DNA of 64,000 nucleotides from an uncultured Planctomycetia bacterium (GTDB taxonomy: Bacteria; Omnitrophota; Gorgyraeia; Pluralincolimonadales; Pluralincolimonadaceae): contig CAZYUB010000011.1 of the NCBI GenBank assembly GCA_964650515.1, forward strand, positions 4,798-68,797. The letters are read 5' to 3'. Shown here in pieces: positions 1 through 64,000 of the stretch. Below the pieces are notes generated by a model that saw only the letters and a list, made by a program, of their open reading frames with translations, had not been told where the DNA came from and ran no database searches. Within the stretch, counting starts at the first letter, position 1. The number at the start of each line of letters is the position of its first letter. The translations under genes were made by a program, and so were the position numbers.

Positions 1-1022
1 CTGAAACCGAAACCGAACGAGACCGAGGATTCGACCTCGTATATGAAAGACGAGTCGCTCAATTCGAGCTTTTCGAGCGCGTCCCTGAGGAACGGGAAAT
101 CCTTCGCGTTCACAGGATAGAGTCCGCAGAACACGAGCGGCCTGACTTTCTTGTATCCCGGCAGCGCGTCCGAGGCGGGCCTCTTGAAATCGGTAACGGT
201 ATCCCCCACGTTGATCTCCTTCGGGGCCTTTATATTGCACGTAATATACCCTACCTCACCGCTGGCAAGTTCGCCTATCGCCACGGGAGACGGCTTAAAA
301 ACACCCACCTCTTCGACATCATAAACGCGGCCGGTCCCCATCATCCTTATCTTCATGCCTTTGCGTATGGTGCCGTTCTTTATCCTTATGAAGATGACGA
401 CCCCCTTGAACGTATCGAAAGCTGAATCGAATACAAGCGCCTGGAGCGGGTTATCCGGCTCCCCTTTAGGCGCCGGTATATGGCTTATGATAGCGCTGAC
501 GATCTCATCTACGCCTATACCCGTCTTCGCGCTCGCCATTATCGGGTCGGCATCGGTGATGTGCAGGGTCTCCTTCAGCTGCTGCCTTATCCTGTCGGGC
601 TCGGCGCTCGGCAGGTCGATCTTGTTGATAATTGGTATTATAGCGAGGTTGTGTTCGCGGGCGAGGTAAAGGTTCGCTACGGTCTGCGCTTCGACGCCCT
701 GCGCCGCATCGACGACGAGCAGGGCACCTTCGCAGGCAGCGAGCGCCTTAGAGACCTCGTAAGTGAAGTCGACATGCCCGGGCGTATCGATGAGGTTGAG
801 TATATACTCATTACCGTCGGGGTCGTTATGGACCAGCCTTACCGCTTTCGCCTTGATCGTTATGCCGCGCTCTCTCTCGAGGTCCATACCGTCGAGCATC
901 TGGTCATGGAACTCCCTCTGGGATATGGCGCCGGTCTTCAAAAGCAGCCTGTCGGCTAAGGTCGATTTCCCGTGGTCAATATGCGCAATGATGCAAAAAT
1001 TGCGGATTAAAGATTTATCCAT
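1..1022 (-). CDS. lepA: Elongation factor 4 (LepA), N-terminal ~340 aa; C-terminus lies beyond window start
   Basis: Minus-strand translation from ATG 1022 reads [41 protein letters not shown] (GTPase G1-G4 motifs, LepA N-terminus). ORF is below the track because it runs off the window. Confidence 0.9.
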
Positions 1023-1025
1023 TAT

Positions 1026-2477
1026 CTATTTAATGCTTTTCGATAATCTGTCCACTATAGCTATAAGGTCCTTCGCTTCCTTGTCCGTGTGGGCCTCGCT
1101 GTATACCCTCAATATCGGCTCGGTGCCGGAGGGCCTGATCAGCAGCCAGCTCTCGTCGTCGAATATGAATTTCAGGCCGTCGTAGGACTTCGTATCGACG
1201 ACCTTGCGCTTGAATATACTGCGCGCATTCCTGCTTTGCAGTTTATCGAAGAGCCCCTTGACGACCTTCTCCCTCGTCTTAAGGGGTATCTCGACATCCT
1301 GCCTGTGGTACCTGAATTTCCCGAACTTCTTCTCCATGTCGTCTATAAGCGCGAGGATTGGCTTCTTCTCCTGCTGCATCATCTCGACGAGCAGGAGGCC
1401 CGTGAGGATGCCGTCCCTCTCGGGTATGTAGTTCTTCACGCCGATTCCTCCGGACTCCTCCCCGCCTACGAGCACATTGTCTGTCTGCATCAGTTTGGCT
1501 ATATGCTTGAAGCCGACCGGCGTCTCGAAGAACTTAAGGTTGTAATATTTCGCTATCTTGTTCATCAGCATCGGGCCGGCTATGTTCTTTACGAGCGCTC
1601 CCCTCCAGCGCCTGTTCTCTATGAAGTGGAGGGCAATGAGGCACATGATCTCGCCCGGGTTTATGAACCTTCCGCCCGGCGCGGCGGCGCCCACCCTGTC
1701 GGCGTCACCGTCGGTGGCGATGCCGATATCGTATTCGCCTTCCTTCATCATGGACATGAACTTCGGCATGTTATGAGGAAGCGGCTCCGGCTTCAATCCT
1801 TCGAAGGTAGGGTTCGGATCCGCGTTGACGATATCGATCGCCACTTTGGTGCCCTTCAACACTTCCGCGTGGTAGCTGTTCCCGGCCCCGTGCATCGCCT
1901 CCGCTAATACCTTAAGGCCGCAGTTTTTCAGCAGGTCGAGGTCGAGGTATTTCCTGACGGTCTCGATGTATTTCGGCATCGGGTTGATGAGCTCAATCCT
2001 GCCGGACTTTACCGCTTCTGCGAGAGTGACGGCCTTGGGCTTGTTCCTGAAAAGGAACGATTCGACCTTATGCGTCACGGTCTGGTCGGCCGGCGAGCCC
2101 TGCGGCGTTTTGATCTTAAGGCCGCTGAAACCGCCGGGATTATGGCTTGCCGTTATTATGAGGCCGCCGTTGAGGCCCATATGCCGGATATTAAAACTGG
2201 TCGTCGGTGTCGGTGAAGGCCTGTCGGACAGGTATACCTTTATGCCGTTGGCCGCGAGCACCTCCGCGACGGCCTGGGCGAACTTATCGGAGATGAAACG
2301 CGTGTCATACCCGACGATTATGCCGCGCTTCGCCTTGAACTCGCTGTTGAAATATTCCGCGCACGCCTGCGCGACTATACGCAGGTTATCGAACGTGAAA
2401 TCATCCGCGATGATCCCCCTCCATCCGTCCGTGCCGAACTTTATCGCGCTATCCCGCTGTTTTGCCTTTACCGCCAT
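1026..2477 (-). CDS. Phosphoglucomutase/phosphomannomutase family protein (alpha-D-phosphohexomutase)
   Basis: 483 aa; active-site TASHNPGG motif, GxDGDADR metal loop, overall PGM/PMM layout. Confidence 0.85.
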   Translation of the reverse strand: MAVKAKQRDSAIKFGTDGWRGIIADDFTFDNLRIVAQACAEYFNSEFKAKRGIIVGYDTRFISDKFAQAVAEVLAANGIKVYLSDRPSPTPTTSFNIRHMGLNGGLIITASHNPGGFSGLKIKTPQGSPADQTVTHKVESFLFRNKPKAVTLAEAVKSGRIELINPMPKYIETVRKYLDLDLLKNCGLKVLAEAMHGAGNSYHAEVLKGTKVAIDIVNADPNPTFEGLKPEPLPHNMPKFMSMMKEGEYDIGIATDGDADRVGAAAPGGRFINPGEIMCLIALHFIENRRWRGALVKNIAGPMLMNKIAKYYNLKFFETPVGFKHIAKLMQTDNVLVGGEESGGIGVKNYIPERDGILTGLLLVEMMQQEKKPILALIDDMEKKFGKFRYHRQDVEIPLKTREKVVKGLFDKLQSRNARSIFKRKVVDTKSYDGLKFIFDDESWLLIRPSGTEPILRVYSEAHTDKEAKDLIAIVDRLSKSIK

Positions 2478-2503
2478 TTTAGGTCTCCTTTAGATGCGCT
2501 CCC

Positions 2504-3775
2504 TCACCCGATATCCAGCGCCTTAGAGATCTCCTTTTCCTGCTTCTTATCTATAGTGCCTATCAAAGACATGTTAAGACGTGAATTTCCAAGCACCCTT
2601 CCCGCGACCCGCTTTATGTCGTCGGGCGTCAGGCTCGATATCCTCCGGACGACCTCCTGAGGGGTTGGTATCTCGCCCTTCGAGGAGAGATGCTCACCCA
2701 TCCAGAGCATCTGGTCTATAGTGTCCTCGAGGCCGAGGAGCATCTGGCCCCTGTAGAACTCTCGCGCTCTCTCGAACTCGCCCTTGCCGACGTAATCGGT
2801 CCTTATCCTGCGAAGTTCCTTCATTATGATATCCAGCGTCTTCGCTATGTTCCTGTTATCGAGCCCCGCGGAGATTATGAACGCGCCGGTATCGTGCAGT
2901 TTCTTTACGGAAGTCCCTATCTCGTACGCGAGCCCCTTCTTCTCCCTGACCTCGCGGAACAGCCTGCTCGACATGTTGCCGCCGAGTATTATGTGTAAAA
3001 GCGTCAGCGCGTACCTGTCCGGGTCGTTCCTTCCGAACGCGCGCATGCCTATTGCCATATGCGCCTGTTCGGTCTTCTTGGAAAGGACGTTCAGCATCGG
3101 CTTTTTCTGCGCCTCGTCCGCCTTCCTGTACGAGGATCTATCCCCTTTTTTTACGCGCCCGAAATATTTCCTGCAGCTTGAGAAGAACTGCGGCGTATCT
3201 AGGTTGCCGCATGCGGATATTACGATATTTCTCGAATTATAGTATTTTTCCTTATAGCCGGTTATATCGGCCCTTGTCATCGACGATACGGTATCGAGCG
3301 TGCCCGCGAGGTTCCTGCCGAGCGCCTGCCCCGGCCAGAGCAGCTCCATAAGCAGGTCGTGGACATGGTGGTTCGGAAGGTCTACGTAGAGTTTTATCTC
3401 TTCCTTTATAACATGCCTCTCCTTGAAGATGTCGCCTGCGGAAAGCCTCGCGTTGAATACCATGTCGGAGAGTATCTCGAGCGCGTTATCCATGTCCCTA
3501 TTAAGGACTTTTACGAGGTAGCAGGTGAACTCCTCGGATGTGAAGCCGTTCATGGCCCCGCCGCGGCCTTCTATCTGCTGTTTTATGTCCTCCGCCGAAC
3601 GCTTCCTTGTCCCCTTGAAGAGCAGGTGCTCTATGAAATGGGACACCCCGGATATCCTGCCTGGCTCGTAACGGCCGCCTACGCCGAGCCAGATGCCGAT
3701 GGCAAGCGAGTCCCTGTCCGGCAAACTTCGCGCGGAGCAACGCGTACCGTTATCAAGCGCGTCAAGCTCGTACAT
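2504..3775 (-). CDS. M16 family zinc peptidase (pitrilysin/insulinase-like)
   Basis: 423 aa; inverted zincin motif HFIEHLLFKGT (HxxEH) near N-terminus; SD AAAGGAGA upstream. Confidence 0.85.
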   Translation of the reverse strand: MYELDALDNGTRCSARSLPDRDSLAIGIWLGVGGRYEPGRISGVSHFIEHLLFKGTRKRSAEDIKQQIEGRGGAMNGFTSEEFTCYLVKVLNRDMDNALEILSDMVFNARLSAGDIFKERHVIKEEIKLYVDLPNHHVHDLLMELLWPGQALGRNLAGTLDTVSSMTRADITGYKEKYYNSRNIVISACGNLDTPQFFSSCRKYFGRVKKGDRSSYRKADEAQKKPMLNVLSKKTEQAHMAIGMRAFGRNDPDRYALTLLHIILGGNMSSRLFREVREKKGLAYEIGTSVKKLHDTGAFIISAGLDNRNIAKTLDIIMKELRRIRTDYVGKGEFERAREFYRGQMLLGLEDTIDQMLWMGEHLSSKGEIPTPQEVVRRISSLTPDDIKRVAGRVLGNSRLNMSLIGTIDKKQEKEISKALDIG

Positions 3776-4187
3776 TATTTTTTATCCTCTCGAGGTATGA
3801 TTCAAGTATCAGCTGCGCGGCGATCTTATCTATCACGTCCTTCCTCTTCCTGCGCGATACGTCGGAAGAGATGAGGAACTTCTCACTTTCTTTCGTGGAC
3901 AGCCGCTCGTCGTATGTGGCAACCGGTATCCCTGCGGACGAGCTGAGCGCGCCGACGAATTCCGTTACCTTATCCGCGCTCTTTCCTCTCGTGCCGTCCA
4001 TGTTTATAGGCATGCCCACCACTACGGATTCGGCGCCGTATTGCGCGATAATATCCTTTATGGCCTTAAGGTCCTCTTCGAGGGTCTTCCTTTCGATAAC
4101 GGTGACCCCCTGCGCTATTATCCCGAGAGGGTCGCTGACCGCGACACCTATGCGCCTATCCCCGACATCAAGGCCAAGTACCCGCAT
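3762..4187 (-). CDS. ruvX: Holliday-junction resolvase-like RuvX/YqgF
   Basis: MRVLGLDVGDRRIGVAVSD... typical YqgF N-terminus. Start placed at internal ATG 4187 (TGATG overlap with upstream stop) rather than the longer track ORF. Confidence 0.85.
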   Translation of the reverse strand: MRVLGLDVGDRRIGVAVSDPLGIIAQGVTVIERKTLEEDLKAIKDIIAQYGAESVVVGMPINMDGTRGKSADKVTEFVGALSSSAGIPVATYDERLSTKESEKFLISSDVSRRKRKDVIDKIAAQLILESYLERIKNNVRA

Positions 4188-5269
4188 CAGAGGTATTTTT
4201 TCAGCTCCTTTTCGTTTTTCATGAGCGAGACAAGCTTCTTTACGTCCTGCGCCAGGTCCCTGCGGCATACGAGCACGCAGTCCCCGTCGCGGACGACTAT
4301 GACGTTGTCGAGCCCGACGGTACCTATCACGCCCTGAGACGATACAATGACCGAATCCCTCGTCTCGACCGACTTGTGCAGGCCGATCGAGAAATTACCG
4401 TTCGCGTCGGTAGACAGGTGCCTCGCGAGAGAATCCCACGAGCCGAGGTCGTCCCAGTAAAATTTCCCTTCCACGGCGAATATGCGTTTCTCTTTTTCGA
4501 GCACGCCGTAATCTATCGATATCTCCTCGAGGTTCGGGTAGACCTCGTTAAGCCTGCAGTTGAAATTGAGCCGGCCTATGCTCGGTTCCAGCAGCTGCAG
4601 GCCGAGATATAGCCTCGGCAGGTTCTCCCTGATGGCGTCGAGTATGCTCGTCGCCTTCCAGATGAACATTCCGCTGTTCCAGTAATACCTCTTCTCCTTG
4701 ACGAATCTGACAGCGTTCGGAAAACTTGGTTTCTCGACGAATGCCATTACCCTGTGGACCACGGCTTTTAGCCCCGGGCCCTTTATCCTGAACTGGCCGC
4801 TCGTGTCTATCCTGAGGTATCCGTACCCGGTCGCGGGGAATGTGGGCTTTACCCCTATCGTAACGAGGCCGTTCGAGGCCTCCGCGACCTGTACGCCCGT
4901 GAGTAGCGCGTCGATGAACTTATCCTTCTCCTTTATGAGGTGGTCGGACGGCAGCACTATCATAGCCCCGCGCGGGTCGCGTTTCTTGATGAGCATTGCC
5001 GCAAGGCCGCAAGCCGCCGCGGTATTCCTCGCGGCAGGTTCCGCGATTATATTCTTTATCGAGGGAAGGTCGGCCTTGATAGAGCCCAATTGCTCCTTGT
5101 TCGTGATGACGTATATCCGGTCGTTCGGGACTATCGCGTTGATCCGCGAGACCGTCTCCTGTATCAGCGAGCGCCTGCCCATAAGCTTAAGCGTTTGCTT
5201 CGGCGTCTTTATCCTGCTCTTGGGCCAGAACCTCTCGCCCCTGCCGCCGGCTATTATTACGGCATAGAT
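4187..5269 (-). CDS. Mannose-1-phosphate guanylyltransferase-like nucleotidyl transferase (ManC/GMPP family); start codon non-canonical or unresolved
   Basis: Track ORF (first ATG at 5182) begins MGRRSLIQ. The conserved NTP-transferase motif IYAVIIAGGRGERFWP is encoded in-frame upstream between that ATG and the stop at 5297-5299, with no ATG/GTG/TTG there. Provisional start placed at ATC 5269. Confidence 0.6.
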   Translation of the reverse strand: MYAVIIAGGRGERFWPKSRIKTPKQTLKLMGRRSLIQETVSRINAIVPNDRIYVITNKEQLGSIKADLPSIKNIIAEPAARNTAAACGLAAMLIKKRDPRGAMIVLPSDHLIKEKDKFIDALLTGVQVAEASNGLVTIGVKPTFPATGYGYLRIDTSGQFRIKGPGLKAVVHRVMAFVEKPSFPNAVRFVKEKRYYWNSGMFIWKATSILDAIRENLPRLYLGLQLLEPSIGRLNFNCRLNEVYPNLEEISIDYGVLEKEKRIFAVEGKFYWDDLGSWDSLARHLSTDANGNFSIGLHKSVETRDSVIVSSQGVIGTVGLDNVIVVRDGDCVLVCRRDLAQDVKKLVSLMKNEKELKKYL

Positions 5270-5276
5270 ATTCTTC

Positions 5277-6074
5277 TTATTGATGGGCCGCCTCCGTCAG
5301 TTTTTGAACGTATTCGCCTACATTGCGTATGAACCGCCTCTTCCCGGAATTCCTCTCGATCTCTTTGACTATTGCAGAGCCGACTATCACCCCGTCGGCC
5401 GCACCGCATACCTGCTTTACCTGCCCGGGGCTCGATACGCCGAATCCGACGCACACCGGGAGTTTCGAATGCCTCTTGATGAGCTTCACCCTTTGCGCAA
5501 GCTCCGCGGGCAATGATGACCTCGCGCCGGTTATCCCTGTAAGCGAGACATAATATATGAATCCCCTCGTCCTGCCCGAGACAAGCTTTATCCTCTTAGC
5601 GGTGCTCGTCGGGCTCAAAAGGAATACGGTCGCGAAACCCTTCTTCCTCGACGGGGCGATAAGCTCGGCCGACTCTTCCGGAGGCAAGTCGGGTATAATG
5701 ACGCCGTCGACGCCGCTCTTCGAACAATCCGATACGAACCTGTTTACGCCGTATTTCAGTATCGGGTTGTAATAGCCCATGAGGACTATCGGTACCTCGG
5801 TCTTCTTCCTGAGCTCTTTAACGGCGGCGATTATATCTTTGAGCTTAGTGCCCCTCTTAAGCGCCCTTTCGGACGATAACTGTATCGTGGGGCCGTCCGC
5901 CACGGGGTCGGAGAACGGGACGCCGAGCTCTATTATATCCGCGTCGCGCGACGCGAATTCGAGGACAAGCTTCTTCGTGTTCGCCAGGCCGTAATCGCCG
6001 GCTGTGAAGAAAGCTATCAGCGCTTTTCGTCCGTCTTTCTTAAGTTCCCTGAATTTTTTATCTATCCTGTTCAT
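5277..6074 (-). CDS. trpA: Tryptophan synthase alpha chain
   Basis: 265 aa; ...IELGVPFSDPVADGPTIQ... canonical TrpA motifs. Confidence 0.93.
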   Translation of the reverse strand: MNRIDKKFRELKKDGRKALIAFFTAGDYGLANTKKLVLEFASRDADIIELGVPFSDPVADGPTIQLSSERALKRGTKLKDIIAAVKELRKKTEVPIVLMGYYNPILKYGVNRFVSDCSKSGVDGVIIPDLPPEESAELIAPSRKKGFATVFLLSPTSTAKRIKLVSGRTRGFIYYVSLTGITGARSSLPAELAQRVKLIKRHSKLPVCVGFGVSSPGQVKQVCGAADGVIVGSAIVKEIERNSGKRRFIRNVGEYVQKLTEAAHQ

Positions 6075-6075
6075 A

Positions 6076-7260
6076 TTATTTTAGAAGCATCCGTGAGGCC
6101 ATGTCCACGTCCTTATCGCCCCTGCCGGAAAGGCAGACGACCACTAGGTCGCTCTTCCTGAGTTTCTTCGATATCTTCGCGAGGTACGCGATCGCGTGGG
6201 ACGATTCCAGGGCCGGTATTATGCCTTCGGTCTCTGACAACATTCGAAAGGCGTCCAATGCCTCGCTGTCCGTCACGGATACGTATCTTGCCCGTCCCGT
6301 TTCCTTGAAATATGCGTGCTCGGGCCCTACGCCCGGATAATCGAGCCCTGCGGAGACGGAGTGCGCTATCTTTACCTGGCCCGCATCATCCTGCAGCAGG
6401 TAGCTCTTGCTTCCGTGAAGGACGCCGACCTCGCCCCGTTCGAGAGTGGCCGCGTGCATTCCGGTCGAAAGCCCTTTTCCCGCCGCTTCGACGCCTATGA
6501 ACTTCACGTTCCTGTCGCCGATGAACCTGTAGAAGAGGCCCATGGAATTCGAACCGCCGCCTACGCACGCAATAAGGTAGCCCGGAAGCCTGCGCTCCGC
6601 CTTAAGTATCTGGTTCCTGGCCTCCGCGCCTATGACCGACTGGAAATCCCTTACCATCATAGGGAAAGGGTGCGGCCCTGCGACCGAGCCGATGCAATAA
6701 TGGGTGTCCCGGACGTTCGTGACCCAGTCCCTCATCGTCTCGTTCATAGCGTCTTTCAGTGTCCTGCTGCCGCTCGTGACGGTAGTTACCTTCGCCCCGA
6801 GCAATTTCATCCTGAAAACGTTCAATGACTGGCGGCGTACGTCCTCTTCGCCCATGAAGACCTCGCACTCAAGCCCGAAAAGCGCCGCGACAGTCGCGGT
6901 GGCGACGCCATGCTGCCCTGCCCCGGTCTCGGCAATGATCCTCTTCTTGCCCATTCTCACTGTAAGCAGGCCCTGGCCGAGCGTGTTATTTATCTTATGG
7001 GAGCCCGTATGGAGCAGGTCTTCCCTCTTCAGGTAGATCTTCGGGCCCTTCAGGAATTTACTAAGGCGTCGGGCGTTATAGAGCTTGCTCGGCCTTCCGG
7101 CGTATTCTTCGAGGTAATACCGTAACTGCTCGGAGAATCTCCTGTCCTTTTTTGCGGCCTTATAGGCGGCTTCAAGCTCTTCAAGCGCCGTCATCAGCGT
7201 TTCGGGGACGTATTTTCCTCCGAAGACGCCGAAATGGCCCTTTATGTCAGGCTGTTTCAC
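6076..7260 (-). CDS. trpB: Tryptophan synthase beta chain
   Basis: 394 aa; HTGSHKINN (PLP-Lys), GGGSNSMG motifs. Confidence 0.95.
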
Positions 7261-7360
7261 GTCATAACCCCTTTATTTTGACTGAATAAAATAGAAGTTT
7301 ATCACAGAGTAGAGGTATAGTCAATTCATATTACTGGCGGGGAGCGTGCCGGAAAGAAAG

Positions 7361-7648
7361 TTACTTGATTATTATCTCGGAGTTCTCGCGTGTTTTGCTT
7401 TGAAGCTTAAGGCGTTCGTCTATGACGGATCGGAGTATATCGCCCTTCGTTGATGGTTTTATTTGCATGGATGGGTCATCCTTCATCTTCAGGGCAAGCG
7501 CGAGTTTCAGGTCCTTGTCGAATATCGGCTCTCCGTTGACCGTGGCTATCACCTTACCCGCTGAAACTGCGGAAGCCGGCTTTTCAGCCGGCCTCCCGCA
7601 TCCTGCCACAATGAACGCAAGCAACAATATTGCCGCCGCGCGTATCAC
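7361..7648 (-). CDS. Small lipoprotein with SurA N-terminal-like chaperone domain
   Basis: 95 aa; signal peptide + lipobox (AGCG); VIATVNGEPIFDKDLKLAL...SVIDERLKLQ resembles SurA/PpiD N-domain; start abuts stop of giant gene (coupled). Confidence 0.55.
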   Translation of the reverse strand: MIRAAAILLLAFIVAGCGRPAEKPASAVSAGKVIATVNGEPIFDKDLKLALALKMKDDPSMQIKPSTKGDILRSVIDERLKLQSKTRENSEIIIK

Positions 7649-10600
7649 TTAATTTCCCTGGTTCCAGGTTCCTGCGCCCACACCTTCGAACGTGCCGGCT
7701 TCGGTTCCGGTGTAAGTACCGCCGGCCTGGCCGTTGAAACCCACGTCTCCGGGCGCGGTGCCCGTTACATTAGCGGTCCACTGACCCTCGTTCCATTGTG
7801 TACCGGTAAGGGTGGCGTTTATATTCCCGTCGTTAAAATTCAACGACCAGTTCTCTCCGCCGGTATAACCGGAATAGCTGCCTCCGAAGAGCGCGGCCCA
7901 TATGCCGTTCATGTCGAGCGCGCTCTGGGCATAGAAGCTTATGTCCATGCTGCCCGTTATTGTTCCCGCGGCGCCAAGCGGGCCGTTGCCTTTCAGAAGG
8001 GCCGTATAAGTCTCCGTAATAGGCATATTTACCATTTCGGCGATCGCGTAATTATCGAAACGAAGCACGCTTGTATCCAGCTCCGCGAGGTCTACCCATT
8101 CGCCTACGAACGCGGCCTGTATGGTGGTATCGACACCCGCTTCGTAGAAACCGGAGATGTCGCCATTTACGCGTCCGACTTTCATCGCCGTGTATTCCTC
8201 GGCCTCGGGATCCCAATTCTCGGGCGCAAGGTATATACCGCGGTAAGAGCCGGTAACATCGCCTTCTTTTACGCCGTCATTGTCATAGTCCCAGGCGCCG
8301 TTGGTTCCATAAGCGCTAAACAGGACATAGCTGTCCGTGGTGTCATCTTCAGAAACCACGCCGCCCAAAGCCGTCCGCCATACGCCATCGGTGACGACGG
8401 CATCCGACTGCGCGAGCATTACGCCGCTGACAATGCCCCAGGTGTCATACCCCTCTATATTTGCGATAGAGGCCTGGGCTATCTGCGCTTCGAGCGGATT
8501 GCCGTTGATGCTTCCTTCGCCGTACGCGTTGAAAGCGTCCTCGGCGACTGCCATATTATTCGTAAGTTCCGCCGGGTCCATGTCTATATACTGCATTACG
8601 ACGTGAGGCGTCCAGGTGCCGTCGGCCTCCCATATGCCTACCTGCATGTCTTCGCCGTAATCCAGGTATTCATTCGGCATAGCGCAATAAATGCCTTCCG
8701 CATCTCCGCGCAGTATGCCCGCCTGGTATCCGTCTTCTCCCGGAGAAATGAACAAAGCTGCGGTATACATATGGGACAGGACCGACATATTACCGGAACG
8801 GGAGGTGCCCACGGTCCATCCCCAGAACGCGCCTTCGCCGTCAGCCGTTGTGTCAGACCCGTCATAACCGTTGAAGCTGTTGATCTCGGATCCTACGAGA
8901 TATGAGCTGCGGTCCAGGTACCCCTCGTATTCTCCCATGGCGATCACATCAAAGGCCCCGTTAGCCCACCAATCCTGCGCGGTGCTTCCTATATTGCCGT
9001 AGGTGATGCCGTCCTGCATGAATCCTTCGCCGTAAACACCTATACCGCCGCTGGACGAACCGCTCAGGGTAAGGTCCTCGGACTGCGCTACGCCAAGCGA
9101 AAGGGCTTCCCATGCGTCTTCTTCCGTATCATATGCCCCGAGCATCTTGCCGTTAAATGAGATCAGGGTTGTGTTTGACAACACTCTTCCGGATACATCG
9201 GCGCTGAAACCGCCGTCTTCCCATGATGTGCCGTCGATGAAAGCGAGCGTATACGTCGAGTAGAAGCCGTCTCCCTCATCTTCCACATCGCCCATTACGG
9301 CGGTCCATGCGCTCTCGGGATCGCCGACAAATACGCCCGAACTGCCCGCTCTCCAGACGCTCCAATCCTGGTCTACCAGGCCCATCGTCTCTCCGTCGAG
9401 CGTGCCTCTTATATCACCGCCGATGACACCGTAAATATCATCCGAATCGATCACTTCGCTTGTGCCCGAGAGCAGCACCGTAGGGTCGTAATCCGTCGGC
9501 ATGTCGAGGAAATACGCGAGTTTTCCTTCCGCCCCGTACATCCCGATAGACGGGTAGAAATCGCCGTTAAAATAATCTGAGTTGCCGGCGCCGTCTACCG
9601 ACATGATATAACCGGCGCGGTTGCCTTCGTCCGTCTCCCTTATATAAATAGAGAGAAGCATGCCCTTAAGCCTGTTGTCGAGCGAGGTGCCTCCCATGGT
9701 CCCGTAAGCGACGGCGTTGTCATCCGTTATTACGTAGAAATCGGAAGCCCATAATTTGTATTCCGGAACGCCGTCCTCGTTATAATCGGGATTCCAGAAC
9801 CCTCCGATAAGGGTCATGTCCGCGGGCCCCTCCCAGATATTGCCGGACCCTCCGAAGACGCCGTCCATATATCCGTAATCGCAGTTGAATCCGCCGTAGT
9901 AATCCTCTACATAACCGAACGCGCCGTCCATCAGGATGCCTGAATAAGCGAGCGGCTCCGTCTTCCATTCTCCTATAGCGGCTCCGGCCCATGAAGTATA
10001 GTCATAGTATTCGCCGCCGTCATAATAGTAGTGGTCTGTCGCCGTTCCGCGGAGGTCGCCGTCTATCCTGCCTATCATGCCCTCTTCGAGGTCGATGAAC
10101 GCACCGGCAACGTCCGCCGAGATCGCGTTGTCGCCGTAGATAACGTTCTTGGCAGTGATAAGCAGGCGCTCGCCGTAACCTTCTTCAGAACTGCCTAACG
10201 CGAGGCCGTTCTCGGCAACGTCGCCGTCATCCTTCTCGAACCACCCGCCCATCTTCACGTTAAAGATGCCCCACGGCATGTCCGGCAATGAGTAGCTATA
10301 CGCTTCTTCAATACCGCCGTAGATCGTGCCGTTACCGGCGAACGAGCCGCCGACCTGTATATCTCCCAGGTATTCCTCATTGATGTTTTCGTATCTCAGG
10401 TCCGCGGGTGCGAAGGAATAGCCCTCTACAGTCTCCGTCGACAGGTCCATCGAGACCTGCCATAGGCCTATCCCGTCATAATACTCTCCTTCGGCGCCGC
10501 CCTTCATGATGCCGACCCTGCCGTCCGGGGCCGCGAATATCGCGATGACCCTGCCGTCCGACATGATCCCATCCTTCCAGATGCCGGTCGTGAAGCCGTA

Positions 10601-13600
10601 ATACGCTCCTCCGTCAAGGGTCGTATTATCGTCTTTTTCCACATTATTGCTTTCGATCTCGGTATTCCAGAACTTCGGCGCGCCGTCATCGTAATCGTAC
10701 CAGAAACCGCCTATAGCGCGGGCGATGAACGACTTATTATTCCACCAGTCCTCCACGGTCGAGCCCATAAGCCCGTGTTCTTCGCCGGCCCAGGATATAT
10801 AATCTTCCTCATTATCGGCATAAAGGCTGCTCTTGCCTTCGCCCCAATACCCGCTGAATGTCAGCCTCTTTCCGTTCCATGTTCCGGATCCCGAGCCCAT
10901 CCAGGTCCCGTCGTCGTAATATGCGCCGTCTATGTCGCCGGATATGGTTCCCATCCTCGTGCCGGTCAGGAATACGCCGTCGAGCGAGCCGCTGAACCAT
11001 TCCTCTCCCTGCCCGTTGACATCCGCTATCCAGTATCCGTAATCATTCTCAGCCGTACCGTATGAGTCCTCATACGACAGGTAGGAAGCGTCTTCCGGAG
11101 CGGACCCGATAAGTTCCGCCAGCGGAGTGGACGTATCCCATGTCCCGTATTCGGACGTGCCGCCGAGATAATTCCCGTTGCTGTCATACGAATAGGAGTA
11201 TGAGTATGTGGACCCGTCATCGTAGTAATTCGTGTAAGAATACTGTTGGGTATTATCTACATAGTGATATTCGGATGTATAGCCATAGGTGTTATTATCA
11301 TAGTATTGGTAATAGTAATTTCCGCCGTCATTGAGCTGGTACTGGCCGTTGACGTATAACCCGGGATTGTAGCAACCGAACGAGTCGTTGCCGCCCATCT
11401 TCGCGTAGAATATTCCGTCAGTTACTTCCGGCAGCTCATACTCTCCCGTAAGCCTCTGGCTGTATATGCCCCAGTCGTATGATGTATGGTTGGCGTAGTC
11501 CACTATGCCGGCCGTATAAAGCTCATCCTGACCGCCGAAGAACCCTTCACCGGAGTAATTGCCTTCAAGCCTCCCCTCGCCCTCTTCGGACCATATCGAA
11601 TCCGAAAGTTCCCCCGCGCTTATGCCGGCTATGACGGGTGTTATATTGGTGTCATCTCCAAAATCACCTTCGAACATATAGGCGCCGGCCAGGTTGGAAT
11701 ACGCGCCCTCGACCCTTCCGGATTTCACGCCAGCATAGCCGTCGGGATTTATGTATATGATGCGCGCGGACCCTTTTATAGCACTGTCCTTGCCTGTGAC
11801 CGAGGATAGCCCGTAATATGCGCCCTCCTGCCCCTCATCGCTGAACTCCCTTCTGTCTTCCGATCCGTTAACATCGCTTGAGAAGTCGGTCATCCAGACG
11901 AAATCTCCGAGAGAGCCGGATTCGTCCTCTTCCATCTCGCCTATCGAAACAAGATAGAATCCGTCCTCACCCCAGAGGTCTCCGACGGTCCCTGCGAGGC
12001 CGCCGATGTGGCCGGCATGCTCGAACCCGCCGTAATCATCGTAATCGTATTCGTCATACTCGTACTCATACTGGTACGGGGTATACGCGCAATTGTACAA
12101 ATAGGCGCTGGATGAAAGCTCCTGCTCTACGAACCCTCCCGCTCCCGTACCTTCTACGCCTTCTCCCGCATACGCGAGTATAGTGCCGTAATAGGCGCCG
12201 AGATGGGATGTGTCAAGATAGGAACCCGAGATATCCAACCTTAAGGCGCCGTTAAGGTCGTCAGCCCCTTCGATCAGTGAGAAGAAATACCCGTCATTAT
12301 AATCACCTCCGGCGACAGCGCTCCAGTTCGTAAGGCCGTTCTGGTTCATGTATCCGCCGTAATGTGCTTCGCGCCAGATACCCCAATCCTGGCCCTCGAT
12401 CTTGGCCATCTGCCTGTCGAATTCCGTTTCGAAATACCCGTTGCCGCCGTCAAAGGCGAAATTCAGGTTGCCATAACCCCATCCCTCGACCGTGTTATAT
12501 TCCGTTTCCGGGTCAAGTTGAGCCATCGGAATGACGTAAAGGTCGCCGCTTCCTGCCATGTCGCCCCAGTAGTATCCATCCATTTCGTTTGCTGTGCTGG
12601 AACCGGAGAGGACTCCGAACAGGTTGCCTGCCATGCCGGACGGGTCTATATATATAGAAGATACGACGGTGTCCCAGCTGTGCATGATACCGCCGCTCCA
12701 GCCGTAGAACACGCCTCCGTCCACGCCTTCGCCCTCGACGTTACCGATGAAGACCCTGTTATACGGGTTATCATATGTGCCGGCGGCATCCATTGAAATA
12801 GTGCCGGACCACTGTTCGCTCAAAGGCGTAGTGCTCGAAAGCGCCAAATTGAAAAAATTGTTCTCCGAGGGCCCTTCATAGCCGAATGCGCCTTCGATCA
12901 TGCCGTTCATCGTAACGGGAGCGACGATAACTTCTTCCCCGCCACCGCTGCCCGTATTGCCGCCCTCGCCGGGGCCTATTATGTCTGTAAAGGGTTTGTC
13001 GGAAAATACGTTATTGGGGTTGTTGTCCGGATTCTCGTTGCCGCCGGTCCCGCCGCCGGTGTAGCCCTCAGGCCCGCTGTACCCCTCGGCCTCTCCGCCG
13101 AATTCCCAGCCCTCATGCCAGTTCGACCTCTGGTCGTCTGAAGGCGCCAGGGGATTGCTGATATTCCCGTTCCCGTCGACCGTGGAGCCGGTCCCCATCG
13201 GTACGTTTTGGGTGGTCCCGGATATCAGGCTTCTGAGCACGCCGTTGCCTTCCTCGAAGTAAGCATTGGTAAGGTTCGGCAGTATATTCATGAAAAGCAC
13301 GGTGCCGCGGACACATGCTACCGCGTTGGGGGTCTTTACCTCGAACTTCGAATTACCCTTGAGCTTTTCCACCTGTGCCCTGAGCTTGCCGCCCGTAGAT
13401 TCAAAGAGGTTTTCGTATTCGCCATTGCTTCCGTTCGACAGTTTCGAGATCGTGACGTTGGAATTCTGCTGCAGCGTTATGATATTCCCGTTCTCGACCT
13501 TGAATTCCGCCTTGCCGTTCTGCCTCGTCTCGATAGAATCGCCGGTCTTCACCGTCTCGTTGAGTTTAGCGTCATGCCAGGCCTTTGAGCCCTTGTTCTT

Positions 13601-14344
13601 TATCCTGACATCTCCTGCCAATTTAACGATCACGGCCTTCATCTCTCCCGCCTGGCTGTATCCTTCGGCAACAGGACGCTTGCCTGATGCGATGTCGGAA
13701 GATGCGGCCTCGTTTTTCATGACCGATGTATCGGCCTCATGCGACCTCTTCTCTGAGGCGAGCATCATCCTCGGTGAGGAAGGCTCGTTATCCGCAGCGA
13801 CTACGGAGACCTCCCCGCCTTTTATTTCGACCTTCTTATCCGGAGAGGAAGGGTTCGACAGCGAGTACCTGCCGTTGAGCACGGCTACGGCGGTCGAGGA
13901 TTTCTGGAATATTACCACTACGTCCGTCCCTTTTACGGAACCGTTCGCGTTCGGCGTGTTTATGGTAAAGCTGTCCTTTGCAGAGGATTTTGATATAATT
14001 GCCCTGATCTTGCCGCGTTCGACGTTCAAAACGGCGCTTATCCTTTTGCCGTCGTCACCGGTCCTGTACTCCGCAACATCCAGTTTTGTCTTTTCCGCAA
14101 GCCTGACCACAGACCGGTCCGCGAAGGTTATTTCGGCCTTTGAGGCGCTCTTCGTGCGCACGGAGTCGCCTGCTTCGATCTCCGATCCGAGCACGGCCGC
14201 AGACGAAGACATGGATCCCGCCTTGAAAAGGTCTACACTGCCCTCAAGCGAGGTTATGCTGCCTATACCGGAGGCAAATGCCGTTGAGCTCCCGAGTATA
14301 AGAAGGGCTGCCAGTGCAATGGTCTTGATGCTGCGGTCTTTCAT
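7649..14344 (-). CDS. Giant secreted protein (2231 aa): signal peptide, two tandem FecR domains, then ~1800 aa highly acidic Gly/Tyr/Asp/Glu/Trp-rich region with divergent internal repeats
   Basis: SPase-I type signal (TAFA|SG). FecR-like segments (..FTINTPNANGSVKGTDVVV.. and ..FEVKTPNAVACVRGTVLF..). Remainder almost devoid of K/R. Recurring modules (EGAYYG..DGRVIAIFAAPDG.., GDIDGAYYDDGTW, IGRIDGDLRGT / IGGDIRGTLDG) and DxDxDG-like loops. SD AAGGAGA 8 nt upstream. Confidence 0.8.
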   Translation of the reverse strand: MKDRSIKTIALAALLILGSSTAFASGIGSITSLEGSVDLFKAGSMSSSAAVLGSEIEAGDSVRTKSASKAEITFADRSVVRLAEKTKLDVAEYRTGDDGKRISAVLNVERGKIRAIISKSSAKDSFTINTPNANGSVKGTDVVVIFQKSSTAVAVLNGRYSLSNPSSPDKKVEIKGGEVSVVAADNEPSSPRMMLASEKRSHEADTSVMKNEAASSDIASGKRPVAEGYSQAGEMKAVIVKLAGDVRIKNKGSKAWHDAKLNETVKTGDSIETRQNGKAEFKVENGNIITLQQNSNVTISKLSNGSNGEYENLFESTGGKLRAQVEKLKGNSKFEVKTPNAVACVRGTVLFMNILPNLTNAYFEEGNGVLRSLISGTTQNVPMGTGSTVDGNGNISNPLAPSDDQRSNWHEGWEFGGEAEGYSGPEGYTGGGTGGNENPDNNPNNVFSDKPFTDIIGPGEGGNTGSGGGEEVIVAPVTMNGMIEGAFGYEGPSENNFFNLALSSTTPLSEQWSGTISMDAAGTYDNPYNRVFIGNVEGEGVDGGVFYGWSGGIMHSWDTVVSSIYIDPSGMAGNLFGVLSGSSTANEMDGYYWGDMAGSGDLYVIPMAQLDPETEYNTVEGWGYGNLNFAFDGGNGYFETEFDRQMAKIEGQDWGIWREAHYGGYMNQNGLTNWSAVAGGDYNDGYFFSLIEGADDLNGALRLDISGSYLDTSHLGAYYGTILAYAGEGVEGTGAGGFVEQELSSSAYLYNCAYTPYQYEYEYDEYDYDDYGGFEHAGHIGGLAGTVGDLWGEDGFYLVSIGEMEEDESGSLGDFVWMTDFSSDVNGSEDRREFSDEGQEGAYYGLSSVTGKDSAIKGSARIIYINPDGYAGVKSGRVEGAYSNLAGAYMFEGDFGDDTNITPVIAGISAGELSDSIWSEEGEGRLEGNYSGEGFFGGQDELYTAGIVDYANHTSYDWGIYSQRLTGEYELPEVTDGIFYAKMGGNDSFGCYNPGLYVNGQYQLNDGGNYYYQYYDNNTYGYTSEYHYVDNTQQYSYTNYYDDGSTYSYSYSYDSNGNYLGGTSEYGTWDTSTPLAELIGSAPEDASYLSYEDSYGTAENDYGYWIADVNGQGEEWFSGSLDGVFLTGTRMGTISGDIDGAYYDDGTWMGSGSGTWNGKRLTFSGYWGEGKSSLYADNEEDYISWAGEEHGLMGSTVEDWWNNKSFIARAIGGFWYDYDDGAPKFWNTEIESNNVEKDDNTTLDGGAYYGFTTGIWKDGIMSDGRVIAIFAAPDGRVGIMKGGAEGEYYDGIGLWQVSMDLSTETVEGYSFAPADLRYENINEEYLGDIQVGGSFAGNGTIYGGIEEAYSYSLPDMPWGIFNVKMGGWFEKDDGDVAENGLALGSSEEGYGERLLITAKNVIYGDNAISADVAGAFIDLEEGMIGRIDGDLRGTATDHYYYDGGEYYDYTSWAGAAIGEWKTEPLAYSGILMDGAFGYVEDYYGGFNCDYGYMDGVFGGSGNIWEGPADMTLIGGFWNPDYNEDGVPEYKLWASDFYVITDDNAVAYGTMGGTSLDNRLKGMLLSIYIRETDEGNRAGYIMSVDGAGNSDYFNGDFYPSIGMYGAEGKLAYFLDMPTDYDPTVLLSGTSEVIDSDDIYGVIGGDIRGTLDGETMGLVDQDWSVWRAGSSGVFVGDPESAWTAVMGDVEDEGDGFYSTYTLAFIDGTSWEDGGFSADVSGRVLSNTTLISFNGKMLGAYDTEEDAWEALSLGVAQSEDLTLSGSSSGGIGVYGEGFMQDGITYGNIGSTAQDWWANGAFDVIAMGEYEGYLDRSSYLVGSEINSFNGYDGSDTTADGEGAFWGWTVGTSRSGNMSVLSHMYTAALFISPGEDGYQAGILRGDAEGIYCAMPNEYLDYGEDMQVGIWEADGTWTPHVVMQYIDMDPAELTNNMAVAEDAFNAYGEGSINGNPLEAQIAQASIANIEGYDTWGIVSGVMLAQSDAVVTDGVWRTALGGVVSEDDTTDSYVLFSAYGTNGAWDYDNDGVKEGDVTGSYRGIYLAPENWDPEAEEYTAMKVGRVNGDISGFYEAGVDTTIQAAFVGEWVDLAELDTSVLRFDNYAIAEMVNMPITETYTALLKGNGPLGAAGTITGSMDISFYAQSALDMNGIWAALFGGSYSGYTGGENWSLNFNDGNINATLTGTQWNEGQWTANVTGTAPGDVGFNGQAGGTYTGTEAGTFEGVGAGTWNQGN

Positions 14345-14362
14345 TTCAGGTATCTCCTTTTG

Positions 14363-15871
14363 TTAAAATTTGTACTCGATGCCGAGGCTGTAAATGCTCC
14401 TGTCGTAATCGTATACCGCTATATTTGAATGGTCCTTTACGTATGTATACCTGAATTGGAGCTCGGCTTCCTTCCAGAAGTTATACCCGAGCATGGATGA
14501 TAGCGTATATGTCTGGTCATCCCTCCTGACACCGAAGATCGAGTTCGTGTTCGAGAAATCCTGCAGGTAGACGTCGCCGGCAAGGCTCGCCTTGAATCTC
14601 TTCAGGAAAGGATACAGGACCGTTGCGGTGATCCTGTTGCCGAGGTACTCCCAGTTCTTTCCCTTCGTGTCTTCCTTGTTGACACCGTAGCGCAGTCCGA
14701 GGAAACCCTTGTTCTCTGCGAAGAAGAAGTAGTATCCGAGCCCGCCGCCGTAGTCGTTGGAATTGCGGTCCTCATCAGGTATGAACGGGTCCCTCGCGAA
14801 ATCTTTCTTCTTGTAATCGAAATTTGTCTGCAGCATATGGTTCCGGGCGAATATATAATTGACTACAGGGCTTGCGCTCAGCGTTGTCATGTATTTGGAT
14901 TCGCCGACATCGGTATAGTTGTATCCGACAACGACCCCCGCGGTCCCTTTGTCGAGGTAATAGTTAGGCGTCACCGTTACCGTATGGCTCATCACGTCAT
15001 AGAGCCCCAATTTGTTCTGGTGCGCGAAATACATCGAATATTGGCCGTCCACCCCGAACCTTTCGGCGAATTTCTTCCGGTACTGCCCCATGAACGTCAC
15101 GACCTCCCTCCAGTCGCTCTCGTCGCTTATGCCCGACGCGACAGTATCGTCCCCGGGTTTAAGCAGCACGTTCGTATCATACTGGCCTGAAACGTTCAGC
15201 GTGGCCCTGAAAGGCCTTTCTGCCGTCTCTTTCCTTTTCAAGGCATCAATGTATTCGTTCGAAAGCCCGGCTATGTCCGAGTTCGGGTCGAGGATTATGA
15301 TATCCCTAAAGACCTTCTTTGCCTCATCGAATCTCTTCTGTTTTATGTTGGCAAGCCCGATTTGGTAATCCGCCGATTGAGACAAGGAAGTATCGAGCGC
15401 CTTAGCGTTCTCGAAGGAAGTGATCGCCGCTTCATTATCGTTATCCTTGAGCAATACCAGCCCTTTAAGGAATGCCGTCTGTGCCGGCTTAACGTTCTCG
15501 CGTTCCGCCACTTCGATATAGTTTCTCGCTTCCTTAAGGTCTCCGAGCTGGTAGAGGACTTCCACTAATTCGAGCAGGGCCTCCTTTATCCTCGGCGTAA
15601 GGGTAACCGCGTCGACCAGCTGTTTTTTAGCTTCCTTGTAATCCTGCAGCTGCTTATATGTTATACCGAGGTAATATGCCGCAAGCGATGATTTCGGATC
15701 TGTTTCCCTGACTTTCCTGAGGGCTGATGCCGCTTCATCAAAATTCTCTTGTTTGTATAACTTGATGGCCTGTTCCAGTTGAGGATCCGTTTCAGCGATA
15801 AGTAAACCGGGGAGAGTTAGCAATATTGAGACGAAAATTACCGTAAAGGCAGGAAATACTTTTTGCGGCAT
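14363..15871 (-). CDS. Outer-membrane protein: N-terminal TPR repeats + C-terminal beta-barrel (Slam/DUF560-like architecture, inferred)
   Basis: 502 aa; signal peptide; four or more TPR-like helical repeats (AAYYLGITYKQLQDYKEAKKQL...); C-terminal half has alternating aromatic/Gly-rich strands and ends ...SLGIEYKF (terminal Phe, OMP signature). Confidence 0.55.
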   Translation of the reverse strand: MPQKVFPAFTVIFVSILLTLPGLLIAETDPQLEQAIKLYKQENFDEAASALRKVRETDPKSSLAAYYLGITYKQLQDYKEAKKQLVDAVTLTPRIKEALLELVEVLYQLGDLKEARNYIEVAERENVKPAQTAFLKGLVLLKDNDNEAAITSFENAKALDTSLSQSADYQIGLANIKQKRFDEAKKVFRDIIILDPNSDIAGLSNEYIDALKRKETAERPFRATLNVSGQYDTNVLLKPGDDTVASGISDESDWREVVTFMGQYRKKFAERFGVDGQYSMYFAHQNKLGLYDVMSHTVTVTPNYYLDKGTAGVVVGYNYTDVGESKYMTTLSASPVVNYIFARNHMLQTNFDYKKKDFARDPFIPDEDRNSNDYGGGLGYYFFFAENKGFLGLRYGVNKEDTKGKNWEYLGNRITATVLYPFLKRFKASLAGDVYLQDFSNTNSIFGVRRDDQTYTLSSMLGYNFWKEAELQFRYTYVKDHSNIAVYDYDRSIYSLGIEYKF

Positions 15872-15936
15872 CTGCTGAGCCCCTTTGGTTATATTAGGTT
15901 AGTTTTTAAAGATTATGAATGAAGTAGATTTGAATA

Positions 15937-15965
15937 AATATACCATTTGTAGAGGGTTATGTCAA
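15937..15965 (-). promoter_or_regulatory. Near-consensus sigma70 promoter for the OMP / giant-protein / lipoprotein operon
   Basis: Minus strand: TTGACA (15965-15960), 17-nt spacer, TATATT (15942-15937); ~60 nt leader with AAAGGGG SD before ATG 15871. Confidence 0.6.
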
Positions 15966-15976
15966 GTAAATATTTG

Positions 15977-16004
15977 TTGACAAGAGTCGTAAAATTGGTA
16001 TAAT
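15977..16004 (+). promoter_or_regulatory. Near-consensus sigma70 promoter (extended -10) for the PEP-CTERM gene
   Basis: TTGACA (15977-15982), 16-nt spacer, TGgTATAAT (TG 15996-15997, TATAAT 15999-16004); GAGGTAAG SD before ATG 16051. Confidence 0.6.
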
Positions 16005-16050
16005 AATAACAAATTCAGGCCAACCAGCCAACCAAGCGAGGTAAGTTTCT

Positions 16051-16572
16051 ATGAAAAAAATATCATTAATATTTGCGGTATTTACGTGCCTTTTTGTCTC
16101 CTTATCGCCCGCTTACGCCGAATATGACCCGAATTACCAGGGTTTCCAGATGTACACCGTTGCAAGCAATACTTCCTCTTTTGCCGTTTCGGATTTCGAG
16201 CTGGGTTCAACGCCTTATCTGTATATTCAGCTTCCGAACCCTCCCGGGGGGCTTTGGTACTCTGAGGTCGAGAGTGACTGGTGGAACGGTAGCTTGTTCG
16301 AGGGTGATGCCGACAGGACAGGTTTTCAATCGGTATACCATATAGAGCTGACAGGACATGACTGGTCGGATGTTTCCAACGCCGGGACATGGACGATAAA
16401 CGCCGATTATTGGTATAAAATGCTCGGGAGCGGATATGTCATATCCTCCGACTCGGGATATGCTACGTTCACGATGAAGAATACGACTACGGTCCCTGAG
16501 CCTGTTTCGACCATGCTGTTCCTCGCCGGAGGATCGGTGCTTTTCGGAAGGCGTTTGCTGAGACGCAAATAG
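16051..16572 (+). CDS. PEP-CTERM sorting-domain secreted protein (exosortase substrate)
   Basis: 173 aa; N-terminal signal peptide (..SPAYA|EY); C-terminus VPEP-VSTMLFLAGGSVLFG-RRLLRRK = PEP motif + TM helix + basic tail. Confidence 0.8.
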   Translation: MKKISLIFAVFTCLFVSLSPAYAEYDPNYQGFQMYTVASNTSSFAVSDFELGSTPYLYIQLPNPPGGLWYSEVESDWWNGSLFEGDADRTGFQSVYHIELTGHDWSDVSNAGTWTINADYWYKMLGSGYVISSDSGYATFTMKNTTTVPEPVSTMLFLAGGSVLFGRRLLRRK

Positions 16573-16584
16573 ACAATCTCCCCT

Positions 16585-18480
16585 TCAGGCTATCTTCAGT
16601 ACAATAACCGTCATATCGTCGTGCTGCGGCATTCCTCTGCTGAATCTCTGGACCTCATCCACAAGCTTATCCGATAACTCCTGGGCGGAGAGGCGCCTGT
16701 TGATAAGAGCGGTATCCAATATCCTCTTCTCCCCGAATTCCTTAAGGTTCCTGTCCCGCGCCTCAGATATGCCGTCCGTATACATGACGAATACGTCGCC
16801 TGCCGACACCTTAAACTCGTCAGCGGTAAACTCAGAACCCGGTATTATGCCTATCGGGCTGCCGACCGACTGGGTAAGCGAGAGCACTTCGCCGTTCTCC
16901 TTTACCCATACAAGAGGGTTATGCCCGCCGTTCGAATATTTTACGGTCCTCTCTTTAGGTTTATATATCAGGTATTGAAGCGTCACGAACATCCCGGAGA
17001 CGCCTTCCTCGACTAGCCTGTCGTTTATCGCGGTCATCGCTTCGTCCGGTTCCGTAAAGTCATGCGTTAATCCCCTGAAATCAGCCATTGCCTTCGCCAT
17101 ATACAGCGCTGCGGGCACTCCCTTGCCTGAAACGTCCCCGATGACTACACCGAGCCTGTCTTCCTTTAATTTTATGAAATCATAGATGAGTTTTATGAAG
17201 TCGTAGAAATCGCCGCCTACATGTTTCGCGGGGACGCACTTGACGCCTATCTCGATCCCTATAGAGTGCGGAAGGCTTTGCGGCAATATCGACTGCTGTA
17301 TCCGGCTGGCTATCTGCAGCTCCTTCTCGATCAGGCCTTTCTCGAATTTCGTTATTATGAGCTGGTTAAGCGTGATAGCCGGATAGCAGACACATAGCAG
17401 CAGGAGGATAGTGACATAATCTATCCATATATTGAAGAAAGCGAAAGAGATGTAGGAGATGAGCAGGATCCCCGACAGCATGGCCGCGAAGAGTGCAAGA
17501 CCTTCGACCGGGGTCCTCTTCGGCAGGACGGTCCCGAGCGCGATGCCTATCGCGAACAGTATGAGGAGGATCTCAGGCCTGAAAACCCTGTGTATGAAGT
17601 CCTTCCTTAATATCGTATTGACCGCGCTTGCCCTTATGCCTACGCCGGGATACAGGGTCGACATCGGCGTTGCCCAGAAATCCTCCGATCCCGTGGCCGT
17701 CATTCCTATGATCACGATCTTGTCCTTCAGTATCCCGAGGTCGGTAGACGGCTTCTCCCCGTCCTGCGCCTGTATGCCTGAAAGTGCCACTTCGGCGAAC
17801 GAGAGCCGCTTGAACCGCGCGAACTCTCCCGGATAGTTGATCCACATCATGCTGTTCGCGTCAGTTTGTATCTTCAGCTTTTCGCGCTCGACGCCCGTGA
17901 AATGCGCTGCGGCGAGCATGTCTATCGAGACGTAATCGCTGCCGTCATGCCCTATCGTCAGCGGGACCTTGCGAACCTTTCCATCGGGTTCAACGAGTAT
18001 ATTCACGAAACCGACGCCTTTCGCGCTCTCGCGAAGCGCGGGAAGCGGCATGGTAATATCGCGGGGCTTGATTATATTCTTGCGTATATTATCCTGTGAA
18101 AGGTCAAAGAATGCGGAATAGAACACATTGCCCGTCTTCCTGGTCTGCGCGGCAAGCCTGCTGTCCTCGCCGGGCTTATCTTCCTGCGGTTCGCTGAACA
18201 GGATATCGAATACGATGGTCTTCGGCCCGTAATCCTCTATTATGTCGAGCAGTTCGGCATGGTATCCCCTGTCCCACGGCCACCTGCCGAATGCCTTAAG
18301 GGATGCATCGTCTATCTCGATGATCACTATATCGGGGCTTACGGGACGCGGGCCTCTCAGTTTGAACAATATATCCATGCCCTGGTATTCGGCAAGCTCA
18401 AAAAACCCGAGAAGATAAGCCAAACCGATGACAGTGCAGCATATCAACCCGATATAGAGTCCGCTTTTCTTTTTCATCAT
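16585..18480 (-). CDS. CHASE2 extracytoplasmic sensor fused to PP2C/SpoIIE-type serine phosphatase
   Basis: 631 aa; N-terminal TM then CHASE2-like region (..IVIIEIDDASLKAFGRWPWDR..); central TM segments; C-terminal PP2C motifs (GGDFYDF, VIGDVSGKG, YTDGISEA, DDMTVIVL). Confidence 0.75.
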   Translation of the reverse strand: MMKKKSGLYIGLICCTVIGLAYLLGFFELAEYQGMDILFKLRGPRPVSPDIVIIEIDDASLKAFGRWPWDRGYHAELLDIIEDYGPKTIVFDILFSEPQEDKPGEDSRLAAQTRKTGNVFYSAFFDLSQDNIRKNIIKPRDITMPLPALRESAKGVGFVNILVEPDGKVRKVPLTIGHDGSDYVSIDMLAAAHFTGVEREKLKIQTDANSMMWINYPGEFARFKRLSFAEVALSGIQAQDGEKPSTDLGILKDKIVIIGMTATGSEDFWATPMSTLYPGVGIRASAVNTILRKDFIHRVFRPEILLILFAIGIALGTVLPKRTPVEGLALFAAMLSGILLISYISFAFFNIWIDYVTILLLLCVCYPAITLNQLIITKFEKGLIEKELQIASRIQQSILPQSLPHSIGIEIGVKCVPAKHVGGDFYDFIKLIYDFIKLKEDRLGVVIGDVSGKGVPAALYMAKAMADFRGLTHDFTEPDEAMTAINDRLVEEGVSGMFVTLQYLIYKPKERTVKYSNGGHNPLVWVKENGEVLSLTQSVGSPIGIIPGSEFTADEFKVSAGDVFVMYTDGISEARDRNLKEFGEKRILDTALINRRLSAQELSDKLVDEVQRFSRGMPQHDDMTVIVLKIA

Positions 18481-20408
18481 TCTATTATTATCTCACATTT
18501 CGGCAAGGCCGACAAAAACTTTCTTCCGTAAGGCTTATGCAGGATGCGGCTGTCAAGTATCACTACTATACCGGCATCATTCCTTGTCCTTACCAGCCTG
18601 CCGAAGCCCTGCTTGAGTTTAAGTATGGCCTGCGGCAGGCTGTATTCGGAGAACGGGTCGCCTCCGTCCTGTTTTATCCTGTCCATCCTAGCCTCGGATA
18701 TCGGGTGGTCCGGGACCGCGAAAGGAAGGCGCGTTATTATCACGTTGCCGAGGGCCTCTCCGGGCACATCGACGCCGGTCCAGAAGGAATCGACCCCGAA
18801 TATCACTGAGCCGACGTCGCGCTTGAACGCCTCGAGCATCTTTGTCCTCGGCAGGCCTGACCCCTGTTTCATAAGCGGTATGCCGAGGTCGGAGAAATAG
18901 CCGGATGTCTGCTCGTATACGTCATCCATGAACCTGTAACTTGTGAACAGGACGAAAGCCCTTCCTTCCGTCCTAGTGACGTAATCCTTCACTTTGTTCA
19001 CGACCTCTTCCTTGTATCTGATATAGTCGTTCGGGTCCGGCATTTTCTTCGGGATGTATATCTTCACATTCCTCTCATAATCAAAAGGCGAACCGAGCAG
19101 CATCTCGTCCGTCTTTGTTATGCCGAGGCGCGACTTTATGAACCCGAAACCGCCTTCCGTCGATAAAGTGGCGCTTGTCAATACCGCGGTATCTACCTTG
19201 GAGAACAGCATATCCCTCAATACCGGCGCCACGTTGACCGGCGCGCAGTCGAGCGCTATCCTCCTGAAACGCCTGCCTGATGATTCCGCCCAGTAGACAT
19301 AGTCGCCTATCTCCTGCCCCATAAAGGCGGAAAGGGCGCAGACAAGGGCATCGACCCTTGCCGTGTAATATTTAAGGTCGGTTTCTTCCTCTTTTGAGAC
19401 GGACCGCTTGGCCCTGTCTTTCAGGAGGCCCCTGATATCCTTCAACGGAGCGGAAAGGTTATCTTCTATGAAATCAACGTTCCTGACGCGGCGTATCGGG
19501 TCCTTGCCGAGCCAATCCGATGTCTCGTCGAAGAATATCTCCGACGCCTTCCGGACCCGGGCTACAGCGTCCTTAAGGCCCGGCTCCTTTATCGAGGCGA
19601 GGAACCCTTTCCTCTTCGCGGGATTATAAAGGGAATCCATAAGGTGCTTGATCCTGTAGTTCGATATCTCGGTGCCAAGATGTTCGGTCGCGACGTCCTC
19701 GATCGTATGGGCTTCGTCGAATATTACGCACGAATAATCGGGCAACAGCGCCCACTCCGACTGGCGGAGGGCAAGGTCGGAGAAAAAGAGATGGTGGTTG
19801 ACGACGATCAGGTCCGATTCCTGCATGTTGCGGCGGGCTTTCATCAGGAAGCAGGCATCCTTGTGCACGCATTTCTTCCCGAGGCAGGTATCATGCTCGC
19901 AGCAGACCCTCTCCCATACCTTCCGGTCCGGCTCGGCCTCAAAATCGGACAGCGAACCGTCTTCGGTGACCTTAGACCAGGAGAATATCTCCTGCAGGTT
20001 CGACACTTCCTCCTTTGATTCAAGCAGGTCGGTCTTTGACGACAGGACCCTGTTGAGCCTCCTGAGGCATAGGTAATTCGACCTTCCTTTTACGAGGCAA
20101 TGCCTGAAATCGAGCGGCAGGACCTTTTCCAGGAAAGGTATGTCCTTTTTTACGAGCTGTTCCTGCAGGCTTATAGTGTTCGTGGATACGACCGACTTCT
20201 TCCCGGAGGATACCGCAAAATCTATGGCGGGGACAAGGTATGCAAACGATTTTCCTACGCCGGTCCCGGCTTCGACTATTAGGTGGGATTTCTGTTTTAT
20301 CGCGCGCTCGACCGACCCGGCCATCTCGGCTTGCTGCGGGCGGGACTCGTAATCCCTGAAGTTACCGGCAAGCACGCCCTTTTTGCCAAAGAAATGCGAG
20401 CAGTCCAT
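18477..20408 (-). CDS. dinG: ATP-dependent DNA helicase DinG/Rad3 family
   Basis: 643 aa; Walker A EAGTGVGKS; Fe-S Cys cluster (CCEHDTC..C..C); DEAH box; helicase C_2 motifs. Confidence 0.85.
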   Translation of the reverse strand: MDCSHFFGKKGVLAGNFRDYESRPQQAEMAGSVERAIKQKSHLIVEAGTGVGKSFAYLVPAIDFAVSSGKKSVVSTNTISLQEQLVKKDIPFLEKVLPLDFRHCLVKGRSNYLCLRRLNRVLSSKTDLLESKEEVSNLQEIFSWSKVTEDGSLSDFEAEPDRKVWERVCCEHDTCLGKKCVHKDACFLMKARRNMQESDLIVVNHHLFFSDLALRQSEWALLPDYSCVIFDEAHTIEDVATEHLGTEISNYRIKHLMDSLYNPAKRKGFLASIKEPGLKDAVARVRKASEIFFDETSDWLGKDPIRRVRNVDFIEDNLSAPLKDIRGLLKDRAKRSVSKEEETDLKYYTARVDALVCALSAFMGQEIGDYVYWAESSGRRFRRIALDCAPVNVAPVLRDMLFSKVDTAVLTSATLSTEGGFGFIKSRLGITKTDEMLLGSPFDYERNVKIYIPKKMPDPNDYIRYKEEVVNKVKDYVTRTEGRAFVLFTSYRFMDDVYEQTSGYFSDLGIPLMKQGSGLPRTKMLEAFKRDVGSVIFGVDSFWTGVDVPGEALGNVIITRLPFAVPDHPISEARMDRIKQDGGDPFSEYSLPQAILKLKQGFGRLVRTRNDAGIVVILDSRILHKPYGRKFLSALPKCEIIIE

Positions 20409-21260
20409 CTATCTCGGCTTTATGGCTAGCTCCTCAAGGCGCGCTATTCTGCGCTCGATCGGCGGGTGTGTGCTGAATAATGAAAGGAATCCGCGCCCTG
20501 TCAGGGGATTGACTATGAACATATGCGCGGTCACTGGATTCGCCTCCATAGGCATCCTGCGCGAGTAGCCGTGGAGCTTCCTTAGCGCGTTCGCCAGTGA
20601 GAGCGGGCGCCCGCATATATCGGCTCCCGAGTCGTCGGCCATATACTCGCGCGAACGGGATATCGCCAGTTGTATCATCGTGGCCGTGATAGGCGCAAGT
20701 ATTATCATGGCGAGCGCGGCCATCGGGTTACCGCCGTCCCTGTCGTTATCTCCTCTGCCGCCGAAGATCATTGCGAACCTTGCCATATCGGACAACATGT
20801 AAATGGCGCCCGCAATGGTCGCAACCGCCGTCATCACAAGCGTGTCCCTGTTCCTGACATGCGAAAGCTCATGTGCTATGACGCCCTCAAGTTCATCGTC
20901 GGATAGGAGCCTTATGATGCCCTCCGTCGCCGCCACGGCGGCGTGAGAAGGGTCCCTGCCGGTAGCGAACGCGTTGGGGGTCTCGACCGGCATTACATAG
21001 ACCTTGGGCATCGGCAGCCCCGCTTTTGTCGACAGGTTGGATACTATCGTGAAAAGTTTCGGATAATCGGCCCTCGTAACCTGCTTCGCCTTATACATCG
21101 CGAGGACTATCCTGTCTGAGAACCAGTATGTGACGAAATTCATCGCGAGCGCTATGGAGAAGGCGATGACCATCCCCTCCCTGCCCCCTATCCATCCGCC
21201 CGCAAGGATCAGCAATAGGGTCAATAACGTGAGGAAGAACACCGTCTTAAAAACGTTCAT
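20409..21260 (-). CDS. htpX: Zn-dependent protease HtpX (M48)
   Basis: 283 aa; TM helices; HELSHV (HExxH) motif. Confidence 0.9.
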
Positions 21261-21274
21261 TCTAGGCGCATCTC

Positions 21275-21817
21275 CTATAAGTTCTTTATCTCGGATACTT
21301 CCTTATCGATCAGGTGTGCGACCTCCGAGATCTCTTTTATCGAATTATCGACCGCTTTCTTGAAGTAAATGGCGCCCGGATGCCTCTCCCCGAGTTCCAC
21401 TAACCTCGCGCCCATGTCTATAAGCGTAAGGTACATCTTCTTGAGTTCCTGGGCATCCTTGTAATTCCTGAACTTGCGGTTCAGGAACTTCGTCAGGTCT
21501 TTCTTGTCCTCAGGGTCGATCTTCGTGAATTTAATGCCGATGCCCGGGTAGTATGTCGGGTTCCTGTCCTTATCGGCTATCCACGCAACCTTCCCGGAAA
21601 CCAGCACAGGATGCGATACCGTCGGCAGCATGAATTCAAGGTCCATATCCATGCCGAGCCTGAATTTCTTGTCGGTTTTTAGGAAGAGGCCGTGCCGCGC
21701 GAAGTTCTTCGACCTGAACATGTATGCCTTGCTGCTGGACGACTTGTCTTTCTTCCTGTGCCACTTCACCTCTACATCAAGCGCCAGTCGGCGGTGTAAT
21801 CTTTTGTTTGAACTCAT
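21275..21817 (-). CDS. PilZ domain protein (c-di-GMP receptor)
   Basis: 180 aa; RLHRR (RxxxR) and NFARHG ((D/N)x(S/A)xxG) PilZ motifs. Confidence 0.65.
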
Positions 21818-21830
21818 CGCGGCCCCTCTC

Positions 21831-22451
21831 CTAAGATGTCTTTTTAGCTTCCTGTATGAATTCCTTCATGAGTTTCATGCTCTTCCTGCCGGGTGATGAT
21901 TCGACTCCACTCGATACATCTACGGCATACGGCTTTACCTTCCCGATAGCGCCGCGAACGTTTCCCGGTTTGAGCCCGCCCGACAGTATTACGGGCCTGC
22001 CAAGCTTCTTTACGCGCAGGGCCAGGTTCCAATCAAACATTTCTCCCGTACCTCCCGCCTTGCCGGGCCTGTATGTATCAAGCAGGAAGGCGTCAACGTC
22101 ATAGCCGGACAGGCCGTCAAGATACCTTTTTTCCCCTATCCTGACCGCCTTGACTATTTTATAATATTTCTTAAGTTGTTTGCAATAGTTAATCGATTCG
22201 CTGCCGTGGAGTTGGACGCAGTCAAGCCTGCAAATTTTTGCTATCCTCAGCAATTTCCTGATATCTTCATCCACAAAAACGCCTATCAGAGACACGTATG
22301 GAGGCATTTTTGAGGAGATTGACCTTGCCTTCGATACATCTATCCTTCTCGGGCTCTTCGCAAAGACGAAACCGAGCGCATCCGCCCCAAGCCGGCAAGC
22401 GGCCTCGGCATCCTTAAGGTTCGTTATCCCGCAGACCTTTACCCTTACCAA
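21831..22451 (-). CDS. trpF: Phosphoribosylanthranilate isomerase
   Basis: 206 aa; MVRVKVCGIT... canonical TrpF. Confidence 0.9.
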   Translation of the reverse strand: MVRVKVCGITNLKDAEAACRLGADALGFVFAKSPRRIDVSKARSISSKMPPYVSLIGVFVDEDIRKLLRIAKICRLDCVQLHGSESINYCKQLKKYYKIVKAVRIGEKRYLDGLSGYDVDAFLLDTYRPGKAGGTGEMFDWNLALRVKKLGRPVILSGGLKPGNVRGAIGKVKPYAVDVSSGVESSPGRKSMKLMKEFIQEAKKTS

Positions 22452-23221
22452 CCCATGATCCTTTTGATTTCGGCGGGTATGTCGACGGATTCCATGAACG
22501 CGGTGCCTATAAGGACCGCTTTTATGCCTGTATCCGCCAGCGAAAGGATATCTTCGGGGTCCTTTATCCCGCTCTCTGAGATGACTATCTTCCCGGCGGG
22601 CACCTTCGGTATCAATTCCCGCGTCACCTGGAGGTCGACTTCCAATGTCGTCAGGTTCCTGTTGTTGATACCGATTATTTCGGCGTCTATCCCGAGCGCT
22701 TTTTCGAGGTCGCGTTCATTATGCACCTCGACGACCGTATCCATCCCCAGGGACTTCGCTTCGTGGAACAGAGCCTTGAGCATTCCCCTGTCCATAGCCG
22801 TAGCGATGAGAAGGATCGCGTCCGCACCCGCGACAGCCGATTCGAATACCTGGTATTCGGAGATTATGAAATCCTTGCGCATGACCGGCAGGTCGGCGGC
22901 GTCACGGACAGACTTAAGGTCATCTATGCTTCCCTGGAAATATTTGTCTTCCGTTAGGACGGACAATGCCGAGGCCCCGCTTTTCCTGTATATCTTCGCT
23001 ATTCCTGAAGGATCGAAATCGTGCCTGATGACTCCGTGCGACGGCGACGCTTTTTTCACCTCGGCTATAAGGTTAATCCTTCCGCCTTTAGATATTGCGG
23101 ACTTGAATCCCCTGTTCTTTACGGGAACTGCTCGTTTTTCCAGATCTTCAAGAGGAAGGATCTCCTGCGCGCGTTCAAGCTTGTGTTTCTTGTGCTCAAT
23201 TATCTCCTGTAATCCTATCAT
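22445..23221 (-). CDS. trpC: Indole-3-glycerol phosphate synthase
   Basis: 258 aa; IAEVKKASPSHG motif. Confidence 0.92.
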   Translation of the reverse strand: MIGLQEIIEHKKHKLERAQEILPLEDLEKRAVPVKNRGFKSAISKGGRINLIAEVKKASPSHGVIRHDFDPSGIAKIYRKSGASALSVLTEDKYFQGSIDDLKSVRDAADLPVMRKDFIISEYQVFESAVAGADAILLIATAMDRGMLKALFHEAKSLGMDTVVEVHNERDLEKALGIDAEIIGINNRNLTTLEVDLQVTRELIPKVPAGKIVISESGIKDPEDILSLADTGIKAVLIGTAFMESVDIPAEIKRIMGW

Positions 23222-24228
23222 CTGCTTGTGACCTCCTTAAGCTGCTCAAGTTTCTTCAGGCCCTGGCCGGAATCAATAGATTCCCCGGCTATCCTTATGC
23301 CTTCCTTTATGCTGGCCGCCCCATCCGCCGCATATATCGCGCAGCCCGCGTTCATAAGGACGATATCACGATGAGGCCCTTTATCGCCGCCGAGTACAGC
23401 GAGCGCGATCTTCGCGTTCTGCGTGATATCGCCGCCTTTAAGGTCCCCGGGCTTAGCCATCTTTATCCCGAACTCCTTAGGGTTTATCTCATAATTCGTG
23501 ACGTTGCCGCCGTTAAGCTCGGATACCTGCGTCGCATCTGTTGTAGTCACTTCATCGAGCCCGTCATCACCGTGAACGACAAGCGCGTGCCTTGACCCAA
23601 GACGTCCAAGCGCCTCGGCCAACGGCCTCGTGAGCCTGTAATCGTAAACACCGAGAAGTTGGTGTGTCGCATTAGCGGGATTCGTAAGCGGGCCCAGTAT
23701 GTTGAATATCGTGCGGATGCCTATCTCCCTTCTCGGCCCGATCGCGTATTGCATCGCCTTGTGCAGCATTGGGGCGAAAAGGAACCCGATACCTATCTCA
23801 TCGAGGCATCTCGACACGGTATGTTCCTGCACGTCTATGTTCACTCCGAGGGTTTTAAGCAGGTCCGCGCTGCCGCAGTTCGAGGAGACGGAGCGGTTGC
23901 CGTGCTTCGCCACAGCGATGCCGGCGCCCGCCACTACGAATGCGGAAACAGTCGATACGTTGAACGTCTGCGACTCGTCGCCTCCGGTCCCGCAGGTGTC
24001 GAGTATGACGGGGTGTTTTGTCTTTATCTTCGTGGCGTGCTTTCGCATGACGGAAGCGGCGCCGACTATCTCATCTAGCGTCTCTCCTTTCATCCTCATG
24101 GCCGTAAGGAAGGACGCTATCTGCGACGGGAGCGCCTGCCCCGTCATTATCTCCTCCATTGAAAGCTCTATCTCGGGCCTTGAAAGGTCCTCAGACCTTA
24201 CAAGTTTCGCGATCGATTCTTTTATCAT
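23218..24228 (-). CDS. trpD: Anthranilate phosphoribosyltransferase
   Basis: 336 aa; [14 protein letters not shown] motif. Confidence 0.93.
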
Positions 24229-24794
24229 TCGGAAAGCTCCAGGAAGTTCTTAAGCAATCTCTTGCCTTCGGCAGTAAGTATAGATTCCGGATGGAACTGC
24301 ACTCCCCATACGGGATGTTTCCTGTGCCTGAGTCCCATTATCTCCTTTTCCTTCGTCCGGGCGATGACCTCGAGGCAGTCCGGCAATGACTTTCGCTCCA
24401 CTATAAGCGAATGGTACCTGATGGCCGCGAACGGGTTGCGGATCCCCTTGAATATCTCCCTGCCGTTATGGTAGATCAGCGACGTCTTGCCGTGCATGGG
24501 CCTTGAGGCCTTGACTACCCTCCCGCCGAACACCTCGCCGATGCACTGGTGGCCCAGGCACACACCGAGGATAGGCACCTTTCCCGCAAATTCACGTATA
24601 ACAGAGTTGGATATGCCGGCGTCCTTCGGGGATCCCGGACCGGGGGATATTATAATGCACCGCGGCTTGAGGCCCGAGATGGCCCTGACGGATATCTTAT
24701 CGTTGCGGATGACCTTAAGCGCCTGCCCCATCTCGCCGAGGTATTGGACGAGGTTATAGGTAAAGGAATCGTAATTATCTATCATAAGGATCAT
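24225..24794 (-). CDS. trpG: Anthranilate synthase component II (glutamine amidotransferase)
   Basis: 189 aa; class-I GATase with GVCLGHQ Cys site. Confidence 0.9.
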
Positions 24795-26270
24795 CTAAAA
24801 TATCCCCTTCTCCGCGGCTTCTATCGCCTTAATCGTGGCCTTGGCCTTATTGACGGTCTCCTGGTATTCCTTAGCGGGATCGGAATCAGCCACGATCCCC
24901 CCGCCCGCCTGGACGAATGCCTTGCCGCCCTTCATCACTATAGTCCTGATATTTATGCATGTGTCGGTGTTCCCCGAGAAGCTGAAATACCCTACGAGGC
25001 CCGCATAAGGGCCGCGCCTCGTATTCTCGAGCTCCTCGATTATCTCCATAGCCCTTACCTTCGGCGCTCCAGATACCGTGCCGGCAGGGAACGTCGCCCT
25101 GATGACATCGAACATGTCCTTATCGGGCCTTAACTTCCCGGTGCATTCGCTGACAATATGCATCACGTGCGAATATTTTTCGATGGTCATGAGCTCGGAT
25201 ACCTTTACTGTGCCGTATTTGCAGACCCTGCCTATGTCATTTCGGCCGAGGTCTACGAGCATAATATGCTCTGCGCGTTCCTTCACGCTCGACAACAGGT
25301 TCTTCTCAAGGCGTTTCTCTTCGGCTTCGGTCTTGCCCCTCGGTCGCGTACCCGCTATGGGCCTCAACTCCACTACACTGTCTTCGCACCTGACCATGAG
25401 CTCGGGAGATGCCCCTACAAGGGACATCTCCTTCATCTTCAGATAATACATATAGGGCGAAGGGTTTATCATCCTCAGCGAACGGTAGAGGTCGATGCCG
25501 GAACATGATATCTTAGTGCTGAACCTCTGGGACGGCACTACCTGTATAATGTCACCTGCCCTTATATAGCTCTTTGCTTTCCTGACCAGCGCGACGAACT
25601 CATCCTTCGTGAAATTGGAATCTATGCCCTGTTCCGTCGCGCGGATCTTCCTGCGCGCGGCCGCAAGCGGGGCGCCGAGCATCTTTATGAGGCCGTCTAT
25701 CTTCCTTATGGCGGCATCGTACGCCCGCGAAGGATCACCCTCGACGTGGGCGTTCGAGACGACCTTTATCTTGTGCTTCACGTGGTCGAATATCAATATC
25801 GTGTCCGTAAGCATGAAGACTGAGTCCGGCGCGTCGAGCTCATCCGGATTTTTCGACGGCAATTTTTCGAAAAATCTTACCATATCGTATCCCATGAACC
25901 CTACGAGCCCCCCGCAGAACCTCGGAAGGCCGGGGGTATGGACGAACTTATACCTGCCAAGTATGGCCTTCATCTCCTCAAGCGGGTCGGATGACGCGGT
26001 AAAGCGCTTCGTGTTTTCGTCTTCGGTCATCTCTATACCTTCGCCTTTGCTCCTGAATACGAGAGAAGGCCCGGAACCGAGGAAAGAATAGCGGGCTATC
26101 TTCTCCCCGCCTTCCACGGATTCGAGCAGGAAAGAATAGTCCCCCCTGTCGATCTTCATGAAGGCGGAGACCGGCGTCTCCAGGTCAGCCGTTATCTCGG
26201 CATAGACCGGGATAAGGTTGCCTTTTTTGGAGAGGCGGCCGAATTCTTTCCTGGACGGTACGTATTCCAT
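24795..26270 (-). CDS. trpE: Anthranilate synthase component I
   Basis: 491 aa; chorismate-binding family motifs; start overlaps hisI stop by 1 nt. Confidence 0.92.
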   Translation of the reverse strand: MEYVPSRKEFGRLSKKGNLIPVYAEITADLETPVSAFMKIDRGDYSFLLESVEGGEKIARYSFLGSGPSLVFRSKGEGIEMTEDENTKRFTASSDPLEEMKAILGRYKFVHTPGLPRFCGGLVGFMGYDMVRFFEKLPSKNPDELDAPDSVFMLTDTILIFDHVKHKIKVVSNAHVEGDPSRAYDAAIRKIDGLIKMLGAPLAAARRKIRATEQGIDSNFTKDEFVALVRKAKSYIRAGDIIQVVPSQRFSTKISCSGIDLYRSLRMINPSPYMYYLKMKEMSLVGASPELMVRCEDSVVELRPIAGTRPRGKTEAEEKRLEKNLLSSVKERAEHIMLVDLGRNDIGRVCKYGTVKVSELMTIEKYSHVMHIVSECTGKLRPDKDMFDVIRATFPAGTVSGAPKVRAMEIIEELENTRRGPYAGLVGYFSFSGNTDTCINIRTIVMKGGKAFVQAGGGIVADSDPAKEYQETVNKAKATIKAIEAAEKGIF

Positions 26271-26659
26271 TATTTTTTATAGACCTTGTCGGGGTCGAAC
26301 ATCTTCTTTCCCGACACGGACGTATTCCCCTTATTGTCCTTCAGTTTCCTGTAAAAGCATGACCTGTAACCCGTATGGCATGCGCCTCCGACCTGCTCAA
26401 CCTTCACGAGCAGGCAGTCGGCATCGCAATCGAAACGGATCTCCCTGACCTTCTGGACATGCCCGGATGATTCGCCCTTGAGCCAAAGCTTTTTTCTTGA
26501 ACGCGAATAGAAGTGGGCCCTCTTCGTCTCTATCGTCTTCCTTACGGCGACATCGTTCATATAAGCGACCATCAGGACCTCGTTGTTAGCGAAGTCCTGT
26601 ATTACCGCCGGTATCAGCCCGTTTTCGTCATATTTCAGCCCTTTGATGAACTTATTCAT
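26270..26659 (-). CDS. hisI: Phosphoribosyl-AMP cyclohydrolase
   Basis: 129 aa; monofunctional HisI (C..C..C / HTGYRSCF). Confidence 0.9.
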
Positions 26660-27411
26660 ATCCTTACGGCGACTCCTTTTCTCTTTAAGTACTCCTTTAC
26701 CTGCCTTACCGAATATTCCCTGAAATGGAATATCGACGCCGCCAGTACCGCGTCCGCCTTGCCCTTCACTAACCCGTCATAGAGATGCGCGGGCAACCCG
26801 GCGCCGCCCGATGCTATGACTGGTATCCCGACATTTTCCGATACGGCCCTGGTAAGCTCGATATCATAACCTATCTTAGTGCCGTCCCTGTCCATGGAAG
26901 TAAGCAGTATCTCTCCCGCCCCGCGTTTCTGGGATTCCTTTGCCCACTTAACGGCATCGATGCCGGTAGGCGTCCTGCCCCCGTGAGTGAATACCTCCCA
27001 CCTTCCGCCCTTTCTCTTGGCGTCTATCGCCACAACTATGCATTGGCTGCCGAACCTGTCCGAAGACCCGCTGATCAGCCCGGGATCCTTTACAGCGGCG
27101 GTATTTATCGATACCTTGTCCGCCCCGGCGTTCAGCAGGTTTCGTATATCCGAGATGTTCCTTATGCCTCCGCCCACGGTAAGCGGCATGAATACCTGTT
27201 CGGCGGTGCGGCGGACCACGCTTATCATCGTATCCCTGTCCTCATAACTTGCCGTGATATCCAGGAATACGAGCTCATCAGCGCCTTCCTTCTCGTAGAA
27301 GGACGCGTTGACTACGGGGTCTCCCGCGTCCCTGAGGTTCACGAAATTGACCCCCTTGACGACACGCCCGTCCTTCACGTCAAGACAGGGTATTATCCTT
27401 TTTGCGAGCAT
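26656..27411 (-). CDS. hisF: Imidazole glycerol phosphate synthase cyclase subunit
   Basis: 251 aa; [20 protein letters not shown]... Confidence 0.95.
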
Positions 27412-28124
27412 ACCTTATTAGCGTCCTTAAGCAGTATCTTCTTGTCGTACAGCGCGCGGCCGACTATGACACCGACCACTTCCTTCCTGTTGTAATCACG
27501 GAGTATCCTCAGGTCGGCAAGCGTCGATATGCCCCCTGAGACGATCATGTCTATCTTGACGTCCCCCAGGAACTTCAGTATATTGCCGAACCCCGGGCCC
27601 TGCAGTGTCCCATCCCTCGATATGTCGGTATACTCGACGGTCTGGACCCCGAACATCCTGATCCTTTGGGCGAAATCTATAGCTTTTATCTCCGTCGGGT
27701 TCACCCAGCCCTTTGTCTGCAGATAGCCGTCCTTCACGTCAAGGCTCACGATTATCTTTTCGCGGTACTTGTCCACCGCCTTTTTCAGGAACTGCTCGTC
27801 TTCGCATGCCTTAGTCCCGAGTATCGCGTATGAGGCGCCGGCCCTTATGACCGTCTGAAGCTCCGCTTCGGTCCTTATGCCGCCGCCGACCTCGATAGGT
27901 ATATCGAGCGACGCCGTTATCTTCCTTATCCAATCGAGGTTCTTCAGCTTGCCTTCGAGCGCGCCGTCGAGGTCTACGACATGGAGCCTCTTCGCGCCCT
28001 CGCTCTGCCACCAGAGCGATGTCTTGACGGGATCGCTCGAATATACCGTCTCCTTCGAGAAATCGCCCCTGAAAAGCCGGACAACATTGCCTCCCCTTAT
28101 GTCAACAGCAGGTATGACGATCAT
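27393..28124 (-). CDS. hisA: ProFAR isomerase
   Basis: 243 aa; [17 protein letters not shown]... Confidence 0.93.
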
Positions 28125-28735
28125 ATCTTTACGAAATTCCTCATGATTTTAAGCCCCAGCGCCTGGCTCTTCTCAGGGTGGAACTGTGTGGCGTAAACAT
28201 TATCGGACCATATAGCCGACGCGAACTTTAACCCGTAATCGGTGTAAGCGCTGACGGATGACCTGTCCTCGGGCAATGCATAGTATGAGTGCACGAAGTA
28301 GACATACGAACCCTCGGGAATGCCCTTGAACAGCGGGCAGCCCTTCTTTATTCCGGAAAGCCGGTTCCACCCCATGTGGGGTATCTTGAGCTTCTTCGAC
28401 CTGAATTTCAGCACCTTGCCCTTTATTACGCCGAGGCCCTTACAGGATACGGCTTCCTCGCTCCTGTCGAAAAGTAATTGCAGGCCGAGGCACAGCCCGA
28501 GGAACGGCTTTCCGCCTTCTATGAACTCCATCATGGGGCCTACAAGCTTACGGGACCTGAGCTCAGACATCGCGTCCCTGAAAGCGCCGACTCCGGGAAA
28601 GACGAGCTTATCCGCCTTAAGGATATCACGGGCCTTACCGGACACTATGACGGAAGCGCCTTCCGCTTCGAGGGCCTTCGATACGCTCCTGAGGTTGCCC
28701 ATACCGTAATCAAGGACGGTTATCTTTTGCTTCAT
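28121..28735 (-). CDS. hisH: Imidazole glycerol phosphate synthase glutaminase subunit
   Basis: Start placed at internal ATG 28735 (MKQKITVLDYGMGNLRSV; ATGA overlap with hisB stop); the longer track ORF carries an unsupported 20-aa extension. Confidence 0.9.
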   Translation of the reverse strand: MKQKITVLDYGMGNLRSVSKALEAEGASVIVSGKARDILKADKLVFPGVGAFRDAMSELRSRKLVGPMMEFIEGGKPFLGLCLGLQLLFDRSEEAVSCKGLGVIKGKVLKFRSKKLKIPHMGWNRLSGIKKGCPLFKGIPEGSYVYFVHSYYALPEDRSSVSAYTDYGLKFASAIWSDNVYATQFHPEKSQALGLKIMRNFVKI

Positions 28736-29340
28736 AATCTCCCTTTTGTCGACGGGACGCCTTTTACCCTCGGGTCTATCCTCGTCGCGTCGCACAACGC
28801 CCTGCCGAATGCTTTAAATATCGCCTCAAGCACGTGATGCAGGTCCTCTCCGCGGTATTCGATATGCAGGTTTATGCCCGAGTTCCTGACAAACGCCTCA
28901 AGGAACTGCTTCGCGCTCGAGAGGTTATAGCCCTGCCTGTCAAGCAGCGTCGGAGGAACGGGCTTGCCCGTGCAGCGGATATAAAGCGACGGCCTTCCGC
29001 TGATATCGAGCGCTATGCGCGCGAGCGCCTCTTCCATAGGGACAGCCACATCCCTCGATCCGAAACGGCGTATCCCTTTCTTGTTGCCGAGCGCCTTCGC
29101 CATCGCCTCGCCGAGGGCTATGCCTACATCCTCATTTGTATGGTGTATGTCGACGTCGAGGTCGCCTTTGGCGATAAGCTTCAGGTCGAAACACCCGTGC
29201 CTCGCGAAGAGCGAGAGCATATGGTCTAGGAAGCCGATCCCGGTATATACGCGGAACTTACCCGTCCCGTCTATGTTCAGGTCCACCGTTATGTCGGTCT
29301 CCGTGGTCTTGCGCTTATGACTAACGGCCCTCTTCTTCAT
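28732..29340 (-). CDS. hisB: Imidazoleglycerol-phosphate dehydratase
   Basis: 202 aa; IGPD His-rich motifs. Confidence 0.92.
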   Translation of the reverse strand: MKKRAVSHKRKTTETDITVDLNIDGTGKFRVYTGIGFLDHMLSLFARHGCFDLKLIAKGDLDVDIHHTNEDVGIALGEAMAKALGNKKGIRRFGSRDVAVPMEEALARIALDISGRPSLYIRCTGKPVPPTLLDRQGYNLSSAKQFLEAFVRNSGINLHIEYRGEDLHHVLEAIFKAFGRALCDATRIDPRVKGVPSTKGRL

Positions 29341-30564
29341 TTAGAACCTCGCTTTTATGGATTCAAGGTGCTTGCTGAGCCCCTCGAGCTTTGTTATCTT
29401 CTCAATAGACCTCTTGGCCTTCTCGAGCGCCTTCTTCGAATACGATATTATGTGCGAGGATTTCACGAAATCCTCGACGCCCAGCCCCGAAAAGAAACGC
29501 GCCGTCCCGCTTGTCGGCAGGACATGGCTCGGCCCGGCGACATAATCGCCTATCGCCGTCGGGCTGTACTGCCCGAGGAATATTGCGCCGGCGTTCTTTA
29601 TCCTCTTGAGCCACTTCTGGGGGTTCTTTACCATTATCTGAAGGTGCTCGGGCGCGAGCCGGTTCACGACGTCGCAGGCCTCTTCCATGTTCTTCGCTAT
29701 TATTATATACCCGTTCGTGACTTCCTTCCTGACCAGCTTCGCGAGCGGTTTGGAGGTGGTCACGAGTATAGGCAGCCCCTTGAAATGCTCGCTTTGCGCC
29801 TCGAGGTCCTTTATGACGAACAACGGGTTCGTCGACCTGTTTGCCACGACAACTACCTCGGAAGGGCCCGCTATCATGTCGATATCGGCGTATCCGAAGA
29901 CCTGCCTCTTCGCCTCCGTCACGTAATCATTGCCCGGCCCGACTATCTTGTCCACCTTCTGTATCGTCTTCGTGCCGAACGCGAGCGCCGCTATAGCCTG
30001 CGCGCCGCCGACCTTATAGACCTCATCGACCTTAAGCAGGTTCGCGACTGCCAGTATATACGGGTCGACGCTCTGGAACTTGTTAGGGGGAGTGCAAAGC
30101 ACTATTGACTTTACGCCCGCCACCTTCGCGGGCAATACGGTCATGTATACGGTCGAAACGAGCGGGGCTGTCCCGGCAGGCACGTATATGCCGACGCGCT
30201 CGATCGGCTCGTATTTCTCCCCGAGCACCACGCCGTCCTCGTCGACTATCCTCCACGATTTCTTGTTCCTGACCTGTTTCTTGTAGAACTTCGTTACGTT
30301 ATCAATGATGTTCTTAAGTTCCGATATGAACTCCGAATCGATATCCTGGAACGCGCCGCTTGCCTCGCTCTCCGTGACGCGAAGCTGCCTCGCCGAGAGC
30401 TTGACCTTGTCGAACTTCCTCGTATATTTTATGACCGCCTCATCGCCGTTTAGCCTTACGTCTTCGACGATCCTGCTTACGCTGTCCGAGACCCTCTTCT
30501 TGCGGTTATTATACCGGCTGCAGAGTTTCCCGAATTCCTTGCTGTATAACTTTACGATCTTCAT
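29341..30564 (-). CDS. hisD: Histidinol dehydrogenase
   Basis: 407 aa; canonical HisD; 4-nt overlap with alaS stop. Confidence 0.92.
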   Translation of the reverse strand: MKIVKLYSKEFGKLCSRYNNRKKRVSDSVSRIVEDVRLNGDEAVIKYTRKFDKVKLSARQLRVTESEASGAFQDIDSEFISELKNIIDNVTKFYKKQVRNKKSWRIVDEDGVVLGEKYEPIERVGIYVPAGTAPLVSTVYMTVLPAKVAGVKSIVLCTPPNKFQSVDPYILAVANLLKVDEVYKVGGAQAIAALAFGTKTIQKVDKIVGPGNDYVTEAKRQVFGYADIDMIAGPSEVVVVANRSTNPLFVIKDLEAQSEHFKGLPILVTTSKPLAKLVRKEVTNGYIIIAKNMEEACDVVNRLAPEHLQIMVKNPQKWLKRIKNAGAIFLGQYSPTAIGDYVAGPSHVLPTSGTARFFSGLGVEDFVKSSHIISYSKKALEKAKRSIEKITKLEGLSKHLESIKARF

Positions 30565-33188
30565 CTTTTGATTTCCTTTACGGCTTTTTCCCCGGCTTTC
30601 AGCGCTTCATCCAGTTTAGTAATATCCTTTCCTCCGGCCTGCGCGAGGTCCGGCCGGCCGCCGCCACCGCCCGATATGGCGGAGGACATCGACTTTATTA
30701 CAGCGCGCGCGTCGACAACGCCCTTCGACAGGTCCTGCGTGACCCCGACAACGATGAATGCCTTGCCCTCATAAGCGCCGGCAAGCATCGATACAGCGTT
30801 ATTCCCAAGGGACGATTTTATCGCGTCGGTGAGGTTCACAAGGGTGTCTGGCGCGTATCCGTCGAGCCTTTTGGCGACAATTCCTATGTTATTATCCGAT
30901 AATTCCCTGGCGGACACAAGCTCTTTCGCCTTTTCCTTTATGCTTTCGGACTGGAGGCCCTTAAGCTTCTTCTCGAGGTCATTTACCCTGGAAAGCAGTG
31001 CTTCTATCTGCGCCGGCAGGCCGGCGGGTTTTACGGCAAGCGAATCCGCCACATCCTTCAATATGCCTTCCGACTCCTTTATCTTCCCGTAGGCGGCCTC
31101 ACCGGCGACTGCCTCGATCCTTCGTATGCCGGCCGCGACCGAGCCCTCCGACATAATCTTGAATATCCCTATTTCGCCGGTAGCGCCGAGGTGCGTGCCT
31201 CCGCAGAATTCTTTCGATATCCCTTTCACGTCAACTACGCGCACTTTCTTGTCGTACTTTTCGCCGAAGAGCGCCGTCGCCCCCGTATTCTTCGCCTCTT
31301 CTATATCCATCACGCGGATATTGAGAGGGGCGTTCTTCCTGACAAATTCGTTCACCAGGGATTCCGCCGCCTCGATCTCTTCGGCGCTCATAGGCTTGAA
31401 ATGCGTAAAATCGAACCGCAACCTGTCCTGCGCGACCAATGAACCCGACTGGCTCACGTGCGCCCCGAGGACCTTGCGGAGCGCCGCCTGCAGGAGGTGC
31501 GTCGCCGTATGGTGGCGCGCGATGGCCATCCTTCTCCGGGTATCGACGGCCGCCTTGACCTTATCGCCGACCTTTACCCTGCCTTCTTTTATGCTACAAA
31601 TATGGACCGGCACCTTCTCGACCAGTTTAGTATCCGTGACGGTGATATCCAGCCCTTCGCCTTCAAGCCTGCCGGTATCGCCTACCTGTCCGCCCGTCTC
31701 TCCGTAGAAGGGCGTCCTGTCGAGAACCGCGGCGAATTCCGAAGGGGCCTCAACGGACCCTACCGCCTTGTTCTCCTTGACCAGCGCGATTATCGACGCA
31801 TCGGACTCAAGCGCGTCATATCCGATATATTCCGATCTCGATCCTGTACCGAGCACCGCCGCCGTAAGCGTCTCGGCGAATACCTCGCCGGTCAGCTTTG
31901 TCGCGCCGCGCGATTTCCTGCGTTGCCCGTCCATGAGTATCTCGTATCCTGTTATATCAAGCTCCAGCCCCTCTCCGGCCGCGAACTCCCTGATGAGGTC
32001 GAGCGGAAGGCCGCGCGTATCGTGGAAATAGAATAATTTATCTCCCGGTATCACGTTCTCATTCCTTGCCTTTATTTCCGCAGCGGCCGATTCCAGGTCT
32101 TCCCTGACATCTTCGTTTATCTGGAAGAACTTTTCTTCCTCTGACTTGATGATGACGCTGATATTTTCCCTGCGCTCGCCAAGCTCCGGATAACCGCCTT
32201 TCATCGCGCGGACCACGCTGTCCACTAGCTTGAAAAGGAAGGGCTCGTTCATGCCGAGGAATTTCCCGTGGACCAGCGAGCGCCTTATCAGGGTCTTAAG
32301 GACATATCCCCTCCCGGTATTCGCCGGAAGGACGCCGTCCGCGATGCAGAATACGGCGGCCCTCACATGGTCGGCTATGGCGTTTCTGCGTCCGGCGTCG
32401 CCATTGTCGGTAAGCCGCTTTATCTCGTCTATGATAGGTATGAAGATATCCGTATCGAAATTCGTCGGCACGCCCTGCATGACGGACGCGAGCCGCTCAA
32501 GCCCCATACCCGTATCTATGTTCTTGTTCGGCAGCGGCTCGAGCATATTCAAGCCCGTCCTGTTGAACTGGGTGAAAACAAGATTCCAGACCTCGACATG
32601 CCTGCGGCAGCATCCCGGCTTGCAGTCCGGTTTTCCGCAGCCGTACTTCTCGCCGCGGTCGAAATATATCTCCGAGCACGGGCCGCAAGGGCCGTTCGGG
32701 CCTTCCTCAGGCGCGTTTGCCGGCCAGAAATTATCCTTCGCGCCGAATCTTAAGATCCTGCTCTCGGGTACCTTGATCTTATCTTTCCATATCTTGAACG
32801 CCTCGTCGTCATCCTTGTAGACAGACACCCAGAGTTCTTCTTCCCGCATGCCGAGTTCTTTTGTAAGGAACTCCCATGCCCAGGCGATAGCTTCCTCCTT
32901 GAAGTAATCGCCGAAGGAGAAGTTACCGAGCATCTCAAAGAACGAATGGTGCGAGGGCGTCTTGCCTACATTGTCGAGGTCTCCGGTCCTTAGGCATTTC
33001 TGGCAGCTCGCGGCGCGCCGCATATCTTTCCTCTTACCGAGGAAATAGTCCTTGAACTGGTTCATCCCGGCGCTCGTGAAGAGGACTGTTGGGTCGTCCT
33101 TCGGGACAAGTGAGTCGGACGCGACGACGGGATGCCCCTTCGCCTCAAAATATTTCAGGAATTTACTCCTCAGTTGGTCCGTAGTCAT
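30561..33188 (-). CDS. alaS: Alanine--tRNA ligase
   Basis: 875 aa; MTTDQLRSKFLKYFEAKGH..; editing-domain HxxxH..CGGTH. Confidence 0.95.
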   Translation of the reverse strand: MTTDQLRSKFLKYFEAKGHPVVASDSLVPKDDPTVLFTSAGMNQFKDYFLGKRKDMRRAASCQKCLRTGDLDNVGKTPSHHSFFEMLGNFSFGDYFKEEAIAWAWEFLTKELGMREEELWVSVYKDDDEAFKIWKDKIKVPESRILRFGAKDNFWPANAPEEGPNGPCGPCSEIYFDRGEKYGCGKPDCKPGCCRRHVEVWNLVFTQFNRTGLNMLEPLPNKNIDTGMGLERLASVMQGVPTNFDTDIFIPIIDEIKRLTDNGDAGRRNAIADHVRAAVFCIADGVLPANTGRGYVLKTLIRRSLVHGKFLGMNEPFLFKLVDSVVRAMKGGYPELGERRENISVIIKSEEEKFFQINEDVREDLESAAAEIKARNENVIPGDKLFYFHDTRGLPLDLIREFAAGEGLELDITGYEILMDGQRRKSRGATKLTGEVFAETLTAAVLGTGSRSEYIGYDALESDASIIALVKENKAVGSVEAPSEFAAVLDRTPFYGETGGQVGDTGRLEGEGLDITVTDTKLVEKVPVHICSIKEGRVKVGDKVKAAVDTRRRMAIARHHTATHLLQAALRKVLGAHVSQSGSLVAQDRLRFDFTHFKPMSAEEIEAAESLVNEFVRKNAPLNIRVMDIEEAKNTGATALFGEKYDKKVRVVDVKGISKEFCGGTHLGATGEIGIFKIMSEGSVAAGIRRIEAVAGEAAYGKIKESEGILKDVADSLAVKPAGLPAQIEALLSRVNDLEKKLKGLQSESIKEKAKELVSARELSDNNIGIVAKRLDGYAPDTLVNLTDAIKSSLGNNAVSMLAGAYEGKAFIVVGVTQDLSKGVVDARAVIKSMSSAISGGGGGRPDLAQAGGKDITKLDEALKAGEKAVKEIKR

Positions 33189-33711
33189 AATTGTCCTTGA
33201 TGACCTTCCAGATCGTGTTGTAGGAAAAACCTTTGCGGCTTAAAAAGTCGAAGACCTTCTTCTTGGCCTTTTCAGGGTCGAGCCCCTTCAACCCCAATAT
33301 CTTTCTCCTGGCGAGCGGGCCCGCTAACTCCGCCTCGTCATAAATTCCCTTATATCCGTCGAAGGCCGCTTCTATCGTTTTTTCTTCGATACCCTTCGCC
33401 CTGAGCTCCCTGACTATAAGGCTTTTACCGGCGGGTTTCAGCGATATCCTGTCGCCTATCCAGAGCTTCGCGAACGCCTTATCGTCAAGAAGGCCTTTAC
33501 CCTCAAGCTCATCTATCGCGCGGGCTATTATGACGCCGCGATGCCCCTTCTGTTTAAGTCGCCCTGCCATCTCCTTGACGCTGCGCGGGCGGAACCTTAA
33601 TAGCCTTAAGGCATCCGCCCTCGCTTTGTGCAATGCCTCATCATCCGCGCCGATATTACCGTTTTTCGTCTCTTTCCTGTCCTTCTTTCGGCTCTTCCTT
33701 GATAACGGCAT
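33163..33711 (-). CDS. recX: Regulatory protein RecX
   Basis: 182 aa; RecX three-helix-repeat pattern. Confidence 0.75.
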   Translation of the reverse strand: MPLSRKSRKKDRKETKNGNIGADDEALHKARADALRLLRFRPRSVKEMAGRLKQKGHRGVIIARAIDELEGKGLLDDKAFAKLWIGDRISLKPAGKSLIVRELRAKGIEEKTIEAAFDGYKGIYDEAELAGPLARRKILGLKGLDPEKAKKKVFDFLSRKGFSYNTIWKVIKDNYDYGPTEE

Positions 33712-35071
33712 ATCCCCGGTTCGTCAACAGCAGGACATCTCCGTTAAGGCCCTTTATGGCCTTGTTGTAATCCGTAGCATTCTTTACAGGCTTCCTGTTT
33801 ATCTCCAGTATCTTATCGCCGCGCCTGAGCCCTGCGGCATCCGCGGGGCTTCCGGGCTCGACGTTGCTGACCGTTACACCGTCCTTGTCAATGACCTCTA
33901 TGCCGCGCCAGGAACCGAGTTCCGCGTCGGCGTATTCCTCTATCGCCTCAGGCCTTTGCGCGACCTCGATATCGAGCGTCACGTCCCTCCTGTCCCGCAG
34001 CACTACGACCTTTGTCTTCTTCCCGATCGGCGCCCTTCCCACAAGCTTCAACAGTTCGCGAACGTTCTCGACGGGTTTCCCGTCGAACGTCCTGATGATG
34101 TCGCCCGTCTTCATCTTGCCCTTTTCTGCCGGGCTGCCGCTCATCACTTTCGCGACTACAACGCCTTTCGTGCCGGAAAGCCCGAATTGTTTCGCGAGGT
34201 CCTCGTCGAGGTCCTGCACATTGACGCCAAGCCATCCGTAGAGCACCTTCCTGCCCGATATGAGGTCGCCAAGCACCCTCTTTGCGACATTTATCGGTAT
34301 CGCGAAGCCGATTCCCTGGTATCCGCCTGTCGTCGATATTATCGCAACGTTAATGCCTATGACCTTGCCGTCTATATTGACGAGAGGGCCTCCGCTGTTG
34401 CCGGGATTTATCGCCGCGTCGGTCTGTATCAGGTCGGAATAATCACGATCCCCCCGGCCGGACCTCGGCAGCGAGCGGTTGAGCGCGCTTATCACGCCTA
34501 CGGTCACCGTCGGCTTGGATGATATGCCGAACGGATTGCCTACGGCAAGCGTGAACTGCCCTATCTTTACGCTATCGGAATCTGCCAGCTCAAGCGCATT
34601 GAGGCTCGATGCGTTTATCTTTATGACCGCGAGGTCGGCCCTCGTATCCTGTCCCTTGACCTTTCCCTCGAATTTCCTTCCGTCAGGCAGGATGACCTCG
34701 ATCTTGTCGGCGCCGTCAACGACATGGTGGTTCGTCAGTATATAACCGTCGGGGTCTATGATGAATCCGGAGCCGATGCCCCTCTGCATATACTCACGCT
34801 CGGGTATGTCACCGAAGAAGTCCTTGAAGAACTGACGGAACATCTCATCATCACCCGCTCCGCCGTAAGGGCTGCGAATCTTCGCCGTATGCATAGTTGA
34901 TATAGCCACGACCGACGGGCCCACCCTGTCCGCGACACCGGCAAAGGCGTTCTCGAGCGACTTCGCGACGGCTACGTCCCCGTCGAGGGCGGCAGTGCCT
35001 GCATGCGAGTGCCCGCACACGGATACCGCCAATACTAACTGTAATATCAAATAGACAAACCGCTTAAACAT
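33656..35071 (-). CDS. htrA: Periplasmic serine endoprotease DegP/HtrA family (trypsin domain + two PDZ)
   Basis: 471 aa; signal peptide; GNSGGPLVN catalytic Ser motif; two PDZ-like segments. Confidence 0.9.
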   Translation of the reverse strand: MFKRFVYLILQLVLAVSVCGHSHAGTAALDGDVAVAKSLENAFAGVADRVGPSVVAISTMHTAKIRSPYGGAGDDEMFRQFFKDFFGDIPEREYMQRGIGSGFIIDPDGYILTNHHVVDGADKIEVILPDGRKFEGKVKGQDTRADLAVIKINASSLNALELADSDSVKIGQFTLAVGNPFGISSKPTVTVGVISALNRSLPRSGRGDRDYSDLIQTDAAINPGNSGGPLVNIDGKVIGINVAIISTTGGYQGIGFAIPINVAKRVLGDLISGRKVLYGWLGVNVQDLDEDLAKQFGLSGTKGVVVAKVMSGSPAEKGKMKTGDIIRTFDGKPVENVRELLKLVGRAPIGKKTKVVVLRDRRDVTLDIEVAQRPEAIEEYADAELGSWRGIEVIDKDGVTVSNVEPGSPADAAGLRRGDKILEINRKPVKNATDYNKAIKGLNGDVLLLTNRGYAVIKEEPKEGQERDEKR

Positions 35072-35094
35072 GGCTGGCCTACCTCCTTGCTTGT

Positions 35095-36141
35095 TTATGC
35101 GATAACGCTGTCCCTGATCTTCTTTTCGAGTTCGTGCAGGAGTTTCGGGTTCTCCTTGAGGAATACCTTGGCGTTCTCACGGCCCTGCCCGATCTTCTGC
35201 TCCCCGTACGTGAGCCATGAGCCGCTCTTGTCGATGATCCCGAGGTTTACCGCGAGGTCTATGATATCGCCGGTGCGTGAGATGCCCTCGTTATAGATTA
35301 TATCGAACTCGGCCTGCCTGAACGGCGCTGCGACCTTGTTCTTTACGACCTTTACCCTGACATGGCTTCCGACGGATACGTCGTTCATCTTGATGTTGTC
35401 TATGCGCCTTATATCAAGCCTTACTGACGCGTAGAACTTTAGCGCGCGGCCGCCGGGGGTCGTCTCGGGGTTGCCGAACATCACGCCTATCTTCTCCCGG
35501 ATCTGGTTTATGAATATTACCGACGTCTTTGACTTGCTTATCGAAGAGGTTAACTTGCGCAGCGCCTGCGACATCAACCTTGCCTGGAGGCCAACGTGCG
35601 AGTCGCCCATCTCGCCCTCGATCTCTGCCCTAGGGACGAGCGCCGCTACGGAATCCACTATTACAACGTCCACCGCGCTTGATTTTACGAGCGTCTCGCA
35701 GATTTCGAGCGCCTGTTCGCCGGAGTCCGGTTGTGATATAAGCAGGTCGTCAAGGTTGACTCCCAGCTTCTTGGCGTATGTGGAATCGAACGCGTGTTCG
35801 GCGTCTATAAAAGCCGCGACGCCGCCCCTCCTCTGCGCCTCGGAGACGATGCTCAATGAGAGGGTGGTCTTGCCCGATGACTCGGGTCCATATATCTCTA
35901 TCACGCGCCCTCTCGGTATGCCGCCGACGCCGATCGCTATATCAAGGGAAAGCGCGCCTGTAGGTATCGAATCCACCTTCGCGTGCGTATCCCCGCCGAG
36001 CTTCATTATGGAGCCCTTGCCGAATTGTTTCTCGATATGCGCCAGCGCCAACTCGAGCGCCTTGGTCCTCTCGGCCGTTACTTTATCCTTCTCCTGCTGT
36101 TTCTCTTCCTTTTTCGTTTCCTTCTCTTCCTTCTTTACCAT
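35095..36141 (-). CDS. recA: Recombinase RecA with ~30-aa Lys/Glu-rich N-terminal extension
   Basis: Start at ATG 36141 preceded by AAAGGAGGG SD; Walker [10 protein letters not shown]; extension [30 protein letters not shown] precedes the canonical ..[11 protein letters not shown]. Confidence 0.9.
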
Positions 36142-36258
36142 ATTCTTCCCTCCTTTAGGTTTATATGGTTTATGCGCCGCCAACAAGGTAATAGACGGCG
36201 CCTTGAGGGAAATTCTTTCAAATATTTTAGGCAGGGCTTCTCGCCTCACGACTGGATT

Positions 36259-36287
36259 ATTATACGATTACGGTATTCCTTTGTAAA
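36259..36287 (-). promoter_or_regulatory. Putative recA sigma70 promoter
   Basis: Minus strand: TTTACA (36287-36282), 17-nt spacer, TATAAT (36264-36259); ~110-nt leader. Confidence 0.45.
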
Positions 36288-36321
36288 GAGAAATCAGGCG
36301 GGCTATTTTGACGCAACTTAA

Positions 36322-36355
36322 ACGGCGGCTATCAGATAAAACCGATAGCCGCCGT
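36322..36355. terminator. Perfect 12-bp stem / 10-nt loop hairpin (ACGGCGGCTATC..GATAGCCGCCGT) without a strong U-tract
   Basis: Seen directly; lies between the amidohydrolase/GH operon end and the recA promoter. Confidence 0.4.
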
Positions 36356-36387
36356 CAGATCCTTAACTGGATTTAACGAGTAGGGCG

Positions 36388-36501
36388 TTACTTTACCGTC
36401 ACTGTTCCGCTCGGTGTCGTCACGGAAAGGCTCTCCTTCTTCTCGCATCCTACCAGGACGACCATCGATACCATCAATATCGCGATCACAAATAACCTCA
36501 T
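36388..36501 (-). CDS. Possible 37-aa mini-lipoprotein (not in ORF track; below length cut-off)
   Basis: MRLFVIAILMVSMVVLVGCEKKESLSVTTPSGTVTVK: signal peptide + lipobox LVGC; GGGGGTG SD-like 9 nt upstream; start overlaps amidohydrolase stop. Confidence 0.3.
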   Translation of the reverse strand: MRLFVIAILMVSMVVLVGCEKKESLSVTTPSGTVTVK

Positions 36502-36508
36502 CAGTCAT

Positions 36509-37309
36509 TCACCCCCTTCCGTTCAATGAATCCAGCAAATCCTTGGCATTGCCTGACAATATCATATCCTTAAGCCCTTTGTCAATATCAAGCCGGCCGA
36601 TATGGCCCAGGTCCTTTCCCTGGTCCGTAAGCGGGAAATCTGTCCCGAAGAGCAGGCGGTCCGGCCTGTGGGATAATATAAGGTCTTTTATCTGTGCGTC
36701 GGGAAGGAACCCGAAGAAGAATGAAGTGTCAAGGTAGATGTCCTTTCCTAACAGGTGCCGACTGACCTCGTCCCAAAGGCGGAAGCCCCCAAAATGAGCC
36801 CCGATCATCCTGAGGCCGCGGAACCTGTCCTTTACTTTTGCGATACGGGACGGCGAGGACCTGACGAGCATCGTGCCCGAGAGTTCCTCTCCGCAATGGA
36901 ACAGGACCGGCAATCCGGCCCTCTCTATCTGCTCGTACGCGGGGAACACCTTTTCGTCATCGACGAAAAATTCCTGGAATTCCGGCTGGAGTTTTATACC
37001 GTCGCCGTTATCGCGTATCCTTTTGAGCTCGTCCTTCCAGCCCGGGAAGGCGGGATGGAAGGCGCAGAAGACCCTTAATCGTTCGCTCCTGATGCCGAAG
37101 AGCCAGTCGTTTATGCCGGTGACCTGTTCCGGCCTAGTCGCGACGGAGCAGATGACGCTTATGTCTATCCCGTTGCGGTCCATGTGCTCGAGCAGGTTGC
37201 CCGCCGTAGGGTCGCAGACCATCTTCTCGCCGAACAGCTTTTCAAGGCTCTCCCGCGCCTTCCGCGATACCTTCTCCGGCCAGGCGTGGGTGTGGATATC
37301 TATTATCAC
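36509..37309 (-). CDS. Amidohydrolase-2 family metal-dependent hydrolase (TIM barrel)
   Basis: ..IIDIHTHAWP.. motif. Start placed at GTG 37309 (GTGA overlap with upstream stop) instead of the overlapping longer track ORF. Confidence 0.7.
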   Translation of the reverse strand: MIIDIHTHAWPEKVSRKARESLEKLFGEKMVCDPTAGNLLEHMDRNGIDISVICSVATRPEQVTGINDWLFGIRSERLRVFCAFHPAFPGWKDELKRIRDNGDGIKLQPEFQEFFVDDEKVFPAYEQIERAGLPVLFHCGEELSGTMLVRSSPSRIAKVKDRFRGLRMIGAHFGGFRLWDEVSRHLLGKDIYLDTSFFFGFLPDAQIKDLILSHRPDRLLFGTDFPLTDQGKDLGHIGRLDIDKGLKDMILSGNAKDLLDSLNGRG

Positions 37310-40300
37310 TTCCCGGCCTTCATCTCCTCGATGGCGCAATTCCTGAGCTCTTTCGGAAGAACGAACTTTACGCCCTTCGGCGGTTTCGCGTTGCCGTATA
37401 GGAAATACTCTATCTTGTCGCCCTTCTTGACGATCTTATAACAGATCTTGCCGTATAGCGTCGGCATATCCCTGACCTCTATGCCCTTTTCGAACCATTC
37501 CGGGGCGAGACCTGCGCCAAGTATAAGCTTGCCGTCGTCCTCATAGACGAACATAGTGCGGACGGCGTCCACATAACCGGAGCCGACCCACGTATGCGGC
37601 ATATCGCCGATGTACGAAGGAGCGCGGACCTTCGCGTGGACCACCTCCGCCATATGGTTCCAGCCGAAAGGCCTGACGGAATCCTTCAGGAAATATCGAA
37701 GCATCGTAAGGCCGCGGTCGCGCTGGTCCATCTTGAAGAACGCGTTCGCCGTGCGCACTTCGTAAGGCGTGAACGTCCTCTCCTTGCCCGGGACCATCCC
37801 CTTTACGAATTCGGCGTAATACTTGTCGAACGTCTTCTTCAGCAGCTCTTTCGGCATGTACTCTAATTCTCCCGCCGCTACTATGCCGATCGCGGTAGAC
37901 GTGGCGTCAAAATCGCCTTTTTCGACGCATCCGGGGATATAGTCGAGCCTGTCCCTCTCGACGACAAGCCGTATCGACTCATATAGGCATTTGCGGAAAT
38001 CATCAAGCTCTTTGCGCATCCACTCCGCGCTTTCCGTGTCCTTCATGAGCTCCGCCAGGTATATTCCGTCCTTGAAACCCCTTATAGCGAAGAAATCATC
38101 CCAATAGCTGGTCTGCGCCGGGTAATAGCCCTCGTGGCTGTTCGACTTCGGCAGGACGCCGTAATACGGCTTCTTCTTCGGGTCCTTTTTGAACTCCTCG
38201 GTCATATTGCGGCGCCTCAGGTCGCGGGTGAATTCAAGCGCCTTTACTACCTTCGGGTATATGGAGGGCAGGTATCCCTTATCGCCCGAGTAATCCAAAT
38301 AATTCCGGACGGCGAAGACGAATTCTCCCTGCGAATCCCACTCGACACCTTCACCCATCTTGTTGTCGTTAAGGCCGATCGGATTCCCTCCCTCGAATAT
38401 TATATAAGGGACATAACCGTTATCCGTGACCTTTGAAGCGACCGCGTCGAGCCACTGTTTTACCTCGTCATTTATGCCCATCCTGAGGATCGCCGCGCTC
38501 GTCAGCGCGCAATCGCGGATCCATGAATGGCTGTAATTACGCGAACCAGGTTTTATCCACGGGCCGTCCTTATTGATGAGTATATACGCGATGTTCGTCC
38601 TCATTACATCAACTATGCGCGCCTCAGGAATGTCGATGTAGACCCTGTTGAGTTCGCCCTTCCAAAAGTTCTTTTGTTTTGAAAAGTCGGAATCGAAGTC
38701 GGAAAGTTTTCCGGCAGGCAACTGTATTATGAACGTATTGGCTTCGCCCGGCGCGGCCGACACATCGAATGAAAGCCCCGCCGATGCCGTCCCTTCCGCG
38801 CTGGCCGCCGTAAGCGAGGGCGGAAGCCCGCCGTTCTTCATGAAATCTACCGCGTCCCCCATTGACAGGTCGGCGGCGCCCATTGTTACGCCTTCCGTTG
38901 CCGATACAATGCAATCCCTGCCGTTTATGGAAAGGACCGGCGGCCTGCATTCTATCCTGTTGATCGGGCTGAAACCGCCCCTCTGCCACACGGGGTTCAC
39001 CTGCACGGGGCGAATTGCGATGAAAAGCTTGCCCTTTAAGGCGGCCTTGCCGGTATTCATGATGACATACCTTAAAGATGTTTCCGAACCTCTTGTCGAC
39101 AGGGCCGTTACCTCCAAAGACCAGTCGGAATGGTCCCATGCTGCCGACGGTATCGGTAGGTATCCGTCGACAAGCGCCTGGGAAACCCTGCAGTCCTCGG
39201 CCGTATAAAGCTTCTTTCCGTCGTAAACGAAGGGCATCAATGAAAAGCCGTCTTTATACGGCTCAAATGTGCCCGTCTCCGTGAATAGTCCCTCGTTCTC
39301 AGAATCCGGCACGCCGGTCACGGTCCAGAACTCCTGCAGGCGCCTCAGCCACATCGGGTAATACCCGGCAGGCGATTCCTTCGCGAGCGCCTGGTATATC
39401 TTTATCGGCGTCGCCTGTTCTTCGCCGCTCTTCGGCTCGAATCCCTTTACGGTGCAACGGCTTCCCGAGGCCGGCTTTATGCAGTTTATCCTCAATTCCT
39501 TTGCCGGAGTGGCCTTGAAATATATCAGGTCCTTGCCGCCGTTCCCGTCGGCGGTCCTGTAGACCTCCCTGAAATCCTTGCCGTCCTTCGAGATCTCAAG
39601 CGTGTACTCCTTCGCGTAATCATCCGCCCAGGACAGCACAACGCCTCCAAGCTCCGTCTTTGACGGAAGCTTGATGACCGTCGTCTTTCCGTCGCCCGAT
39701 ATCACCGGCGGGTTATTCCCGTCGAGGAATGAGACTTCCCAAAGCGAATTTCCCCAGCCCGTCCCTCTCTGGACGCAATTGATCTTTAACGCCGTCGCCT
39801 CGACAGGGTCGAAGTAGATGATATCCGTGCTGCCGTCGCCGTCAGACGTCTCGTATACCTTCTTCCATTTCCCGGAAGCATCTTTTACTTCTATATTGTA
39901 TATCTCAGTGAATGCCGTCTCCCACTTTAACATAACACCACAGATGGACTGCGGGGAGTTAAAATCCGCCTGCCACCACTGGTTATCCTCGAAGTTGCTC
40001 GACCAGCGGGACTGCATGTCGCCGTCAATGGCCTTCTGTGCGCTGTAATCGGAATCTCCCGAAGAAGCGGTCGCTTTGGCTTTTATCGGGTCGGGTTCGT
40101 TGATCTTAAGCTCCCTGATGGAGTTCCCCCAATGCGTGGCCCTCTTTGCCATCTCGACCTTCAAGTACCGCGCTTTAAGGCCCTTAACCGGGATGATATC
40201 TGAGCCTCCTTTGCCAAGATTGTTCTCGAATACACACTGCCATGATTTGCCGTCGCATGAGGCGAGGACCTTATACTCCGCAGGATAGGCGTCCTCCCAC

Positions 40301-40533
40301 ATTATAGTTATCTTTTTTATGTCCTTAGCGGCACCGAAATCAACAGACCACCATTGGTTGTCCGCGAACTGGCTGGACCAGCGCGTCGAGATATCGCCGT
40401 CGACAGCGAGTTCAGGCGTGAATTTTTCTTCTACGGAAGAGGCCGAGGCCTTCCATCCTTCATCCGCAAAGGCGGGGTTAACACAGGCGAGCGACAAGAC
40501 CGTCAAAACAGAGCAAAAACCGAACTTAGACAT
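37306..40533 (-). CDS. Secreted protein with three F5/8 type C (discoidin) domains and a C-terminal (alpha/alpha)6 six-hairpin glycoside-hydrolase-like domain (GH15-like)
   Basis: 1075 aa; signal peptide; three repeats of ..DG(D)xSTRWSS.F.DNQWW..DF.. (discoidin); WIRDCALTSAAIL resembles the GH15 W-x-RD-x-AL-x-A motif. Confidence 0.6.
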   Translation of the reverse strand: MSKFGFCSVLTVLSLACVNPAFADEGWKASASSVEEKFTPELAVDGDISTRWSSQFADNQWWSVDFGAAKDIKKITIMWEDAYPAEYKVLASCDGKSWQCVFENNLGKGGSDIIPVKGLKARYLKVEMAKRATHWGNSIRELKINEPDPIKAKATASSGDSDYSAQKAIDGDMQSRWSSNFEDNQWWQADFNSPQSICGVMLKWETAFTEIYNIEVKDASGKWKKVYETSDGDGSTDIIYFDPVEATALKINCVQRGTGWGNSLWEVSFLDGNNPPVISGDGKTTVIKLPSKTELGGVVLSWADDYAKEYTLEISKDGKDFREVYRTADGNGGKDLIYFKATPAKELRINCIKPASGSRCTVKGFEPKSGEEQATPIKIYQALAKESPAGYYPMWLRRLQEFWTVTGVPDSENEGLFTETGTFEPYKDGFSLMPFVYDGKKLYTAEDCRVSQALVDGYLPIPSAAWDHSDWSLEVTALSTRGSETSLRYVIMNTGKAALKGKLFIAIRPVQVNPVWQRGGFSPINRIECRPPVLSINGRDCIVSATEGVTMGAADLSMGDAVDFMKNGGLPPSLTAASAEGTASAGLSFDVSAAPGEANTFIIQLPAGKLSDFDSDFSKQKNFWKGELNRVYIDIPEARIVDVMRTNIAYILINKDGPWIKPGSRNYSHSWIRDCALTSAAILRMGINDEVKQWLDAVASKVTDNGYVPYIIFEGGNPIGLNDNKMGEGVEWDSQGEFVFAVRNYLDYSGDKGYLPSIYPKVVKALEFTRDLRRRNMTEEFKKDPKKKPYYGVLPKSNSHEGYYPAQTSYWDDFFAIRGFKDGIYLAELMKDTESAEWMRKELDDFRKCLYESIRLVVERDRLDYIPGCVEKGDFDATSTAIGIVAAGELEYMPKELLKKTFDKYYAEFVKGMVPGKERTFTPYEVRTANAFFKMDQRDRGLTMLRYFLKDSVRPFGWNHMAEVVHAKVRAPSYIGDMPHTWVGSGYVDAVRTMFVYEDDGKLILGAGLAPEWFEKGIEVRDMPTLYGKICYKIVKKGDKIEYFLYGNAKPPKGVKFVLPKELRNCAIEEMKAGK

Positions 40534-40607
40534 CCTTCCCTCCTGGAATTATTTTTCCCCAACTTGTAATATGATATCCGATTAGTTGTCCCGTGGCAAG
40601 CCATTTA

Positions 40608-40616
40608 TGCTATAAT
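40608..40616 (+). promoter_or_regulatory. Extended -10 (TGcTATAAT) 7 nt upstream of cinA ATG; probable leaderless transcript
   Basis: TG 40608-40609, TATAAT 40611-40616, ATG 40624. Confidence 0.4.
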
Positions 40617-40623
40617 CCTGGTT

Positions 40624-41754
40624 ATGAAAGCTGAGATCATTTCGATAGGGACGGAGATATTGCTCGGGCAGATACTGAACACGAACCAGCAATGGCTATC
40701 CGTGAAGCTCGCAGCCCTGGGTATCGGTGTCTACCACCATTCGACGGTCGGAGATAATCCGGAGAGGCTCTCGAGCGCGCTCGAATCAGGCATAAGGCGT
40801 TCCGACATAGTGATAACGACCGGGGGGCTCGGGCCTACCGTCGACGATATAACGCTCCGGGTGATATCCCGCACATTCCCGCTTGAAAACTCCATGGAGG
40901 TCAGGAACCGCGTCGGCACCGCTCCGGGGTTCATTTACGCCATAGGTGGAAAACTGCTTATCGCGCTTCCCGGGCCCCCGAGGGAACTGAACCCGATGTT
41001 CGAGCGGTCCGTAGCGCCGTTGCTCAAAAAGAAGTTCAGGGGCGAAGGCGTGCTGAAAGTCAGGACGATAAAGATGACCGGCTTGTCCGAATCAGCCGCG
41101 GACCGGAAGGCCAGGGACCTTCTTAAAAGCCCTCCTCCGCTGACCGTAGGCATCTACGCTAAGCCGGCGCTGGTGGAATTGAAGATAATGGCAAAGGCGC
41201 CTGACGAAAAAAGGGCAAAGGCGCTCATCGATAAGGCGGACAGGAAGATAACATCCCGCCTCGGCAGGTACATATTCGGCCGCGATAATGAGACACTTGA
41301 AGGCGCAGTCGGGTCCCTGCTGTCCCGCGCGCGCAAGACCCTGGCGGTGGCGGAATCATGCACCGGCGGGTTGATATCGAGCCGTATCACCGACGTCCCC
41401 GGAAGTTCCGCGTATTTCAGGATGGGCATTGTGGCCTATTCAAACGACATCAAATCAGGTTTGCTGGGTGTCCGCGGCGCTACATTGCGCAAATACGGCG
41501 CGGTCAGCAGGCAGACGGCCGTAGAAATGGCAAAAAACGTAAGGAAGTTGTCCGGGGCCGATATAGGGCTATCCGTAACCGGCATCGCCGGTCCTTCCGG
41601 CGCGGTAAAAGGCAAACCTGTGGGCCTTGTATATATCGCGGTATCCTCGACGGACAGGACTATATGCAGGGAATCCCGTTTCAGGGGCGAACGCGAGGTT
41701 ATTAAATTCAGGTCTTCCCAGGCAGCGTTAGACCTTCTTAGAGTATCTCTTTAG
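40624..41754 (+). CDS. cinA: CinA family protein (MocF-like domain + nicotinamide-nucleotide amidohydrolase PncC domain)
   Basis: 376 aa; MKAEIISIGTEILLGQILNTN... canonical CinA. Confidence 0.9.
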   Translation: MKAEIISIGTEILLGQILNTNQQWLSVKLAALGIGVYHHSTVGDNPERLSSALESGIRRSDIVITTGGLGPTVDDITLRVISRTFPLENSMEVRNRVGTAPGFIYAIGGKLLIALPGPPRELNPMFERSVAPLLKKKFRGEGVLKVRTIKMTGLSESAADRKARDLLKSPPPLTVGIYAKPALVELKIMAKAPDEKRAKALIDKADRKITSRLGRYIFGRDNETLEGAVGSLLSRARKTLAVAESCTGGLISSRITDVPGSSAYFRMGIVAYSNDIKSGLLGVRGATLRKYGAVSRQTAVEMAKNVRKLSGADIGLSVTGIAGPSGAVKGKPVGLVYIAVSSTDRTICRESRFRGEREVIKFRSSQAALDLLRVSL

Positions 41755-43279
41755 GCGGGTTCTTTCCTATATCTGATGCGAGGCACAGCTGGTCCTTCCC
41801 GTGCTGCTTCGCCCAATAAAGCGCATCGTCGGCCTTCTTGAAAAGCTGCTGGGGAGTGCCTCCGTCGTTAGGGTATATCGCGATGCCGATGCTTACGCTG
41901 AACGTGACCGTCTTTTCTCCCGCGCTTATCTTCTGCGCCTTTACCGCGTCGCGCAATCTGTTCCCGACGGCCAATGCGCTGTCTTTATTCGAATTGGTCA
42001 GCAACACGACAAATTCGTCGCCGCCGTACCTTCCTATGGCGTCCATAGGGCGCCCTTTCACGTCGAACGTCCTTATATTCTGTTTCAGTATCTTCGAGAG
42101 CGCGAGGATTATCTCATCTCCGGACTGGTGGCCGTAGAGGTCATTGTACCTCTTGAAGCCGTCAATATCGATTATCATCAGCGAAAAGACCTGTTTTTCG
42201 CGGCCCGCCCTCTTCGCCTCTTCCTCGAACCTTCCAAGGAAGAAACCGTGCGAGTAGAGGCCCGTAAGGCTGTCGCGTATCGATAATTCCTTGACCTCCT
42301 GGTATAGCTTTGCCTTCTCAAGCGTCACCGCCGCCTGGTTAGCCAGGATATCGAGGTTTTCGATATCTTCTTTGCTTATCGGCAGCCGGCTGAATACGTT
42401 ATTCACGACCAGCACGCCGATCCTGTCTTCCTTGACTATAAGAGGATAATAAAGGAAAAGCTCGTCTGTGCTGTACCGCTGGCCTTCGCGCGGCCCGTCG
42501 CCAAGGATGCTGTCGACGATCCTGTTCGTCCCCTTATGCAGCGGGTAGCTCTCCTTCTCTATGCTCTTGACGATATTCCTGATGTCCGAGCTGATCTTAC
42601 CCTTGAGTTGGCCGGACTTCTTGTCGACAAGGTAGAGTTTTGCCATGTCGAATTTCAGTATGTCCACGGCGCTCTTCAGTATTATCTCGAGGACCGGCTC
42701 GAACTCCATCGTGGTCGCCATCGCCTCGCTGATCCTCGAAAGCGCGAGGAGCATGGCTATCTTCCTTGAATTGTTCTCGAATACCCCGATATAGCGGATG
42801 CCCCTGCTTATCTCGTGCGCGTAATCGGAGAGCATCTCCTTCTCTTCCCCGGTTATCTTATCCCTTGATACCTGTTTGTCCGCTATCAACACGCCGATCT
42901 TTTCGTCCGCGAGACGGAGCGGCATGCATATCTGTATGCCGTCATCCCATATCTCGAACGGCCTCTTGCCGAGGAAAACGGCGCTTATCGTATCGTTATC
43001 GCTGTCAGTGACCGGTATCATGCTCTCGCCGGCGATTATCCCCTTGCCACGCGACCTCGCCTGCACGCATTCGAGGGTATTGCCCGATCCCTCGTACAGG
43101 TATACGAATATCGAATCGAACATCAGGTCGTCCATAAGCGACTTGAGGCTCATCTTAAGCGTCTCCTCGATGCCAGCCTCGAACTGGAAGAACGTCCTGA
43201 CGACGCCCTGGAGCATGCTTAAATGCTTCTCCGCCCTCTGCAGGTCCCCTCTTTCGTCAGCCATATCCTTTCCCGTCAT
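41738..43279 (-). CDS. GAF-domain sensor diguanylate cyclase (GGDEF)
   Basis: 513 aa; two GAF-like regions; DSLTGLYSHGFF..; GGDEF active site as RYGGDEFVV. Confidence 0.85.
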   Translation of the reverse strand: MTGKDMADERGDLQRAEKHLSMLQGVVRTFFQFEAGIEETLKMSLKSLMDDLMFDSIFVYLYEGSGNTLECVQARSRGKGIIAGESMIPVTDSDNDTISAVFLGKRPFEIWDDGIQICMPLRLADEKIGVLIADKQVSRDKITGEEKEMLSDYAHEISRGIRYIGVFENNSRKIAMLLALSRISEAMATTMEFEPVLEIILKSAVDILKFDMAKLYLVDKKSGQLKGKISSDIRNIVKSIEKESYPLHKGTNRIVDSILGDGPREGQRYSTDELFLYYPLIVKEDRIGVLVVNNVFSRLPISKEDIENLDILANQAAVTLEKAKLYQEVKELSIRDSLTGLYSHGFFLGRFEEEAKRAGREKQVFSLMIIDIDGFKRYNDLYGHQSGDEIILALSKILKQNIRTFDVKGRPMDAIGRYGGDEFVVLLTNSNKDSALAVGNRLRDAVKAQKISAGEKTVTFSVSIGIAIYPNDGGTPQQLFKKADDALYWAKQHGKDQLCLASDIGKNPPKEIL

Positions 43280-44535
43280 AATGACAGCAGGTAATCCACC
43301 TCTTCGGCGTACCTGCCTGATTCCGCCGAAACGAGCTCTTCGCCGTACTTGCCCTGTTTTACGCCATCAAGCAGCTTGCCGAAAAATTCCGCCAACATGA
43401 ACTCTATACTGCCCCACATGTCTACCTGCGCGTAGCTCTTGCCGTAATTCTTGTATGTCTCTATAAGCACCTGCTGGTTCGGTGTCCCCTCATAGAAAAG
43501 GCTCGCAAAGGCCTCGATGCCCGGCGGAAGCAGTCCTATAGACCTGTACTGCCTGGCCTGGAAATCCCTTGACGTAAGGAACTTGACGAACTGCCATGCT
43601 TCCTGCTTGTTCTTCGTGGACGCGGAGACCGCGAGGTTGCTTCCGCCGAGGAAACTGAAGCGGCCGCCCGGGCCTGCAGGCAGTAACGCTACGCCGAATT
43701 TATCTATATCCCCGGAGCCTCCGCGGGAGGACGGCGCCTCGAAGAACCCGGGTATATAACTCGGCGCGGCAAACGGGCCTGCTATTATCATGGCGTACTT
43801 CTTCAGGACGAAGAAGTCGTAGGCCGGGTAGCAGGGGACCTTCCTGTCCTTTACCGGAGCGGCATCCTTATCCAGCAGGTCGAAATAATATTTTATGCCT
43901 TTAAGCGAGCGCGGGCTGTTAAACGACGCCGAGAGGCCGTCGGGCGTAAGAAAGTCCCCTCCGCCGGCCCATATCCATGGTGCCACGTCATGCACGAGGC
44001 CAGGGTCCTTTATATCCCCCACTCCGAGAGGCCCTGCGAGGTCTACGTCGCTGCCTTTAAGCCCCGAGAGCGCGGCGCACGCGCCCTGGAAGGATTCCCA
44101 CGTCTCAAGCGACTTCGGAGTAAGGCCTGCCTTCTCAAAAAGGTCTTTCCTGTAGAATATCATGCGGGCGTCGGCTGACCACGGCAGCGCCATAACCTTG
44201 CCGGAGCTCTTGATCTCGCAGGTAGCCCATGCCGCAGGGTAGAATGCGTTCTTGAGCTTGTCTTCGGATGTTTCCGTCGTGAGGTCGGAGAGCGCGTTTA
44301 TCGCGGCGAGGGTCCTTGTCCAGGTATTGCCTATGAGGAATACGTCGGGGAGCCGGCCTTCCTTAGCGGCCGTTACTGTCTTCTTCCAGGCGAGCGACCA
44401 GGGGATCACCGAGCAATCGACTTTTATCCCTGGATGCAGTTTCTCAAATGATGCTATCTCTTCGCCGATTATCCGGCTTGTCTCGTATCCCCCCACAGGC
44501 ATAACCCAGAACTTTAGATAGGCCGCCTTCTGCAT
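43276..44535 (-). CDS. Family-1 solute-binding protein homologue (MalE-like) lacking a signal peptide
   Basis: 419 aa; ..KFW.M..GG...EF.K..PGIKV....IPW...W.K...AA..G..PDV..IGNTW.. SBP_bac_1 pattern; N-terminus MQKAAYLKFW has no hydrophobic signal sequence; stop overlaps GGDEF start. Confidence 0.7.
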   Translation of the reverse strand: MQKAAYLKFWVMPVGGYETSRIIGEEIASFEKLHPGIKVDCSVIPWSLAWKKTVTAAKEGRLPDVFLIGNTWTRTLAAINALSDLTTETSEDKLKNAFYPAAWATCEIKSSGKVMALPWSADARMIFYRKDLFEKAGLTPKSLETWESFQGACAALSGLKGSDVDLAGPLGVGDIKDPGLVHDVAPWIWAGGGDFLTPDGLSASFNSPRSLKGIKYYFDLLDKDAAPVKDRKVPCYPAYDFFVLKKYAMIIAGPFAAPSYIPGFFEAPSSRGGSGDIDKFGVALLPAGPGGRFSFLGGSNLAVSASTKNKQEAWQFVKFLTSRDFQARQYRSIGLLPPGIEAFASLFYEGTPNQQVLIETYKNYGKSYAQVDMWGSIEFMLAEFFGKLLDGVKQGKYGEELVSAESGRYAEEVDYLLSL

Positions 44536-44556
44536 ATTTCGGATTATACCACCCGG

Positions 44557-44585
44557 TTGATTAATGTCAATTCATAATGTATAAT
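44557..44585 (+). promoter_or_regulatory. Sigma70-like promoter TTGATT-17-TATAAT ending 8 nt before thpR ATG
   Basis: TTGATT 44557-44562, TATAAT 44580-44585. Confidence 0.45.
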
Positions 44586-44593
44586 CGCTGGCT

Positions 44594-45169
44594 ATGGAAA
44601 GCCGTATGAGGGTTTTTATCGCGATAGCGCTCTCCAGGGAAACCCGGGAGGAACTGCGAGCCCTCCAATCTTCGCTGAAGGCGTCGGGAGCCGACGTAAA
44701 ATGGGTCGATCCGGAGAATATCCACCTCACGCTCCGCTTTTTAGGCGACTGCGGAGAGCCAATTCTGCCTTCCGTGAAGTCGGCGCTATCTGACGCCGCA
44801 TCCGCTTTCAGGCAGTTCCATATGGGGCTGGAAGGGGTCGGCGCTTTCCCCTGCCTTTCTTCTCCTGAGATCATCTGGGCCGGGGTCGGCGAAGGCAGCC
44901 GGGAATCCGCGGCCATCTATGATTCGATATCTTCACGGCTCGCGGAAATCGGGATACCGCATGAGAAAAGGAAATTTTCGCCGCACATAACGGTCGGAAG
45001 GGTCAGGAGCGGGAGGAATATCGATTCTTTAAGGAAAGCCGTCGAGGACTGTTCGTTCCCCGTATCCTCGAGGACACTGGTTGACCGCGTAGTCCTTTTT
45101 AGCAGCAAACTCTCTCCCGAAGGCCCTACCTACACGCCGCTTTCAGAAGCAATGCTGCGCCGGCCCTGA
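44594..45169 (+). CDS. thpR: RNA 2',3'-cyclic phosphodiesterase (2H family, ThpR/LigT)
   Basis: Two HxT/S-x motifs (HLTLRFLG, HITVGRV). ATG 44594 would be leaderless; alternative ATG at 44606 (MRVFIAIAL) has a weak GGAAAG SD. Confidence 0.85.
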   Translation: MESRMRVFIAIALSRETREELRALQSSLKASGADVKWVDPENIHLTLRFLGDCGEPILPSVKSALSDAASAFRQFHMGLEGVGAFPCLSSPEIIWAGVGEGSRESAAIYDSISSRLAEIGIPHEKRKFSPHITVGRVRSGRNIDSLRKAVEDCSFPVSSRTLVDRVVLFSSKLSPEGPTYTPLSEAMLRRP

Positions 45170-45587
45170 CGGTGATGTTGGCGTAGATCCCCGCAATAAC
45201 GTCGTCGAGAACTACTCCTAACGGGCTCGGTACGCGTTCGGCCATCCTTATCGGGAACGGTTTGAAGATGTCGAATAACCTGAAGGTAACGAAGGCAGCG
45301 GCCATGTAGGCCGGTTCCATAGGCAGGAACAGAAGGGCTATCATCATACCGGCCGCCTCGTCAATTACGATCTTACCGGAATCCTTCCTGCCGAAAAGTA
45401 TCTCAGCGCGCCTTATCACCATCAGCGCGGCTGCCAGCAGCACGGCCAGCGACAAAAGGTAGACCTCCGGATCATAGGACGTTAGGAGCGCGAAAAGGAG
45501 CCCGGCGGCAGAACCCGCAGTCCCCGGCATGCGCGGGACGAAACCGGCATAGAAGAATGTGCTGACGATCTTTACTATGGTCTTCAA
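45126..45587 (-). CDS. pgpA: Phosphatidylglycerophosphatase A
   Basis: 153 aa; PgpA family membrane protein (..GTAGSAAGL.. motif). Confidence 0.85.
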   Translation of the reverse strand: MKTIVKIVSTFFYAGFVPRMPGTAGSAAGLLFALLTSYDPEVYLLSLAVLLAAALMVIRRAEILFGRKDSGKIVIDEAAGMMIALLFLPMEPAYMAAAFVTFRLFDIFKPFPIRMAERVPSPLGVVLDDVIAGIYANITVRAGAALLLKAACR

Positions 45588-46156
45588 GAGAAGAGTTTCT
45601 TGTTCTTAATGAAAAACGAAACGCCCGACGTGATGGTCAGGCAGACGGTCACGAGCATCACGACGAATATGAGGTTCTTGACCCATATCTCGGTATCGCA
45701 GTTCCAGAAAGAGAGAGATTTTCCCGCTTCCCTGAACACCAGGAATATCAGTATCATGAATATGGCGATCATCTGCGAAACCGTCTTATGCTTGCCGGCT
45801 TCCTCTGCCTCTATGACCTTGCCTTTCGTCAGCGCGAATATCCTGAGCCCCGTCACCGTCACCTCTCTTGCGACGATTATCAGCACCGTCCAGGCGGGTA
45901 TCAGTTTCAGCTCCACGAACGCGAGGAAAGCGGAAAGGACCAGTATCTTGTCCGCTATCGGGTCCATAAGTTTTCCAAAATCGGTGATGCCGCCATCCCT
46001 CCTGGCAAAATAACCGTCGTAATAATCGGTAAGCGATGCGGCCAGGAACGTAATGAAAGCGAAATATTTCGCGCCCGGCCACCGCGCGAACACGAAATAC
46101 ATGAAGACGAATGTCAGGAATATCCTGGATATCGTCAGCTTATTCGAGATGTTCAT
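45584..46156 (-). CDS. pgsA: CDP-diacylglycerol--glycerol-3-phosphate 3-phosphatidyltransferase
   Basis: Start at internal ATG 46156 (MNISNKLTISRI); CDP-alcohol transferase motif DGxxAR..G..D..ADK. Confidence 0.85.
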   Translation of the reverse strand: MNISNKLTISRIFLTFVFMYFVFARWPGAKYFAFITFLAASLTDYYDGYFARRDGGITDFGKLMDPIADKILVLSAFLAFVELKLIPAWTVLIIVAREVTVTGLRIFALTKGKVIEAEEAGKHKTVSQMIAIFMILIFLVFREAGKSLSFWNCDTEIWVKNLIFVVMLVTVCLTITSGVSFFIKNKKLFS

Positions 46157-46938
46157 TTGTTCTTCAACTGCATCATAAGGGCGTCTATCTCCTTGACGGT
46201 CGATATCGGCGGCACGCCGAAATTGCGGTTCATGTCCCATTCGCTGTCGCTGAGGGCTATGACGAACCTTCCTTCAGCCCTGTCAAACCTGAAGACCTTC
46301 CTGACATGCGTCCAGTACCTTCTCGGGGACGACAGCCCCTGGTATGAGACGACCGCCTCGAAGTAATAATATTTCGCCGAGGGCGACAACGCCTTGAAAC
46401 TCGGTTCCTTCGTGAACGTCCCGGGGGCTATAAAACCCAATGTGCTGACACCTTCTATCTTCTGGTCCATCCATCTCTGCCCTGCCGTCTTTGCCTTCTC
46501 CGCTTCCGAAGTGAGGTAATACCTTACGGATACGTTCGCTGCCGGGGTCTTGCCCGTATTATTAAGTATTATGTAGTTCCCGAAATAGACGTTCTTGCCT
46601 TCCGTGTCGTTTATCTGCATAGGGTCGATCATGTCGACCGAAACATACGGCCTGATGTCTATCTCTTTCAGGTCCTGGCCGGTTTTTATATTCCATGCTA
46701 TCAACAGGACTATGGTCGCAAGCGCTGATGCGATTATCTTGTAATAGTATTTTTGTATGAACCTTCCGGGCAGCCACCATCCGTAGTACAACGTCTTGTC
46801 ATCAAAGATCTTCTCCGCGTGTTTCCAGTCCCTCATCGGGTCGGCGGTAAGGCCCTTCTTGCGGTTTTCGGCATAGATTATCTCGGCGATCTCGCTTATC
46901 TTCTTTTCCCTGTCTATACTGCTCTTCAAACCGGGCAT
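46153..46938 (-). CDS. Hypothetical single-pass membrane protein with N-terminal DUF2934-like motif
   Basis: 261 aa; ..ISEIAEIIYAENRKKGLTADPMRDWKHAE.. then TM helix, ~170-aa extracytoplasmic domain. Confidence 0.45.
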   Translation of the reverse strand: MPGLKSSIDREKKISEIAEIIYAENRKKGLTADPMRDWKHAEKIFDDKTLYYGWWLPGRFIQKYYYKIIASALATIVLLIAWNIKTGQDLKEIDIRPYVSVDMIDPMQINDTEGKNVYFGNYIILNNTGKTPAANVSVRYYLTSEAEKAKTAGQRWMDQKIEGVSTLGFIAPGTFTKEPSFKALSPSAKYYYFEAVVSYQGLSSPRRYWTHVRKVFRFDRAEGRFVIALSDSEWDMNRNFGVPPISTVKEIDALMMQLKNK

Positions 46939-46940
46939 TA

Positions 46941-48281
46941 TTACCTCCTTTGCGACTTTTCAGCGACCAGGTCGTATTCGTAGCCGCCAACTACCCTGAC
47001 CTTTACCATATCGCCTGTTTTTATCCCCGTCCCCCTCACGAATACGGTCCCGTCGATCTCGGGGGCGTCCATATACGAACGACCGAGGAAGACGCCCTTA
47101 TCCGCGGGATCGGGCTCATCTATAAGGACATCGAGCTCGCGCCCGATGATGCTTCTGTTGATCTTCTCCGATATCCCCTGCTGGATGCTCATTATCTCGT
47201 TCCAACGGGATGCCTTGACCTTTTCGGGGACCTGTCCTTTCATCCGCGCCGCCGAGGTACCCTCCTCTGCCGAATACCTGAACGCGCCGAGCCTTTCGAA
47301 ACGGGCCTCCTTCACGAAATCCTTCAGTTCGCCGAACTCCTTCTCTCCTTCCCCGGGAAAACCCACAATAAGTGATGTCCTCAACGCTACGCCGGGTATC
47401 CTCTTCCTTATCTTGGATATCAGTCCCCTAATACGCGCGCCGGACGCCGGCCTTCCCATCGCCCTCAGTATCCTGCCGTTTATATGCTGGATCGGGATAT
47501 CCATATACTTGCATATATGCGATTCCTCCGAGATGGCTGATATGAGTTCATCCGTTATATGGTCCGGATGTCCGTATAGCAGCCTTATCCAGTTGGCCCC
47601 TTCGAGGCGCGACAATCTCCTTAATAGAGGTGCGAGCGAGCACTTTCCGTAAATATCTTTCCCGTAGATAGACGTATCCTGCCCTATGATGTTTATCTCC
47701 TTGACGCCATTTGCTATAAGGCGGCGGGATTCCCTCAGGACTGAACCGGCAGTGCGGCTCCTGTGAGGCCCTCTTATTGCAGGTATGATGCAGAATGAAC
47801 ATCTGTGCGAGCAACCTTCGGAGATCTTCACATACGCGTAATGCTTAGGCGTAATGCTGAGCCTCGGGCTCCTGTCATTATAAAGGTGCCTCGGCTCACG
47901 TAAAATTATATCCGATTTCCGGCCTAAGGCAAGGTTTTTTATCAGTGACGGCAGCCTATCCGCGGCGTCGACACCTACGAACCCGTCCACTTCCCCGAGC
48001 TCGACGGCGAGTTCCCGCCCGTATCTCTGGGGAAGGCATCCGGCGACTATAATACCCTTCAGTTTTTTCCTGCCCTTAAGCTCGATAAGGTCCAGGATCG
48101 CCTCGATCGATTCTTTCTTCGCGTCTTCGATGAACGAACAGGTGTTCACGATCGCAATATCCGCGCCCGACGGGGAATCAGCGATCTTATACCCGGACTT
48201 TTTTAAAGTCCCAAGTATCACCTCGGAATCCACCAGGTTTCTCGCGCATCCGAGCGAGATAAGCGCAATTTTTATCGCCAT
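46941..48281 (-). CDS. rimO: Ribosomal protein S12 methylthiotransferase RimO (radical SAM MTTase + TRAM)
   Basis: 446 aa; N-terminal MTTase Cys triad, CSHRCSFC radical-SAM motif, C-terminal TRAM. Confidence 0.85.
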   Translation of the reverse strand: MAIKIALISLGCARNLVDSEVILGTLKKSGYKIADSPSGADIAIVNTCSFIEDAKKESIEAILDLIELKGRKKLKGIIVAGCLPQRYGRELAVELGEVDGFVGVDAADRLPSLIKNLALGRKSDIILREPRHLYNDRSPRLSITPKHYAYVKISEGCSHRCSFCIIPAIRGPHRSRTAGSVLRESRRLIANGVKEINIIGQDTSIYGKDIYGKCSLAPLLRRLSRLEGANWIRLLYGHPDHITDELISAISEESHICKYMDIPIQHINGRILRAMGRPASGARIRGLISKIRKRIPGVALRTSLIVGFPGEGEKEFGELKDFVKEARFERLGAFRYSAEEGTSAARMKGQVPEKVKASRWNEIMSIQQGISEKINRSIIGRELDVLIDEPDPADKGVFLGRSYMDAPEIDGTVFVRGTGIKTGDMVKVRVVGGYEYDLVAEKSQRR

Positions 48282-48292
48282 TTAGGATTAGG

Positions 48293-49033
48293 TTATTTGG
48301 GTAGTTTAAGGCCTTTAACAGCGCCCTTGCCGATCGTGCCTATGTCGGCGCCGTTGAGGCCTACCGACAGCGCTTCCGCTTTACTCGTGGATATTTCGAA
48401 GGAATTTTTCGCTTCCCATCTCTCTTCGGACCCCTTTTTAAGAGTGCCGTCGAAAATGACCATACCGTCGGATTTGACCTTCAGGTATGCGTCGGCCTTC
48501 GATCTTACCGAGAGGACTAATGTCTCTCCTTTAGGTATCTGCGCCGCAACCGGTTCTTTTACGGCTTTTACCTCGGGTTTAGGCGCCGGCTTGGCTTTAG
48601 CGGGTTCTATCTTTTTTACGGCTTTCGGCCTGGATTTAAAGAACGCGACCGTCTTGGATATGCCGAATGAGACGAGTTTGACAGCGACGATTATCGCGAC
48701 TATCGCTACTACTGCTGTGATGACTTTCCTGTACGGGAATCCTCCGCTGTTGCCGCCTGAAACGTCCTTCGCCAGTACCGATATCTGTTCCTTGAATTCG
48801 GGTTTCTGCCCGGTAAAGCTTTCAGCTACGGCATTCCCGTCGAGGCCGAGGTAGTTCGCGTATTTCTTTATGAAGCTCTTCACGTAAATGGGGCCGGAGA
48901 CCATCTGGTCTATCCTGTCCGTCTCAAGCGCTGAAAGTATCCGCGAGCTTATGCGCGTGTCCTTTTGGGCCTGCTCAAGGGATATACCCCTTGATTCGCG
49001 CGCCGACCTTAATCTCGACCCGATTGATTCCAT
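48293..49033 (-). CDS. rodZ: RodZ-like cytoskeleton protein (HTH XRE + TM + C-terminal domain)
   Basis: 246 aa; N-terminal HTH (..LRSARESRGISLEQAQKDTRI..), central TM helix. Confidence 0.7.
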   Translation of the reverse strand: MESIGSRLRSARESRGISLEQAQKDTRISSRILSALETDRIDQMVSGPIYVKSFIKKYANYLGLDGNAVAESFTGQKPEFKEQISVLAKDVSGGNSGGFPYRKVITAVVAIVAIIVAVKLVSFGISKTVAFFKSRPKAVKKIEPAKAKPAPKPEVKAVKEPVAAQIPKGETLVLSVRSKADAYLKVKSDGMVIFDGTLKKGSEERWEAKNSFEISTSKAEALSVGLNGADIGTIGKGAVKGLKLPK

Positions 49034-51249
49034 TTGGCTTTCACAGCCTCCATATTTTCCATGAGTATCTCTCGGGGTTTCGAGCCGTTATAAGGGCCGA
49101 CGATGCCTTCCGCCTCCATCGTGTCGACAAGGCGCGCGGAACGTGTATATCCTAGGCCCAGCCTCCTCTGCAGCATAGACACCGAGGCCTGCTTCGTATC
49201 GAGGACCATCTTTACGGCTTCCTCGTACATATCGTCCTTTTCGTAGGTCTTCCCGCCATGGCCTTTCTTATCCTGCTCCTTAAGTATCTCCTCGTCGTAT
49301 TCAGCGGACCTCTGCTCCTTTATGAACTTGATGACCCTCTCTATTTCGGAATCCTTTACGAGGCAGGCCTGCGCGCGGGTCGGTTTTGCGTCCCCGGGCT
49401 TCATGAAGAGCATATCGCCCTTACCGAGCAGTTTGTCAGCGCCGTTCATGTCGAGCACTGTCCTGGAGTCCACCTTCGAGGCAACTTTGAATGATATCCT
49501 CGCGGGGAAATTCGCCTTTATGACACCGGTAACTACATCTACGGACGGCCTTTGCGTAGCTAATATTATATGTATGCCCACCGCCCTCGACAGCTGCGAG
49601 AGCCTTGTTATCGCGTTCTCGACCTCCTGCGCGGCGACTATCATCAGGTCTGCCAGCTCGTCGATTATGACGACTATATACGGCAGGACCTCCGGGACAT
49701 CTTCCTGTCCCTTGAAATCCCCCTTATTCTTCTTTTCGTGGAAATACTCGATGTTCCTGACGGCAAGCCTCGCGAAAAGCCTGTAACGCGATTCCATCTC
49801 GTTGACCACCCAGTTCAGCGCGCCCGATACCTTCTTATGGTCCGTGACGACCGGGCATAACAGGTGCGGCAGCCCGTTGAACATCGCGAGCTCCACCATC
49901 TTCGGGTCGACCATCAGGAACTTTACCTCGTCAGGTGAAGCGTTAAAGAGCATCGAGCTTATTATCGCGTTCACGCAGACGGTCTTTCCTGCACCGGTCG
50001 TGCCTGCTATGAGCATATGGGGCATAGTGCTGAGGTCCGCGATCACCGGGACCCCCGCTATATCCTTGCCGAGCGCCAGCGTGAGCTTCGACTTCGCGTT
50101 CTGGAACTCGGATGACTGCAATATCTCCTTAAGGTAGACGAGCGCGCTCGACGAATTCGGGACTTCGACGCCGACCCTTGCCTTCCCGGGTATAGGCGCG
50201 ACTATCCTGACGCTCTGGGCCTTCATCGCGAGCGCTATATCGTCGGATAAGCTCGTTATCTTCGTCACCTTCACGCCCGGCGCGGGTTCAAGCTCATACC
50301 TGGTTATCACGGGGCCGCGCTCGACCGCCGTGACCTTGACCTCTATGCCGAAATCGCGGAGCGTCTCCTCCAGTATCTTGGCGCTCGCGTCGAGGTCGTC
50401 GCTAATCTTGCGCTCTTCCATCGGAGGCGGCGAATCAAGCAGGCTCATGTCCGGCAGCTTGTAATCACCCACCGACTTCTTGATGACCTTTACCGGGTAC
50501 GGCTTCGGCTCATCGGCCTTGATGACCTTCTTTATATCTACTATAGTGGCGGGCCTCGGTTCCTCGACCGCCTGTTTCTTCTTTTGTTCCTGGTTCTTCG
50601 ACACCTCCGCCTTTATCTGCTCAAACGCCTTCTTAAGCGACGGTTCCCTGGCCGGAGGTTCCTTTGGCCTCGGCTTCTCCTGCCTTTGCTTCGGCCTGTT
50701 GAATATAGCGCCGAAGAGCTCCGCCGCCGCGTTGAATAACGACATTAATACCGGCAGGATAAGGAATTCTGTCGCAAGCAGGATGGAAAGCGCTCCGAGC
50801 ACGATGACCATGACCCATGCGCCGACATTGCCAAGGTATTTTACGAAGAAATCCGAGAAGAAGAGCCCGAGCATGCCTCCGTAATGCACCTTTACTGCAT
50901 TGCTCTGCGGGGATGATGCCATGCTGAGGATAGCGCTTGAAGCTATAAAAAGAAATGAGGTCCCGAGAAGCTTGAAATAGAACTTCTGCGGGACCTTATT
51001 AAGGAACTTGCCTATTGCCCATGTCGCCGTAAGCGCCGGGATTATATACGCGCTGAAACCTATAAGGTTAAACAGTCCTGCAGCTACATAGGCGCCTATA
51101 ATGCCCGCGTAGTTTCGCGTATAAACGTTCGGATGGGACGTAAAGACTTGGAGGTCGTTCGGATCATAAGAGATCAGGCTTATGAAGATAAGGACACTTA
51201 AGGCGAAGAGAAGAACGCCCCAAATCTCGTTTATCCTCTCTTGCTTCAC
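49009..51249 (-). CDS. ftsK: DNA translocase FtsK/SpoIIIE
   Basis: 746 aa; N-terminal TM helices, linker, motor domain with GTTGAGKTV Walker A; winged-helix gamma domain. Confidence 0.92.
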   Translation of the reverse strand: MKQERINEIWGVLLFALSVLIFISLISYDPNDLQVFTSHPNVYTRNYAGIIGAYVAAGLFNLIGFSAYIIPALTATWAIGKFLNKVPQKFYFKLLGTSFLFIASSAILSMASSPQSNAVKVHYGGMLGLFFSDFFVKYLGNVGAWVMVIVLGALSILLATEFLILPVLMSLFNAAAELFGAIFNRPKQRQEKPRPKEPPAREPSLKKAFEQIKAEVSKNQEQKKKQAVEEPRPATIVDIKKVIKADEPKPYPVKVIKKSVGDYKLPDMSLLDSPPPMEERKISDDLDASAKILEETLRDFGIEVKVTAVERGPVITRYELEPAPGVKVTKITSLSDDIALAMKAQSVRIVAPIPGKARVGVEVPNSSSALVYLKEILQSSEFQNAKSKLTLALGKDIAGVPVIADLSTMPHMLIAGTTGAGKTVCVNAIISSMLFNASPDEVKFLMVDPKMVELAMFNGLPHLLCPVVTDHKKVSGALNWVVNEMESRYRLFARLAVRNIEYFHEKKNKGDFKGQEDVPEVLPYIVVIIDELADLMIVAAQEVENAITRLSQLSRAVGIHIILATQRPSVDVVTGVIKANFPARISFKVASKVDSRTVLDMNGADKLLGKGDMLFMKPGDAKPTRAQACLVKDSEIERVIKFIKEQRSAEYDEEILKEQDKKGHGGKTYEKDDMYEEAVKMVLDTKQASVSMLQRRLGLGYTRSARLVDTMEAEGIVGPYNGSKPREILMENMEAVKAKWNQSGRD

Positions 51250-53423
51250 TTCCTATAAGGTCTCCTTTCGCCTCTGCCTTCTCTCGGTTCCCTGCGCTCC
51301 CTCTGAGGCCTTTCTCCCGGCGGGCTGTCAACCGCGCCCGGCATTGCGGCCTTCCTGCTGAGGTTAAGCCTGTTCTGGTCGTCTATCTCCATGAGCTTGA
51401 CCGGGAATTCATCACCGAGCTTCACGACATCATCCACGTTCTTGACATACTCGTTCGACATCTCCGATACGTGGACGAGGCCTTCCTGCCCGGGCAGTAT
51501 CTCGACGAAGGCGCCGAACGGCATTATCCTCTTGACCTTGCCGTTGTATATCTTTCCGACCTCCGGCATCTCGGTGAGCGAATTGATTATATCTATCGCC
51601 TTCTGGAGCGCCGGCCCGTCCGCTGACGCGACGTTTACCGTGCCGTCATCTTCGATGTCTATCGTAACCCCCGTATCTTCGATTATCTTGCGGATTACCT
51701 TGCCGCCGGGGCCTATGACATCGCGTATCTTGTCGGGGTTGATCTTGAAGGATACGATCCTCGGGGCGTACTTCGACAGCTCTTTCCTCGGCTCGGCGAG
51801 CGTCTGCCTGATCTTCTCGAGTATCGTCCTCCTCGCCTCTTTCGCGTGCTGAAGGGATTCCCTTATGATATCGAAACCGATACCGTCTATTTTGAGGTCC
51901 ATCTGCACGGCCGTTATGCCCTTCTCCGTCCCGGTGACCTTAAAATCCATGTCTCCGAAATGGTCTTCGAGGCCCGCAATGTCTGTAAGGACTACGTGCT
52001 CATTGCCCTCCTTGACAAGCCCTATAGCTATACCGCCTACAGGTGCCTTGATAGGCACGCCGGCGTCCATAAGCGATAATGTACCTGCGCAGACGGTGGC
52101 CATCGAGGATGACCCGTTCGATTCGAGGACCTCGGAAACGACCCTTACCGTATAGGGGAATTCTTCCTTGGTCGGCATCACGGGTTTAAGGCCTCTCTCG
52201 GCCAGGGCGCCGTGCCCTATCTCGCGCCTTCCGGGGCCCCTGACGGGCTTGACTTCCCCGACAGAGAACGACGGGAAGTTATAATGCAGCATGAAGGACT
52301 TCGATGTCTCGCCTTCAAGCGCGTCTATCGTCTGTTCGTCGGCGGATGTCCCGAGCGTAGTAACGGACAGGCTCTGCGTCTGCCCGCGGGTGAACAACGC
52401 GGAACCGTGCGTCCTCGGGAGCACCCCGACCTCGCCCGATATCTGCCTTATGTCCTTGAACCCGCGCCCGTCGACCCTCCTCTTCTCCTTAAGGATCGAC
52501 TGCCTTACGCGTTCCTTCTCGAGCTTTATCAGCGCGTTCTTGACATCGTTCCCGGTCCATTCCGCGCCTTCCACCACGAGTTTCTCTATGAGGTCCTTGG
52601 CAAGGATCGCCATGAGTTCCTCGCGCTCTTCCTTGCTCGACTTCTGCTCGACTTCCTTTACCTTATCGTGCGCAAGCTCACCGACCTTCTTGTAGAGATC
52701 CTCGTTGACCGTATTTATCTTTACGTCCGTCAGCTTCGTCCTTCCGCACTCCTTCTTCATCTTCTCCTGGAGCTCGATCGAAGCTATGAGGTTCTTATGG
52801 CCGAACTCTATGGCCTTTATGACGTCTTCTTCGGTCAGCTCGTTCATGCCGGACTCGATCATGACGATCCTGTCCTTCGTGCCGACCACCACGATATCTA
52901 GCGAGCTCTTCTCGAGCTCCGCGAACGTCGGGTTTATGACCATTTCGCCTTCTATCATACCGACCCTTACCGCCCCTATCACATAATCGAACGGTATGTC
53001 GGATATGGCAAGCGCGCACGAAGCCGCGTTAAGCGCGAGCACATCCGGGTCGTTCTCCCCGTCATGCGAAAGCACGAGCGCCATTATCTGTATCTCATGC
53101 GAAATGCCTGCCGGGAACAACGGCCTTATCGGCCTGTCTATAAGGCGCGCGGTAAGGACCTCCTTTTCTGAGGGCCTTCCTTCGCGCTTGAAAAAACCGC
53201 CCGGGATCTTCCCTGCGGCATAGTTCTTCTCCTGGTATTCAACGGTAAGCGGGACGAAATCTATATCCCTGGCTTCCCTGGGTTCCTTCGCCATTACGGC
53301 CGTTACGAGCACCACCGTGCCGCCGTACTGCACCATAACGGCTCCGTGGGCCTGTTTGGCCATCTTTCCTGTCTCAAATATCAGGTTTTCCCTTCCGATC
53401 TTCGTTTCTACTTTGTTACTCAT
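51246..53423 (-). CDS. pnp: Polyribonucleotide nucleotidyltransferase (PNPase)
   Basis: 725 aa; two RNase PH domains, KH and S1 domains, Arg-rich tail. Confidence 0.95.
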   Translation of the reverse strand: MSNKVETKIGRENLIFETGKMAKQAHGAVMVQYGGTVVLVTAVMAKEPREARDIDFVPLTVEYQEKNYAAGKIPGGFFKREGRPSEKEVLTARLIDRPIRPLFPAGISHEIQIMALVLSHDGENDPDVLALNAASCALAISDIPFDYVIGAVRVGMIEGEMVINPTFAELEKSSLDIVVVGTKDRIVMIESGMNELTEEDVIKAIEFGHKNLIASIELQEKMKKECGRTKLTDVKINTVNEDLYKKVGELAHDKVKEVEQKSSKEEREELMAILAKDLIEKLVVEGAEWTGNDVKNALIKLEKERVRQSILKEKRRVDGRGFKDIRQISGEVGVLPRTHGSALFTRGQTQSLSVTTLGTSADEQTIDALEGETSKSFMLHYNFPSFSVGEVKPVRGPGRREIGHGALAERGLKPVMPTKEEFPYTVRVVSEVLESNGSSSMATVCAGTLSLMDAGVPIKAPVGGIAIGLVKEGNEHVVLTDIAGLEDHFGDMDFKVTGTEKGITAVQMDLKIDGIGFDIIRESLQHAKEARRTILEKIRQTLAEPRKELSKYAPRIVSFKINPDKIRDVIGPGGKVIRKIIEDTGVTIDIEDDGTVNVASADGPALQKAIDIINSLTEMPEVGKIYNGKVKRIMPFGAFVEILPGQEGLVHVSEMSNEYVKNVDDVVKLGDEFPVKLMEIDDQNRLNLSRKAAMPGAVDSPPGERPQRERREPREGRGERRPYRK

Positions 53424-53512
53424 ATACCCTTTCTGATAGTATTGCTCTTTCGGAATACAAAACTACCTCTTGCCCCATCTTCCGCATTTACACCACGCAA
53501 AAGATGAAGTTG

Positions 53513-53782
53513 TTATTTCCTAAGGCTCAGCTTATCCAGGATCTCCTGGTAGACATCGGAATCTTCCCTCTTGAGATATTCCAGAAGCTTGCGCCTTTGG
53601 CTTACAAGCTTTAGAAGTCCATGGCGGGAATGATGGTCCTTCTTGTGGACTTTAAAGTGCTCTGTCAGCATATTTATCCTTTCCGTAAGGATAGCTATCT
53701 GGACCGGAGCCGAGCCTGTATCTTTATCGTTCCGCCTGAAGTTATTTATAAGGCTCGTTTTTGCATCTTTCATAAGCGTCAT
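53513..53782 (-). CDS. rpsO: 30S ribosomal protein S15
   Basis: Start at ATG 53782 behind GGAGGAGGAG SD (the track ORF uses an upstream TTG); ..[35 protein letters not shown].. Confidence 0.9.
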
Positions 53783-53829
53783 TAACTTCTCCTCCTCCTG
53801 ATTTGACAATATAATAACATAATGCGTAT

Positions 53830-54735
53830 TTAATGTAAAGCATTATTAGACCTGAGCCCCAGGGCTTTCCTCGCGGCTTTATCGTCACGCTTTATCTGCT
53901 CGATTAGCTTTTCGTGGTCCCTGAATTTACGGGAGCTGCGCAGCCGCTTTACGAATATTACCTCTACATCCTCCTTATATATGAACTCATGCAGCCCGAA
54001 TATATGTACCTCTATAGAAGGGTCTTTCTCGCCGAAAGTCGATGCGGCGCCGATGAAGAGGGCCCCGCCGTACGTCTTCCCTTTGACGTTCACCCATACC
54101 GCATATATACCGCCGGGCGGTATCGCCTCATGATGAGGGTCTATGTTCGCCGTCGGATACCCGAGGAGCCTTCCCCTCTGCCTGCCGCTTATGACGGTGC
54201 CAAAGACGGATACCGGCCTTCCGAGCATCCTCCGCGCGCCTTTAAGGTCGCCGCCGATAATCATCTTCCTTATGGATGTGGATGATATCTCCCTTCCTTC
54301 CGATTTCACCATCGGGACTATCTTTACCGCGAACCCGAATTCAGCGCCGAGTCGCTTAAGCATTCGCGCGTCCCCCGAATTACCTTTACCGAAGACGAAA
54401 TTCCTGCCGACAAATACCTTTGCCACGCGGAATTTACGCGCTAGCACATCGCGCGCGAATTCCCTCGGAGATATACCCGCGAACTTCCTGTCGAACTTTA
54501 TTACCTCGCACTTCCCTATACCGAGGCCTTTTATCAGGCGGACCCTGTGGGGCGTTGAAATTATCGACGGTGTCTTCCTGCGGGGGTTTATGACCTTGGC
54601 AGGATGAGGATCGAACGTTATGGCCATTCCCGTTGCGCCCGCCTTTGCTGCCTCCCTGGCCGCCGACGAGATTATCCTGGCGTGCCCCCTGTGCACTCCG
54701 TCGAATATGCCTATCGCTGCGAACGTCTTATTCAT
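53830..54735 (-). CDS. ribF: Bifunctional riboflavin kinase / FMN adenylyltransferase
   Basis: 301 aa; [11 protein letters not shown] motif. Confidence 0.92.
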
Positions 54736-55408
54736 ATTTCAGCAGCCGCCTTTCGAGGTCCTCCGCGGAGAACGACTTGAGTGTTTCCATGTCCGCGGAA
54801 TCATTCACCGTGAAATCGCCCGCCTTGAGGCGCCTGAGCCCTGAGAGGTGAGCCCCGCAACCGAGCGCCTCTCCGATGTCATCGCATAGCTTCCTTATGT
54901 AAGTGCCCTTAGAGCACCTTACCGTGAACCTTATATCCGGAAGTTCGATGCTGTCTATCCTCAGCTCCATAATATTTATCCTTCTCGGCTCCCGCGGAAC
55001 TTCCGTCCCCTTGCGCGCGAGCTCGTAGAGCCTGCGGCCCTTGTGGTGCAGCGCGGATACCATCGGCGGAACCTGGTCGATCTCACCCTCGAAACCGGCG
55101 AATACGCTGCGGATACTTTCCTCACTGATGCCTGAGACAGGCCTTTCCTGCATTATCCTTCCGTCGGCATCCCCGGTATGGGTCTTCCTGCCGAGAGTCA
55201 TAACTGCCTCGTATTCCTTGTCCTCTCCGAGAAAACGCGACGAGAACTTAGTCGCCTTCCCGATAAGCACGACGAGCAGCCCGGTCGCGGAAGGGTCGAG
55301 CGTGCCGGCGTGCCCGGCTTTCGCAATGCCGAAATTCCTTCGCACGAAATCGATCACATCGTGCGACGTCATCCCTTTCGGCTTATCTACGAGCAGTATC
55401 CCGTCCAT
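54728..55408 (-). CDS. truB: tRNA pseudouridine(55) synthase
   Basis: 226 aa; MDGILLVDKPKGMTSHDV..GHAGTLDP catalytic-Asp motif. Confidence 0.93.
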   Translation of the reverse strand: MDGILLVDKPKGMTSHDVIDFVRRNFGIAKAGHAGTLDPSATGLLVVLIGKATKFSSRFLGEDKEYEAVMTLGRKTHTGDADGRIMQERPVSGISEESIRSVFAGFEGEIDQVPPMVSALHHKGRRLYELARKGTEVPREPRRINIMELRIDSIELPDIRFTVRCSKGTYIRKLCDDIGEALGCGAHLSGLRRLKAGDFTVNDSADMETLKSFSAEDLERRLLKYE

Positions 55409-55409
55409 C

Positions 55410-56387
55410 TCAGGTGTATTTCGATATCTCCGATATGACCTTCTTTTCGGCGGAGGCGCGGTCGCCGGCTTTTATGCTGAACCCGGCCGCGGCGGCGTGC
55501 CCGCCGCCACCGAATTTCGAGGCGATCTCATTGACGTCGATTCCGTCCTTGCCCCTTAGGCTCACCTTAATGGGCCCGCCTGGCTTCGCCTGCTTGAACA
55601 GGACCGCTACCTTGCTTCCCCTTACGGACCTCGCGAACCCTATGAAGTTCTCCGCGTCCTTCAGGTCAGCGCCGGATTCGGAGATCATATCCCCCGTTAT
55701 CCAGAGCCATACTATCTTCCCGTCCCTGCTCCTCCTCATCGTGGCAAGCGAATGCCCGAGAAGATGTGTTATCTCGTATGTCTTCATCTCGAACAGGTTC
55801 TCGTATATAGAGTTCGTATCGAGCCCGCTCTTCATTAGCTCCGCCGCAAACATATGCGTCCTTGCCGACGTATTGGAATACCTGAACGATCCCGTATCTA
55901 TCAATATGGCTGCATAGATCGACATCGCCTCCGGTTTTGTAGGCCTCATCCGCAGCTTTTTAAATATGCTATATACCATCTCGCCGGTCGCAGCGCTCTT
56001 GCCGTCGACCCAGTTAACGTCGCCGAAGGCCGTATTGCTGACATGGTGGTCCACGTTTATTACCGTCATGCCGCCGGATATCAGGCCCGCGACCTTCCCC
56101 GTCCTTTCAATCGTCGGGCAGTCCACTACCAGCGCGCAGTCGAAATCCCCGCGCTTCCCCGCCCTCTTCATCCTGTCAAGCACGTTGATCGCGCCTATCC
56201 CGGGAAGGAAATCGCAGGATATCGGCGGAGGGTCCTGGTCTATTATTACGGCTTTCTTCCCGGACCTGCGCAACATGCTTGCCAGTGCGAGCTGGGAACC
56301 TATCGCGTCCGCCTCGGGGTCTACATGCGCCGTTATAAGGAACCCCTTGTGCCTGCGTATCGCCGCGGCTACGCTGTTAAGGCCCAT
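55410..56387 (-). CDS. nrnA: DHH/DHHA1 phosphoesterase, NrnA-like (nanoRNase / pAp phosphatase)
   Basis: 325 aa; HVDPDADAIGS-type DHH motifs; GGGH DHHA1 motif. Confidence 0.8.
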   Translation of the reverse strand: MGLNSVAAAIRRHKGFLITAHVDPEADAIGSQLALASMLRRSGKKAVIIDQDPPPISCDFLPGIGAINVLDRMKRAGKRGDFDCALVVDCPTIERTGKVAGLISGGMTVINVDHHVSNTAFGDVNWVDGKSAATGEMVYSIFKKLRMRPTKPEAMSIYAAILIDTGSFRYSNTSARTHMFAAELMKSGLDTNSIYENLFEMKTYEITHLLGHSLATMRRSRDGKIVWLWITGDMISESGADLKDAENFIGFARSVRGSKVAVLFKQAKPGGPIKVSLRGKDGIDVNEIASKFGGGGHAAAAGFSIKAGDRASAEKKVISEISKYT

Positions 56388-56739
56388 TTTTTTCCTCTTT
56401 CTCTTTGTGTATCTTATCGAATATCTCGTTAAGGTGCAGGCTGTACTCTGTAGACTCGTCGAGCCTGAAAAGAAGTTCGGGAGTGAACTTCATCCTGAGC
56501 CTTTCTCCTAGCAGTTTCCTTATGAAACCTGTCGCGGAATTTAGCCCTTCCGCCGCGTATTCTTTTTCCTTTTTACCCCCGAGCGAGCTGAAATATACCT
56601 TCGCGTTCCTCAGGTCCGGCGTGATCTCCACCCTCGTTATCGTCACGAACCCGATCCTTGGGTCCTTCAGCTCCTCTGATATTATCATCGAGATGCTCTC
56701 CCTCATCTCGTTTGCCACCCTTTCAGGCCTTATTCCCAT
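56377..56739 (-). CDS. rbfA: Ribosome-binding factor A
   Basis: Start at internal ATG 56739 (MGIRPERVANEMRE..; GGAG SD); the 87-aa N-terminal extension in the track ORF overlaps the upstream gene and is rejected. Confidence 0.88.
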   Translation of the reverse strand: MGIRPERVANEMRESISMIISEELKDPRIGFVTITRVEITPDLRNAKVYFSSLGGKKEKEYAAEGLNSATGFIRKLLGERLRMKFTPELLFRLDESTEYSLHLNEIFDKIHKEKEEKNGP

Positions 56740-59390
56740 CGCATCATCTCCATGGCGAAATCGAGTTCTTCCGCCTTCGTTTTTATCCTCCCGTCCAGCT
56801 TCGCGTAAAGCGCCTTCTCCATTATATCCTTGAAATGAGGTCCGGGTTTCACGCCTTCTTTCTTCAGGTCCTCGCCTCGCAAGTGCAGTTTTACTTCCGA
56901 ATATTTCTCCATGAAAGCCATTATCCTGCGCCTCGCGGCCTGCGAACCGCTCTTCGCGACCAGCATAAGCAACAGGTCCTGCGGATAATCCTTGAGGCAA
57001 TCATATACCTCGCTGGGCCTCATCTTGCCTCTCTTCGAAAGCGTTCCGAGGACTTTGTGCTGGTCCGCCTTGAAGCGGTTCAGCTTTTTTGAGTCGTCCT
57101 TCCTGAACACGAATTCAGAACATATCCTCTTCACATCGTCGGGACCTAGCCCGTCAAGCAGCGCCGCCATATACAGCAGCCAGCGTTCGGTGACGTGCTT
57201 CCTCTTGAGAACGCTTTTGTCGTACCATTTCAGGGCCTCTCCGGCCGAACCGAACATTGATACGACGGATTTCGCCAGCTTGAGGCCCTTATCGATGAAT
57301 CGCAGCTCATTGAGCTCGGAAAGCCTCCTGACCGCCTTCAACGGCTCTTCTTCCGAAAGGATGGCGATCATCTCGTCGCGTATCCTCTGCTTCTGGGTCC
57401 TGTCTACCATTTTCAGGCCGGCCGCCTTCTTTATCAGCTCTTCGGTATGCGGCTCTATCCTGAAATCGAACCTCTGTTCGAACCTTACCGCCCGGAAGAT
57501 CCTCGTCGGGTCGTCCACAAAACTCAGGTCATGCAGGGCCCTGATCCTGCCTTCCTTCAGGTCCTTCCTGCCGTTGAACGGGTCCAGCAGCTCGCCGAAC
57601 CTCTTCCTGCCGAGGCCCAGCGCCATCGCATTGATGGTGAAGTCCCTCCTGTAGAGGTCGTTCTCTATCGGCCCAAATTTGACCGTCGGGAGCGCCGCAG
57701 GACGCTCGTATATCTCGGTCCTCGTCATCGCGATATCTATCTTGCATTTCCCGCCGGCCGATCTGCCGGGAGCGATCCCTCTGGGACACGGGAAGAAGAC
57801 CGTACCCGTCCCGAACCTCTTATGGTATATATAGACGCCGCATAACTCCCCAGCCAGCCTTTTCGCGTAATCTATCGCGTTACCTTCTATGACTATATCC
57901 AGGTCGTAATTGCCCGTGCCGAGAATCAGGTCGCGGACGAAACCCCCGACTGCGAAAGCCTTGAAGCCCATCTCCTCGGCTATCCTCCCGGAGAACCTCA
58001 ATAGTTCTGCGACCTTTTCCGGCAGGACCCTCTTGATATTCGGAGTAAGGTCTACGGTAAAACCGCCCGTCCCGGGCGCCGGTTCCCCGAAGAGCCTTCC
58101 GTGGAACGTGCGTAGCAGGTCGGTCCTTGTAACGAGCCCGATGAACCTCCTGCCGTCCATTACAGGTACGCACCCGACCGATTTCTGCTGCATTATGTCC
58201 TGAATGGCATATATGGACGTTTCAGGGCCTGCCGGATATACTTTTCCCGACATGTAGCCCTTTAACCTCGCGTGGCCGAAGCCCCTTGATATCGCGCGGT
58301 CCAGGTCTTTTATCGATACGACCCCCGCAGGCATACCTGCGGCAAGTTTTCCGCGTATTGCGGCATATTCCGACCCCGACGCCGCAAGCTTTTCCTTTGC
58401 GTCGCTGACCGTCTCGTCAATTCCGAGAACCGGCGCACCGCCTTTTACGAGCTCCCCGGCCTTTATATCCGATCGTATGTGGCCCCTGAGGTATCCGAGC
58501 AGTTTCGCCCTGGCCTCCGGTAACCTGATACCTCTTATTACGGCGCCGGCTGCCGTAGGGTGCCCGCCCCCGCCAAAGAATGACGCAGCCTTAGACACAT
58601 CCACGAACGGCAGGCTGCTCCTCGCTATGAACTGGACCTTGTCCTTCGTCTGGACAAGTATGAAGGTCGCGTTGAAGTTCTCGGCCTCTTCTATCTTATG
58701 CGCCAGCAGGCTCAGGTCGTCCACATATTCATCGTCGGTCGCCGAGGCGATCGCGATGTGCACCCCGTTTACTACGTGTATCTCGGTCGACTGGATAAGG
58801 CGTGCGAGGAGGTTAAGTTCCTTTTCGGTGAGCTCTCTTTTAAGGTACGACGAGACGAGGTTAAGGTCCGCCCCCTGTGATACGAGGAAGCTGACGGTAT
58901 CTATATCCCGTTTCGTCGTCGTCGGGAATGTCAGGGACCCGGTGTCTTCGTATATCCCGAGCGCCATTATAGTCGCTTCGAGCGGAGTTATCCTGAGGCC
59001 CTGCTTCTTTACGATGTCACAGATTATTGTCGTGGTCGCCCCGGCCTTCTCGTACACGTCCTTGTCGGCCCTGATATCTCCGCGGGACCTCGGGTGGTGG
59101 TCATATACATGCACCTCCACGCCCTTCCTGCCCGCCAGGCCCGCCATCCTGCCTATTCGCGCCGGGGACCGCGTCTCGACCACGATAAGCCGCCCCACAT
59201 CATCAAGGCGCGCGTCCTTCTCCTGCTCTATCTTCACTATATCTGCGCCGAGGGACATAAACTCCCTCACGGCCCTCTCCTGCGAACCGGGCAGGACGAG
59301 CCTCGCGCCCGGATATAGCTTGCGCGCCGCCACCATCGACGCGAGCGCGTCGAAATCGGCGTTAGTATGGGTCGTTATAAGATCTGTCAA
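56730..59390 (-). CDS. Multidomain CCA-adding enzyme / poly(A) polymerase-family nucleotidyltransferase with N-terminal DHH-DHHA1 phosphoesterase and CBS pair
   Basis: 886 aa; N-terminal DHH motifs (HTNADFDALAS, DHH) and GGGH; CBS-like region; GGFVRDLILG + DxD polbeta-type NTase head; HD-like C-terminal body. Confidence 0.75.
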   Translation of the reverse strand: MTDLITTHTNADFDALASMVAARKLYPGARLVLPGSQERAVREFMSLGADIVKIEQEKDARLDDVGRLIVVETRSPARIGRMAGLAGRKGVEVHVYDHHPRSRGDIRADKDVYEKAGATTTIICDIVKKQGLRITPLEATIMALGIYEDTGSLTFPTTTKRDIDTVSFLVSQGADLNLVSSYLKRELTEKELNLLARLIQSTEIHVVNGVHIAIASATDDEYVDDLSLLAHKIEEAENFNATFILVQTKDKVQFIARSSLPFVDVSKAASFFGGGGHPTAAGAVIRGIRLPEARAKLLGYLRGHIRSDIKAGELVKGGAPVLGIDETVSDAKEKLAASGSEYAAIRGKLAAGMPAGVVSIKDLDRAISRGFGHARLKGYMSGKVYPAGPETSIYAIQDIMQQKSVGCVPVMDGRRFIGLVTRTDLLRTFHGRLFGEPAPGTGGFTVDLTPNIKRVLPEKVAELLRFSGRIAEEMGFKAFAVGGFVRDLILGTGNYDLDIVIEGNAIDYAKRLAGELCGVYIYHKRFGTGTVFFPCPRGIAPGRSAGGKCKIDIAMTRTEIYERPAALPTVKFGPIENDLYRRDFTINAMALGLGRKRFGELLDPFNGRKDLKEGRIRALHDLSFVDDPTRIFRAVRFEQRFDFRIEPHTEELIKKAAGLKMVDRTQKQRIRDEMIAILSEEEPLKAVRRLSELNELRFIDKGLKLAKSVVSMFGSAGEALKWYDKSVLKRKHVTERWLLYMAALLDGLGPDDVKRICSEFVFRKDDSKKLNRFKADQHKVLGTLSKRGKMRPSEVYDCLKDYPQDLLLMLVAKSGSQAARRRIMAFMEKYSEVKLHLRGEDLKKEGVKPGPHFKDIMEKALYAKLDGRIKTKAEELDFAMEMMRWE

Positions 59391-59983
59391 TAGAACAGCG
59401 AAACGCCCCCGATAACGGAGTTAGTGTCGATGCCGCCGTTCGGTTTCTTTATCCCGAGGTTCGAGATATGCCTGTAGCGGTATCCGACGTTGACCGCAAG
59501 GTTGTCCTTTATGAAATAGTAAAGGCCTGCCCCGCCGTGGTCTACGAAATTCGCATGCGAGCCCTGCTTCCTGGTCTTCTCGGATATATAGATGCCGCCC
59601 GTGCCGCCCTCTATATACGGGTAGAGCTTGTCCCCCAGGGGGAACATATATTTAAGCCCTAAACTGCATCCCGCTTCATACTCGGAACTGGGCTTGATCA
59701 CCGGGTTCGCGAAAGGTTCCACCATGAACAAGAGCGAGCCCTTCAAGCCGTTCCAATTCAGCCATTTCTTCAGGTTGAACCCGAACCTGCCCGCGATATA
59801 TACGTTGTTGTAATCCTTTGGCGCGCCGTCATCGCCTACATCGGCTGTTCCCCATCCCGAATAGAAACCCGCTTCCTTCAGGGTCGCGTCACTGTTTATG
59901 ATCTCGGCGGTCTCGGCCATTATTGCGGATGACGATACGAGCAGCGACGATACCAGAAGGAACACCTTGACAACCTTGGACAT
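59387..59983 (-). CDS. Small outer-membrane beta-barrel, PagL-like lipid A deacylase / acyloxyacyl hydrolase family (probable)
   Basis: 198 aa; signal peptide; alternating beta-strand pattern; HISN motif (RYRHISNLG) matching the PagL His/Ser site; C-terminal ..SLFY. Confidence 0.5.
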   Translation of the reverse strand: MSKVVKVFLLVSSLLVSSSAIMAETAEIINSDATLKEAGFYSGWGTADVGDDGAPKDYNNVYIAGRFGFNLKKWLNWNGLKGSLLFMVEPFANPVIKPSSEYEAGCSLGLKYMFPLGDKLYPYIEGGTGGIYISEKTRKQGSHANFVDHGGAGLYYFIKDNLAVNVGYRYRHISNLGIKKPNGGIDTNSVIGGVSLFY

Positions 59984-60000
59984 CTAAGCTCCCCCTTTCC

Positions 60001-60363
60001 TCATTTAGTGAACATCATCTTCAATGATATGATGAACATGAATATACCAAACATCCTCTGGAGAAACAAGTTCGAAAGCCCCACCGCCGTTTTCGCTCCC
60101 AACAACCCTCCGAGGATGAACCCCACGCACAGGAAAGCGGCGGCTTTCACATCGACATAGCCGCTTTTATAGTACACCATTGCGGCGAGTATCCCTATCG
60201 GCGGCAGCAGCATCGCCAGCGTCGTGCCCTGGGCCTGTATCTGCGTGAACTTGAACACATAGATGAGCGCGGGCACTATTATTATGCCTCCGCCGACCCC
60301 CATAAGGCCGCTGAGGCCTCCGGCCGCCAACCCTAATATAACATAAAGTAAGGCATGAAGCAT
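60001..60363 (-). CDS. TauE/SafE (TSUP, DUF81) family membrane protein, half-size (4 TM)
   Basis: 120 aa; Gly-rich TM helices ..GLMGVGGGIIIVP.. typical of TSUP. Confidence 0.7.
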   Translation of the reverse strand: MLHALLYVILGLAAGGLSGLMGVGGGIIIVPALIYVFKFTQIQAQGTTLAMLLPPIGILAAMVYYKSGYVDVKAAAFLCVGFILGGLLGAKTAVGLSNLFLQRMFGIFMFIISLKMMFTK

Positions 60364-60365
60364 CT

Positions 60366-61670
60366 TTAATCTCCTTTATTTGGCGCGCCGGCCTCTTCCG
60401 TCCAGCGCTTCTTATAAAACTCGTATGACTTCTTAAGTTGTCTCTTGAATATATTGTCGCTGCCGTCGCCCATCGATGTCACTCCAAAATATTCCTCATG
60501 GTCCGTCCTGTCGGGCGAATCCCAGTACCTGGTCCCGGGATTATGCTCAAACGGGCTGCCGTCCATATACCACCTGTCGAGATAATCGAATATGCAGCCG
60601 CCGACGCAATTGCCGGAGCGGTTCTTCTCCATATCCTTATAACATCCCTCGTGGTACTCGATCTGCATATCTTCGTCCTCTCCCTTGTTCTTGTCATACG
60701 AAAATATCCCGTATTCCGTAAGGAAGACGGGCCTGTCGAAATCTCTCCTGACCTGTTTCCACATCGTCGCAAATCCCCACTTCCCCGTATACGCGTTGAG
60801 CCCGAGTATGTCTATATCCGGCAGGTATTGCCTGTAAAGCGGAAGGTGGCTGCCCCTAAACCCTTCGCATATGCCGACAAGGTGGTCCGGGTCTGCCTGC
60901 TTTATCATCTTCGCGCATTCGTTGACCAGTGTCAGGTAATCCTGCATGTTGCTGCCGGCGTTGCACCTGGACCATGTCGCGATATTGTTCTCGTTGCCGA
61001 GGAGCCACATCAGCACATAGGGCTCGTCCTTGTTGTCCTCGACCATCGCCATTACCGACTTCTTGATATTCTCCCTCTGGACCGGATCGGTATAATCGCA
61101 TCCCTGGTCCCAGGTAGTGCCGCTGCCGACAGTCCATGACCCCATGAAATTCCCCATTATCGCGCGTATACCGTATTTGGAGAACATCTCCCTGAGCAGA
61201 GCCTTGTTCACCGGATGGTCATATTGCAGGCGGAAACTTTCGCTCTTGCGATATATATCCCCGAGGATGGGATTGTCCGAAGGCACGTGGTAGATGCGGA
61301 TCGTATTGCAGCCCATATCCTTCAATATCCGGAAATCCCCGACGGGTGACTCGCCGGGATCCTGCCTGTTATTCCTGTTGCTGTCCACCCATACGTCGCA
61401 GGCGATATCGTTCTTGCCGTTCTTGTCCTCATCGTAATACATCCAGTCGCGCATCGTCTCGTCGCCGGGCGACTCGCCGATCACGACAGGGCTGAATACT
61501 ACCCCCCTGATATAATACGGCTTCCCGTCCACCACGAGCTCCCATCTGCCGTCCGCGTATTTTACCGCCTTGGACTTTTTGCCTCCTCGCTCTTCAATGG
61601 GCTCCGCGGCTCCGGCGCAGGCATTCACGCATATTGCCGATAGGACAGCCAGAAAAACGATGATCCGCAT
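60366..61670 (-). CDS. Secreted/lipoprotein clan GH-A (beta/alpha)8 glycoside hydrolase, GH5-like
   Basis: Start at ATG 61670 (MRIIVFLAVLSAICVNACAGA signal/lipobox); LGNENN (acid/base NE) and FLTEYG (nucleophile TE) motifs. The track ORF's upstream 67 aa read through a tRNA gene and are rejected. Confidence 0.6.
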   Translation of the reverse strand: MRIIVFLAVLSAICVNACAGAAEPIEERGGKKSKAVKYADGRWELVVDGKPYYIRGVVFSPVVIGESPGDETMRDWMYYDEDKNGKNDIACDVWVDSNRNNRQDPGESPVGDFRILKDMGCNTIRIYHVPSDNPILGDIYRKSESFRLQYDHPVNKALLREMFSKYGIRAIMGNFMGSWTVGSGTTWDQGCDYTDPVQRENIKKSVMAMVEDNKDEPYVLMWLLGNENNIATWSRCNAGSNMQDYLTLVNECAKMIKQADPDHLVGICEGFRGSHLPLYRQYLPDIDILGLNAYTGKWGFATMWKQVRRDFDRPVFLTEYGIFSYDKNKGEDEDMQIEYHEGCYKDMEKNRSGNCVGGCIFDYLDRWYMDGSPFEHNPGTRYWDSPDRTDHEEYFGVTSMGDGSDNIFKRQLKKSYEFYKKRWTEEAGAPNKGD

Positions 61671-61705
61671 ATTTCGGTTACGATCCTCATGTTTCCTCCT
61701 CGTTC

Positions 61706-61728
61706 TATACGCCGGTGGAATTTCGGAG
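61706..61728. other. Perfect 10-bp inverted repeat GTGGAATTTC-gga-GAAATTCCAC between tRNA-Arg and the GH5-like start
   Basis: Seen directly; possible terminator/processing hairpin for the xerD-tRNA transcript (no U-tract) or an operator. Confidence 0.4.
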
Positions 61729-61782
61729 AAATTCCACTCGGCAGGACTCGGAGTGTCTTGGCTGCACATGCAGTCAAGACTA

Positions 61783-61859
61783 TGGTGCGCCTGGTGCGAA
61801 TTGAACGCACAACCTTCGGCTCCGGAGGCCAACGCTCTATCCAATTGAGCTACAGGCGC
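61783..61859 (-). tRNA. tRNA-Arg (anticodon CCG), 77 nt, CCA encoded
   Basis: Minus-strand GCGCCTGTAGCTCAATTGGATAGAGCGTTGGCCTCCGGAGCCGAAGGTTGTGCGTTCAATTCGCACCAGGCGCACCA folds as a cloverleaf: 7-bp acceptor stem, D-arm GCTC/GAGC, anticodon loop CTCCGGA, T-arm GTGCG-TTCAATT-CGCAC. Confidence 0.9.
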
Positions 61860-61867
61860 AAATCCTT

Positions 61868-62755
61868 TCAAGGTCGCGGGTGGAATTTCTGGTGTATCTG
61901 CTTCAACCGCTCCTTGTTAATATGCGTATATATCTGTGTCGTTGATATGTTCGCGTGCCCGAGCAGTTCCTGGACTATCCTCAGGTCCGCCCCGTTCTGC
62001 AGGAGATGCGTCGCGAACGAATGCCTCAACGTATGCGGCGTGACCCGTTTCTTTATCTTCGCGGCCTTTACGTAATGCTTTATTACCATCCAGAACGACT
62101 GCCTCGACATCGGTTTCCCGAGGCGCGTCAGGAAGAGCGACGCGGACTCCCCTTTTTTTATGAATTTCGGCCTTGCCTTCAGCAAATATTTTTCAAGCGC
62201 TTCCTTGGCTTTGCTGCCGACAGGTATTATCCTCTCCTTCTGGCCTTTCCCGAGGCACCTCACAAAACCCATGTCCATATGCAGGTCGGTAGATTTCAGG
62301 TTCACGAGCTCCGATACCCGCATTCCCGTCGCGTACATAAGCTCGAGCATCGCCTTGTCCCTTAGCCCCTGCTTCAGGCGCGTATTGGGGCTGTCGAGTA
62401 TCGCTTCGACTTCCTTCTCGTCGAGCACGTCCGGAAGCGTCTTCCAGAGCTTCGGCGTCTCTATGACGGATGTCACGTCTTCCTTCAGGATCCTCTGGCT
62501 CGTCAGGTACCTGTGGAAGACCTTTATCGCCACAAGGTTCCTCGCGATAGAGCTCGAGTTCAGCTTGCTGTCCTTGAGGCTCATGAGGAAATCCTGTATC
62601 TGCGCCCTCTTGACCTTGTTCAGGTCGGTTATCCCGCTCTTCTTGAGGTGCTGCGTGTATTTTGAGAGGTCCCTGCCGTAGGATTCGAGCGTGTTCCTGC
62701 TCAATCCGCGTTCTACGGAAATGAAGTCCATGAACTCCCTTATGAACTCTTCCAT
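61868..62755 (-). CDS. xerD: Tyrosine recombinase XerD
   Basis: 295 aa; ..LSRNTLESYGRDL.., R..HxLRH..Y catalytic pattern (HTLRHSFATHLL...GHANISTTQIYTH). Confidence 0.85.
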   Translation of the reverse strand: MEEFIREFMDFISVERGLSRNTLESYGRDLSKYTQHLKKSGITDLNKVKRAQIQDFLMSLKDSKLNSSSIARNLVAIKVFHRYLTSQRILKEDVTSVIETPKLWKTLPDVLDEKEVEAILDSPNTRLKQGLRDKAMLELMYATGMRVSELVNLKSTDLHMDMGFVRCLGKGQKERIIPVGSKAKEALEKYLLKARPKFIKKGESASLFLTRLGKPMSRQSFWMVIKHYVKAAKIKKRVTPHTLRHSFATHLLQNGADLRIVQELLGHANISTTQIYTHINKERLKQIHQKFHPRP

Positions 62756-63315
62756 CTATAGGAAAGGGTTCTCCTCTCTCTCTTGCCCCATCGTGGTCGA
62801 AGGCCCGTGGCCCGGGTATATCCTTGTCCGGTCATCGATCATTGCGGCCAACTTAACGAGCGACTCCGCCATCTGTTTATCCGATCCGCCGTTAAGGTCC
62901 GTCCTGCCTACGCTTCCCGCAAACAGCGTGTCACCGCTGAAAAGGATGTCCCCGCATTTCAGGCACACCGAACCCGGGCTATGCCCGGGCGTATGTATCA
63001 CCTCAAGCGAAAGGTCGCCGACCTTTATTATGTCGCCATCCTTTATGAACCTTAAATCCGACGCCGCTTTCGCGCCTGCGTCCGCCTTATGTATGAATAC
63101 CGGGAGACCGAATTCCCTGTTCGCGCCGGTATGGTCGAAATGCCCGTGCGTATTGATCACGCATTCCGCCTTAAGCCCGTCGTCTTTAAGCTGCTTGTTT
63201 ATGGCCCCGGCATCACCGCCCGGGTCTATAATGGCCGCCGCCTTAGTTTGGGCGCAGCCGAATATATAACAATTTGCCGCAAGGGGGCCTACCTGCTGCA
63301 CCCTTAATATATGTT

Positions 63316-63319
<4 letters not shown>
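62756..63319 (-). CDS. MBL-fold metallo-hydrolase (glyoxalase II-like)
   Basis: 187 aa; THGHFDHTG (HxHxDH) motif. Confidence 0.8.

Positions 63320-64000
<681 letters not shown>

Follow-up and report, generated by a model that had tools for sequence, protein, structure and literature searches.

Organization of the Locus

A gene for an outer-membrane protein (OMP), a gene for a 2231-aa FecR-family protein and a gene for a small lipoprotein follow each other in the DNA of an uncultured Omnitrophota bacterium, and this raises the question of whether their products export a surface protein or perceive a signal. The window, which is the whole stretch of DNA analyzed, is 64,000 nt long, and a preliminary description of it had proposed an undescribed secretion or cell-surface module of these three genes. 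In this study, we speculated that the trio and a CHASE2-PP2C gene upstream of it form an envelope-spanning signal-perception module, whose outer-membrane part may display the giant protein at the surface, and we give this reading a probability of about one half.

Table 1. Positions of the features of the locus in the window
Feature	Position	Strand	Remarks
CHASE2-PP2C (SpoIIE-type) membrane sensor phosphatase, 631 aa	16585..18480	-	Pfam CHASE2 + SpoIIE
Sigma-70-like promoter, upstream region of the OMP gene	15937..15965	-	TTGACA-17-TATATT, TG extension; consensus match only
OMP, 502 aa	14363..15871	-	signal peptide 15794..15871; TPR arm 15221..15784; barrel 14366..15211
FecR-family giant, 2231 aa	7649..14344	-	SPI signal peptide 14273..14344; FecR 1 13868..14167; FecR 2 13292..13636
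Giant, remaining body: Gly/Asn-rich linker, then acidic all-beta repeat region	repeat region about 8147..12907	-	
Giant, C-terminal domain, residues 2067-2231	7652..8146	-	strand core residues 2109-2228 = 7661..8020
Lipoprotein, 95 aa, GTG start	7361..7648	-	lipobox IVAGC, SurA-N-like domain only

The three ORFs were confirmed at these coordinates, all on the minus strand, and the spacers of 18 nt and 0 nt given earlier were verified. They are genuine genes rather than chance ORFs. The same gene order was found again in related genomes. The trio is part of a larger conserved module, and the CHASE2-PP2C sensor gene just upstream had been overlooked. The near-consensus sigma-70 promoter proposed for the OMP gene was recovered in the promoter scan, where it matched 11 of the 12 consensus positions; the scan gave 17 promoter-like sites against 10.8 expected, and only the match quality at the OMP gene is notable. 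A perfect promoter (15977..16004, plus strand) stands back to back with it, and a divergently transcribed PEP-CTERM gene lies between the CHASE2 gene and the OMP gene. The CHASE2-PP2C gene shares the strand of the OMP gene and stops 713 nt short of its start, and the divergent ORF lies in this gap. Because of this intervening gene and the separate promoter, co-transcription of the CHASE2 and OMP genes is not implied in the window.

Outer-Membrane TPR-Barrel Protein

The 502-aa protein had been described as having a signal peptide, TPR repeats and a C-terminal Phe, and all of these were borne out: the signal peptide would be cleaved at LIA|E by inspection, the Pfam TPR matches had E values down to 4e-19, and the C-terminus ...EYKF ends in a Phe that is near-invariant across the family. 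More than 250 full-length homologues, with identities of up to 97%, were found in Omnitrophota, Nitrospirota, Nitrospinota and Thermodesulfobacteriota. A structure prediction had been suggested to see whether the barrel has 14 strands, and the AF2 model, confident for both parts, gave a TPR arm of 12 helices (residues 30-217) and a barrel of 14 strands (residues 221-502).

This architecture had been likened to that of Slam/DUF560 translocators. The TPR repeats and the 14-strand barrel agree with it, but the window barrel gave no match to Pfam SlipAM/DUF560 (PF04575) even at E<=10, and the TPR_Slam model scored 20.2 bits on the OMP, below its gathering score of 35.2. The best Pfam scores of the window barrel were 24.8 bits for DUF2860 and 17.4 bits for BBP2_2. 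Among 72 barrels of the family, BBP2_2 matched 63, DUF2860 matched 39 and SlipAM matched 22 (best E=5.7e-10). This indicates that the OMP is a remote relative of Slam/DUF560 by family-level similarity only and not a member, in a family that sits between BBP2_2, DUF2860 and SlipAM.

Giant FecR-Domain Protein

Among deposited Omnitrophota proteins, one matches the giant at 100% identity and a second, named 'FecR family protein', at 84%. The earlier description of the giant as an acidic, non-lipidated FecR protein was correct: the SPI-type signal peptide would be cleaved at AFA|S without a lipobox (by inspection), the two FecR domains matched Pfam at E=5.5e-25, and residues 420-2231 contain 290 acidic against 56 basic residues. 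An internal duplication relates residues 30-143 to residues 239-351. The best NCBIfam matches of the N-terminal region, among them LipL45 (E=4e-30) and Lsa33 (E=1e-25), had scores far under the curated cut-offs (105 bits vs 350), and FecR domain 2 matched the NCBIfam LapA retention module at a sub-threshold 29.8 bits (cut-off 50). The likeness to the Leptospira proteins LipL45, Lsa33 and Lsa19 lies in these matches; by their NCBIfam names, Lsa33 is a surface adhesin and Lsa19 an adhesin. The three are short lipoproteins, whereas the giant is not. A FecR protein of the FecI-FecR-FecA anti-sigma type, with a cytoplasmic anti-sigma domain and one transmembrane helix ahead of FecR, was rejected, since the signal peptide is cleavable and the FecR domain follows directly after it. 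Among the neighbours, both those in the window and the conserved ones, no ECF sigma factor and no TonB-dependent receptor were found.

The body of the giant is acidic, Cys-poor and size-variable, and its all-beta model had a pTM of 0.80 over 832 residues. It is the fastest-evolving part of the region, with 83% identity in L001 against 92-98% in the flanks and 45% in L006 against 81-85%. The FecR partners were 256 to 2348 aa long across loci, and up to 3756 aa long when proteins from the profile search were included, so the range is then 256 to 3756 aa; Ig-like and beta-propeller inserts are present in some homologues. The giant is the long extreme of this size-variable family. Its fast divergence, together with the length range and the inserts of its relatives, hints that the body is exposed at the surface.

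A C-terminal domain of about 150 aa is common to 43 of 56 complete FecR partners regardless of their length, and 13 partners are without it. In the giant, its core has eight predicted beta-strands, preceded by a short helical segment with a PITETY motif. The domain had no sequence match in Pfam (TbpBBD included) or PDB, and we believe that it is previously undescribed. A profile search of 1.84 billion proteins returned 282 clusters; the domain was at the extreme C-terminus in the full-length proteins listed from this search, and five of seven sampled proteins had an N-terminal FecR domain. Studies have shown that type XI cargo is targeted by a C-terminal eight-stranded barrel (PMC12282271), and the eight predicted strands at the partner C-terminus would parallel it by analogy.

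Small SurA-N-like Lipoprotein

The 95-aa protein had been read as a lipoprotein consisting only of a SurA-N-like domain. Its lipobox and a match at 1.7e-23 to an HMM built from positional homologues of about 265 aa agree with this, but Pfam SurA_N_3 itself scored 17.8 bits on it, short of the gathering score of 27.2, which two of five scanned homologues (L039 and L040) passed at 27.8 and 31.6 bits. Across loci, a SurA-N-like lipoprotein gene usually follows the FecR gene, with a typical product of about 265 aa; the closest relatives (L001, L005, L006, L071 and L081) have equally short ones of 93-103 aa. The 95-aa lipoprotein represents a truncated version of the longer partner seen in other lineages. 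A parvulin-type PPIase domain is absent from it, the chain ending after 95 residues, and in the homologues of about 265 aa Rotamase_2 was at best sub-threshold (23 bits).

CHASE2 Sensor and Gene Neighbourhood

The product of the upstream gene matched Pfam CHASE2 at E=4.5e-59 (residues 16-312) and SpoIIE at E=6.8e-50 (residues 440-630), and within the module this phosphatase probably serves as the receiver at the inner membrane. A neighbourhood check had been suggested, and it gave an almost absolute linkage of the first two genes of the trio: the OMP gene is followed directly by a FecR gene on the same strand in 70 of 71 related loci, with a gap of <=250 nt in 63 of the 70. The partner is Sec-exported and non-lipidated, with one or two FecR domains and a variable middle, and the cluster is often completed by the SurA-N-like lipoprotein gene and a membrane sensor (CHASE2-PP2C/cyclase, or a small HAMP protein).

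Of 80 loci, 24 (about 30%) have a CHASE2 gene next to the OMP and FecR genes, in many of them directly adjacent; among the loci with wide flanks, the figure is 11 of 24. Counting CHASE2 and/or HAMP, a sensor gene was found in 17 of these 24 wide loci, and no sensor gene within 10 kb in 7 (about 30%). L081 is syntenic with the window for the CHASE2 arrangement. The outputs of the CHASE2 neighbours differ between loci, being PP2C or a cyclase (Guanylate_cyc), and the constant element is therefore the periplasmic CHASE2 domain. In L006, L071 and L005, the periplasmic CHASE2 domain has 57-58% identity, the FecR region 53-56% and the PP2C domain 74-79%; thus, the periplasmic domain and the FecR region diverge in step, and PP2C stays more conserved. 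In fuller loci, two further genes follow, one for a small membrane protein with HAMP and one for a secreted protein with HExxH; both genes are absent from the window itself. No glycosyltransferase or synthase genes were found among the conserved neighbours.

Comparison with Known Systems

The preliminary description had not recognized the combination as a described system. However, the component set of FecR, TPR, barrel and CHASE2 is already known from NsrA/CyaK, and a similar cluster has been reported in Campylobacterota; the combination has been seen before and never dissected. NsrA of Sinorhizobium meliloti, the only relative studied by experiment, is predicted to be an outer-membrane barrel protein; signalling to the CHASE2 cyclases CyaK/CyaD depends on it, and experiments showed that these cyclases (CyaK/CyaD1/CyaD2) need it to perceive an extracellular protein signal (PMC7529298; PMC13001267). 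It comprises FecR (66-160), TPR (378-587) and a barrel; there is a 1-nt overlap between its gene and cyaK, and the FecR domains of NsrA and the giant are homologous (E=3e-10). The window shares the FecR, TPR and outer-membrane barrel parts and the adjacent CHASE2 sensor. In contrast, NsrA is a single 1190-aa chain in the order FecR-TPR-barrel, whereas the window has two genes in the opposite order; the barrel region of NsrA has about twice the length of the window barrel, with no detectable homology between the two (hhalign probability 0.2%); NsrA has neither the beta-repeat body nor the conserved domain at the C-terminus; and the output is a cyclase in one system and a PP2C phosphatase in the other.

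In Campylobacterota, a CHASE2-cyclase/phosphodiesterase/FecR-OMP/TPR-protein cluster was noted (PMC9239204), and in Burkholderia, an RR/LysM-FecR/CHASE2-kinase 'BiofilmReg' operon. Both couple an envelope FecR protein genomically to a CHASE2 sensor, the TPR protein being found in Campylobacterota only, and the authors likewise infer a single signalling pathway. These reports are gene-neighbourhood notes only, with other outputs and accessory genes and, by their descriptions, no 14-strand barrel, C-terminal domain or giant forms.

The likeness to Slam and type XI secretion comprises an N-terminal periplasmic TPR with a 14-strand barrel, a directly adjacent partner gene, and a Sec-exported partner that varies in its N-terminal or middle part and has a conserved domain of eight predicted strands at its extreme C-terminus. 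An unlipidated type XI cargo, hemophilin, is known, as the giant is unlipidated. In contrast, the window barrel is without a PF04575 match, the C-terminal domain is by sequence neither TbpBBD nor lipoprotein C, and the FecR partners are up to about 10 times larger than known cargo, with FecR domains at the start. T11SS has been described in Proteobacteria, whereas the module is hosted by the four phyla of the OMP homologues, and Slam is linked to TonB receptors, whereas the module is linked to CHASE2/HAMP sensors.

As an analogy only, the giant repeat protein with an N-terminal module possibly retained in the periplasm resembles the LapA/LapE/LapG/LapD system, and the small HAMP protein and the secreted HExxH protein of fuller loci are reminiscent of LapD and LapG. 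The Lap system, however, uses type I secretion, a TolC-like pore, a cysteine protease and c-di-GMP, and none of these components is in the window module.

Alternative Explanations

It could be assumed that the locus serves secretion alone. The OMP would then be a type-XI-like translocator, the FecR protein that it exports would be an adhesin or a protein of the matrix, the SurA-N lipoprotein would be the chaperone, and CHASE2 would be a mere neighbour or an expression regulator. The Slam-like architecture with weak SlipAM similarity in the family, the strict adjacency of the OMP and FecR genes, the agreement of the terminal domain with the T11SS cargo rule, the chaperone-like partner, the fast-evolving, acidic, Cys-poor and size-variable body and the OMP gene's own promoter are all in keeping with this. 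We consider it unlikely, however, for it leaves unexplained FecR as an invariant N-terminal module, the recurring CHASE2/HAMP sensors with different outputs beside the pair, and the fusion of the same parts in the signalling protein NsrA, and DUF560 membership fails.

The sensor adjacency data speak equally for a wholly periplasmic relay, in which the barrel serves as receptor or anchor, the role assumed for NsrA, and the FecR protein, its C-terminal domain bound to the TPR arm, stays in the periplasm and reports the envelope state or an imported ligand to CHASE2 without translocation. NsrA is a precedent, for which surface exposure is assumed of the barrel loops alone (PMC7529298). In all characterized systems, FecR domains lie in the periplasm, and TPR arms serve for protein docking. 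We hold this to be improbable: partners of such varied length with a rigid all-beta body are hard to fit into a periplasm whose width is fixed, the body's rapid divergence and the Ig-like and propeller inserts are more in keeping with exposed proteins, and a 14-strand barrel with Slam-like relatives would have no obvious role.

A polymer export porin of the PgaA/BcsC/PelB type, possibly tied to the PEP-CTERM gene beside the OMP gene and with the FecR protein as an accessory, shares the TPR-plus-barrel architecture and very weak NCBIfam TPR matches (PgaA, BcsC, PrsT), but it is largely refuted by 14 strands instead of 16-18, by the lack of glycosyltransferase/synthase genes among the conserved neighbours, by negligible PgaA and BcsC scores and by the confinement of the PEP-CTERM gene to the closest relatives.

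Proposed Module

Signal perception by the trio and the CHASE2-PP2C protein is supported by the OMP-FecR linkage, the CHASE2/HAMP adjacency, the NsrA precedent, the clusters noted in Campylobacterota and Burkholderia and the parallel divergence of the CHASE2 domain and the FecR region. Its Slam-like part is supported by the TPR and 14 strands, the SlipAM matches in 22 of 72 barrels and the always-terminal domain of eight predicted strands. Counting against it are the window barrel that fails DUF560, the NsrA barrel that is not detectably homologous, the divergent PEP-CTERM gene and separate promoter that part the CHASE2 gene from the OMP gene in the window, the 7 of 24 wide loci without a sensor gene and the 13 of 56 partners without the C-terminal domain.

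In this module, the OMP and the FecR protein would form one outer-membrane-associated receptor, and the small lipoprotein may act as a periplasmic holdase for the long unfolded chain. By analogy with type XI cargo barrels and Slam, the TPR-barrel protein would either bind the conserved C-terminal domain or let it pass through, and the acidic beta-repeat body would thereby be displayed at or beyond the outer membrane as a sensing or adhesive element. The N-terminal FecR domains would remain in the periplasm, touching the CHASE2 domain, and this contact would switch the PP2C phosphatase in the cytoplasm, which would probably act on a partner-switching target of the STAS type.

Gene organization and surroundings

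The outer-membrane protein (OMP), the FecR-family giant and the small lipoprotein are encoded by three co-directional genes with spacers of 18 and 0 nt. The preliminary description had given these genes and spacings, a promoter before them, an OMP with a signal peptide, TPR repeats and a C-terminal Phe, a giant of the secreted non-lipoprotein type, and a 95-aa lipoprotein with a SurA-N-like domain. All of this was recovered, the open reading frames exactly as described and the SurA_N_3 match of the lipoprotein below the Pfam threshold. The trio genes are real, because the OMP has hundreds of full-length homologues in a homologue search and the giant is identical to one deposited protein, whose orthologues are named 'FecR family protein'. 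An exact-sequence look-up of the OMP found no record. The source organism belongs to Candidatus Omnitrophota.

Positions of the module genes and neighbouring features in the window
Feature	Position	Strand	Basis
OMP gene, 502 aa	15871..14363	minus	ORF call; signal peptide and terminal Phe in translation
Giant gene, 2231 aa	14344..7649	minus	ORF call; SPI-type signal peptide in translation
Small lipoprotein gene, 95 aa	7648..7361	minus	ORF call; lipobox IVAGC in translation
Promoter-like site before OMP gene, TTGACA-17-TATATT with TG extension	15965..15937	minus	consensus match
CHASE2-SpoIIE/PP2C membrane sensor phosphatase gene, 631 aa	16585..18480	minus	Pfam
PEP-CTERM protein gene, 173 aa; signal peptide and textbook sorting signal (VPEP, hydrophobic stretch, RRLLRRK)	16051..16572	plus	
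PEP-CTERM gene promoter, perfect sigma-70 consensus TTGACA-16-TATAAT	15977..16004	plus	
Housekeeping genes downstream (trpB, trpA, manC)	4187..7260		
Housekeeping gene upstream (dinG/yoaA-like helicase)	18477..20408		
Long antisense ORFs within giant gene	7796..8905; 13266..14366	plus	

The CHASE2 gene, which the preliminary description did not mention, lies just upstream of the OMP gene on the same strand, and the small, divergently transcribed PEP-CTERM gene alone intervenes. It is confined to the closest relatives (loci L001-L004, L006, L008 and L081); L005 and L071 are without it, and there CHASE2 directly precedes the OMP gene. Downstream, trpB and trpA follow the trio, so the module ends at 7361, and housekeeping genes enclose it on both sides. 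L081, from a second Omnitrophota genome, has the same synteny though its giant is only ~44% identical, which makes the module an ancestral feature of this position and not a recent insertion. The GC content drops to 0.495 over 14001-16000. Besides the antisense ORFs within the giant gene, a ~138-aa antisense ORF spans the OMP/FecR gene junction and is conserved in 50 loci (for example, L001:11418-11756, minus strand); these are most likely shadow ORFs from sense-strand conservation.

Conservation of the OMP/FecR pair

Eighty genomic loci, each encoding a relative of the OMP, were fetched from Omnitrophota, Deltaproteobacteria/Thermodesulfobacteriota, Nitrospirota, Nitrospinota and some Planctomycetes-labelled MAGs. 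A same-strand FecR-domain gene lies within 2 kb in 70 of the 71 loci having at least 400 bp of downstream DNA, and in 63 of those 70 the gap between the two genes is 250 nt or less. The complete FecR partners are 256 to 2348 aa long, the giant of the window being at the long end of this size continuum, and nearly all of them have an SPI-type signal peptide followed at once by a conserved FecR-domain start (VGKITYVEGRVD). The trio had been described as one unit; among the relatives, the pair held almost throughout, and 25 loci continue with a gene homologous to that of the 95-aa protein. In four Nitrospinota loci (L054, L063, L064 and L066), partners of 438-466 aa are without the conserved C-terminal domain and have a common alternative ending (...LLPVTETQPQTLKNTDVTVNVVFQ); the complete OMPs there (L054 and L066) are longer, at 553-556 aa. 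These loci may be a distinct subtype of the pair.

In most of the 25 loci this homologue is a lipoprotein of ~265 aa, with SurA_N_3 at or just under the gathering score and a rotamase match that is at best degenerate. The 93-103-aa form is limited to the closest relatives of the window and reflects a truncation that has been conserved rather than an annotation error. When all ORFs neighbouring the pair were clustered, two more recurrent genes were found after the lipoprotein gene, one for a small HAMP-domain membrane protein (21 loci) and one for a secreted ~166-aa protein (19 loci), which has a conserved HExxH motif and matches no Pfam family. The motif of the latter, DGVxAHExAHAvin, is zincin-like. 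In locus L007, for example, a 189-aa HAMP protein gene (15412-15981, plus strand) is followed by the HExxH gene (15985-16479, plus strand), and the same order is seen in ~20 other loci. Both genes are absent from the 64 kb of the window, which therefore carries a reduced module.

A CHASE2 sensor adjoins the pair in 24 of the 80 loci. For the 24 loci with wide flanks the number is 11, and 17 of these wide loci have CHASE2 and/or HAMP genes. The CHASE2 output is PP2C in Omnitrophota and adenylate/guanylate cyclase in the deltaproteobacterial loci. An NtrC-type response regulator is near the pair in 9 loci.

The outer-membrane protein

Pfam and NCBIfam gave strong TPR matches for the OMP and weak barrel matches. 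Against Pfam, the barrel of the window protein matched DUF2860 (24.8 bits) and BBP2_2 only, and it had no match to SlipAM/DUF560, the profile of the Slam proteins of type XI secretion, even at E<=10. Among 72 barrels of the family, 63 matched BBP2_2 (best E 2.9e-9), 39 matched DUF2860 (best E 2.7e-11) and 22 matched SlipAM (best E 5.7e-10). The OMP family is thus remotely related to Slam barrels, and the Slam family's own profile does not place it among the members. The Slam-type assignment in the preliminary description thus stands for the architecture (TPR plus a 14-strand barrel) and fails for the profile. A PDB sequence search with the barrel profile gave no meaningful match.

The giant protein and its C-terminal domain

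The giant begins with two FecR domains and LipL45/Lsa33-like similarity (Pfam, NCBIfam), followed by a Gly/Asn-rich linker and an acidic region of ~1750 aa (Gly 16.5%, Asp 8.7%, Tyr 8%, Trp 2.9%; 290 acidic vs 56 basic residues). Fragment-wise phmmer showed that the FecR part is internally duplicated (30-143 resembles 239-351) and that the acidic region contains divergent repeats, which self-BLAST of the giant did not show. Some homologues have Ig-like (Big_13, HYR) or beta-propeller inserts in the middle region. The AlphaFold2 model of residues 1400-2231 is confident although its input alignment had 17 rows (pLDDT 86, pTM 0.80), and it is all beta, with 48 long antiparallel strands. It best matches small eight-stranded barrels (PagL 7.7, NspA 7.6, VtrC 6.9), and hemophilin scored 5.7 and 5.4. 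The Foldseek matches of the model in the PDB (LptD, ushers and porins, TM 0.07-0.12) are not meaningful, and a PDB sequence search with the giant gave no meaningful match.

A C-terminal domain of ~150 aa is common to 43 of 57 proteins (56 complete partners and the giant) of any length, including the giant and partners as short as 413-443 aa, with the consensus ...PITEvY..L.G.G.f....MD..fYA....GIWaa..G.Ysg...W......atL.G..W..g.W.A.V.G.....f.G.AaGTY....GtF.G.GaGtW. In the model it forms a short helical segment and then eight strands (giant residues 2109-2228). A homologue search with the last 260 aa of the giant found only 7 fragments. The domain profile, searched against 1.84 billion representative proteins, matched 282 clusters at E<=1e-3, of which 173 reached E<=1e-10, in proteins of up to 3756 aa; all full-length proteins listed carry the domain at their very C-terminal end, and N-terminal FecR domains were present in 5 of 7 sampled. 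Each protein has 2-6 weaker internal matches to the profile, and the body repeats are therefore related to the terminal unit. The domain matches no Pfam family, and a PDB profile search with it returned nanobody noise only. The giant family is thus marked by two conserved ends and a middle that can expand, as are proteins that use their ends for anchoring and targeting. It also parallels type XI cargo, in which a variable N-terminal part precedes a C-terminal eight-stranded barrel directing secretion (PMC12282271; PMC8406197). In some fairly close relatives of the giant (L071:11536-16920; P0124, at L081:8001-13802; P0125), the last ~100 residues diverge strongly from the consensus and end ...GQINNM..GGG..IT...VVAGVLTP, with the PITETY segment kept; the adjacent OMPs are still 69-82% identical.

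Evolutionary rates

Identity to the proteins of the window in the closest genome (L001) and a second comparison (L006)
Part	L001	L006
Flanking genes	92-98%	85% (TrpB)
OMP	96-98%	81% (barrel)
PP2C domain	98%	75%
Periplasmic CHASE2 domain	94%	58%
FecR region of giant	87%	56%
Body of giant	83%	45%
C-terminal domain	80%	66%
Small lipoprotein	75%	54%

The body of the giant is the fastest-evolving part of the region, and its rapid divergence and unconstrained length are suggestive of an exposed protein. In L006, divergence of the periplasmic CHASE2 domain is about equal to that of the FecR region and exceeds that of the PP2C domain in the same protein; this parallel divergence is suggestive of interacting partners.

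Relation to known systems

CHASE2 domains head many cyclases, kinases and phosphatases; to our knowledge, NsrA is the sole functional clue to what they sense. In Sinorhizobium meliloti, the outer-membrane protein NsrA, described as a predicted outer-membrane beta-barrel receptor protein, is needed for the CHASE2 cyclases CyaK and CyaD1/D2 to perceive a protein signal (PMC7529298; PMC13001267). In Burkholderia, a LysM-FecR protein gene lies beside a CHASE2 kinase gene (PMC5192318). In the nsrA-cyaK locus taken from S. meliloti pSymB (CP140883.1), NsrA (L082:4411-7983, plus strand) has FecR (66-160), TPR (378-587) and a C-terminal barrel region by Pfam, and nsrA overlaps cyaK by 1 nt. The NsrA FecR domain aligned with the two FecR domains of the giant at E=3e-10 and 2e-4. 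Thus, the same four blocks are present in both systems: in NsrA, whose signalling role is demonstrated, FecR, TPR and barrel are fused, with CHASE2 in the adjacent gene, and in the window they are split. The NsrA barrel had no detectable homology to the OMP family barrel (hhalign probability 0.2%), and this, together with the opposite gene order, rules out that the pair is simply NsrA split into two genes. The giant has no anti-sigma domain, and neither an ECF sigma factor nor a TonB receptor is among the neighbours in the window or the conserved neighbours, so a FecIRA anti-sigma system of the classical type was also ruled out.

Proposed function

The best-supported explanation, to which we give a probability of about one half, is that the window encodes a module for signal perception at the envelope, similar in kind to NsrA/CHASE2. 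A receptor associated with the outer membrane would be made up of the TPR-barrel protein and the FecR protein, the FecR domains would signal to the CHASE2 domain of the PP2C phosphatase, and the small lipoprotein would serve as a chaperone for the long chain. The body of the giant may plausibly be passed to, or through, the outer membrane, because several features are Slam-like: the 14-strand barrel, the arm of TPR repeats, the strictly adjacent genes and the eight predicted strands of the terminal domain.

A pure type-XI-like secretion module seems rather unlikely; the window barrel lies outside the Slam profile, and a sensor gene recurs beside the pair. A purely periplasmic relay seems unlikely to the same degree. 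A polysaccharide porin of the PgaA/BcsC type (16-18 strands) is essentially refuted, being ruled out by the 14 strands and the absence of synthase genes among the conserved neighbours.

We speculated that the HAMP and HExxH genes could be a control pair like LapD/LapG of the Lap adhesin retention-release system; no report joining 'retention module' with FecR was found in the literature. In a joint reading, which we offer more tentatively still, a type-XI-like translocon outside Proteobacteria would thread a size-variable beta-barrel-repeat filament to the surface, and the N-terminal FecR domains, kept in the periplasm, would be retention plug and signalling head in one and gate CHASE2. The periplasmic HExxH and membrane HAMP proteins of the fuller loci would reset or release it as LapG/LapD analogues. 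If so, a surface-tethered 'antenna' would respond to contact, a pulling force or a bound ligand outside the cell and relay this inward as a phosphatase or cyclase signal.

Significance

The module is not categorically new, because lists of gene neighbourhoods already contain the combination and there is genetic work on one fused relative. Several features appear to be undescribed: the near-obligate pairing of split OMP and FecR genes in a number of poorly studied phyla, an OMP with 14 strands and Slam-like architecture, the family of C-terminal domains, a beta-repeat body that can expand (2231 aa here, 3756 aa elsewhere) and the accessory SurA-N, HAMP and HExxH genes. The parts list of NsrA (FecR, TPR and outer-membrane barrel) recurs, split into a tight OMP/FecR pair, in at least four little-studied phyla, and the short partners of ~410-445 aa in Deltaproteobacteria MAGs are tractable for tests of FecR-CHASE2 communication. 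The OMP/FecR family is also a candidate for type XI-like secretion outside the Proteobacteria, and its new, sharply delimited C-terminal domain could be a targeting signal. Omnitrophota are thought to be largely host-dependent nanobacteria, and their large, fast-evolving, possibly surface-displayed and sensor-wired giant is plausible as a contact-sensing device.

Follow-up and report, generated by a model that had tools for sequence, protein, structure and literature searches.

The giant acidic gene in the window (the whole 64,000-nucleotide stretch of DNA analysed here) is real, and its product is a member of a large, unnamed family of envelope proteins in which FecR domains are combined with a chain of small beta-barrels. 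Genes of this family are paired near-obligately with a gene for a Slam-like pore, which points to an undescribed system for export and surface sensing in Omnitrophota and neighbouring phyla. The features of the locus are listed in Table 1.

Table 1. Features of the giant gene and its neighbours, in window coordinates; amino acid positions refer to the encoded protein.
Feature	Position	Strand	Remarks
Small lipoprotein	7361..7648	minus	Lipobox IVAG/C; SurA_N/EpsD-like chaperone N-domain; begins directly after the giant's stop
Giant ORF, 2,231 aa	7649..14344	minus	Signal peptide, 2x FecR, linker, module array, C-terminal domain
Conserved C-terminal domain, aa ~2097-2230	7655..8056	minus	Family-wide; ~133 aa
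Partial module copy, aa 2023-2165	7850..8278	minus	N-terminal half of module
Module copy 4, aa 1698-1996	8357..9253	minus	
Module copy 3, aa 1403-1687	9284..10138	minus	
Module copy 2, aa 1104-1370	10235..11035	minus	Copy used for AlphaFold2 model
Tyr-rich insert between modules, aa 988-1103	11036..11383	minus	Y 15 % in aa 1001-1200
Module copy 1, aa 686-987	11384..12289	minus	
Partial module copy, aa 509-682	12299..12820	minus	C-terminal two thirds of module
Low-complexity linker, Gly/Asn/Glu/Pro-rich, aa ~396-500	12845..13159	minus	G 22 %, N 12 %, E 11 %, P 9 %
FecR domain 2, aa ~235-372	13229..13642	minus	PF04773, family HMM, self-match; best match LipL45/Lsa33 FecR region
FecR domain 1, aa ~23-164	13853..14278	minus	Pfam PF04773, family HMM, self-match to FecR 2
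Sec type I signal peptide, aa 1-24	14273..14344	minus	...TAFA/SG; sequence reading
Partner gene, 502 aa	14363..15871	minus	Ends ...GIEYKF; signal helix, TPR aa 30-217, 14-stranded barrel aa 221-501
Sigma-70-like promoter	15937..15965	minus	TTGACA-17-TATATT, TG-extended, 11/12; consensus match only
CHASE2 periplasmic sensor fused to SpoIIE/PP2C phosphatase, 631 aa	16585..18480	minus	Candidate signalling partner

The sequence and an ORF check give one unbroken reading frame. Given that no tandem repeats were found in the DNA of the gene, and that an orthologue of 2,227 aa with 83 % identity is present in two independent assemblies, mis-assembly of repeats is not an issue. In agreement with the cleavable signal peptide of the initial annotation, the N-terminal sequence MKDRSIKTIALAALLILGSSTAFA/SG looks like a Sec type I signal and lacks a lipobox Cys. 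The two FecR domains proposed there are matched by Pfam (E 5.5e-25) and align with each other (E 7e-13). Residues 401-2231 are as acidic and as rich in G, Y, W and D as was claimed, with a pI of ~4.05, a net charge of about -239 and a composition of G 16.4, D 8.7, Y 7.9, E 7.4, W 3.0, K 1.3, R 1.8 and H 0.7 %. The depletion of basic residues is real (K+R is 11-17 % in the adjoining proteins), but at 3.8 % Lys, Arg and His the description "almost free" of them was overstated. All the sequence strings quoted earlier exist (aa 763, 840, 1136, 1263, 1424, 1641 and 2019), and the divergent internal repeats are borne out by nine segment pairs at E<1e-3 (best 6e-10), compared with 0-1 in each of 30 composition-preserving shuffles. 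The protein is indeed not RTX-like, with no occurrence of GGxGxD. The suggestion that DxDxDG-like loops recur and bind Ca2+ did not hold up: DxDxDG occurs once against 0.23 expected (p=0.20), [DN]x[DN]x[DN]G twice against 0.9 (p=0.22), and EF-like motifs are not enriched either. The DG dipeptide is modestly enriched, at 37 against 26 expected (p=0.014).

The most informative facts about the locus had been passed over in the initial annotation, namely a module of ~300 aa, a conserved C-terminal domain, the pairing with a Slam-like TPR/beta-barrel gene and the frequent presence of CHASE2 sensors. The array in the giant consists of four full and two partial copies of this all-beta module, and the copies are found independently by a non-acidic homologue (E 1.9e-13 and 5.7e-11). 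By sequence the repeat unit has no match in Pfam, NCBIfam or the PDB, and neither TbpBBD nor any other Pfam family is matched in the module region even at E<=10. An exhaustive HMMER search placed the module in 541 protein clusters, and the family hosts are metagenome-assembled genomes (MAGs) of Omnitrophota, Nitrospirota, Nitrospinota and Thermodesulfobacteriota. FecR domains on such a scaffold had been called unusual, but they are the family norm and its defining architecture, given that 113 of 145 Met-starting module matches carry an N-terminal FecR. The FecR proteins range from 376 to >3,300 aa with 0 to 10 modules, and up to 23 module stretches are matched in a single protein. FecR is kept in all size forms and the C-terminal domain in most. 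In 178 of 199 proteins the latter, which is related to the junction between modules, forms the very C-terminus, and it also ends minimal FecR proteins of 416-447 aa. Homologues P0006 and P0007 have Pro-rich or Ser/Gly-rich linkers in the position of the giant's linker, and P0006 also has an equivalent of the Tyr-rich insert.

The AlphaFold2 model of module copy 2 is a confident one (pLDDT 87.3, pTM 0.86) and has 17 beta-strands, long and antiparallel. Only its sub-domains resemble generic 8-stranded barrels, and its weak similarity to the cargo barrels of the type 11 secretion system (T11SS) is no better than that to other 8-stranded barrels. In our reading the module is a two-part unit, and the giant carries roughly a dozen small beta-barrels in addition to a barrel-like C-terminal domain. 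Porins are rich in G, Y, D, N and T, poor in Cys and acidic, and the giant shares this composition, as would be expected if each 8-stranded barrel of the chain were inserted in the outer membrane. We consider this highly improbable. Of the two strand faces, compared across 472 module copies, the conserved one is Gly/aromatic (1.83 bits, 7 % charged), with 24 % Gly on average, up to 39 % in individual strands, and a mean Kyte-Doolittle value of only 0.5, whereas the opposite one matches the loops in variability and charge (1.16 bits, 19 % charged; p=2e-6). This is the reverse of a lipid-facing surface, and the model has no alternation of short turns with long loops. The module barrels are most probably soluble rather than membrane-embedded.

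The acidic charge of the giant is located in the loops and on the exposed strand face; in the modelled copy 28 % of the residues in loops and 11 % of those in strands are D or E. This concentration of charge, the DG enrichment and the giant, repetitive architecture would suit a purely structural surface or matrix protein (an adhesin, an S-layer-like coat, or a cation-binding or biomineral scaffold) whose function lies in charge and composition, with no signalling. Adhesins matter to cells that are ultra-small and depend on a host, as Omnitrophota are reported to be (PMC10066038). We nevertheless think it quite unlikely that this is the whole function. Acidity is common but variable in the family and is not what the family conserves: D+E accounts for 5 to 19 % of the module region (median 12 %), and homologues with only ~7 % still have the same modules. 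What is conserved is FecR, the C-terminal domain and the Gly/aromatic barrel cores, the cation-binding and RTX motifs are not enriched, and CHASE2 sensors with varying outputs recur beside the partner/FecR pair. A secreted, probably surface-located protein, as first proposed, is a reasonable reading of a gene that encodes a Sec signal and an array of soluble barrels and that lies next to genes for a dedicated outer-membrane partner and a chaperone; the Ca2+ or biomineral role lacks motif support.

Between the stop of the partner gene and the start codon of the giant downstream lie 18 nt that include a ribosome-binding site, and the sigma-70-like sequence upstream of the partner gene is likely the operon promoter. 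The partner model (pLDDT 89; 12 TPR helices, 14 strands) places the TPR domain on the periplasmic side and suggests an outer-membrane barrel with Slam/T11SS architecture; the PDB set used for its structural comparison contained no Slam structure. Eight orthologues, 43-54 % identical to the window's partner, pass PF04575 (Slam barrel; Pfam threshold 22 bits) with 25.5-34.1 bits over nearly the whole profile. The window's own partner is below that threshold and reaches only DUF2860 (24 bits) and a weak TPR_Slam match, of the kind seen in 24 of 39 partner orthologues. Of 81 evaluable loci, 79 have a FecR-domain gene after the partner, and in 74 the distance is no more than 700 nt. Downstream of the FecR gene there is usually a SurA_N-like gene, as in at least 30 loci, and in locus L011 Skp/OmpH and SurA_N genes follow it; the holdase of Slam cargo is Skp (PMC9090332).

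The likeness to T11SS/Slam, whose cargo includes TbpB, LbpB, fHbp and the hemophilin HphA/HrpC, extends from the N-terminal TPR and 14-stranded barrel of the outer-membrane component to the adjoining cargo gene, the Sec signal, 8-stranded barrels and conserved C-terminal beta domain of the cargo, and the associated Skp/SurA-type holdase genes (PMC8406197, PMC9090332). Descriptions of T11SS have so far been confined to Proteobacteria (PMC8406197), whereas the present systems are from MAGs of other phyla. The cargo here also begins with FecR rather than a ligand-binding handle, can have as many as 23 matched module stretches, shows no TbpBBD sequence signal, and is associated with CHASE2 sensors, not TonB receptors.

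CHASE2 sensors lie no more than 10 kb away in 24 of the 81 loci, including that of the window, and 21 of the sensors are upstream on the same strand. They are absent from the other 57, many of which are on short contigs and some on long ones (L007, L009). The output is PP2C in 23 of 28 sensors and differs in the rest (GGDEF-HD in the one checked, L011); in locus L006 RsbW-like and STAS genes accompany the sensor. The same three components are co-encoded in the CHASE2, FecR and TPR gene cluster of Campylobacterota, with adenylate cyclases (PMC9239204), and in the "BiofilmReg" operon of Burkholderia, with LysM-FecR and a CHASE2 kinase (PMC5192318); there too the CHASE2 output varies and the FecR partner is constant. 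Here, in contrast, the TPR domain is fused to an outer-membrane barrel, barrel modules lengthen the FecR protein, and the usual output is a PP2C phosphatase.

In the FecIRA system, the PF04773 domain of FecR is periplasmic and links a protein of the outer membrane to a signalling step at the inner membrane. The giant shares this domain, but it has neither a cytoplasmic anti-sigma domain nor a transmembrane helix, and genes for an ECF sigma factor or a TonB-dependent transducer are absent from its surroundings. The best named matches to its FecR domains are the Leptospira lipoproteins LipL45 and Lsa33 (105 and 90 bits, far under the NCBIfam cutoffs of 350 and 420), which like Lsa19 are envelope/surface proteins recognisable mainly by their FecR domain; unlike the giant they have a lipobox, lack barrel modules and are ~180-390 aa long.

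We take the domain anatomy, module family, predicted folds and synteny statistics as established, and infer export through the partner, a surface location and coupling to CHASE2. In this scenario, our likeliest reading and one to which we give an even chance, the barrel array reaches the cell surface, or is held there, by way of the T11SS-like partner. The giant, which would be the cargo or partner of the protein encoded just upstream, would be exported by Sec and kept unfolded by periplasmic holdases (the co-encoded SurA_N-like lipoprotein, or Skp in relatives), and the partner barrel would move the C-terminal array across or onto the outer membrane. The arrangement would recall giant adhesins (LapA/MpIBP RTX proteins, intimin/invasin inverse autotransporters), which also have a periplasmic N-terminal domain, a segment crossing a barrel and a long external array of beta-domains; the LapA retention module has a weak match in the giant (29.8 bits, under the cutoff of 50). 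The differences are a Sec rather than a T1SS signal, the lack of RTX repeats, a barrel on a separate polypeptide, and repeat domains that are barrels, not Ig-like folds.

Alternatively, the whole giant could stay in the periplasm as a co-sensor docked on the partner's TPR domain, its modules binding a periplasmic ligand or cations and its FecR domains reporting to CHASE2, with the partner barrel a channel or anchor and not a translocon. To our knowledge, FecR domains are periplasmic in every characterised setting, for example in FecR anti-sigma regulators. The Burkholderia LysM-FecR protein is among these cases (PMC5192318), the modelled TPR domain faces the periplasm, the short family members (376-450 aa) would easily be accommodated there, and the outer-membrane passage of the giant is only inferred. 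We still find a periplasmic location unlikely, in that the periplasm offers little room for a long flexible linker followed by about a dozen barrels, a near-obligate Slam-like barrel with holdase-type chaperone genes is the signature of an export system, and the Leptospira FecR-domain proteins carry a surface adhesin annotation.

If the partner does export or anchor the array, the FecR domains would remain periplasmic, tethered via the flexible Gly/Asn/Pro-rich linker, and may interact there with the CHASE2 domain, likewise periplasmic, of the PP2C phosphatase encoded nearby. We propose that surface events would in this way be relayed to a cytoplasmic switch, with the strong negative charge of the giant being a surface property at the level of the lineage and not the core of its function.

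The giant FecR protein belongs to a sizeable, undescribed family, and its gene is intact (see the table). Misassembled repeats are ruled out as its origin, because the gene contains no tandem repeat at the DNA level and a 2,227-aa orthologue, 83 % identical and flanked by the same set of genes, occurs in two independent assemblies. The N-terminus is a typical Sec type I signal (…TAFA|SG) without a lipobox, and the only Pfam family present is FecR, in two stretches (E 5.5e-25) that align with each other (E 7e-13). Over aa 401-2231 the pI is ~4.05 and the net charge near -239 (G 16.4, D 8.7, Y 7.9, E 7.4, W 3.0, K 1.3, R 1.8 and H 0.7 %), and the proteins adjoining the giant have ordinary compositions. 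The observations of the initial annotation were largely correct. All of the strings that it quoted are found in the protein, the divergent internal repeats are real (nine segment pairs at E<1e-3 versus 0-1 per shuffle in 30 shuffles), and the RTX motif GGxGxD is indeed absent. The description of a chain almost free of Lys, Arg and His captures a genuine depletion and overstates its degree, as these residues make up 3.8 %.

Features of the giant, its gene neighbourhood and the rest of the window (nucleotide positions in the window, or amino acid positions in the giant where marked aa)
Feature	Position	Strand	Description
Giant ORF	7649..14344	-	intact, 2,231 aa; ORF read from the window
Linker between FecR and array	aa ~396-500		Gly/Asn/Glu/Pro-rich
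Partial module copy	aa 509-682		iterated HMM
Full module copy 1	aa 686-987		iterated HMM
Insert	aa 988-1103		Tyr-rich
Full module copy 2	aa 1104-1370		iterated HMM
Full module copy 3	aa 1403-1687		iterated HMM
Full module copy 4	aa 1698-1996		iterated HMM
Partial module copy	aa 2023-2165		iterated HMM
Partner gene	14363..15871	-	502 aa, ends …GIEYKF
Small lipoprotein gene	7361..7648		95 aa, SurA_N/EpsD-like, lipobox IVAG|C; start directly after giant stop codon
CHASE2-SpoIIE sensor gene	16585..18480
Sigma-70 consensus	15977..16004		TTGACA-16-TATAAT, perfect; 5' of the 173-aa ORF
PEP-CTERM ORF	16051-16572	+	173 aa
trpB, A	7260..5277
trpE, G, D, C, F	26270..21831
F5/8 type C protein	37306-40533	-	1,075 aa
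ORF without Pfam match at E<=1e-5	46153-46938	-	261 aa
PagL-like lipid A 3-O-deacylase	59387-59983	-	outer-membrane barrel
ORF without Pfam match at E<=1e-5	60366-61871	-	501 aa
Tyrosine recombinase gene	61868..62755		XerC/D-type; adjoins the 501-aa ORF

A word-indexed search returned only seven homologues, all annotated as 'FecR family protein' in Omnitrophota. An exhaustive HMMER search with a profile of the ~300-aa repeat module returned 541 clusters at E<=1e-3, 279 of them at E<=1e-30. The largest member found (P0008, on a 147-kb NCBI contig) has 6,991 aa and 23 matched module stretches, the highest number. One or two N-terminal FecR domains are present in 113 of the 145 Met-starting matches listed; thus FecR on this scaffold, thought unusual in the initial annotation, is instead the rule. 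FecR is not mentioned in the Omnitrophota literature that we examined on giant genes, very long proteins and the ecology of the phylum.

Across the family, D+E makes up 5 to 19 % of the module region (median 12 %; K+R median 3.8 %), and therefore the window protein, at 16.6 %, lies at the acidic end of a continuum. This bears on the initial interpretation, only partly right, that the giant is an acidic matrix, adhesin, S-layer-like or biomineral-associated protein. A purely structural acidic coat would suit the composition of this one protein, but the acidity is not conserved, and the recurring DxDxDG-type loops from which Ca2+ binding had been proposed number one or two, which is the chance level (p about 0.2), so that recurrent Ca2+ loops of this type are ruled out. 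Among three alternatives to the reading that we prefer, we place the coat second in likelihood.

The module HMM was seeded from P0006, a non-acidic homologue that also carries a faint Ig-like region (Big_13) between FecR and modules, and was then iterated. Its first pass already recovered the repeats of the window protein (E 1.9e-13, 5.7e-11 and 1.7e-6). Conserved motifs include YW(I/L)xDIxG, PLAFSG, TTYDNGAYxG, AIYIDPSGNAGxLKG and QDWGI. The module has no match in Pfam (even at E<=10), NCBIfam or PDB sequences, and a search of PDB sequences found no relevant relative of the FecR region, the module or the C-terminal domain. A confident AlphaFold2 model of one module, built from only 14 aligned copies (pLDDT 87.3, pTM 0.86), has 17 long antiparallel strands, from which we infer two small barrels per module; in Foldseek, the whole module had no significant match in the PDB.

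The two faces of the modelled strands differ. Conservation lies in the low-charge face (1.83 bits), which has 24 % Gly, many W/F/Y residues and 7 % charged residues. The opposite face (1.16 bits, 19 % charged) has the variability and charge of loops (p=2e-6), and in a module copy from the window D and E make up 28 % of loop residues versus 11 % of strand residues. Soluble barrels whose core consists of Gly and aromatic residues show this distribution, which is the reverse of that on a surface facing lipid. If the barrels were instead a chain embedded in the membrane, each resembling the 8-stranded OmpA, OmpX or PagL, they would present a hydrophobic and weakly conserved face to the lipid; that face is absent, and the low-charge face is conserved and Gly-rich. 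We therefore disfavour this alternative, the least likely of the three.

With the alignment of the partner protein, 80 loci were gathered from GTDB species representatives. Most are from Omnitrophota, and the other metagenome-assembled genomes (MAGs) are labelled Nitrospirota, Nitrospinota, Thermodesulfobacteriota, 'Deltaproteobacteria' and Planctomycetes. A FecR-domain gene lies downstream of the partner in 79 of 81 evaluable loci (drawn from the 80 and from earlier loci), within 700 nt in 74. The only exceptions, L008 (10541-11221) and L030, are both in MAGs labelled Deltaproteobacteria; in L008 a Crp-type cNMP-binding regulator takes the place of FecR, and the contig ends soon after. Several MAGs have two partner/FecR loci each (L064/L066, L040/L069 and L032/L065), and therefore paralogous systems within one genome. 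In a single-cell genome (L073, 5584-9232), tandem FecR genes of 602 and 606 aa follow one partner gene.

FecR protein size varies continuously among loci. Complete ORFs of <500 aa (12) have no modules, those of 500-1,200 aa (27) have 0-2, those of 1,200-2,000 aa (16) have 2-5, and those of >2,000 aa (8) have 5-7; one truncated ORF has 10. The last ~133 aa of the giant are conserved down to minimal forms of 416-447 aa (E about 1e-7 in a single-sequence search), and 178 of 199 proteins have this domain at their very end. The core of the family is therefore a signal peptide, FecR and the C-terminal domain, and the giants would insert units, each a predicted extra barrel plus a putative barrel of the C-terminal type, between FecR and the C-terminus. 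The C-terminal domain has eight strand-like segments. Iterated HMM matches and modest BLAST pairs provisionally suggest that it may be related to the junctions between modules; in hhalign it matches the module weakly and partially.

The partner is predicted to consist of N-terminal periplasmic TPR repeats and a C-terminal 14-stranded beta-barrel in the outer membrane, which is the architecture of Slam outer-membrane proteins of the type 11 secretion system (T11SS) (PMC8406197). It precedes the giant by 18 nt, with the ribosome-binding site inside the gap. As in T11SS/Slam pairs, in which the cargo gene adjoins the translocon gene, the FecR gene stands beside the partner, and the Sec signal of the giant (SPI) is one of the two types typical of such cargo (SPI or SPII). 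Known cargo ends in an 8-stranded barrel of the TbpBBD/lipoprotein C type; the C-terminal domain of the giant, with its eight strand-like segments, has no match to PF01298 or any other Pfam family at E<=10. By sequence, the window partner reaches only DUF2860 (24 bits) and a weak TPR_Slam match, with no match to PF04575 (DUF560/SlipAM) at E<0.01. For eight full-length orthologues, 43-54 % identical to it, PF04575 gives 25.5-34.1 bits over nearly the whole profile, above the gathering score of 22. With sequence evidence thus mixed, and with a PDB comparison set that contains no Slam structure, membership of the partner in Slam is borderline.

In FecR anti-sigma regulators (FecIRA), an N-terminal cytoplasmic anti-sigma domain and one transmembrane helix come before FecR, and genes for an ECF sigma factor and a TonB-dependent transducer are adjacent; the giant has a cleavable signal peptide followed directly by FecR, and no ECF sigma factor or TonB-dependent transducer was found among the window ORFs scanned or in related loci. 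A LapA-like RTX giant adhesin of the type I secretion system (T1SS) would have GGxGxD nonapeptide repeats, a C-terminal T1SS signal and an N-terminal retention module, but no Sec signal; this identity is rejected given the Sec signal and the zero count of GGxGxD; the retention_LapA match scores 29.8 bits against a cutoff of 50. The Leptospira lipoproteins LipL45 and Lsa33 match at 105 and 90 bits against NCBIfam cutoffs of 350 and 420, over the FecR region only, and the giant has no Cys at the cleavage site.

In at least 30 loci a homologue of the small SurA_N-like lipoprotein gene is found downstream of the FecR gene; except in close relatives, the encoded proteins mostly have 190-290 aa. In L011 the FecR gene is followed by Skp/OmpH and SurA_N genes, and Skp is the demonstrated holdase for Slam cargo (PMC9090332). 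A putative near-consensus sigma-70 promoter upstream of the partner gene suggests an operon of partner, giant and chaperone that is separate from the sensor gene.

The CHASE2 sensor domain is widespread in bacteria; we know of no signal for it, and of no role assigned to its recurring FecR and TPR neighbours. All three components of the CHASE2-FecR-TPR cluster, the FecR protein being secreted, are present in the window, and the trio recurs in 24 of 81 loci, this one among them, with the sensor no more than 10 kb away. Such clusters have been noted in Campylobacterota (PMC9239204), and a CHASE2 and LysM-FecR operon is known in Burkholderia (PMC5192318); no mechanism was proposed for either. The sensor is upstream and on the same strand in 21 cases, and the output is PP2C in 23 of 28 sensors. 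Other outputs include GGDEF-HD in L010 and L011, where the sensor is upstream of the partner and separated from it by an OEP and RND efflux pair and, immediately 5' of the partner, a retropepsin-like aspartic protease gene. In L006 (4792-9873), a locus from a relative, CHASE2-SpoIIE is immediately preceded by genes for an RsbW-like kinase, a STAS protein and MlaE/F/D, which suggests from gene content that the phosphatase may feed a partner-switching module. Among the window ORFs scanned, none was found to encode a STAS or RsbW protein for partner switching.

The genes around the giant interrupt a tryptophan operon whose halves are ~14.5 kb apart. Between them are PilZ, M48 peptidase, DEAD_2 helicase, CHASE2-SpoIIE, the PEP-CTERM ORF, partner, giant and small lipoprotein, and this arrangement is kept in L002/L003 (giant 83 % identical) and L001 (37 %). 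The PEP-CTERM ORF, between sensor and operon on the opposite strand, encodes both a signal peptide and a sorting signal of the PEP-CTERM type (…VPEPVSTMLFLAGGSVLFGRRLLRRK); L001, L002 and L003 have an unannotated opposite-strand ORF of 141-174 aa at its position. Elsewhere, the F5/8 type C protein contains 2.8 % Trp and three galactose-binding domains of the discoidin/NedA-like kind and is probably a further secreted protein that binds carbohydrates, and the PagL-like gene would fit a diderm, LPS-bearing envelope. Across window 1-64000 the minus strand carries nearly all of the genes, and 31 of the 32 2-kb windows have a negative GC skew (cumulative -3.26); this places the whole stretch within one replichore, with genes strongly biased towards one strand.

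The best-supported reading of these data is a two-partner export system of Slam/T11SS-like design. The analysis shows the anatomy, the folds, the size of the family and how often the genes are paired; beyond this we infer that the partner would translocate or anchor the barrel array at the cell surface, that periplasmic holdases would keep the cargo unfolded, and that the FecR domains would stay periplasmic on a flexible tether, able to contact the CHASE2 domain of the neighbouring sensor. The likeliest of the three alternatives is that the giant is instead a wholly periplasmic co-sensor. A bolder extension of the export reading, which we consider rather improbable, is that the partner, the FecR protein and the CHASE2 sensor form a trans-envelope contact sensor. 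The type 11-like translocon would thread the linker across the outer membrane, leaving the barrel array as an extracellular antenna and the periplasmic FecR domains both as a plug and as the signalling head. When something binds or pulls at the surface, e.g., a host cell or particle on contact, the FecR-CHASE2 interaction would change and would switch a PP2C partner-switching cascade or, in the GGDEF-HD variants, c-di-GMP turnover. If true, this would extend T11SS beyond Proteobacteria and name the first physiological input for CHASE2.

Systems of these kinds are known, and what is new is how a Slam-like translocon, a multi-barrel cargo headed by FecR and CHASE2 sensors are combined. The export reading gives the neighbours of CHASE2 a testable hypothesis, in which the FecR protein is the cargo of the TPR protein, a translocon or anchor in the outer membrane. 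Experimental follow-up is worthwhile, chiefly as a way to learn what CHASE2 responds to and to study T11SS-like export outside Proteobacteria, and the FecR proteins, from minimal forms of ~400 aa to arrays of several thousand residues, are a series suited to heterologous secretion assays. The ~300-aa barrel module is a new domain, absent from Pfam and NCBIfam, that at least 541 protein clusters carry. Our analyses suggest that Slam/T11SS-like export occurs well outside Proteobacteria. Omnitrophota are reported to be ultra-small and host-dependent (PMC10066038), and proteins of the giant type may be one of their main cell-surface structures.

Follow-up and report, generated by a model that had tools for sequence, protein, structure and literature searches.

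The window, by which we mean the entire analysed stretch of 64,000 nucleotides (~54% GC), carries ordinary chromosomal core genes, including rpsO-pnp, ftsK, recA, alaS, and his and trp genes. An intergenic region at positions 15872-16050 separates a three-gene cluster for envelope proteins on the minus strand from a single gene on the plus strand. The first gene of the cluster (14363..15871, minus strand) encodes a protein of 502 aa, hereafter the TPR-barrel protein, in which Pfam identifies TPR repeats at the N-terminus and an outer-membrane barrel at the C-terminus (DUF2860-like, 24.0 bits versus a cutoff of 22.9). This protein has 246 homologues, most of them from Omnitrophota; orthologues with 90-97% identity were identified in five Candidatus Omnitrophota metagenome-assembled genomes, and one with 71% identity in another. 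The second gene (7649..14344, minus strand) follows after an 18-nt gap, has the Shine-Dalgarno (SD) sequence AAGGAG, and encodes a secreted giant protein of 2231 aa, in which two N-terminal FecR domains are combined with a long G/Y/D/E/W-rich region lacking a family match. The third gene (7361..7648, minus strand), the GTG start of which overlaps the stop codon of the giant gene (TAAGTG, 0-nt gap), encodes a putative 95-aa lipoprotein with the lipobox IVAGC and weak SurA-N/EpsD-like similarity. A search against solved structures returned generic TPR matches for the TPR-barrel protein and nothing for the FecR N-terminus. The FecR proteins encoded behind the TPR-barrel genes in the window and in loci L014-L021 vary widely in length (838, 931, 1224, ~1685, ~2000, 2231, 2348, and 2498 aa), and their long C-terminal regions are G/Y/D/E/W-rich, without a Pfam family or solved structure.

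On the opposite side of the intergenic region, the plus-strand gene at 16051..16572 encodes a 173-aa PEP-CTERM protein (TIGR02595, 17.3 bits versus a cutoff of 16) with a signal peptide, a C-terminal VPEP motif, a transmembrane stretch, and the basic sequence RRLLRRK; its C-terminus, VPEPVSTMLFLAGGSVLFGRRLLRRK, thus comprises the PEP motif, the hydrophobic helix, and the basic cluster. It is convergent with the gene of a CHASE2-SpoIIE/PP2C sensor phosphatase (16585..18480, minus strand), which in many relatives is located directly upstream of the TPR-barrel gene and its promoter. No cognate exosortase was found among the genes of the 64-kb window.

The intergenic region contains two divergent matches to the sigma-70 promoter consensus, which we named P_omp (minus strand, facing the envelope genes) and P_pep (plus strand, facing the PEP-CTERM gene). 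P_pep consists of the -35 hexamer TTGACA (15977..15982), a 16-nt spacer, and the extended -10 element TGgTATAAT (15996..16004; TG at 15996-15997, TATAAT at 15999-16004), i.e., 12 out of 12 consensus positions plus the extended -10. P_omp consists of the -35 hexamer TTGACA (15960..15965, minus strand), a 17-nt spacer, and the extended -10 element TGgTATATT (15937..15945, minus strand; TGG at 15945..15943, TATATT at 15942..15937), which amounts to 11 out of 12 positions plus the extended -10. Both -35 hexamers match the consensus at 6/6 positions, and the -10 hexamers at 6/6 (P_pep) and 5/6 (P_omp), with A2 and T6 present; both spacers are within the sigma-70 criterion of 17 +/- 1 bp, and both promoters have TG at -15/-14. 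The core elements do not overlap and face outward, with the -35 hexamers separated by the 11-bp A/T-rich gap GTAAATATTTG (15966..15976), which spans positions -36 to -46 in both promoters, the expected location of an UP element. A purine preceded by C is found 6-7 nt past each -10 hexamer, giving predicted transcription starts at ~16011 (plus strand) and 15930/15931 (minus strand), ~81 bp apart. The promoter geometry thus defines a predicted 5' UTR of ~40 nt for the PEP-CTERM mRNA (16011..16050, plus strand), with the SD sequence GAGG (16038-16041) 9 nt before the ATG at 16051, and a predicted operon leader of 59 nt (15872..15930, minus strand), with the SD sequence AAGGGG (15885..15880) 8 nt before the ATG at 15871. 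An earlier note on this DNA had described both promoter sequences, their spacers, and the 11-bp separation of the -35 elements, and direct reading and scoring reproduced all of these exactly; the good SD sequences that it had placed downstream of each promoter are the two listed above, 8-9 nt before the ATG codons, and its AT-rich spacer of 180 bp measures 179 bp with 33% GC.

We compared these matches with Markov-1 sequences of the window composition, where a site was defined by at least 11 out of 12 hexamer positions. The 64-kb window contains five such sites versus 0.3 expected, and three sites with TG versus 0.017 expected; the 9-mer TGGTATAWT occurs four times versus 0.57 expected. In 20,000 trials with 179-bp sequences of local composition, two or more sites were obtained with P = 5e-5, and not one of the 20,000 random sequences contained two sites both with TG. 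These local-composition simulations, together with the conservation described below, rule out a chance origin of the pair in A/T-rich DNA. Two further explanations of the region were rejected. The data do not support an origin of P_pep by inverted duplication of P_omp: the inverted repeat of 18 nt reflects the TGGTATAWT that they share and their A/T richness, and the similarity ends there. Nor does the region appear to be an A/T-rich landmark such as a replication origin, as the cumulative GC skew is monotonic over the window.

The intergenic region was aligned among six close genomes, comprising the window and loci L001, L011, L003, L002, and L004. As a neutral reference we used 4-fold degenerate sites of the adjacent gene, which have a mean pairwise difference of 0.42 and of which 77% (76/99) vary among the six genomes. 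The four hexamers and two TGn motifs vary in 2 out of 30 columns, compared with 23 out of 39 columns in the remaining spacers and discriminators (Fisher p = 4e-6) and with the 4-fold sites (p = 3e-12). The P_pep -35 hexamer is invariant, while 9 of the 13 columns of the spacer and 6/6 columns of the discriminator of the same promoter vary; its extended -10 varies in one of six hexamer columns and one of three TGn columns, and the resulting variants TACAAT and TGaTATAAT keep T1, A2, T6, and TG. The extended -10 of P_omp is invariant in the six genomes and in L005. The spacer lengths of 16 and 17 nt are constant throughout the close clade, and the few substitutions, in this clade and in the orthologous loci, fall at tolerant -10 positions (TATAAT to TACAAT; TATATT to TATACT, TATCCT, TATGCT, or TATAGT); the change from TGg to TGa in the close clade is likewise of a type that sigma-70 promoters accept. 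The pattern of variation in the six genomes thus looks like that of working promoters rather than of a generally conserved block, and it shows purifying selection acting on exactly the promoter-defining bases. Low variation was also observed in the 11-bp gap between the -35 boxes (2/11 columns) and in the P_omp leader at 15872-15930 (10/59 columns; Fisher p = 1e-13 versus the 4-fold sites), and the P_pep leader at 16011-16050 varies in 19 out of 40 columns, with the SD sequence and start codon of the PEP-CTERM gene conserved.

The phylogenetic depth of P_omp was assessed using a homologue search with the 502-aa TPR-barrel protein and inspection of 200 nt upstream of the respective genes in 18 loci, which span 100% to 45% protein identity. 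A P_omp-like promoter ending 45-92 nt before the start codon was identified in 16 of these loci, with the common pattern TTGAC[A/C/G], a spacer of 17-18 nt, and T-A-T-x-x-T; the exceptions at -10 are TACACT in L022 and AATATT in L021, the latter being the single orthologous variant that does not keep T1, A2, and T6. The -10 is preceded by TGn in 14 of the 16 loci, the other two being L016 and L022. No good promoter match was found at the P_omp position in the upstream regions of the two remaining loci, L019 and L020. The promoter is found regardless of the identity of the upstream gene. The usual upstream neighbour of the TPR-barrel gene in relatives is the CHASE2-PP2C gene, and in L005 and L015 P_omp begins a few bp past the stop codon of this co-directional gene, the distance being 8 bp in L005. 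In L023 a terminator-like hairpin precedes the promoter, and in L016 and L022 another divergent gene lies upstream. In all nine loci with recorded Pfam matches for the downstream gene, the gene after the TPR-barrel gene encodes FecR domains. P_omp is therefore part of the conserved Omnitrophota envelope module, and its recurrence in loci down to ~45% protein identity marks it as an ancient element of the TPR-barrel/FecR module across this phylum.

The distribution of P_pep is narrower. The PEP-CTERM gene and P_pep are present in all five close relatives (L001, L011, L003, L002, and L004). In L014, where the barrel protein is 75% identical, the PEP-CTERM orthologue (45% identity, E = 1e-45) is accompanied by the divergent promoter TTGACA-17-TACTAT, with the same -35 hexamer and a -10 lacking TG; here too the -35 hexamers stand exactly 11 bp apart, even though six of the 11 bases between them are different and the leader length has changed from 65 to 73 nt. 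Neither the PEP-CTERM gene nor a second promoter was found in L005, L013, L015, and L023, which shows that the plus-strand motif goes together with a gene for it to transcribe. The gene is probably also present in the P0013 locus, and a locus with 65% barrel identity has an unannotated divergent gene for a 169-aa protein at the equivalent place. This patchy distribution means that gain and loss of the PEP-CTERM gene cannot be ordered. In L022, where the barrel protein is 74% identical, the PEP-CTERM gene is replaced by a 152-aa Exosortase_EpsH-like ORF (582-1040, minus strand), which hints at a recurrent link between the TPR-barrel/FecR module and the exosortase/PEP-CTERM system.

The stop codons of the convergent PEP-CTERM and CHASE2-PP2C genes are 12 bp apart (16573-16584), and no terminator-like hairpin was found near this interval; therefore, transcripts from P_pep should run antisense into the sensor gene, and transcripts of the sensor gene into the PEP-CTERM gene. 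It is also conceivable, though unlikely, that P_pep, a predicted strong promoter facing inward toward the sensor gene without a terminator, insulates against or antagonises read-through from it.

The predicted leader of the envelope operon is A/U/C-rich and free of G for ~49 nt, and no substitution among the five relatives brings in a G. It contains the motif CTTTAAAAAC, which is also found in L014 and L015 and is kept in lineages with a barrel protein down to 64% identity; the corresponding motif in L023 is CTTTAAAAAT. An Rfam search of the region and both leaders gave no match at the gathering threshold and none even at E <= 1. The leader folds are no more stable than those of shuffled sequences (z = -0.33 and -0.20), with no significant secondary structure in the predicted PEP-CTERM 5' UTR, and a known regulatory RNA in the leaders was rejected given the Rfam result and the unstructured folds. 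In the lineage without the PEP-CTERM gene, a small hairpin is found at the leader start (GTAACC...GGTTAC in L005, 7930-7955; GTAACT...AGTTAC in L013, ~3926-3952), the two versions differing by an apparently compensatory change; such a hairpin is also listed in L022 at ~1208-1230. The L005 leader has a fold z-score of -2.1, and its 5' hairpin is not common to the window leader. The simplest reading of the conserved gap and leader is generic A/T-rich, UP-element-like DNA combined with an unstructured, A-rich, translation-enhancing leader.

Downstream of the envelope genes, trpB is located 100 bp past the 95-aa gene and is preceded by its own promoter, TTGACT-17-TGaTAAACT (7296..7324, minus strand), which is conserved in L001, L005, and L006, with the hexamers, the TG, and an upstream TAATAT block invariant. 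Since trpB has its own conserved promoter, the P_omp transcription unit most simply comprises the three envelope genes, and P_omp is unlikely to be the main route for trpBA expression; no terminator was found after the 95-aa gene, hence read-through into trpBA is possible. The trp genes themselves are split between trpE-G-D-C-F (26270..21831) and trpB-A (7260..5277), two blocks on the same strand ~14.5 kb apart, between which lie genes for a PilZ protein, an M48 peptidase, a DinG-like helicase, the CHASE2-PP2C sensor, the PEP-CTERM protein, the TPR-barrel protein, the FecR giant, and the lipoprotein. The module is likewise followed by a trpB-like (PALP) gene in L016 and, according to blastn and alignment, by the trpB upstream region in L001, L005, and L006; this split arrangement is therefore old.

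Promoters of the same kind occur elsewhere in the window. Its intergenic DNA amounts to 2 kb in 11 gaps of at least 40 bp, and about five of the other gaps hold an extended -10 with a recognisable -35 on the same strand as the neighbouring gene, upstream of trpB, rpsO, a solute-binding-protein gene, and cinA, and, lacking TG, of recA. The pattern TGnTAnnnT has a 6.8-fold higher density in intergenic DNA than in coding sequences, an enrichment that is partly compositional. The normal promoter type of this organism therefore seems to be the extended -10 sigma-70 promoter, of which the P_omp/P_pep pair is the best-scoring case in the window. The statement of the earlier note that most genes of the window have no obvious promoters was, consequently, too strong; its description of strong divergent promoters as uncommon holds insofar as they are rare, with the exception of a second pair at 44543-44585. 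This pair occupies a 58-bp gap (44536-44593) and combines TTGACA-16-TGgTATAAT on the minus strand (44570..44543), ending 7 nt before the ATG at 44535 of the solute-binding-protein gene, with TTGATT-17-TATAAT on the plus strand (44557-44585), ending 8 nt before the ATG at 44594 of a LigT-like gene. These two promoters overlap one another, and the mRNAs expected from each would be leaderless or nearly so. Similarly, TGcTATAAT upstream of cinA ends 7 nt before the ATG at 40624. In another part of the window, a tRNA-Arg(CCG) gene (61783-61871, minus strand) lies inside the 5' end of a 501-aa ORF (60366..61871) that has a TTG start and no family match and is directly downstream of a XerC/D-type tyrosine recombinase gene (61868..62755); the start of this ORF is probably over-extended.

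Taken together, we consider that the 179-bp region contains two functional back-to-back extended -10 promoters of the housekeeping sigma-70 type that transcribe the envelope operon and the PEP-CTERM gene, a reading to which, as far as sequence comparison can tell, we assign a probability of about 0.8. Position, geometry, SD sequences, and, most importantly, the phylogenetic footprint all agree with the assignment of the two promoters to the giant-protein operon and the PEP-CTERM gene that the earlier note had proposed, and both motifs are very likely to function as the promoters of two divergent transcription units. The motifs with their rarity and geometry, the selection on the promoter-defining bases, and the layout of the operon are shown directly by the sequences, and from these we infer the position of the start sites, the strength of the promoters, an absence of regulation, and any coupling between P_omp and P_pep.

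A point to be weighed against this reading is the conservation of bases outside the core elements. Both the 11-bp gap and the operon leader vary less than neutral sites do, so that constraint must extend past the core promoter elements, possibly to a regulator site. The promoters would then be real but regulated, either through a protein or small RNA binding the gap and the G-poor leader, or through mechanical coupling via the shared UP-element zone or supercoiling, with the expression of the PEP-CTERM and FecR proteins linked, which corresponds to the co-ordinate expression and regulatory hub that the earlier note had suggested. In favour of this explanation are the low variation of gap and leader relative to the 77% of variable neutral sites, the fixed gap length in L014 despite its changed bases and leader length, which is the sole and indirect hint of functional coupling, and the persistence of CTTTAAAAAC where the barrel protein has diverged to 64% identity; topological coupling of back-to-back promoters has moreover been documented elsewhere (PMC5175336). 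However, the locus lacks a regulator gene, the dyad formed by the -35 boxes has no second exact match in the window, the gap sequence is not conserved outside the close clade, and P_omp occurs in the same form at loci without a divergent partner. The leader, for its part, is unstructured and belongs to no Rfam family, and both A/T-rich DNA upstream of a -35 box and A-rich leaders enhance the function of promoters and ribosome-binding sites in a generic way. We therefore regard regulation or coupling as unlikely. A more specific proposal, in which the 11-bp geometry and the G-free leader form a coupled switch that ties the PEP-CTERM surface protein, as a substrate sorted by an exosortase, to a trans-envelope signalling module of the CHASE2-PP2C, TPR-barrel, and giant FecR proteins that is widespread in Omnitrophota, is a shade less probable still.

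The search of the spacer for transcription-factor motifs that the earlier note had suggested found none, and the dyad TGTCAA-N11-TTGACA corresponds to the two -35 boxes. These boxes do constitute an inverted repeat, with perfect 6-bp arms flanking a partly palindromic core, AAATATTT, and might accordingly be read as the operator of a dimeric transcription factor with only secondary likeness to a promoter. Yet in at least nine loci the half-site TTGACA occurs without its counterpart, each time followed after 17-18 nt by a -10 element, which is the behaviour of a -35 box rather than of a dimer operator; a dyad search of the window allowing up to two mismatches returned this site and one match with two mismatches, as expected by chance. 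With half-sites that are not conserved together and do not recur in the window beyond chance, a palindromic operator was rejected, and, since the statistics and conservation exclude chance matches, we hold either of these explanations to be extremely improbable. Somewhat less remote, but still very improbable, is that P_omp alone works and P_pep is a by-product of A/T richness and mirror-symmetric constraint, the PEP-CTERM gene being expressed weakly or from elsewhere. P_pep is indeed traceable in just seven loci, with barrel proteins at least 75% identical, and its -10 in L014 is the weaker TACTAT without TG. Against this, P_pep matches 12/12 positions plus TG at the correct distance from a conserved SD sequence and start codon, it has an invariant -35 and an almost invariant -10 amid a variable spacer and discriminator, and it is found only where the divergent PEP-CTERM gene exists, being absent from L005, L013, L015, and L023.

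According to the preferred reading of two functional promoters, the RNA polymerase holoenzyme would recognize TTGACA via region 4.2 of its sigma factor, TATAAT or TATATT via region 2.4, and the TG via region 3.0. The rpoD gene is absent from the window. To our knowledge, nothing is known experimentally about the RNA polymerase of Omnitrophota, and the lineage analysed here has neither a cultured model nor mapped promoters. From P_omp (minus strand, start at ~15930) the polymerase would transcribe the three-gene operon encoding the TPR-barrel protein, the 2231-aa FecR-domain protein, and the small lipoprotein, and from P_pep (plus strand, start at ~16011) the single gene of the PEP-CTERM surface protein. 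P_pep is found only where this gene is flanked by the CHASE2-PP2C sensor gene on one side and the module on the other. Since both promoters nearly match the consensus, no activator should be needed, and the default expectation would therefore be strong constitutive transcription; the high expression that the earlier note had suggested is likewise a prediction. Promoter escape can become limiting, and a consensus match does not guarantee the highest activity in vivo. The unstructured A/U-rich leaders and good SD sequences would favour efficient translation. Coupling between the two promoters, if any, would most plausibly be mediated by the negative supercoiling that transcription generates between divergent promoters, a mechanism documented for back-to-back pairs (PMC5175336, PMC4469952).

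The promoter pair is thus a real, well supported, and ordinary example of a well-known kind, without a new mechanism. Its significance is that it provides conservation-backed sequence evidence for the use of the canonical TTGACA / TGnTATAAT promoter grammar in an Omnitrophota lineage, and on this basis the promoters would be expected to function in expression systems of the E. coli type or in vitro. It also helps to define the putative transcription unit of a conserved envelope module, which has kept its own promoter across deep divergence. The pair can aid operon and start-site annotation in Omnitrophota genomes, although its practical value is modest.

Among known promoters, P_pep shares both hexamers and the spacer length with the synthetic tac promoter (TTGACA-16-TATAAT), to which it adds the TG, and both P_pep and P_omp resemble TGn-TATAAT promoters such as galP1 in having the same TGn one base ahead of the -10 and a predicted start at a purine ~7 nt after it; in contrast to tac and galP1, their function is deduced from conservation alone. 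Back-to-back is the commonest configuration of divergent promoters (PMC5175336), and about a quarter of E. coli genes are in divergent pairs (PMC4469952). P_omp and P_pep are like other such pairs in being two non-overlapping promoters that face outward from one short intergenic region; however, classic pairs consist of a regulator gene and its target operon, or of a strong and a weak promoter coupled by supercoiling, whereas here both promoters are near-consensus and neither gene encodes a regulator. FecR-domain proteins encoded next to CHASE2 sensors are known in other phyla (PMC5192318). In the Burkholderia BiofilmReg operon, which encodes a LysM-FecR protein and a CHASE2 histidine kinase (PMC5192318), the gene of a secreted FecR protein likewise adjoins that of a membrane sensor with a periplasmic CHASE2 domain. 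Unlike in BiofilmReg, the output domain of the sensor described here is a PP2C/SpoIIE phosphatase instead of a kinase, the FecR protein has 2231 aa and no LysM domain, and a gene combining TPR repeats and an outer-membrane barrel always precedes the FecR gene. Finally, the FecR operon has its own predicted strong promoter, P_omp, rather than being co-transcribed from the promoter of a regulator.
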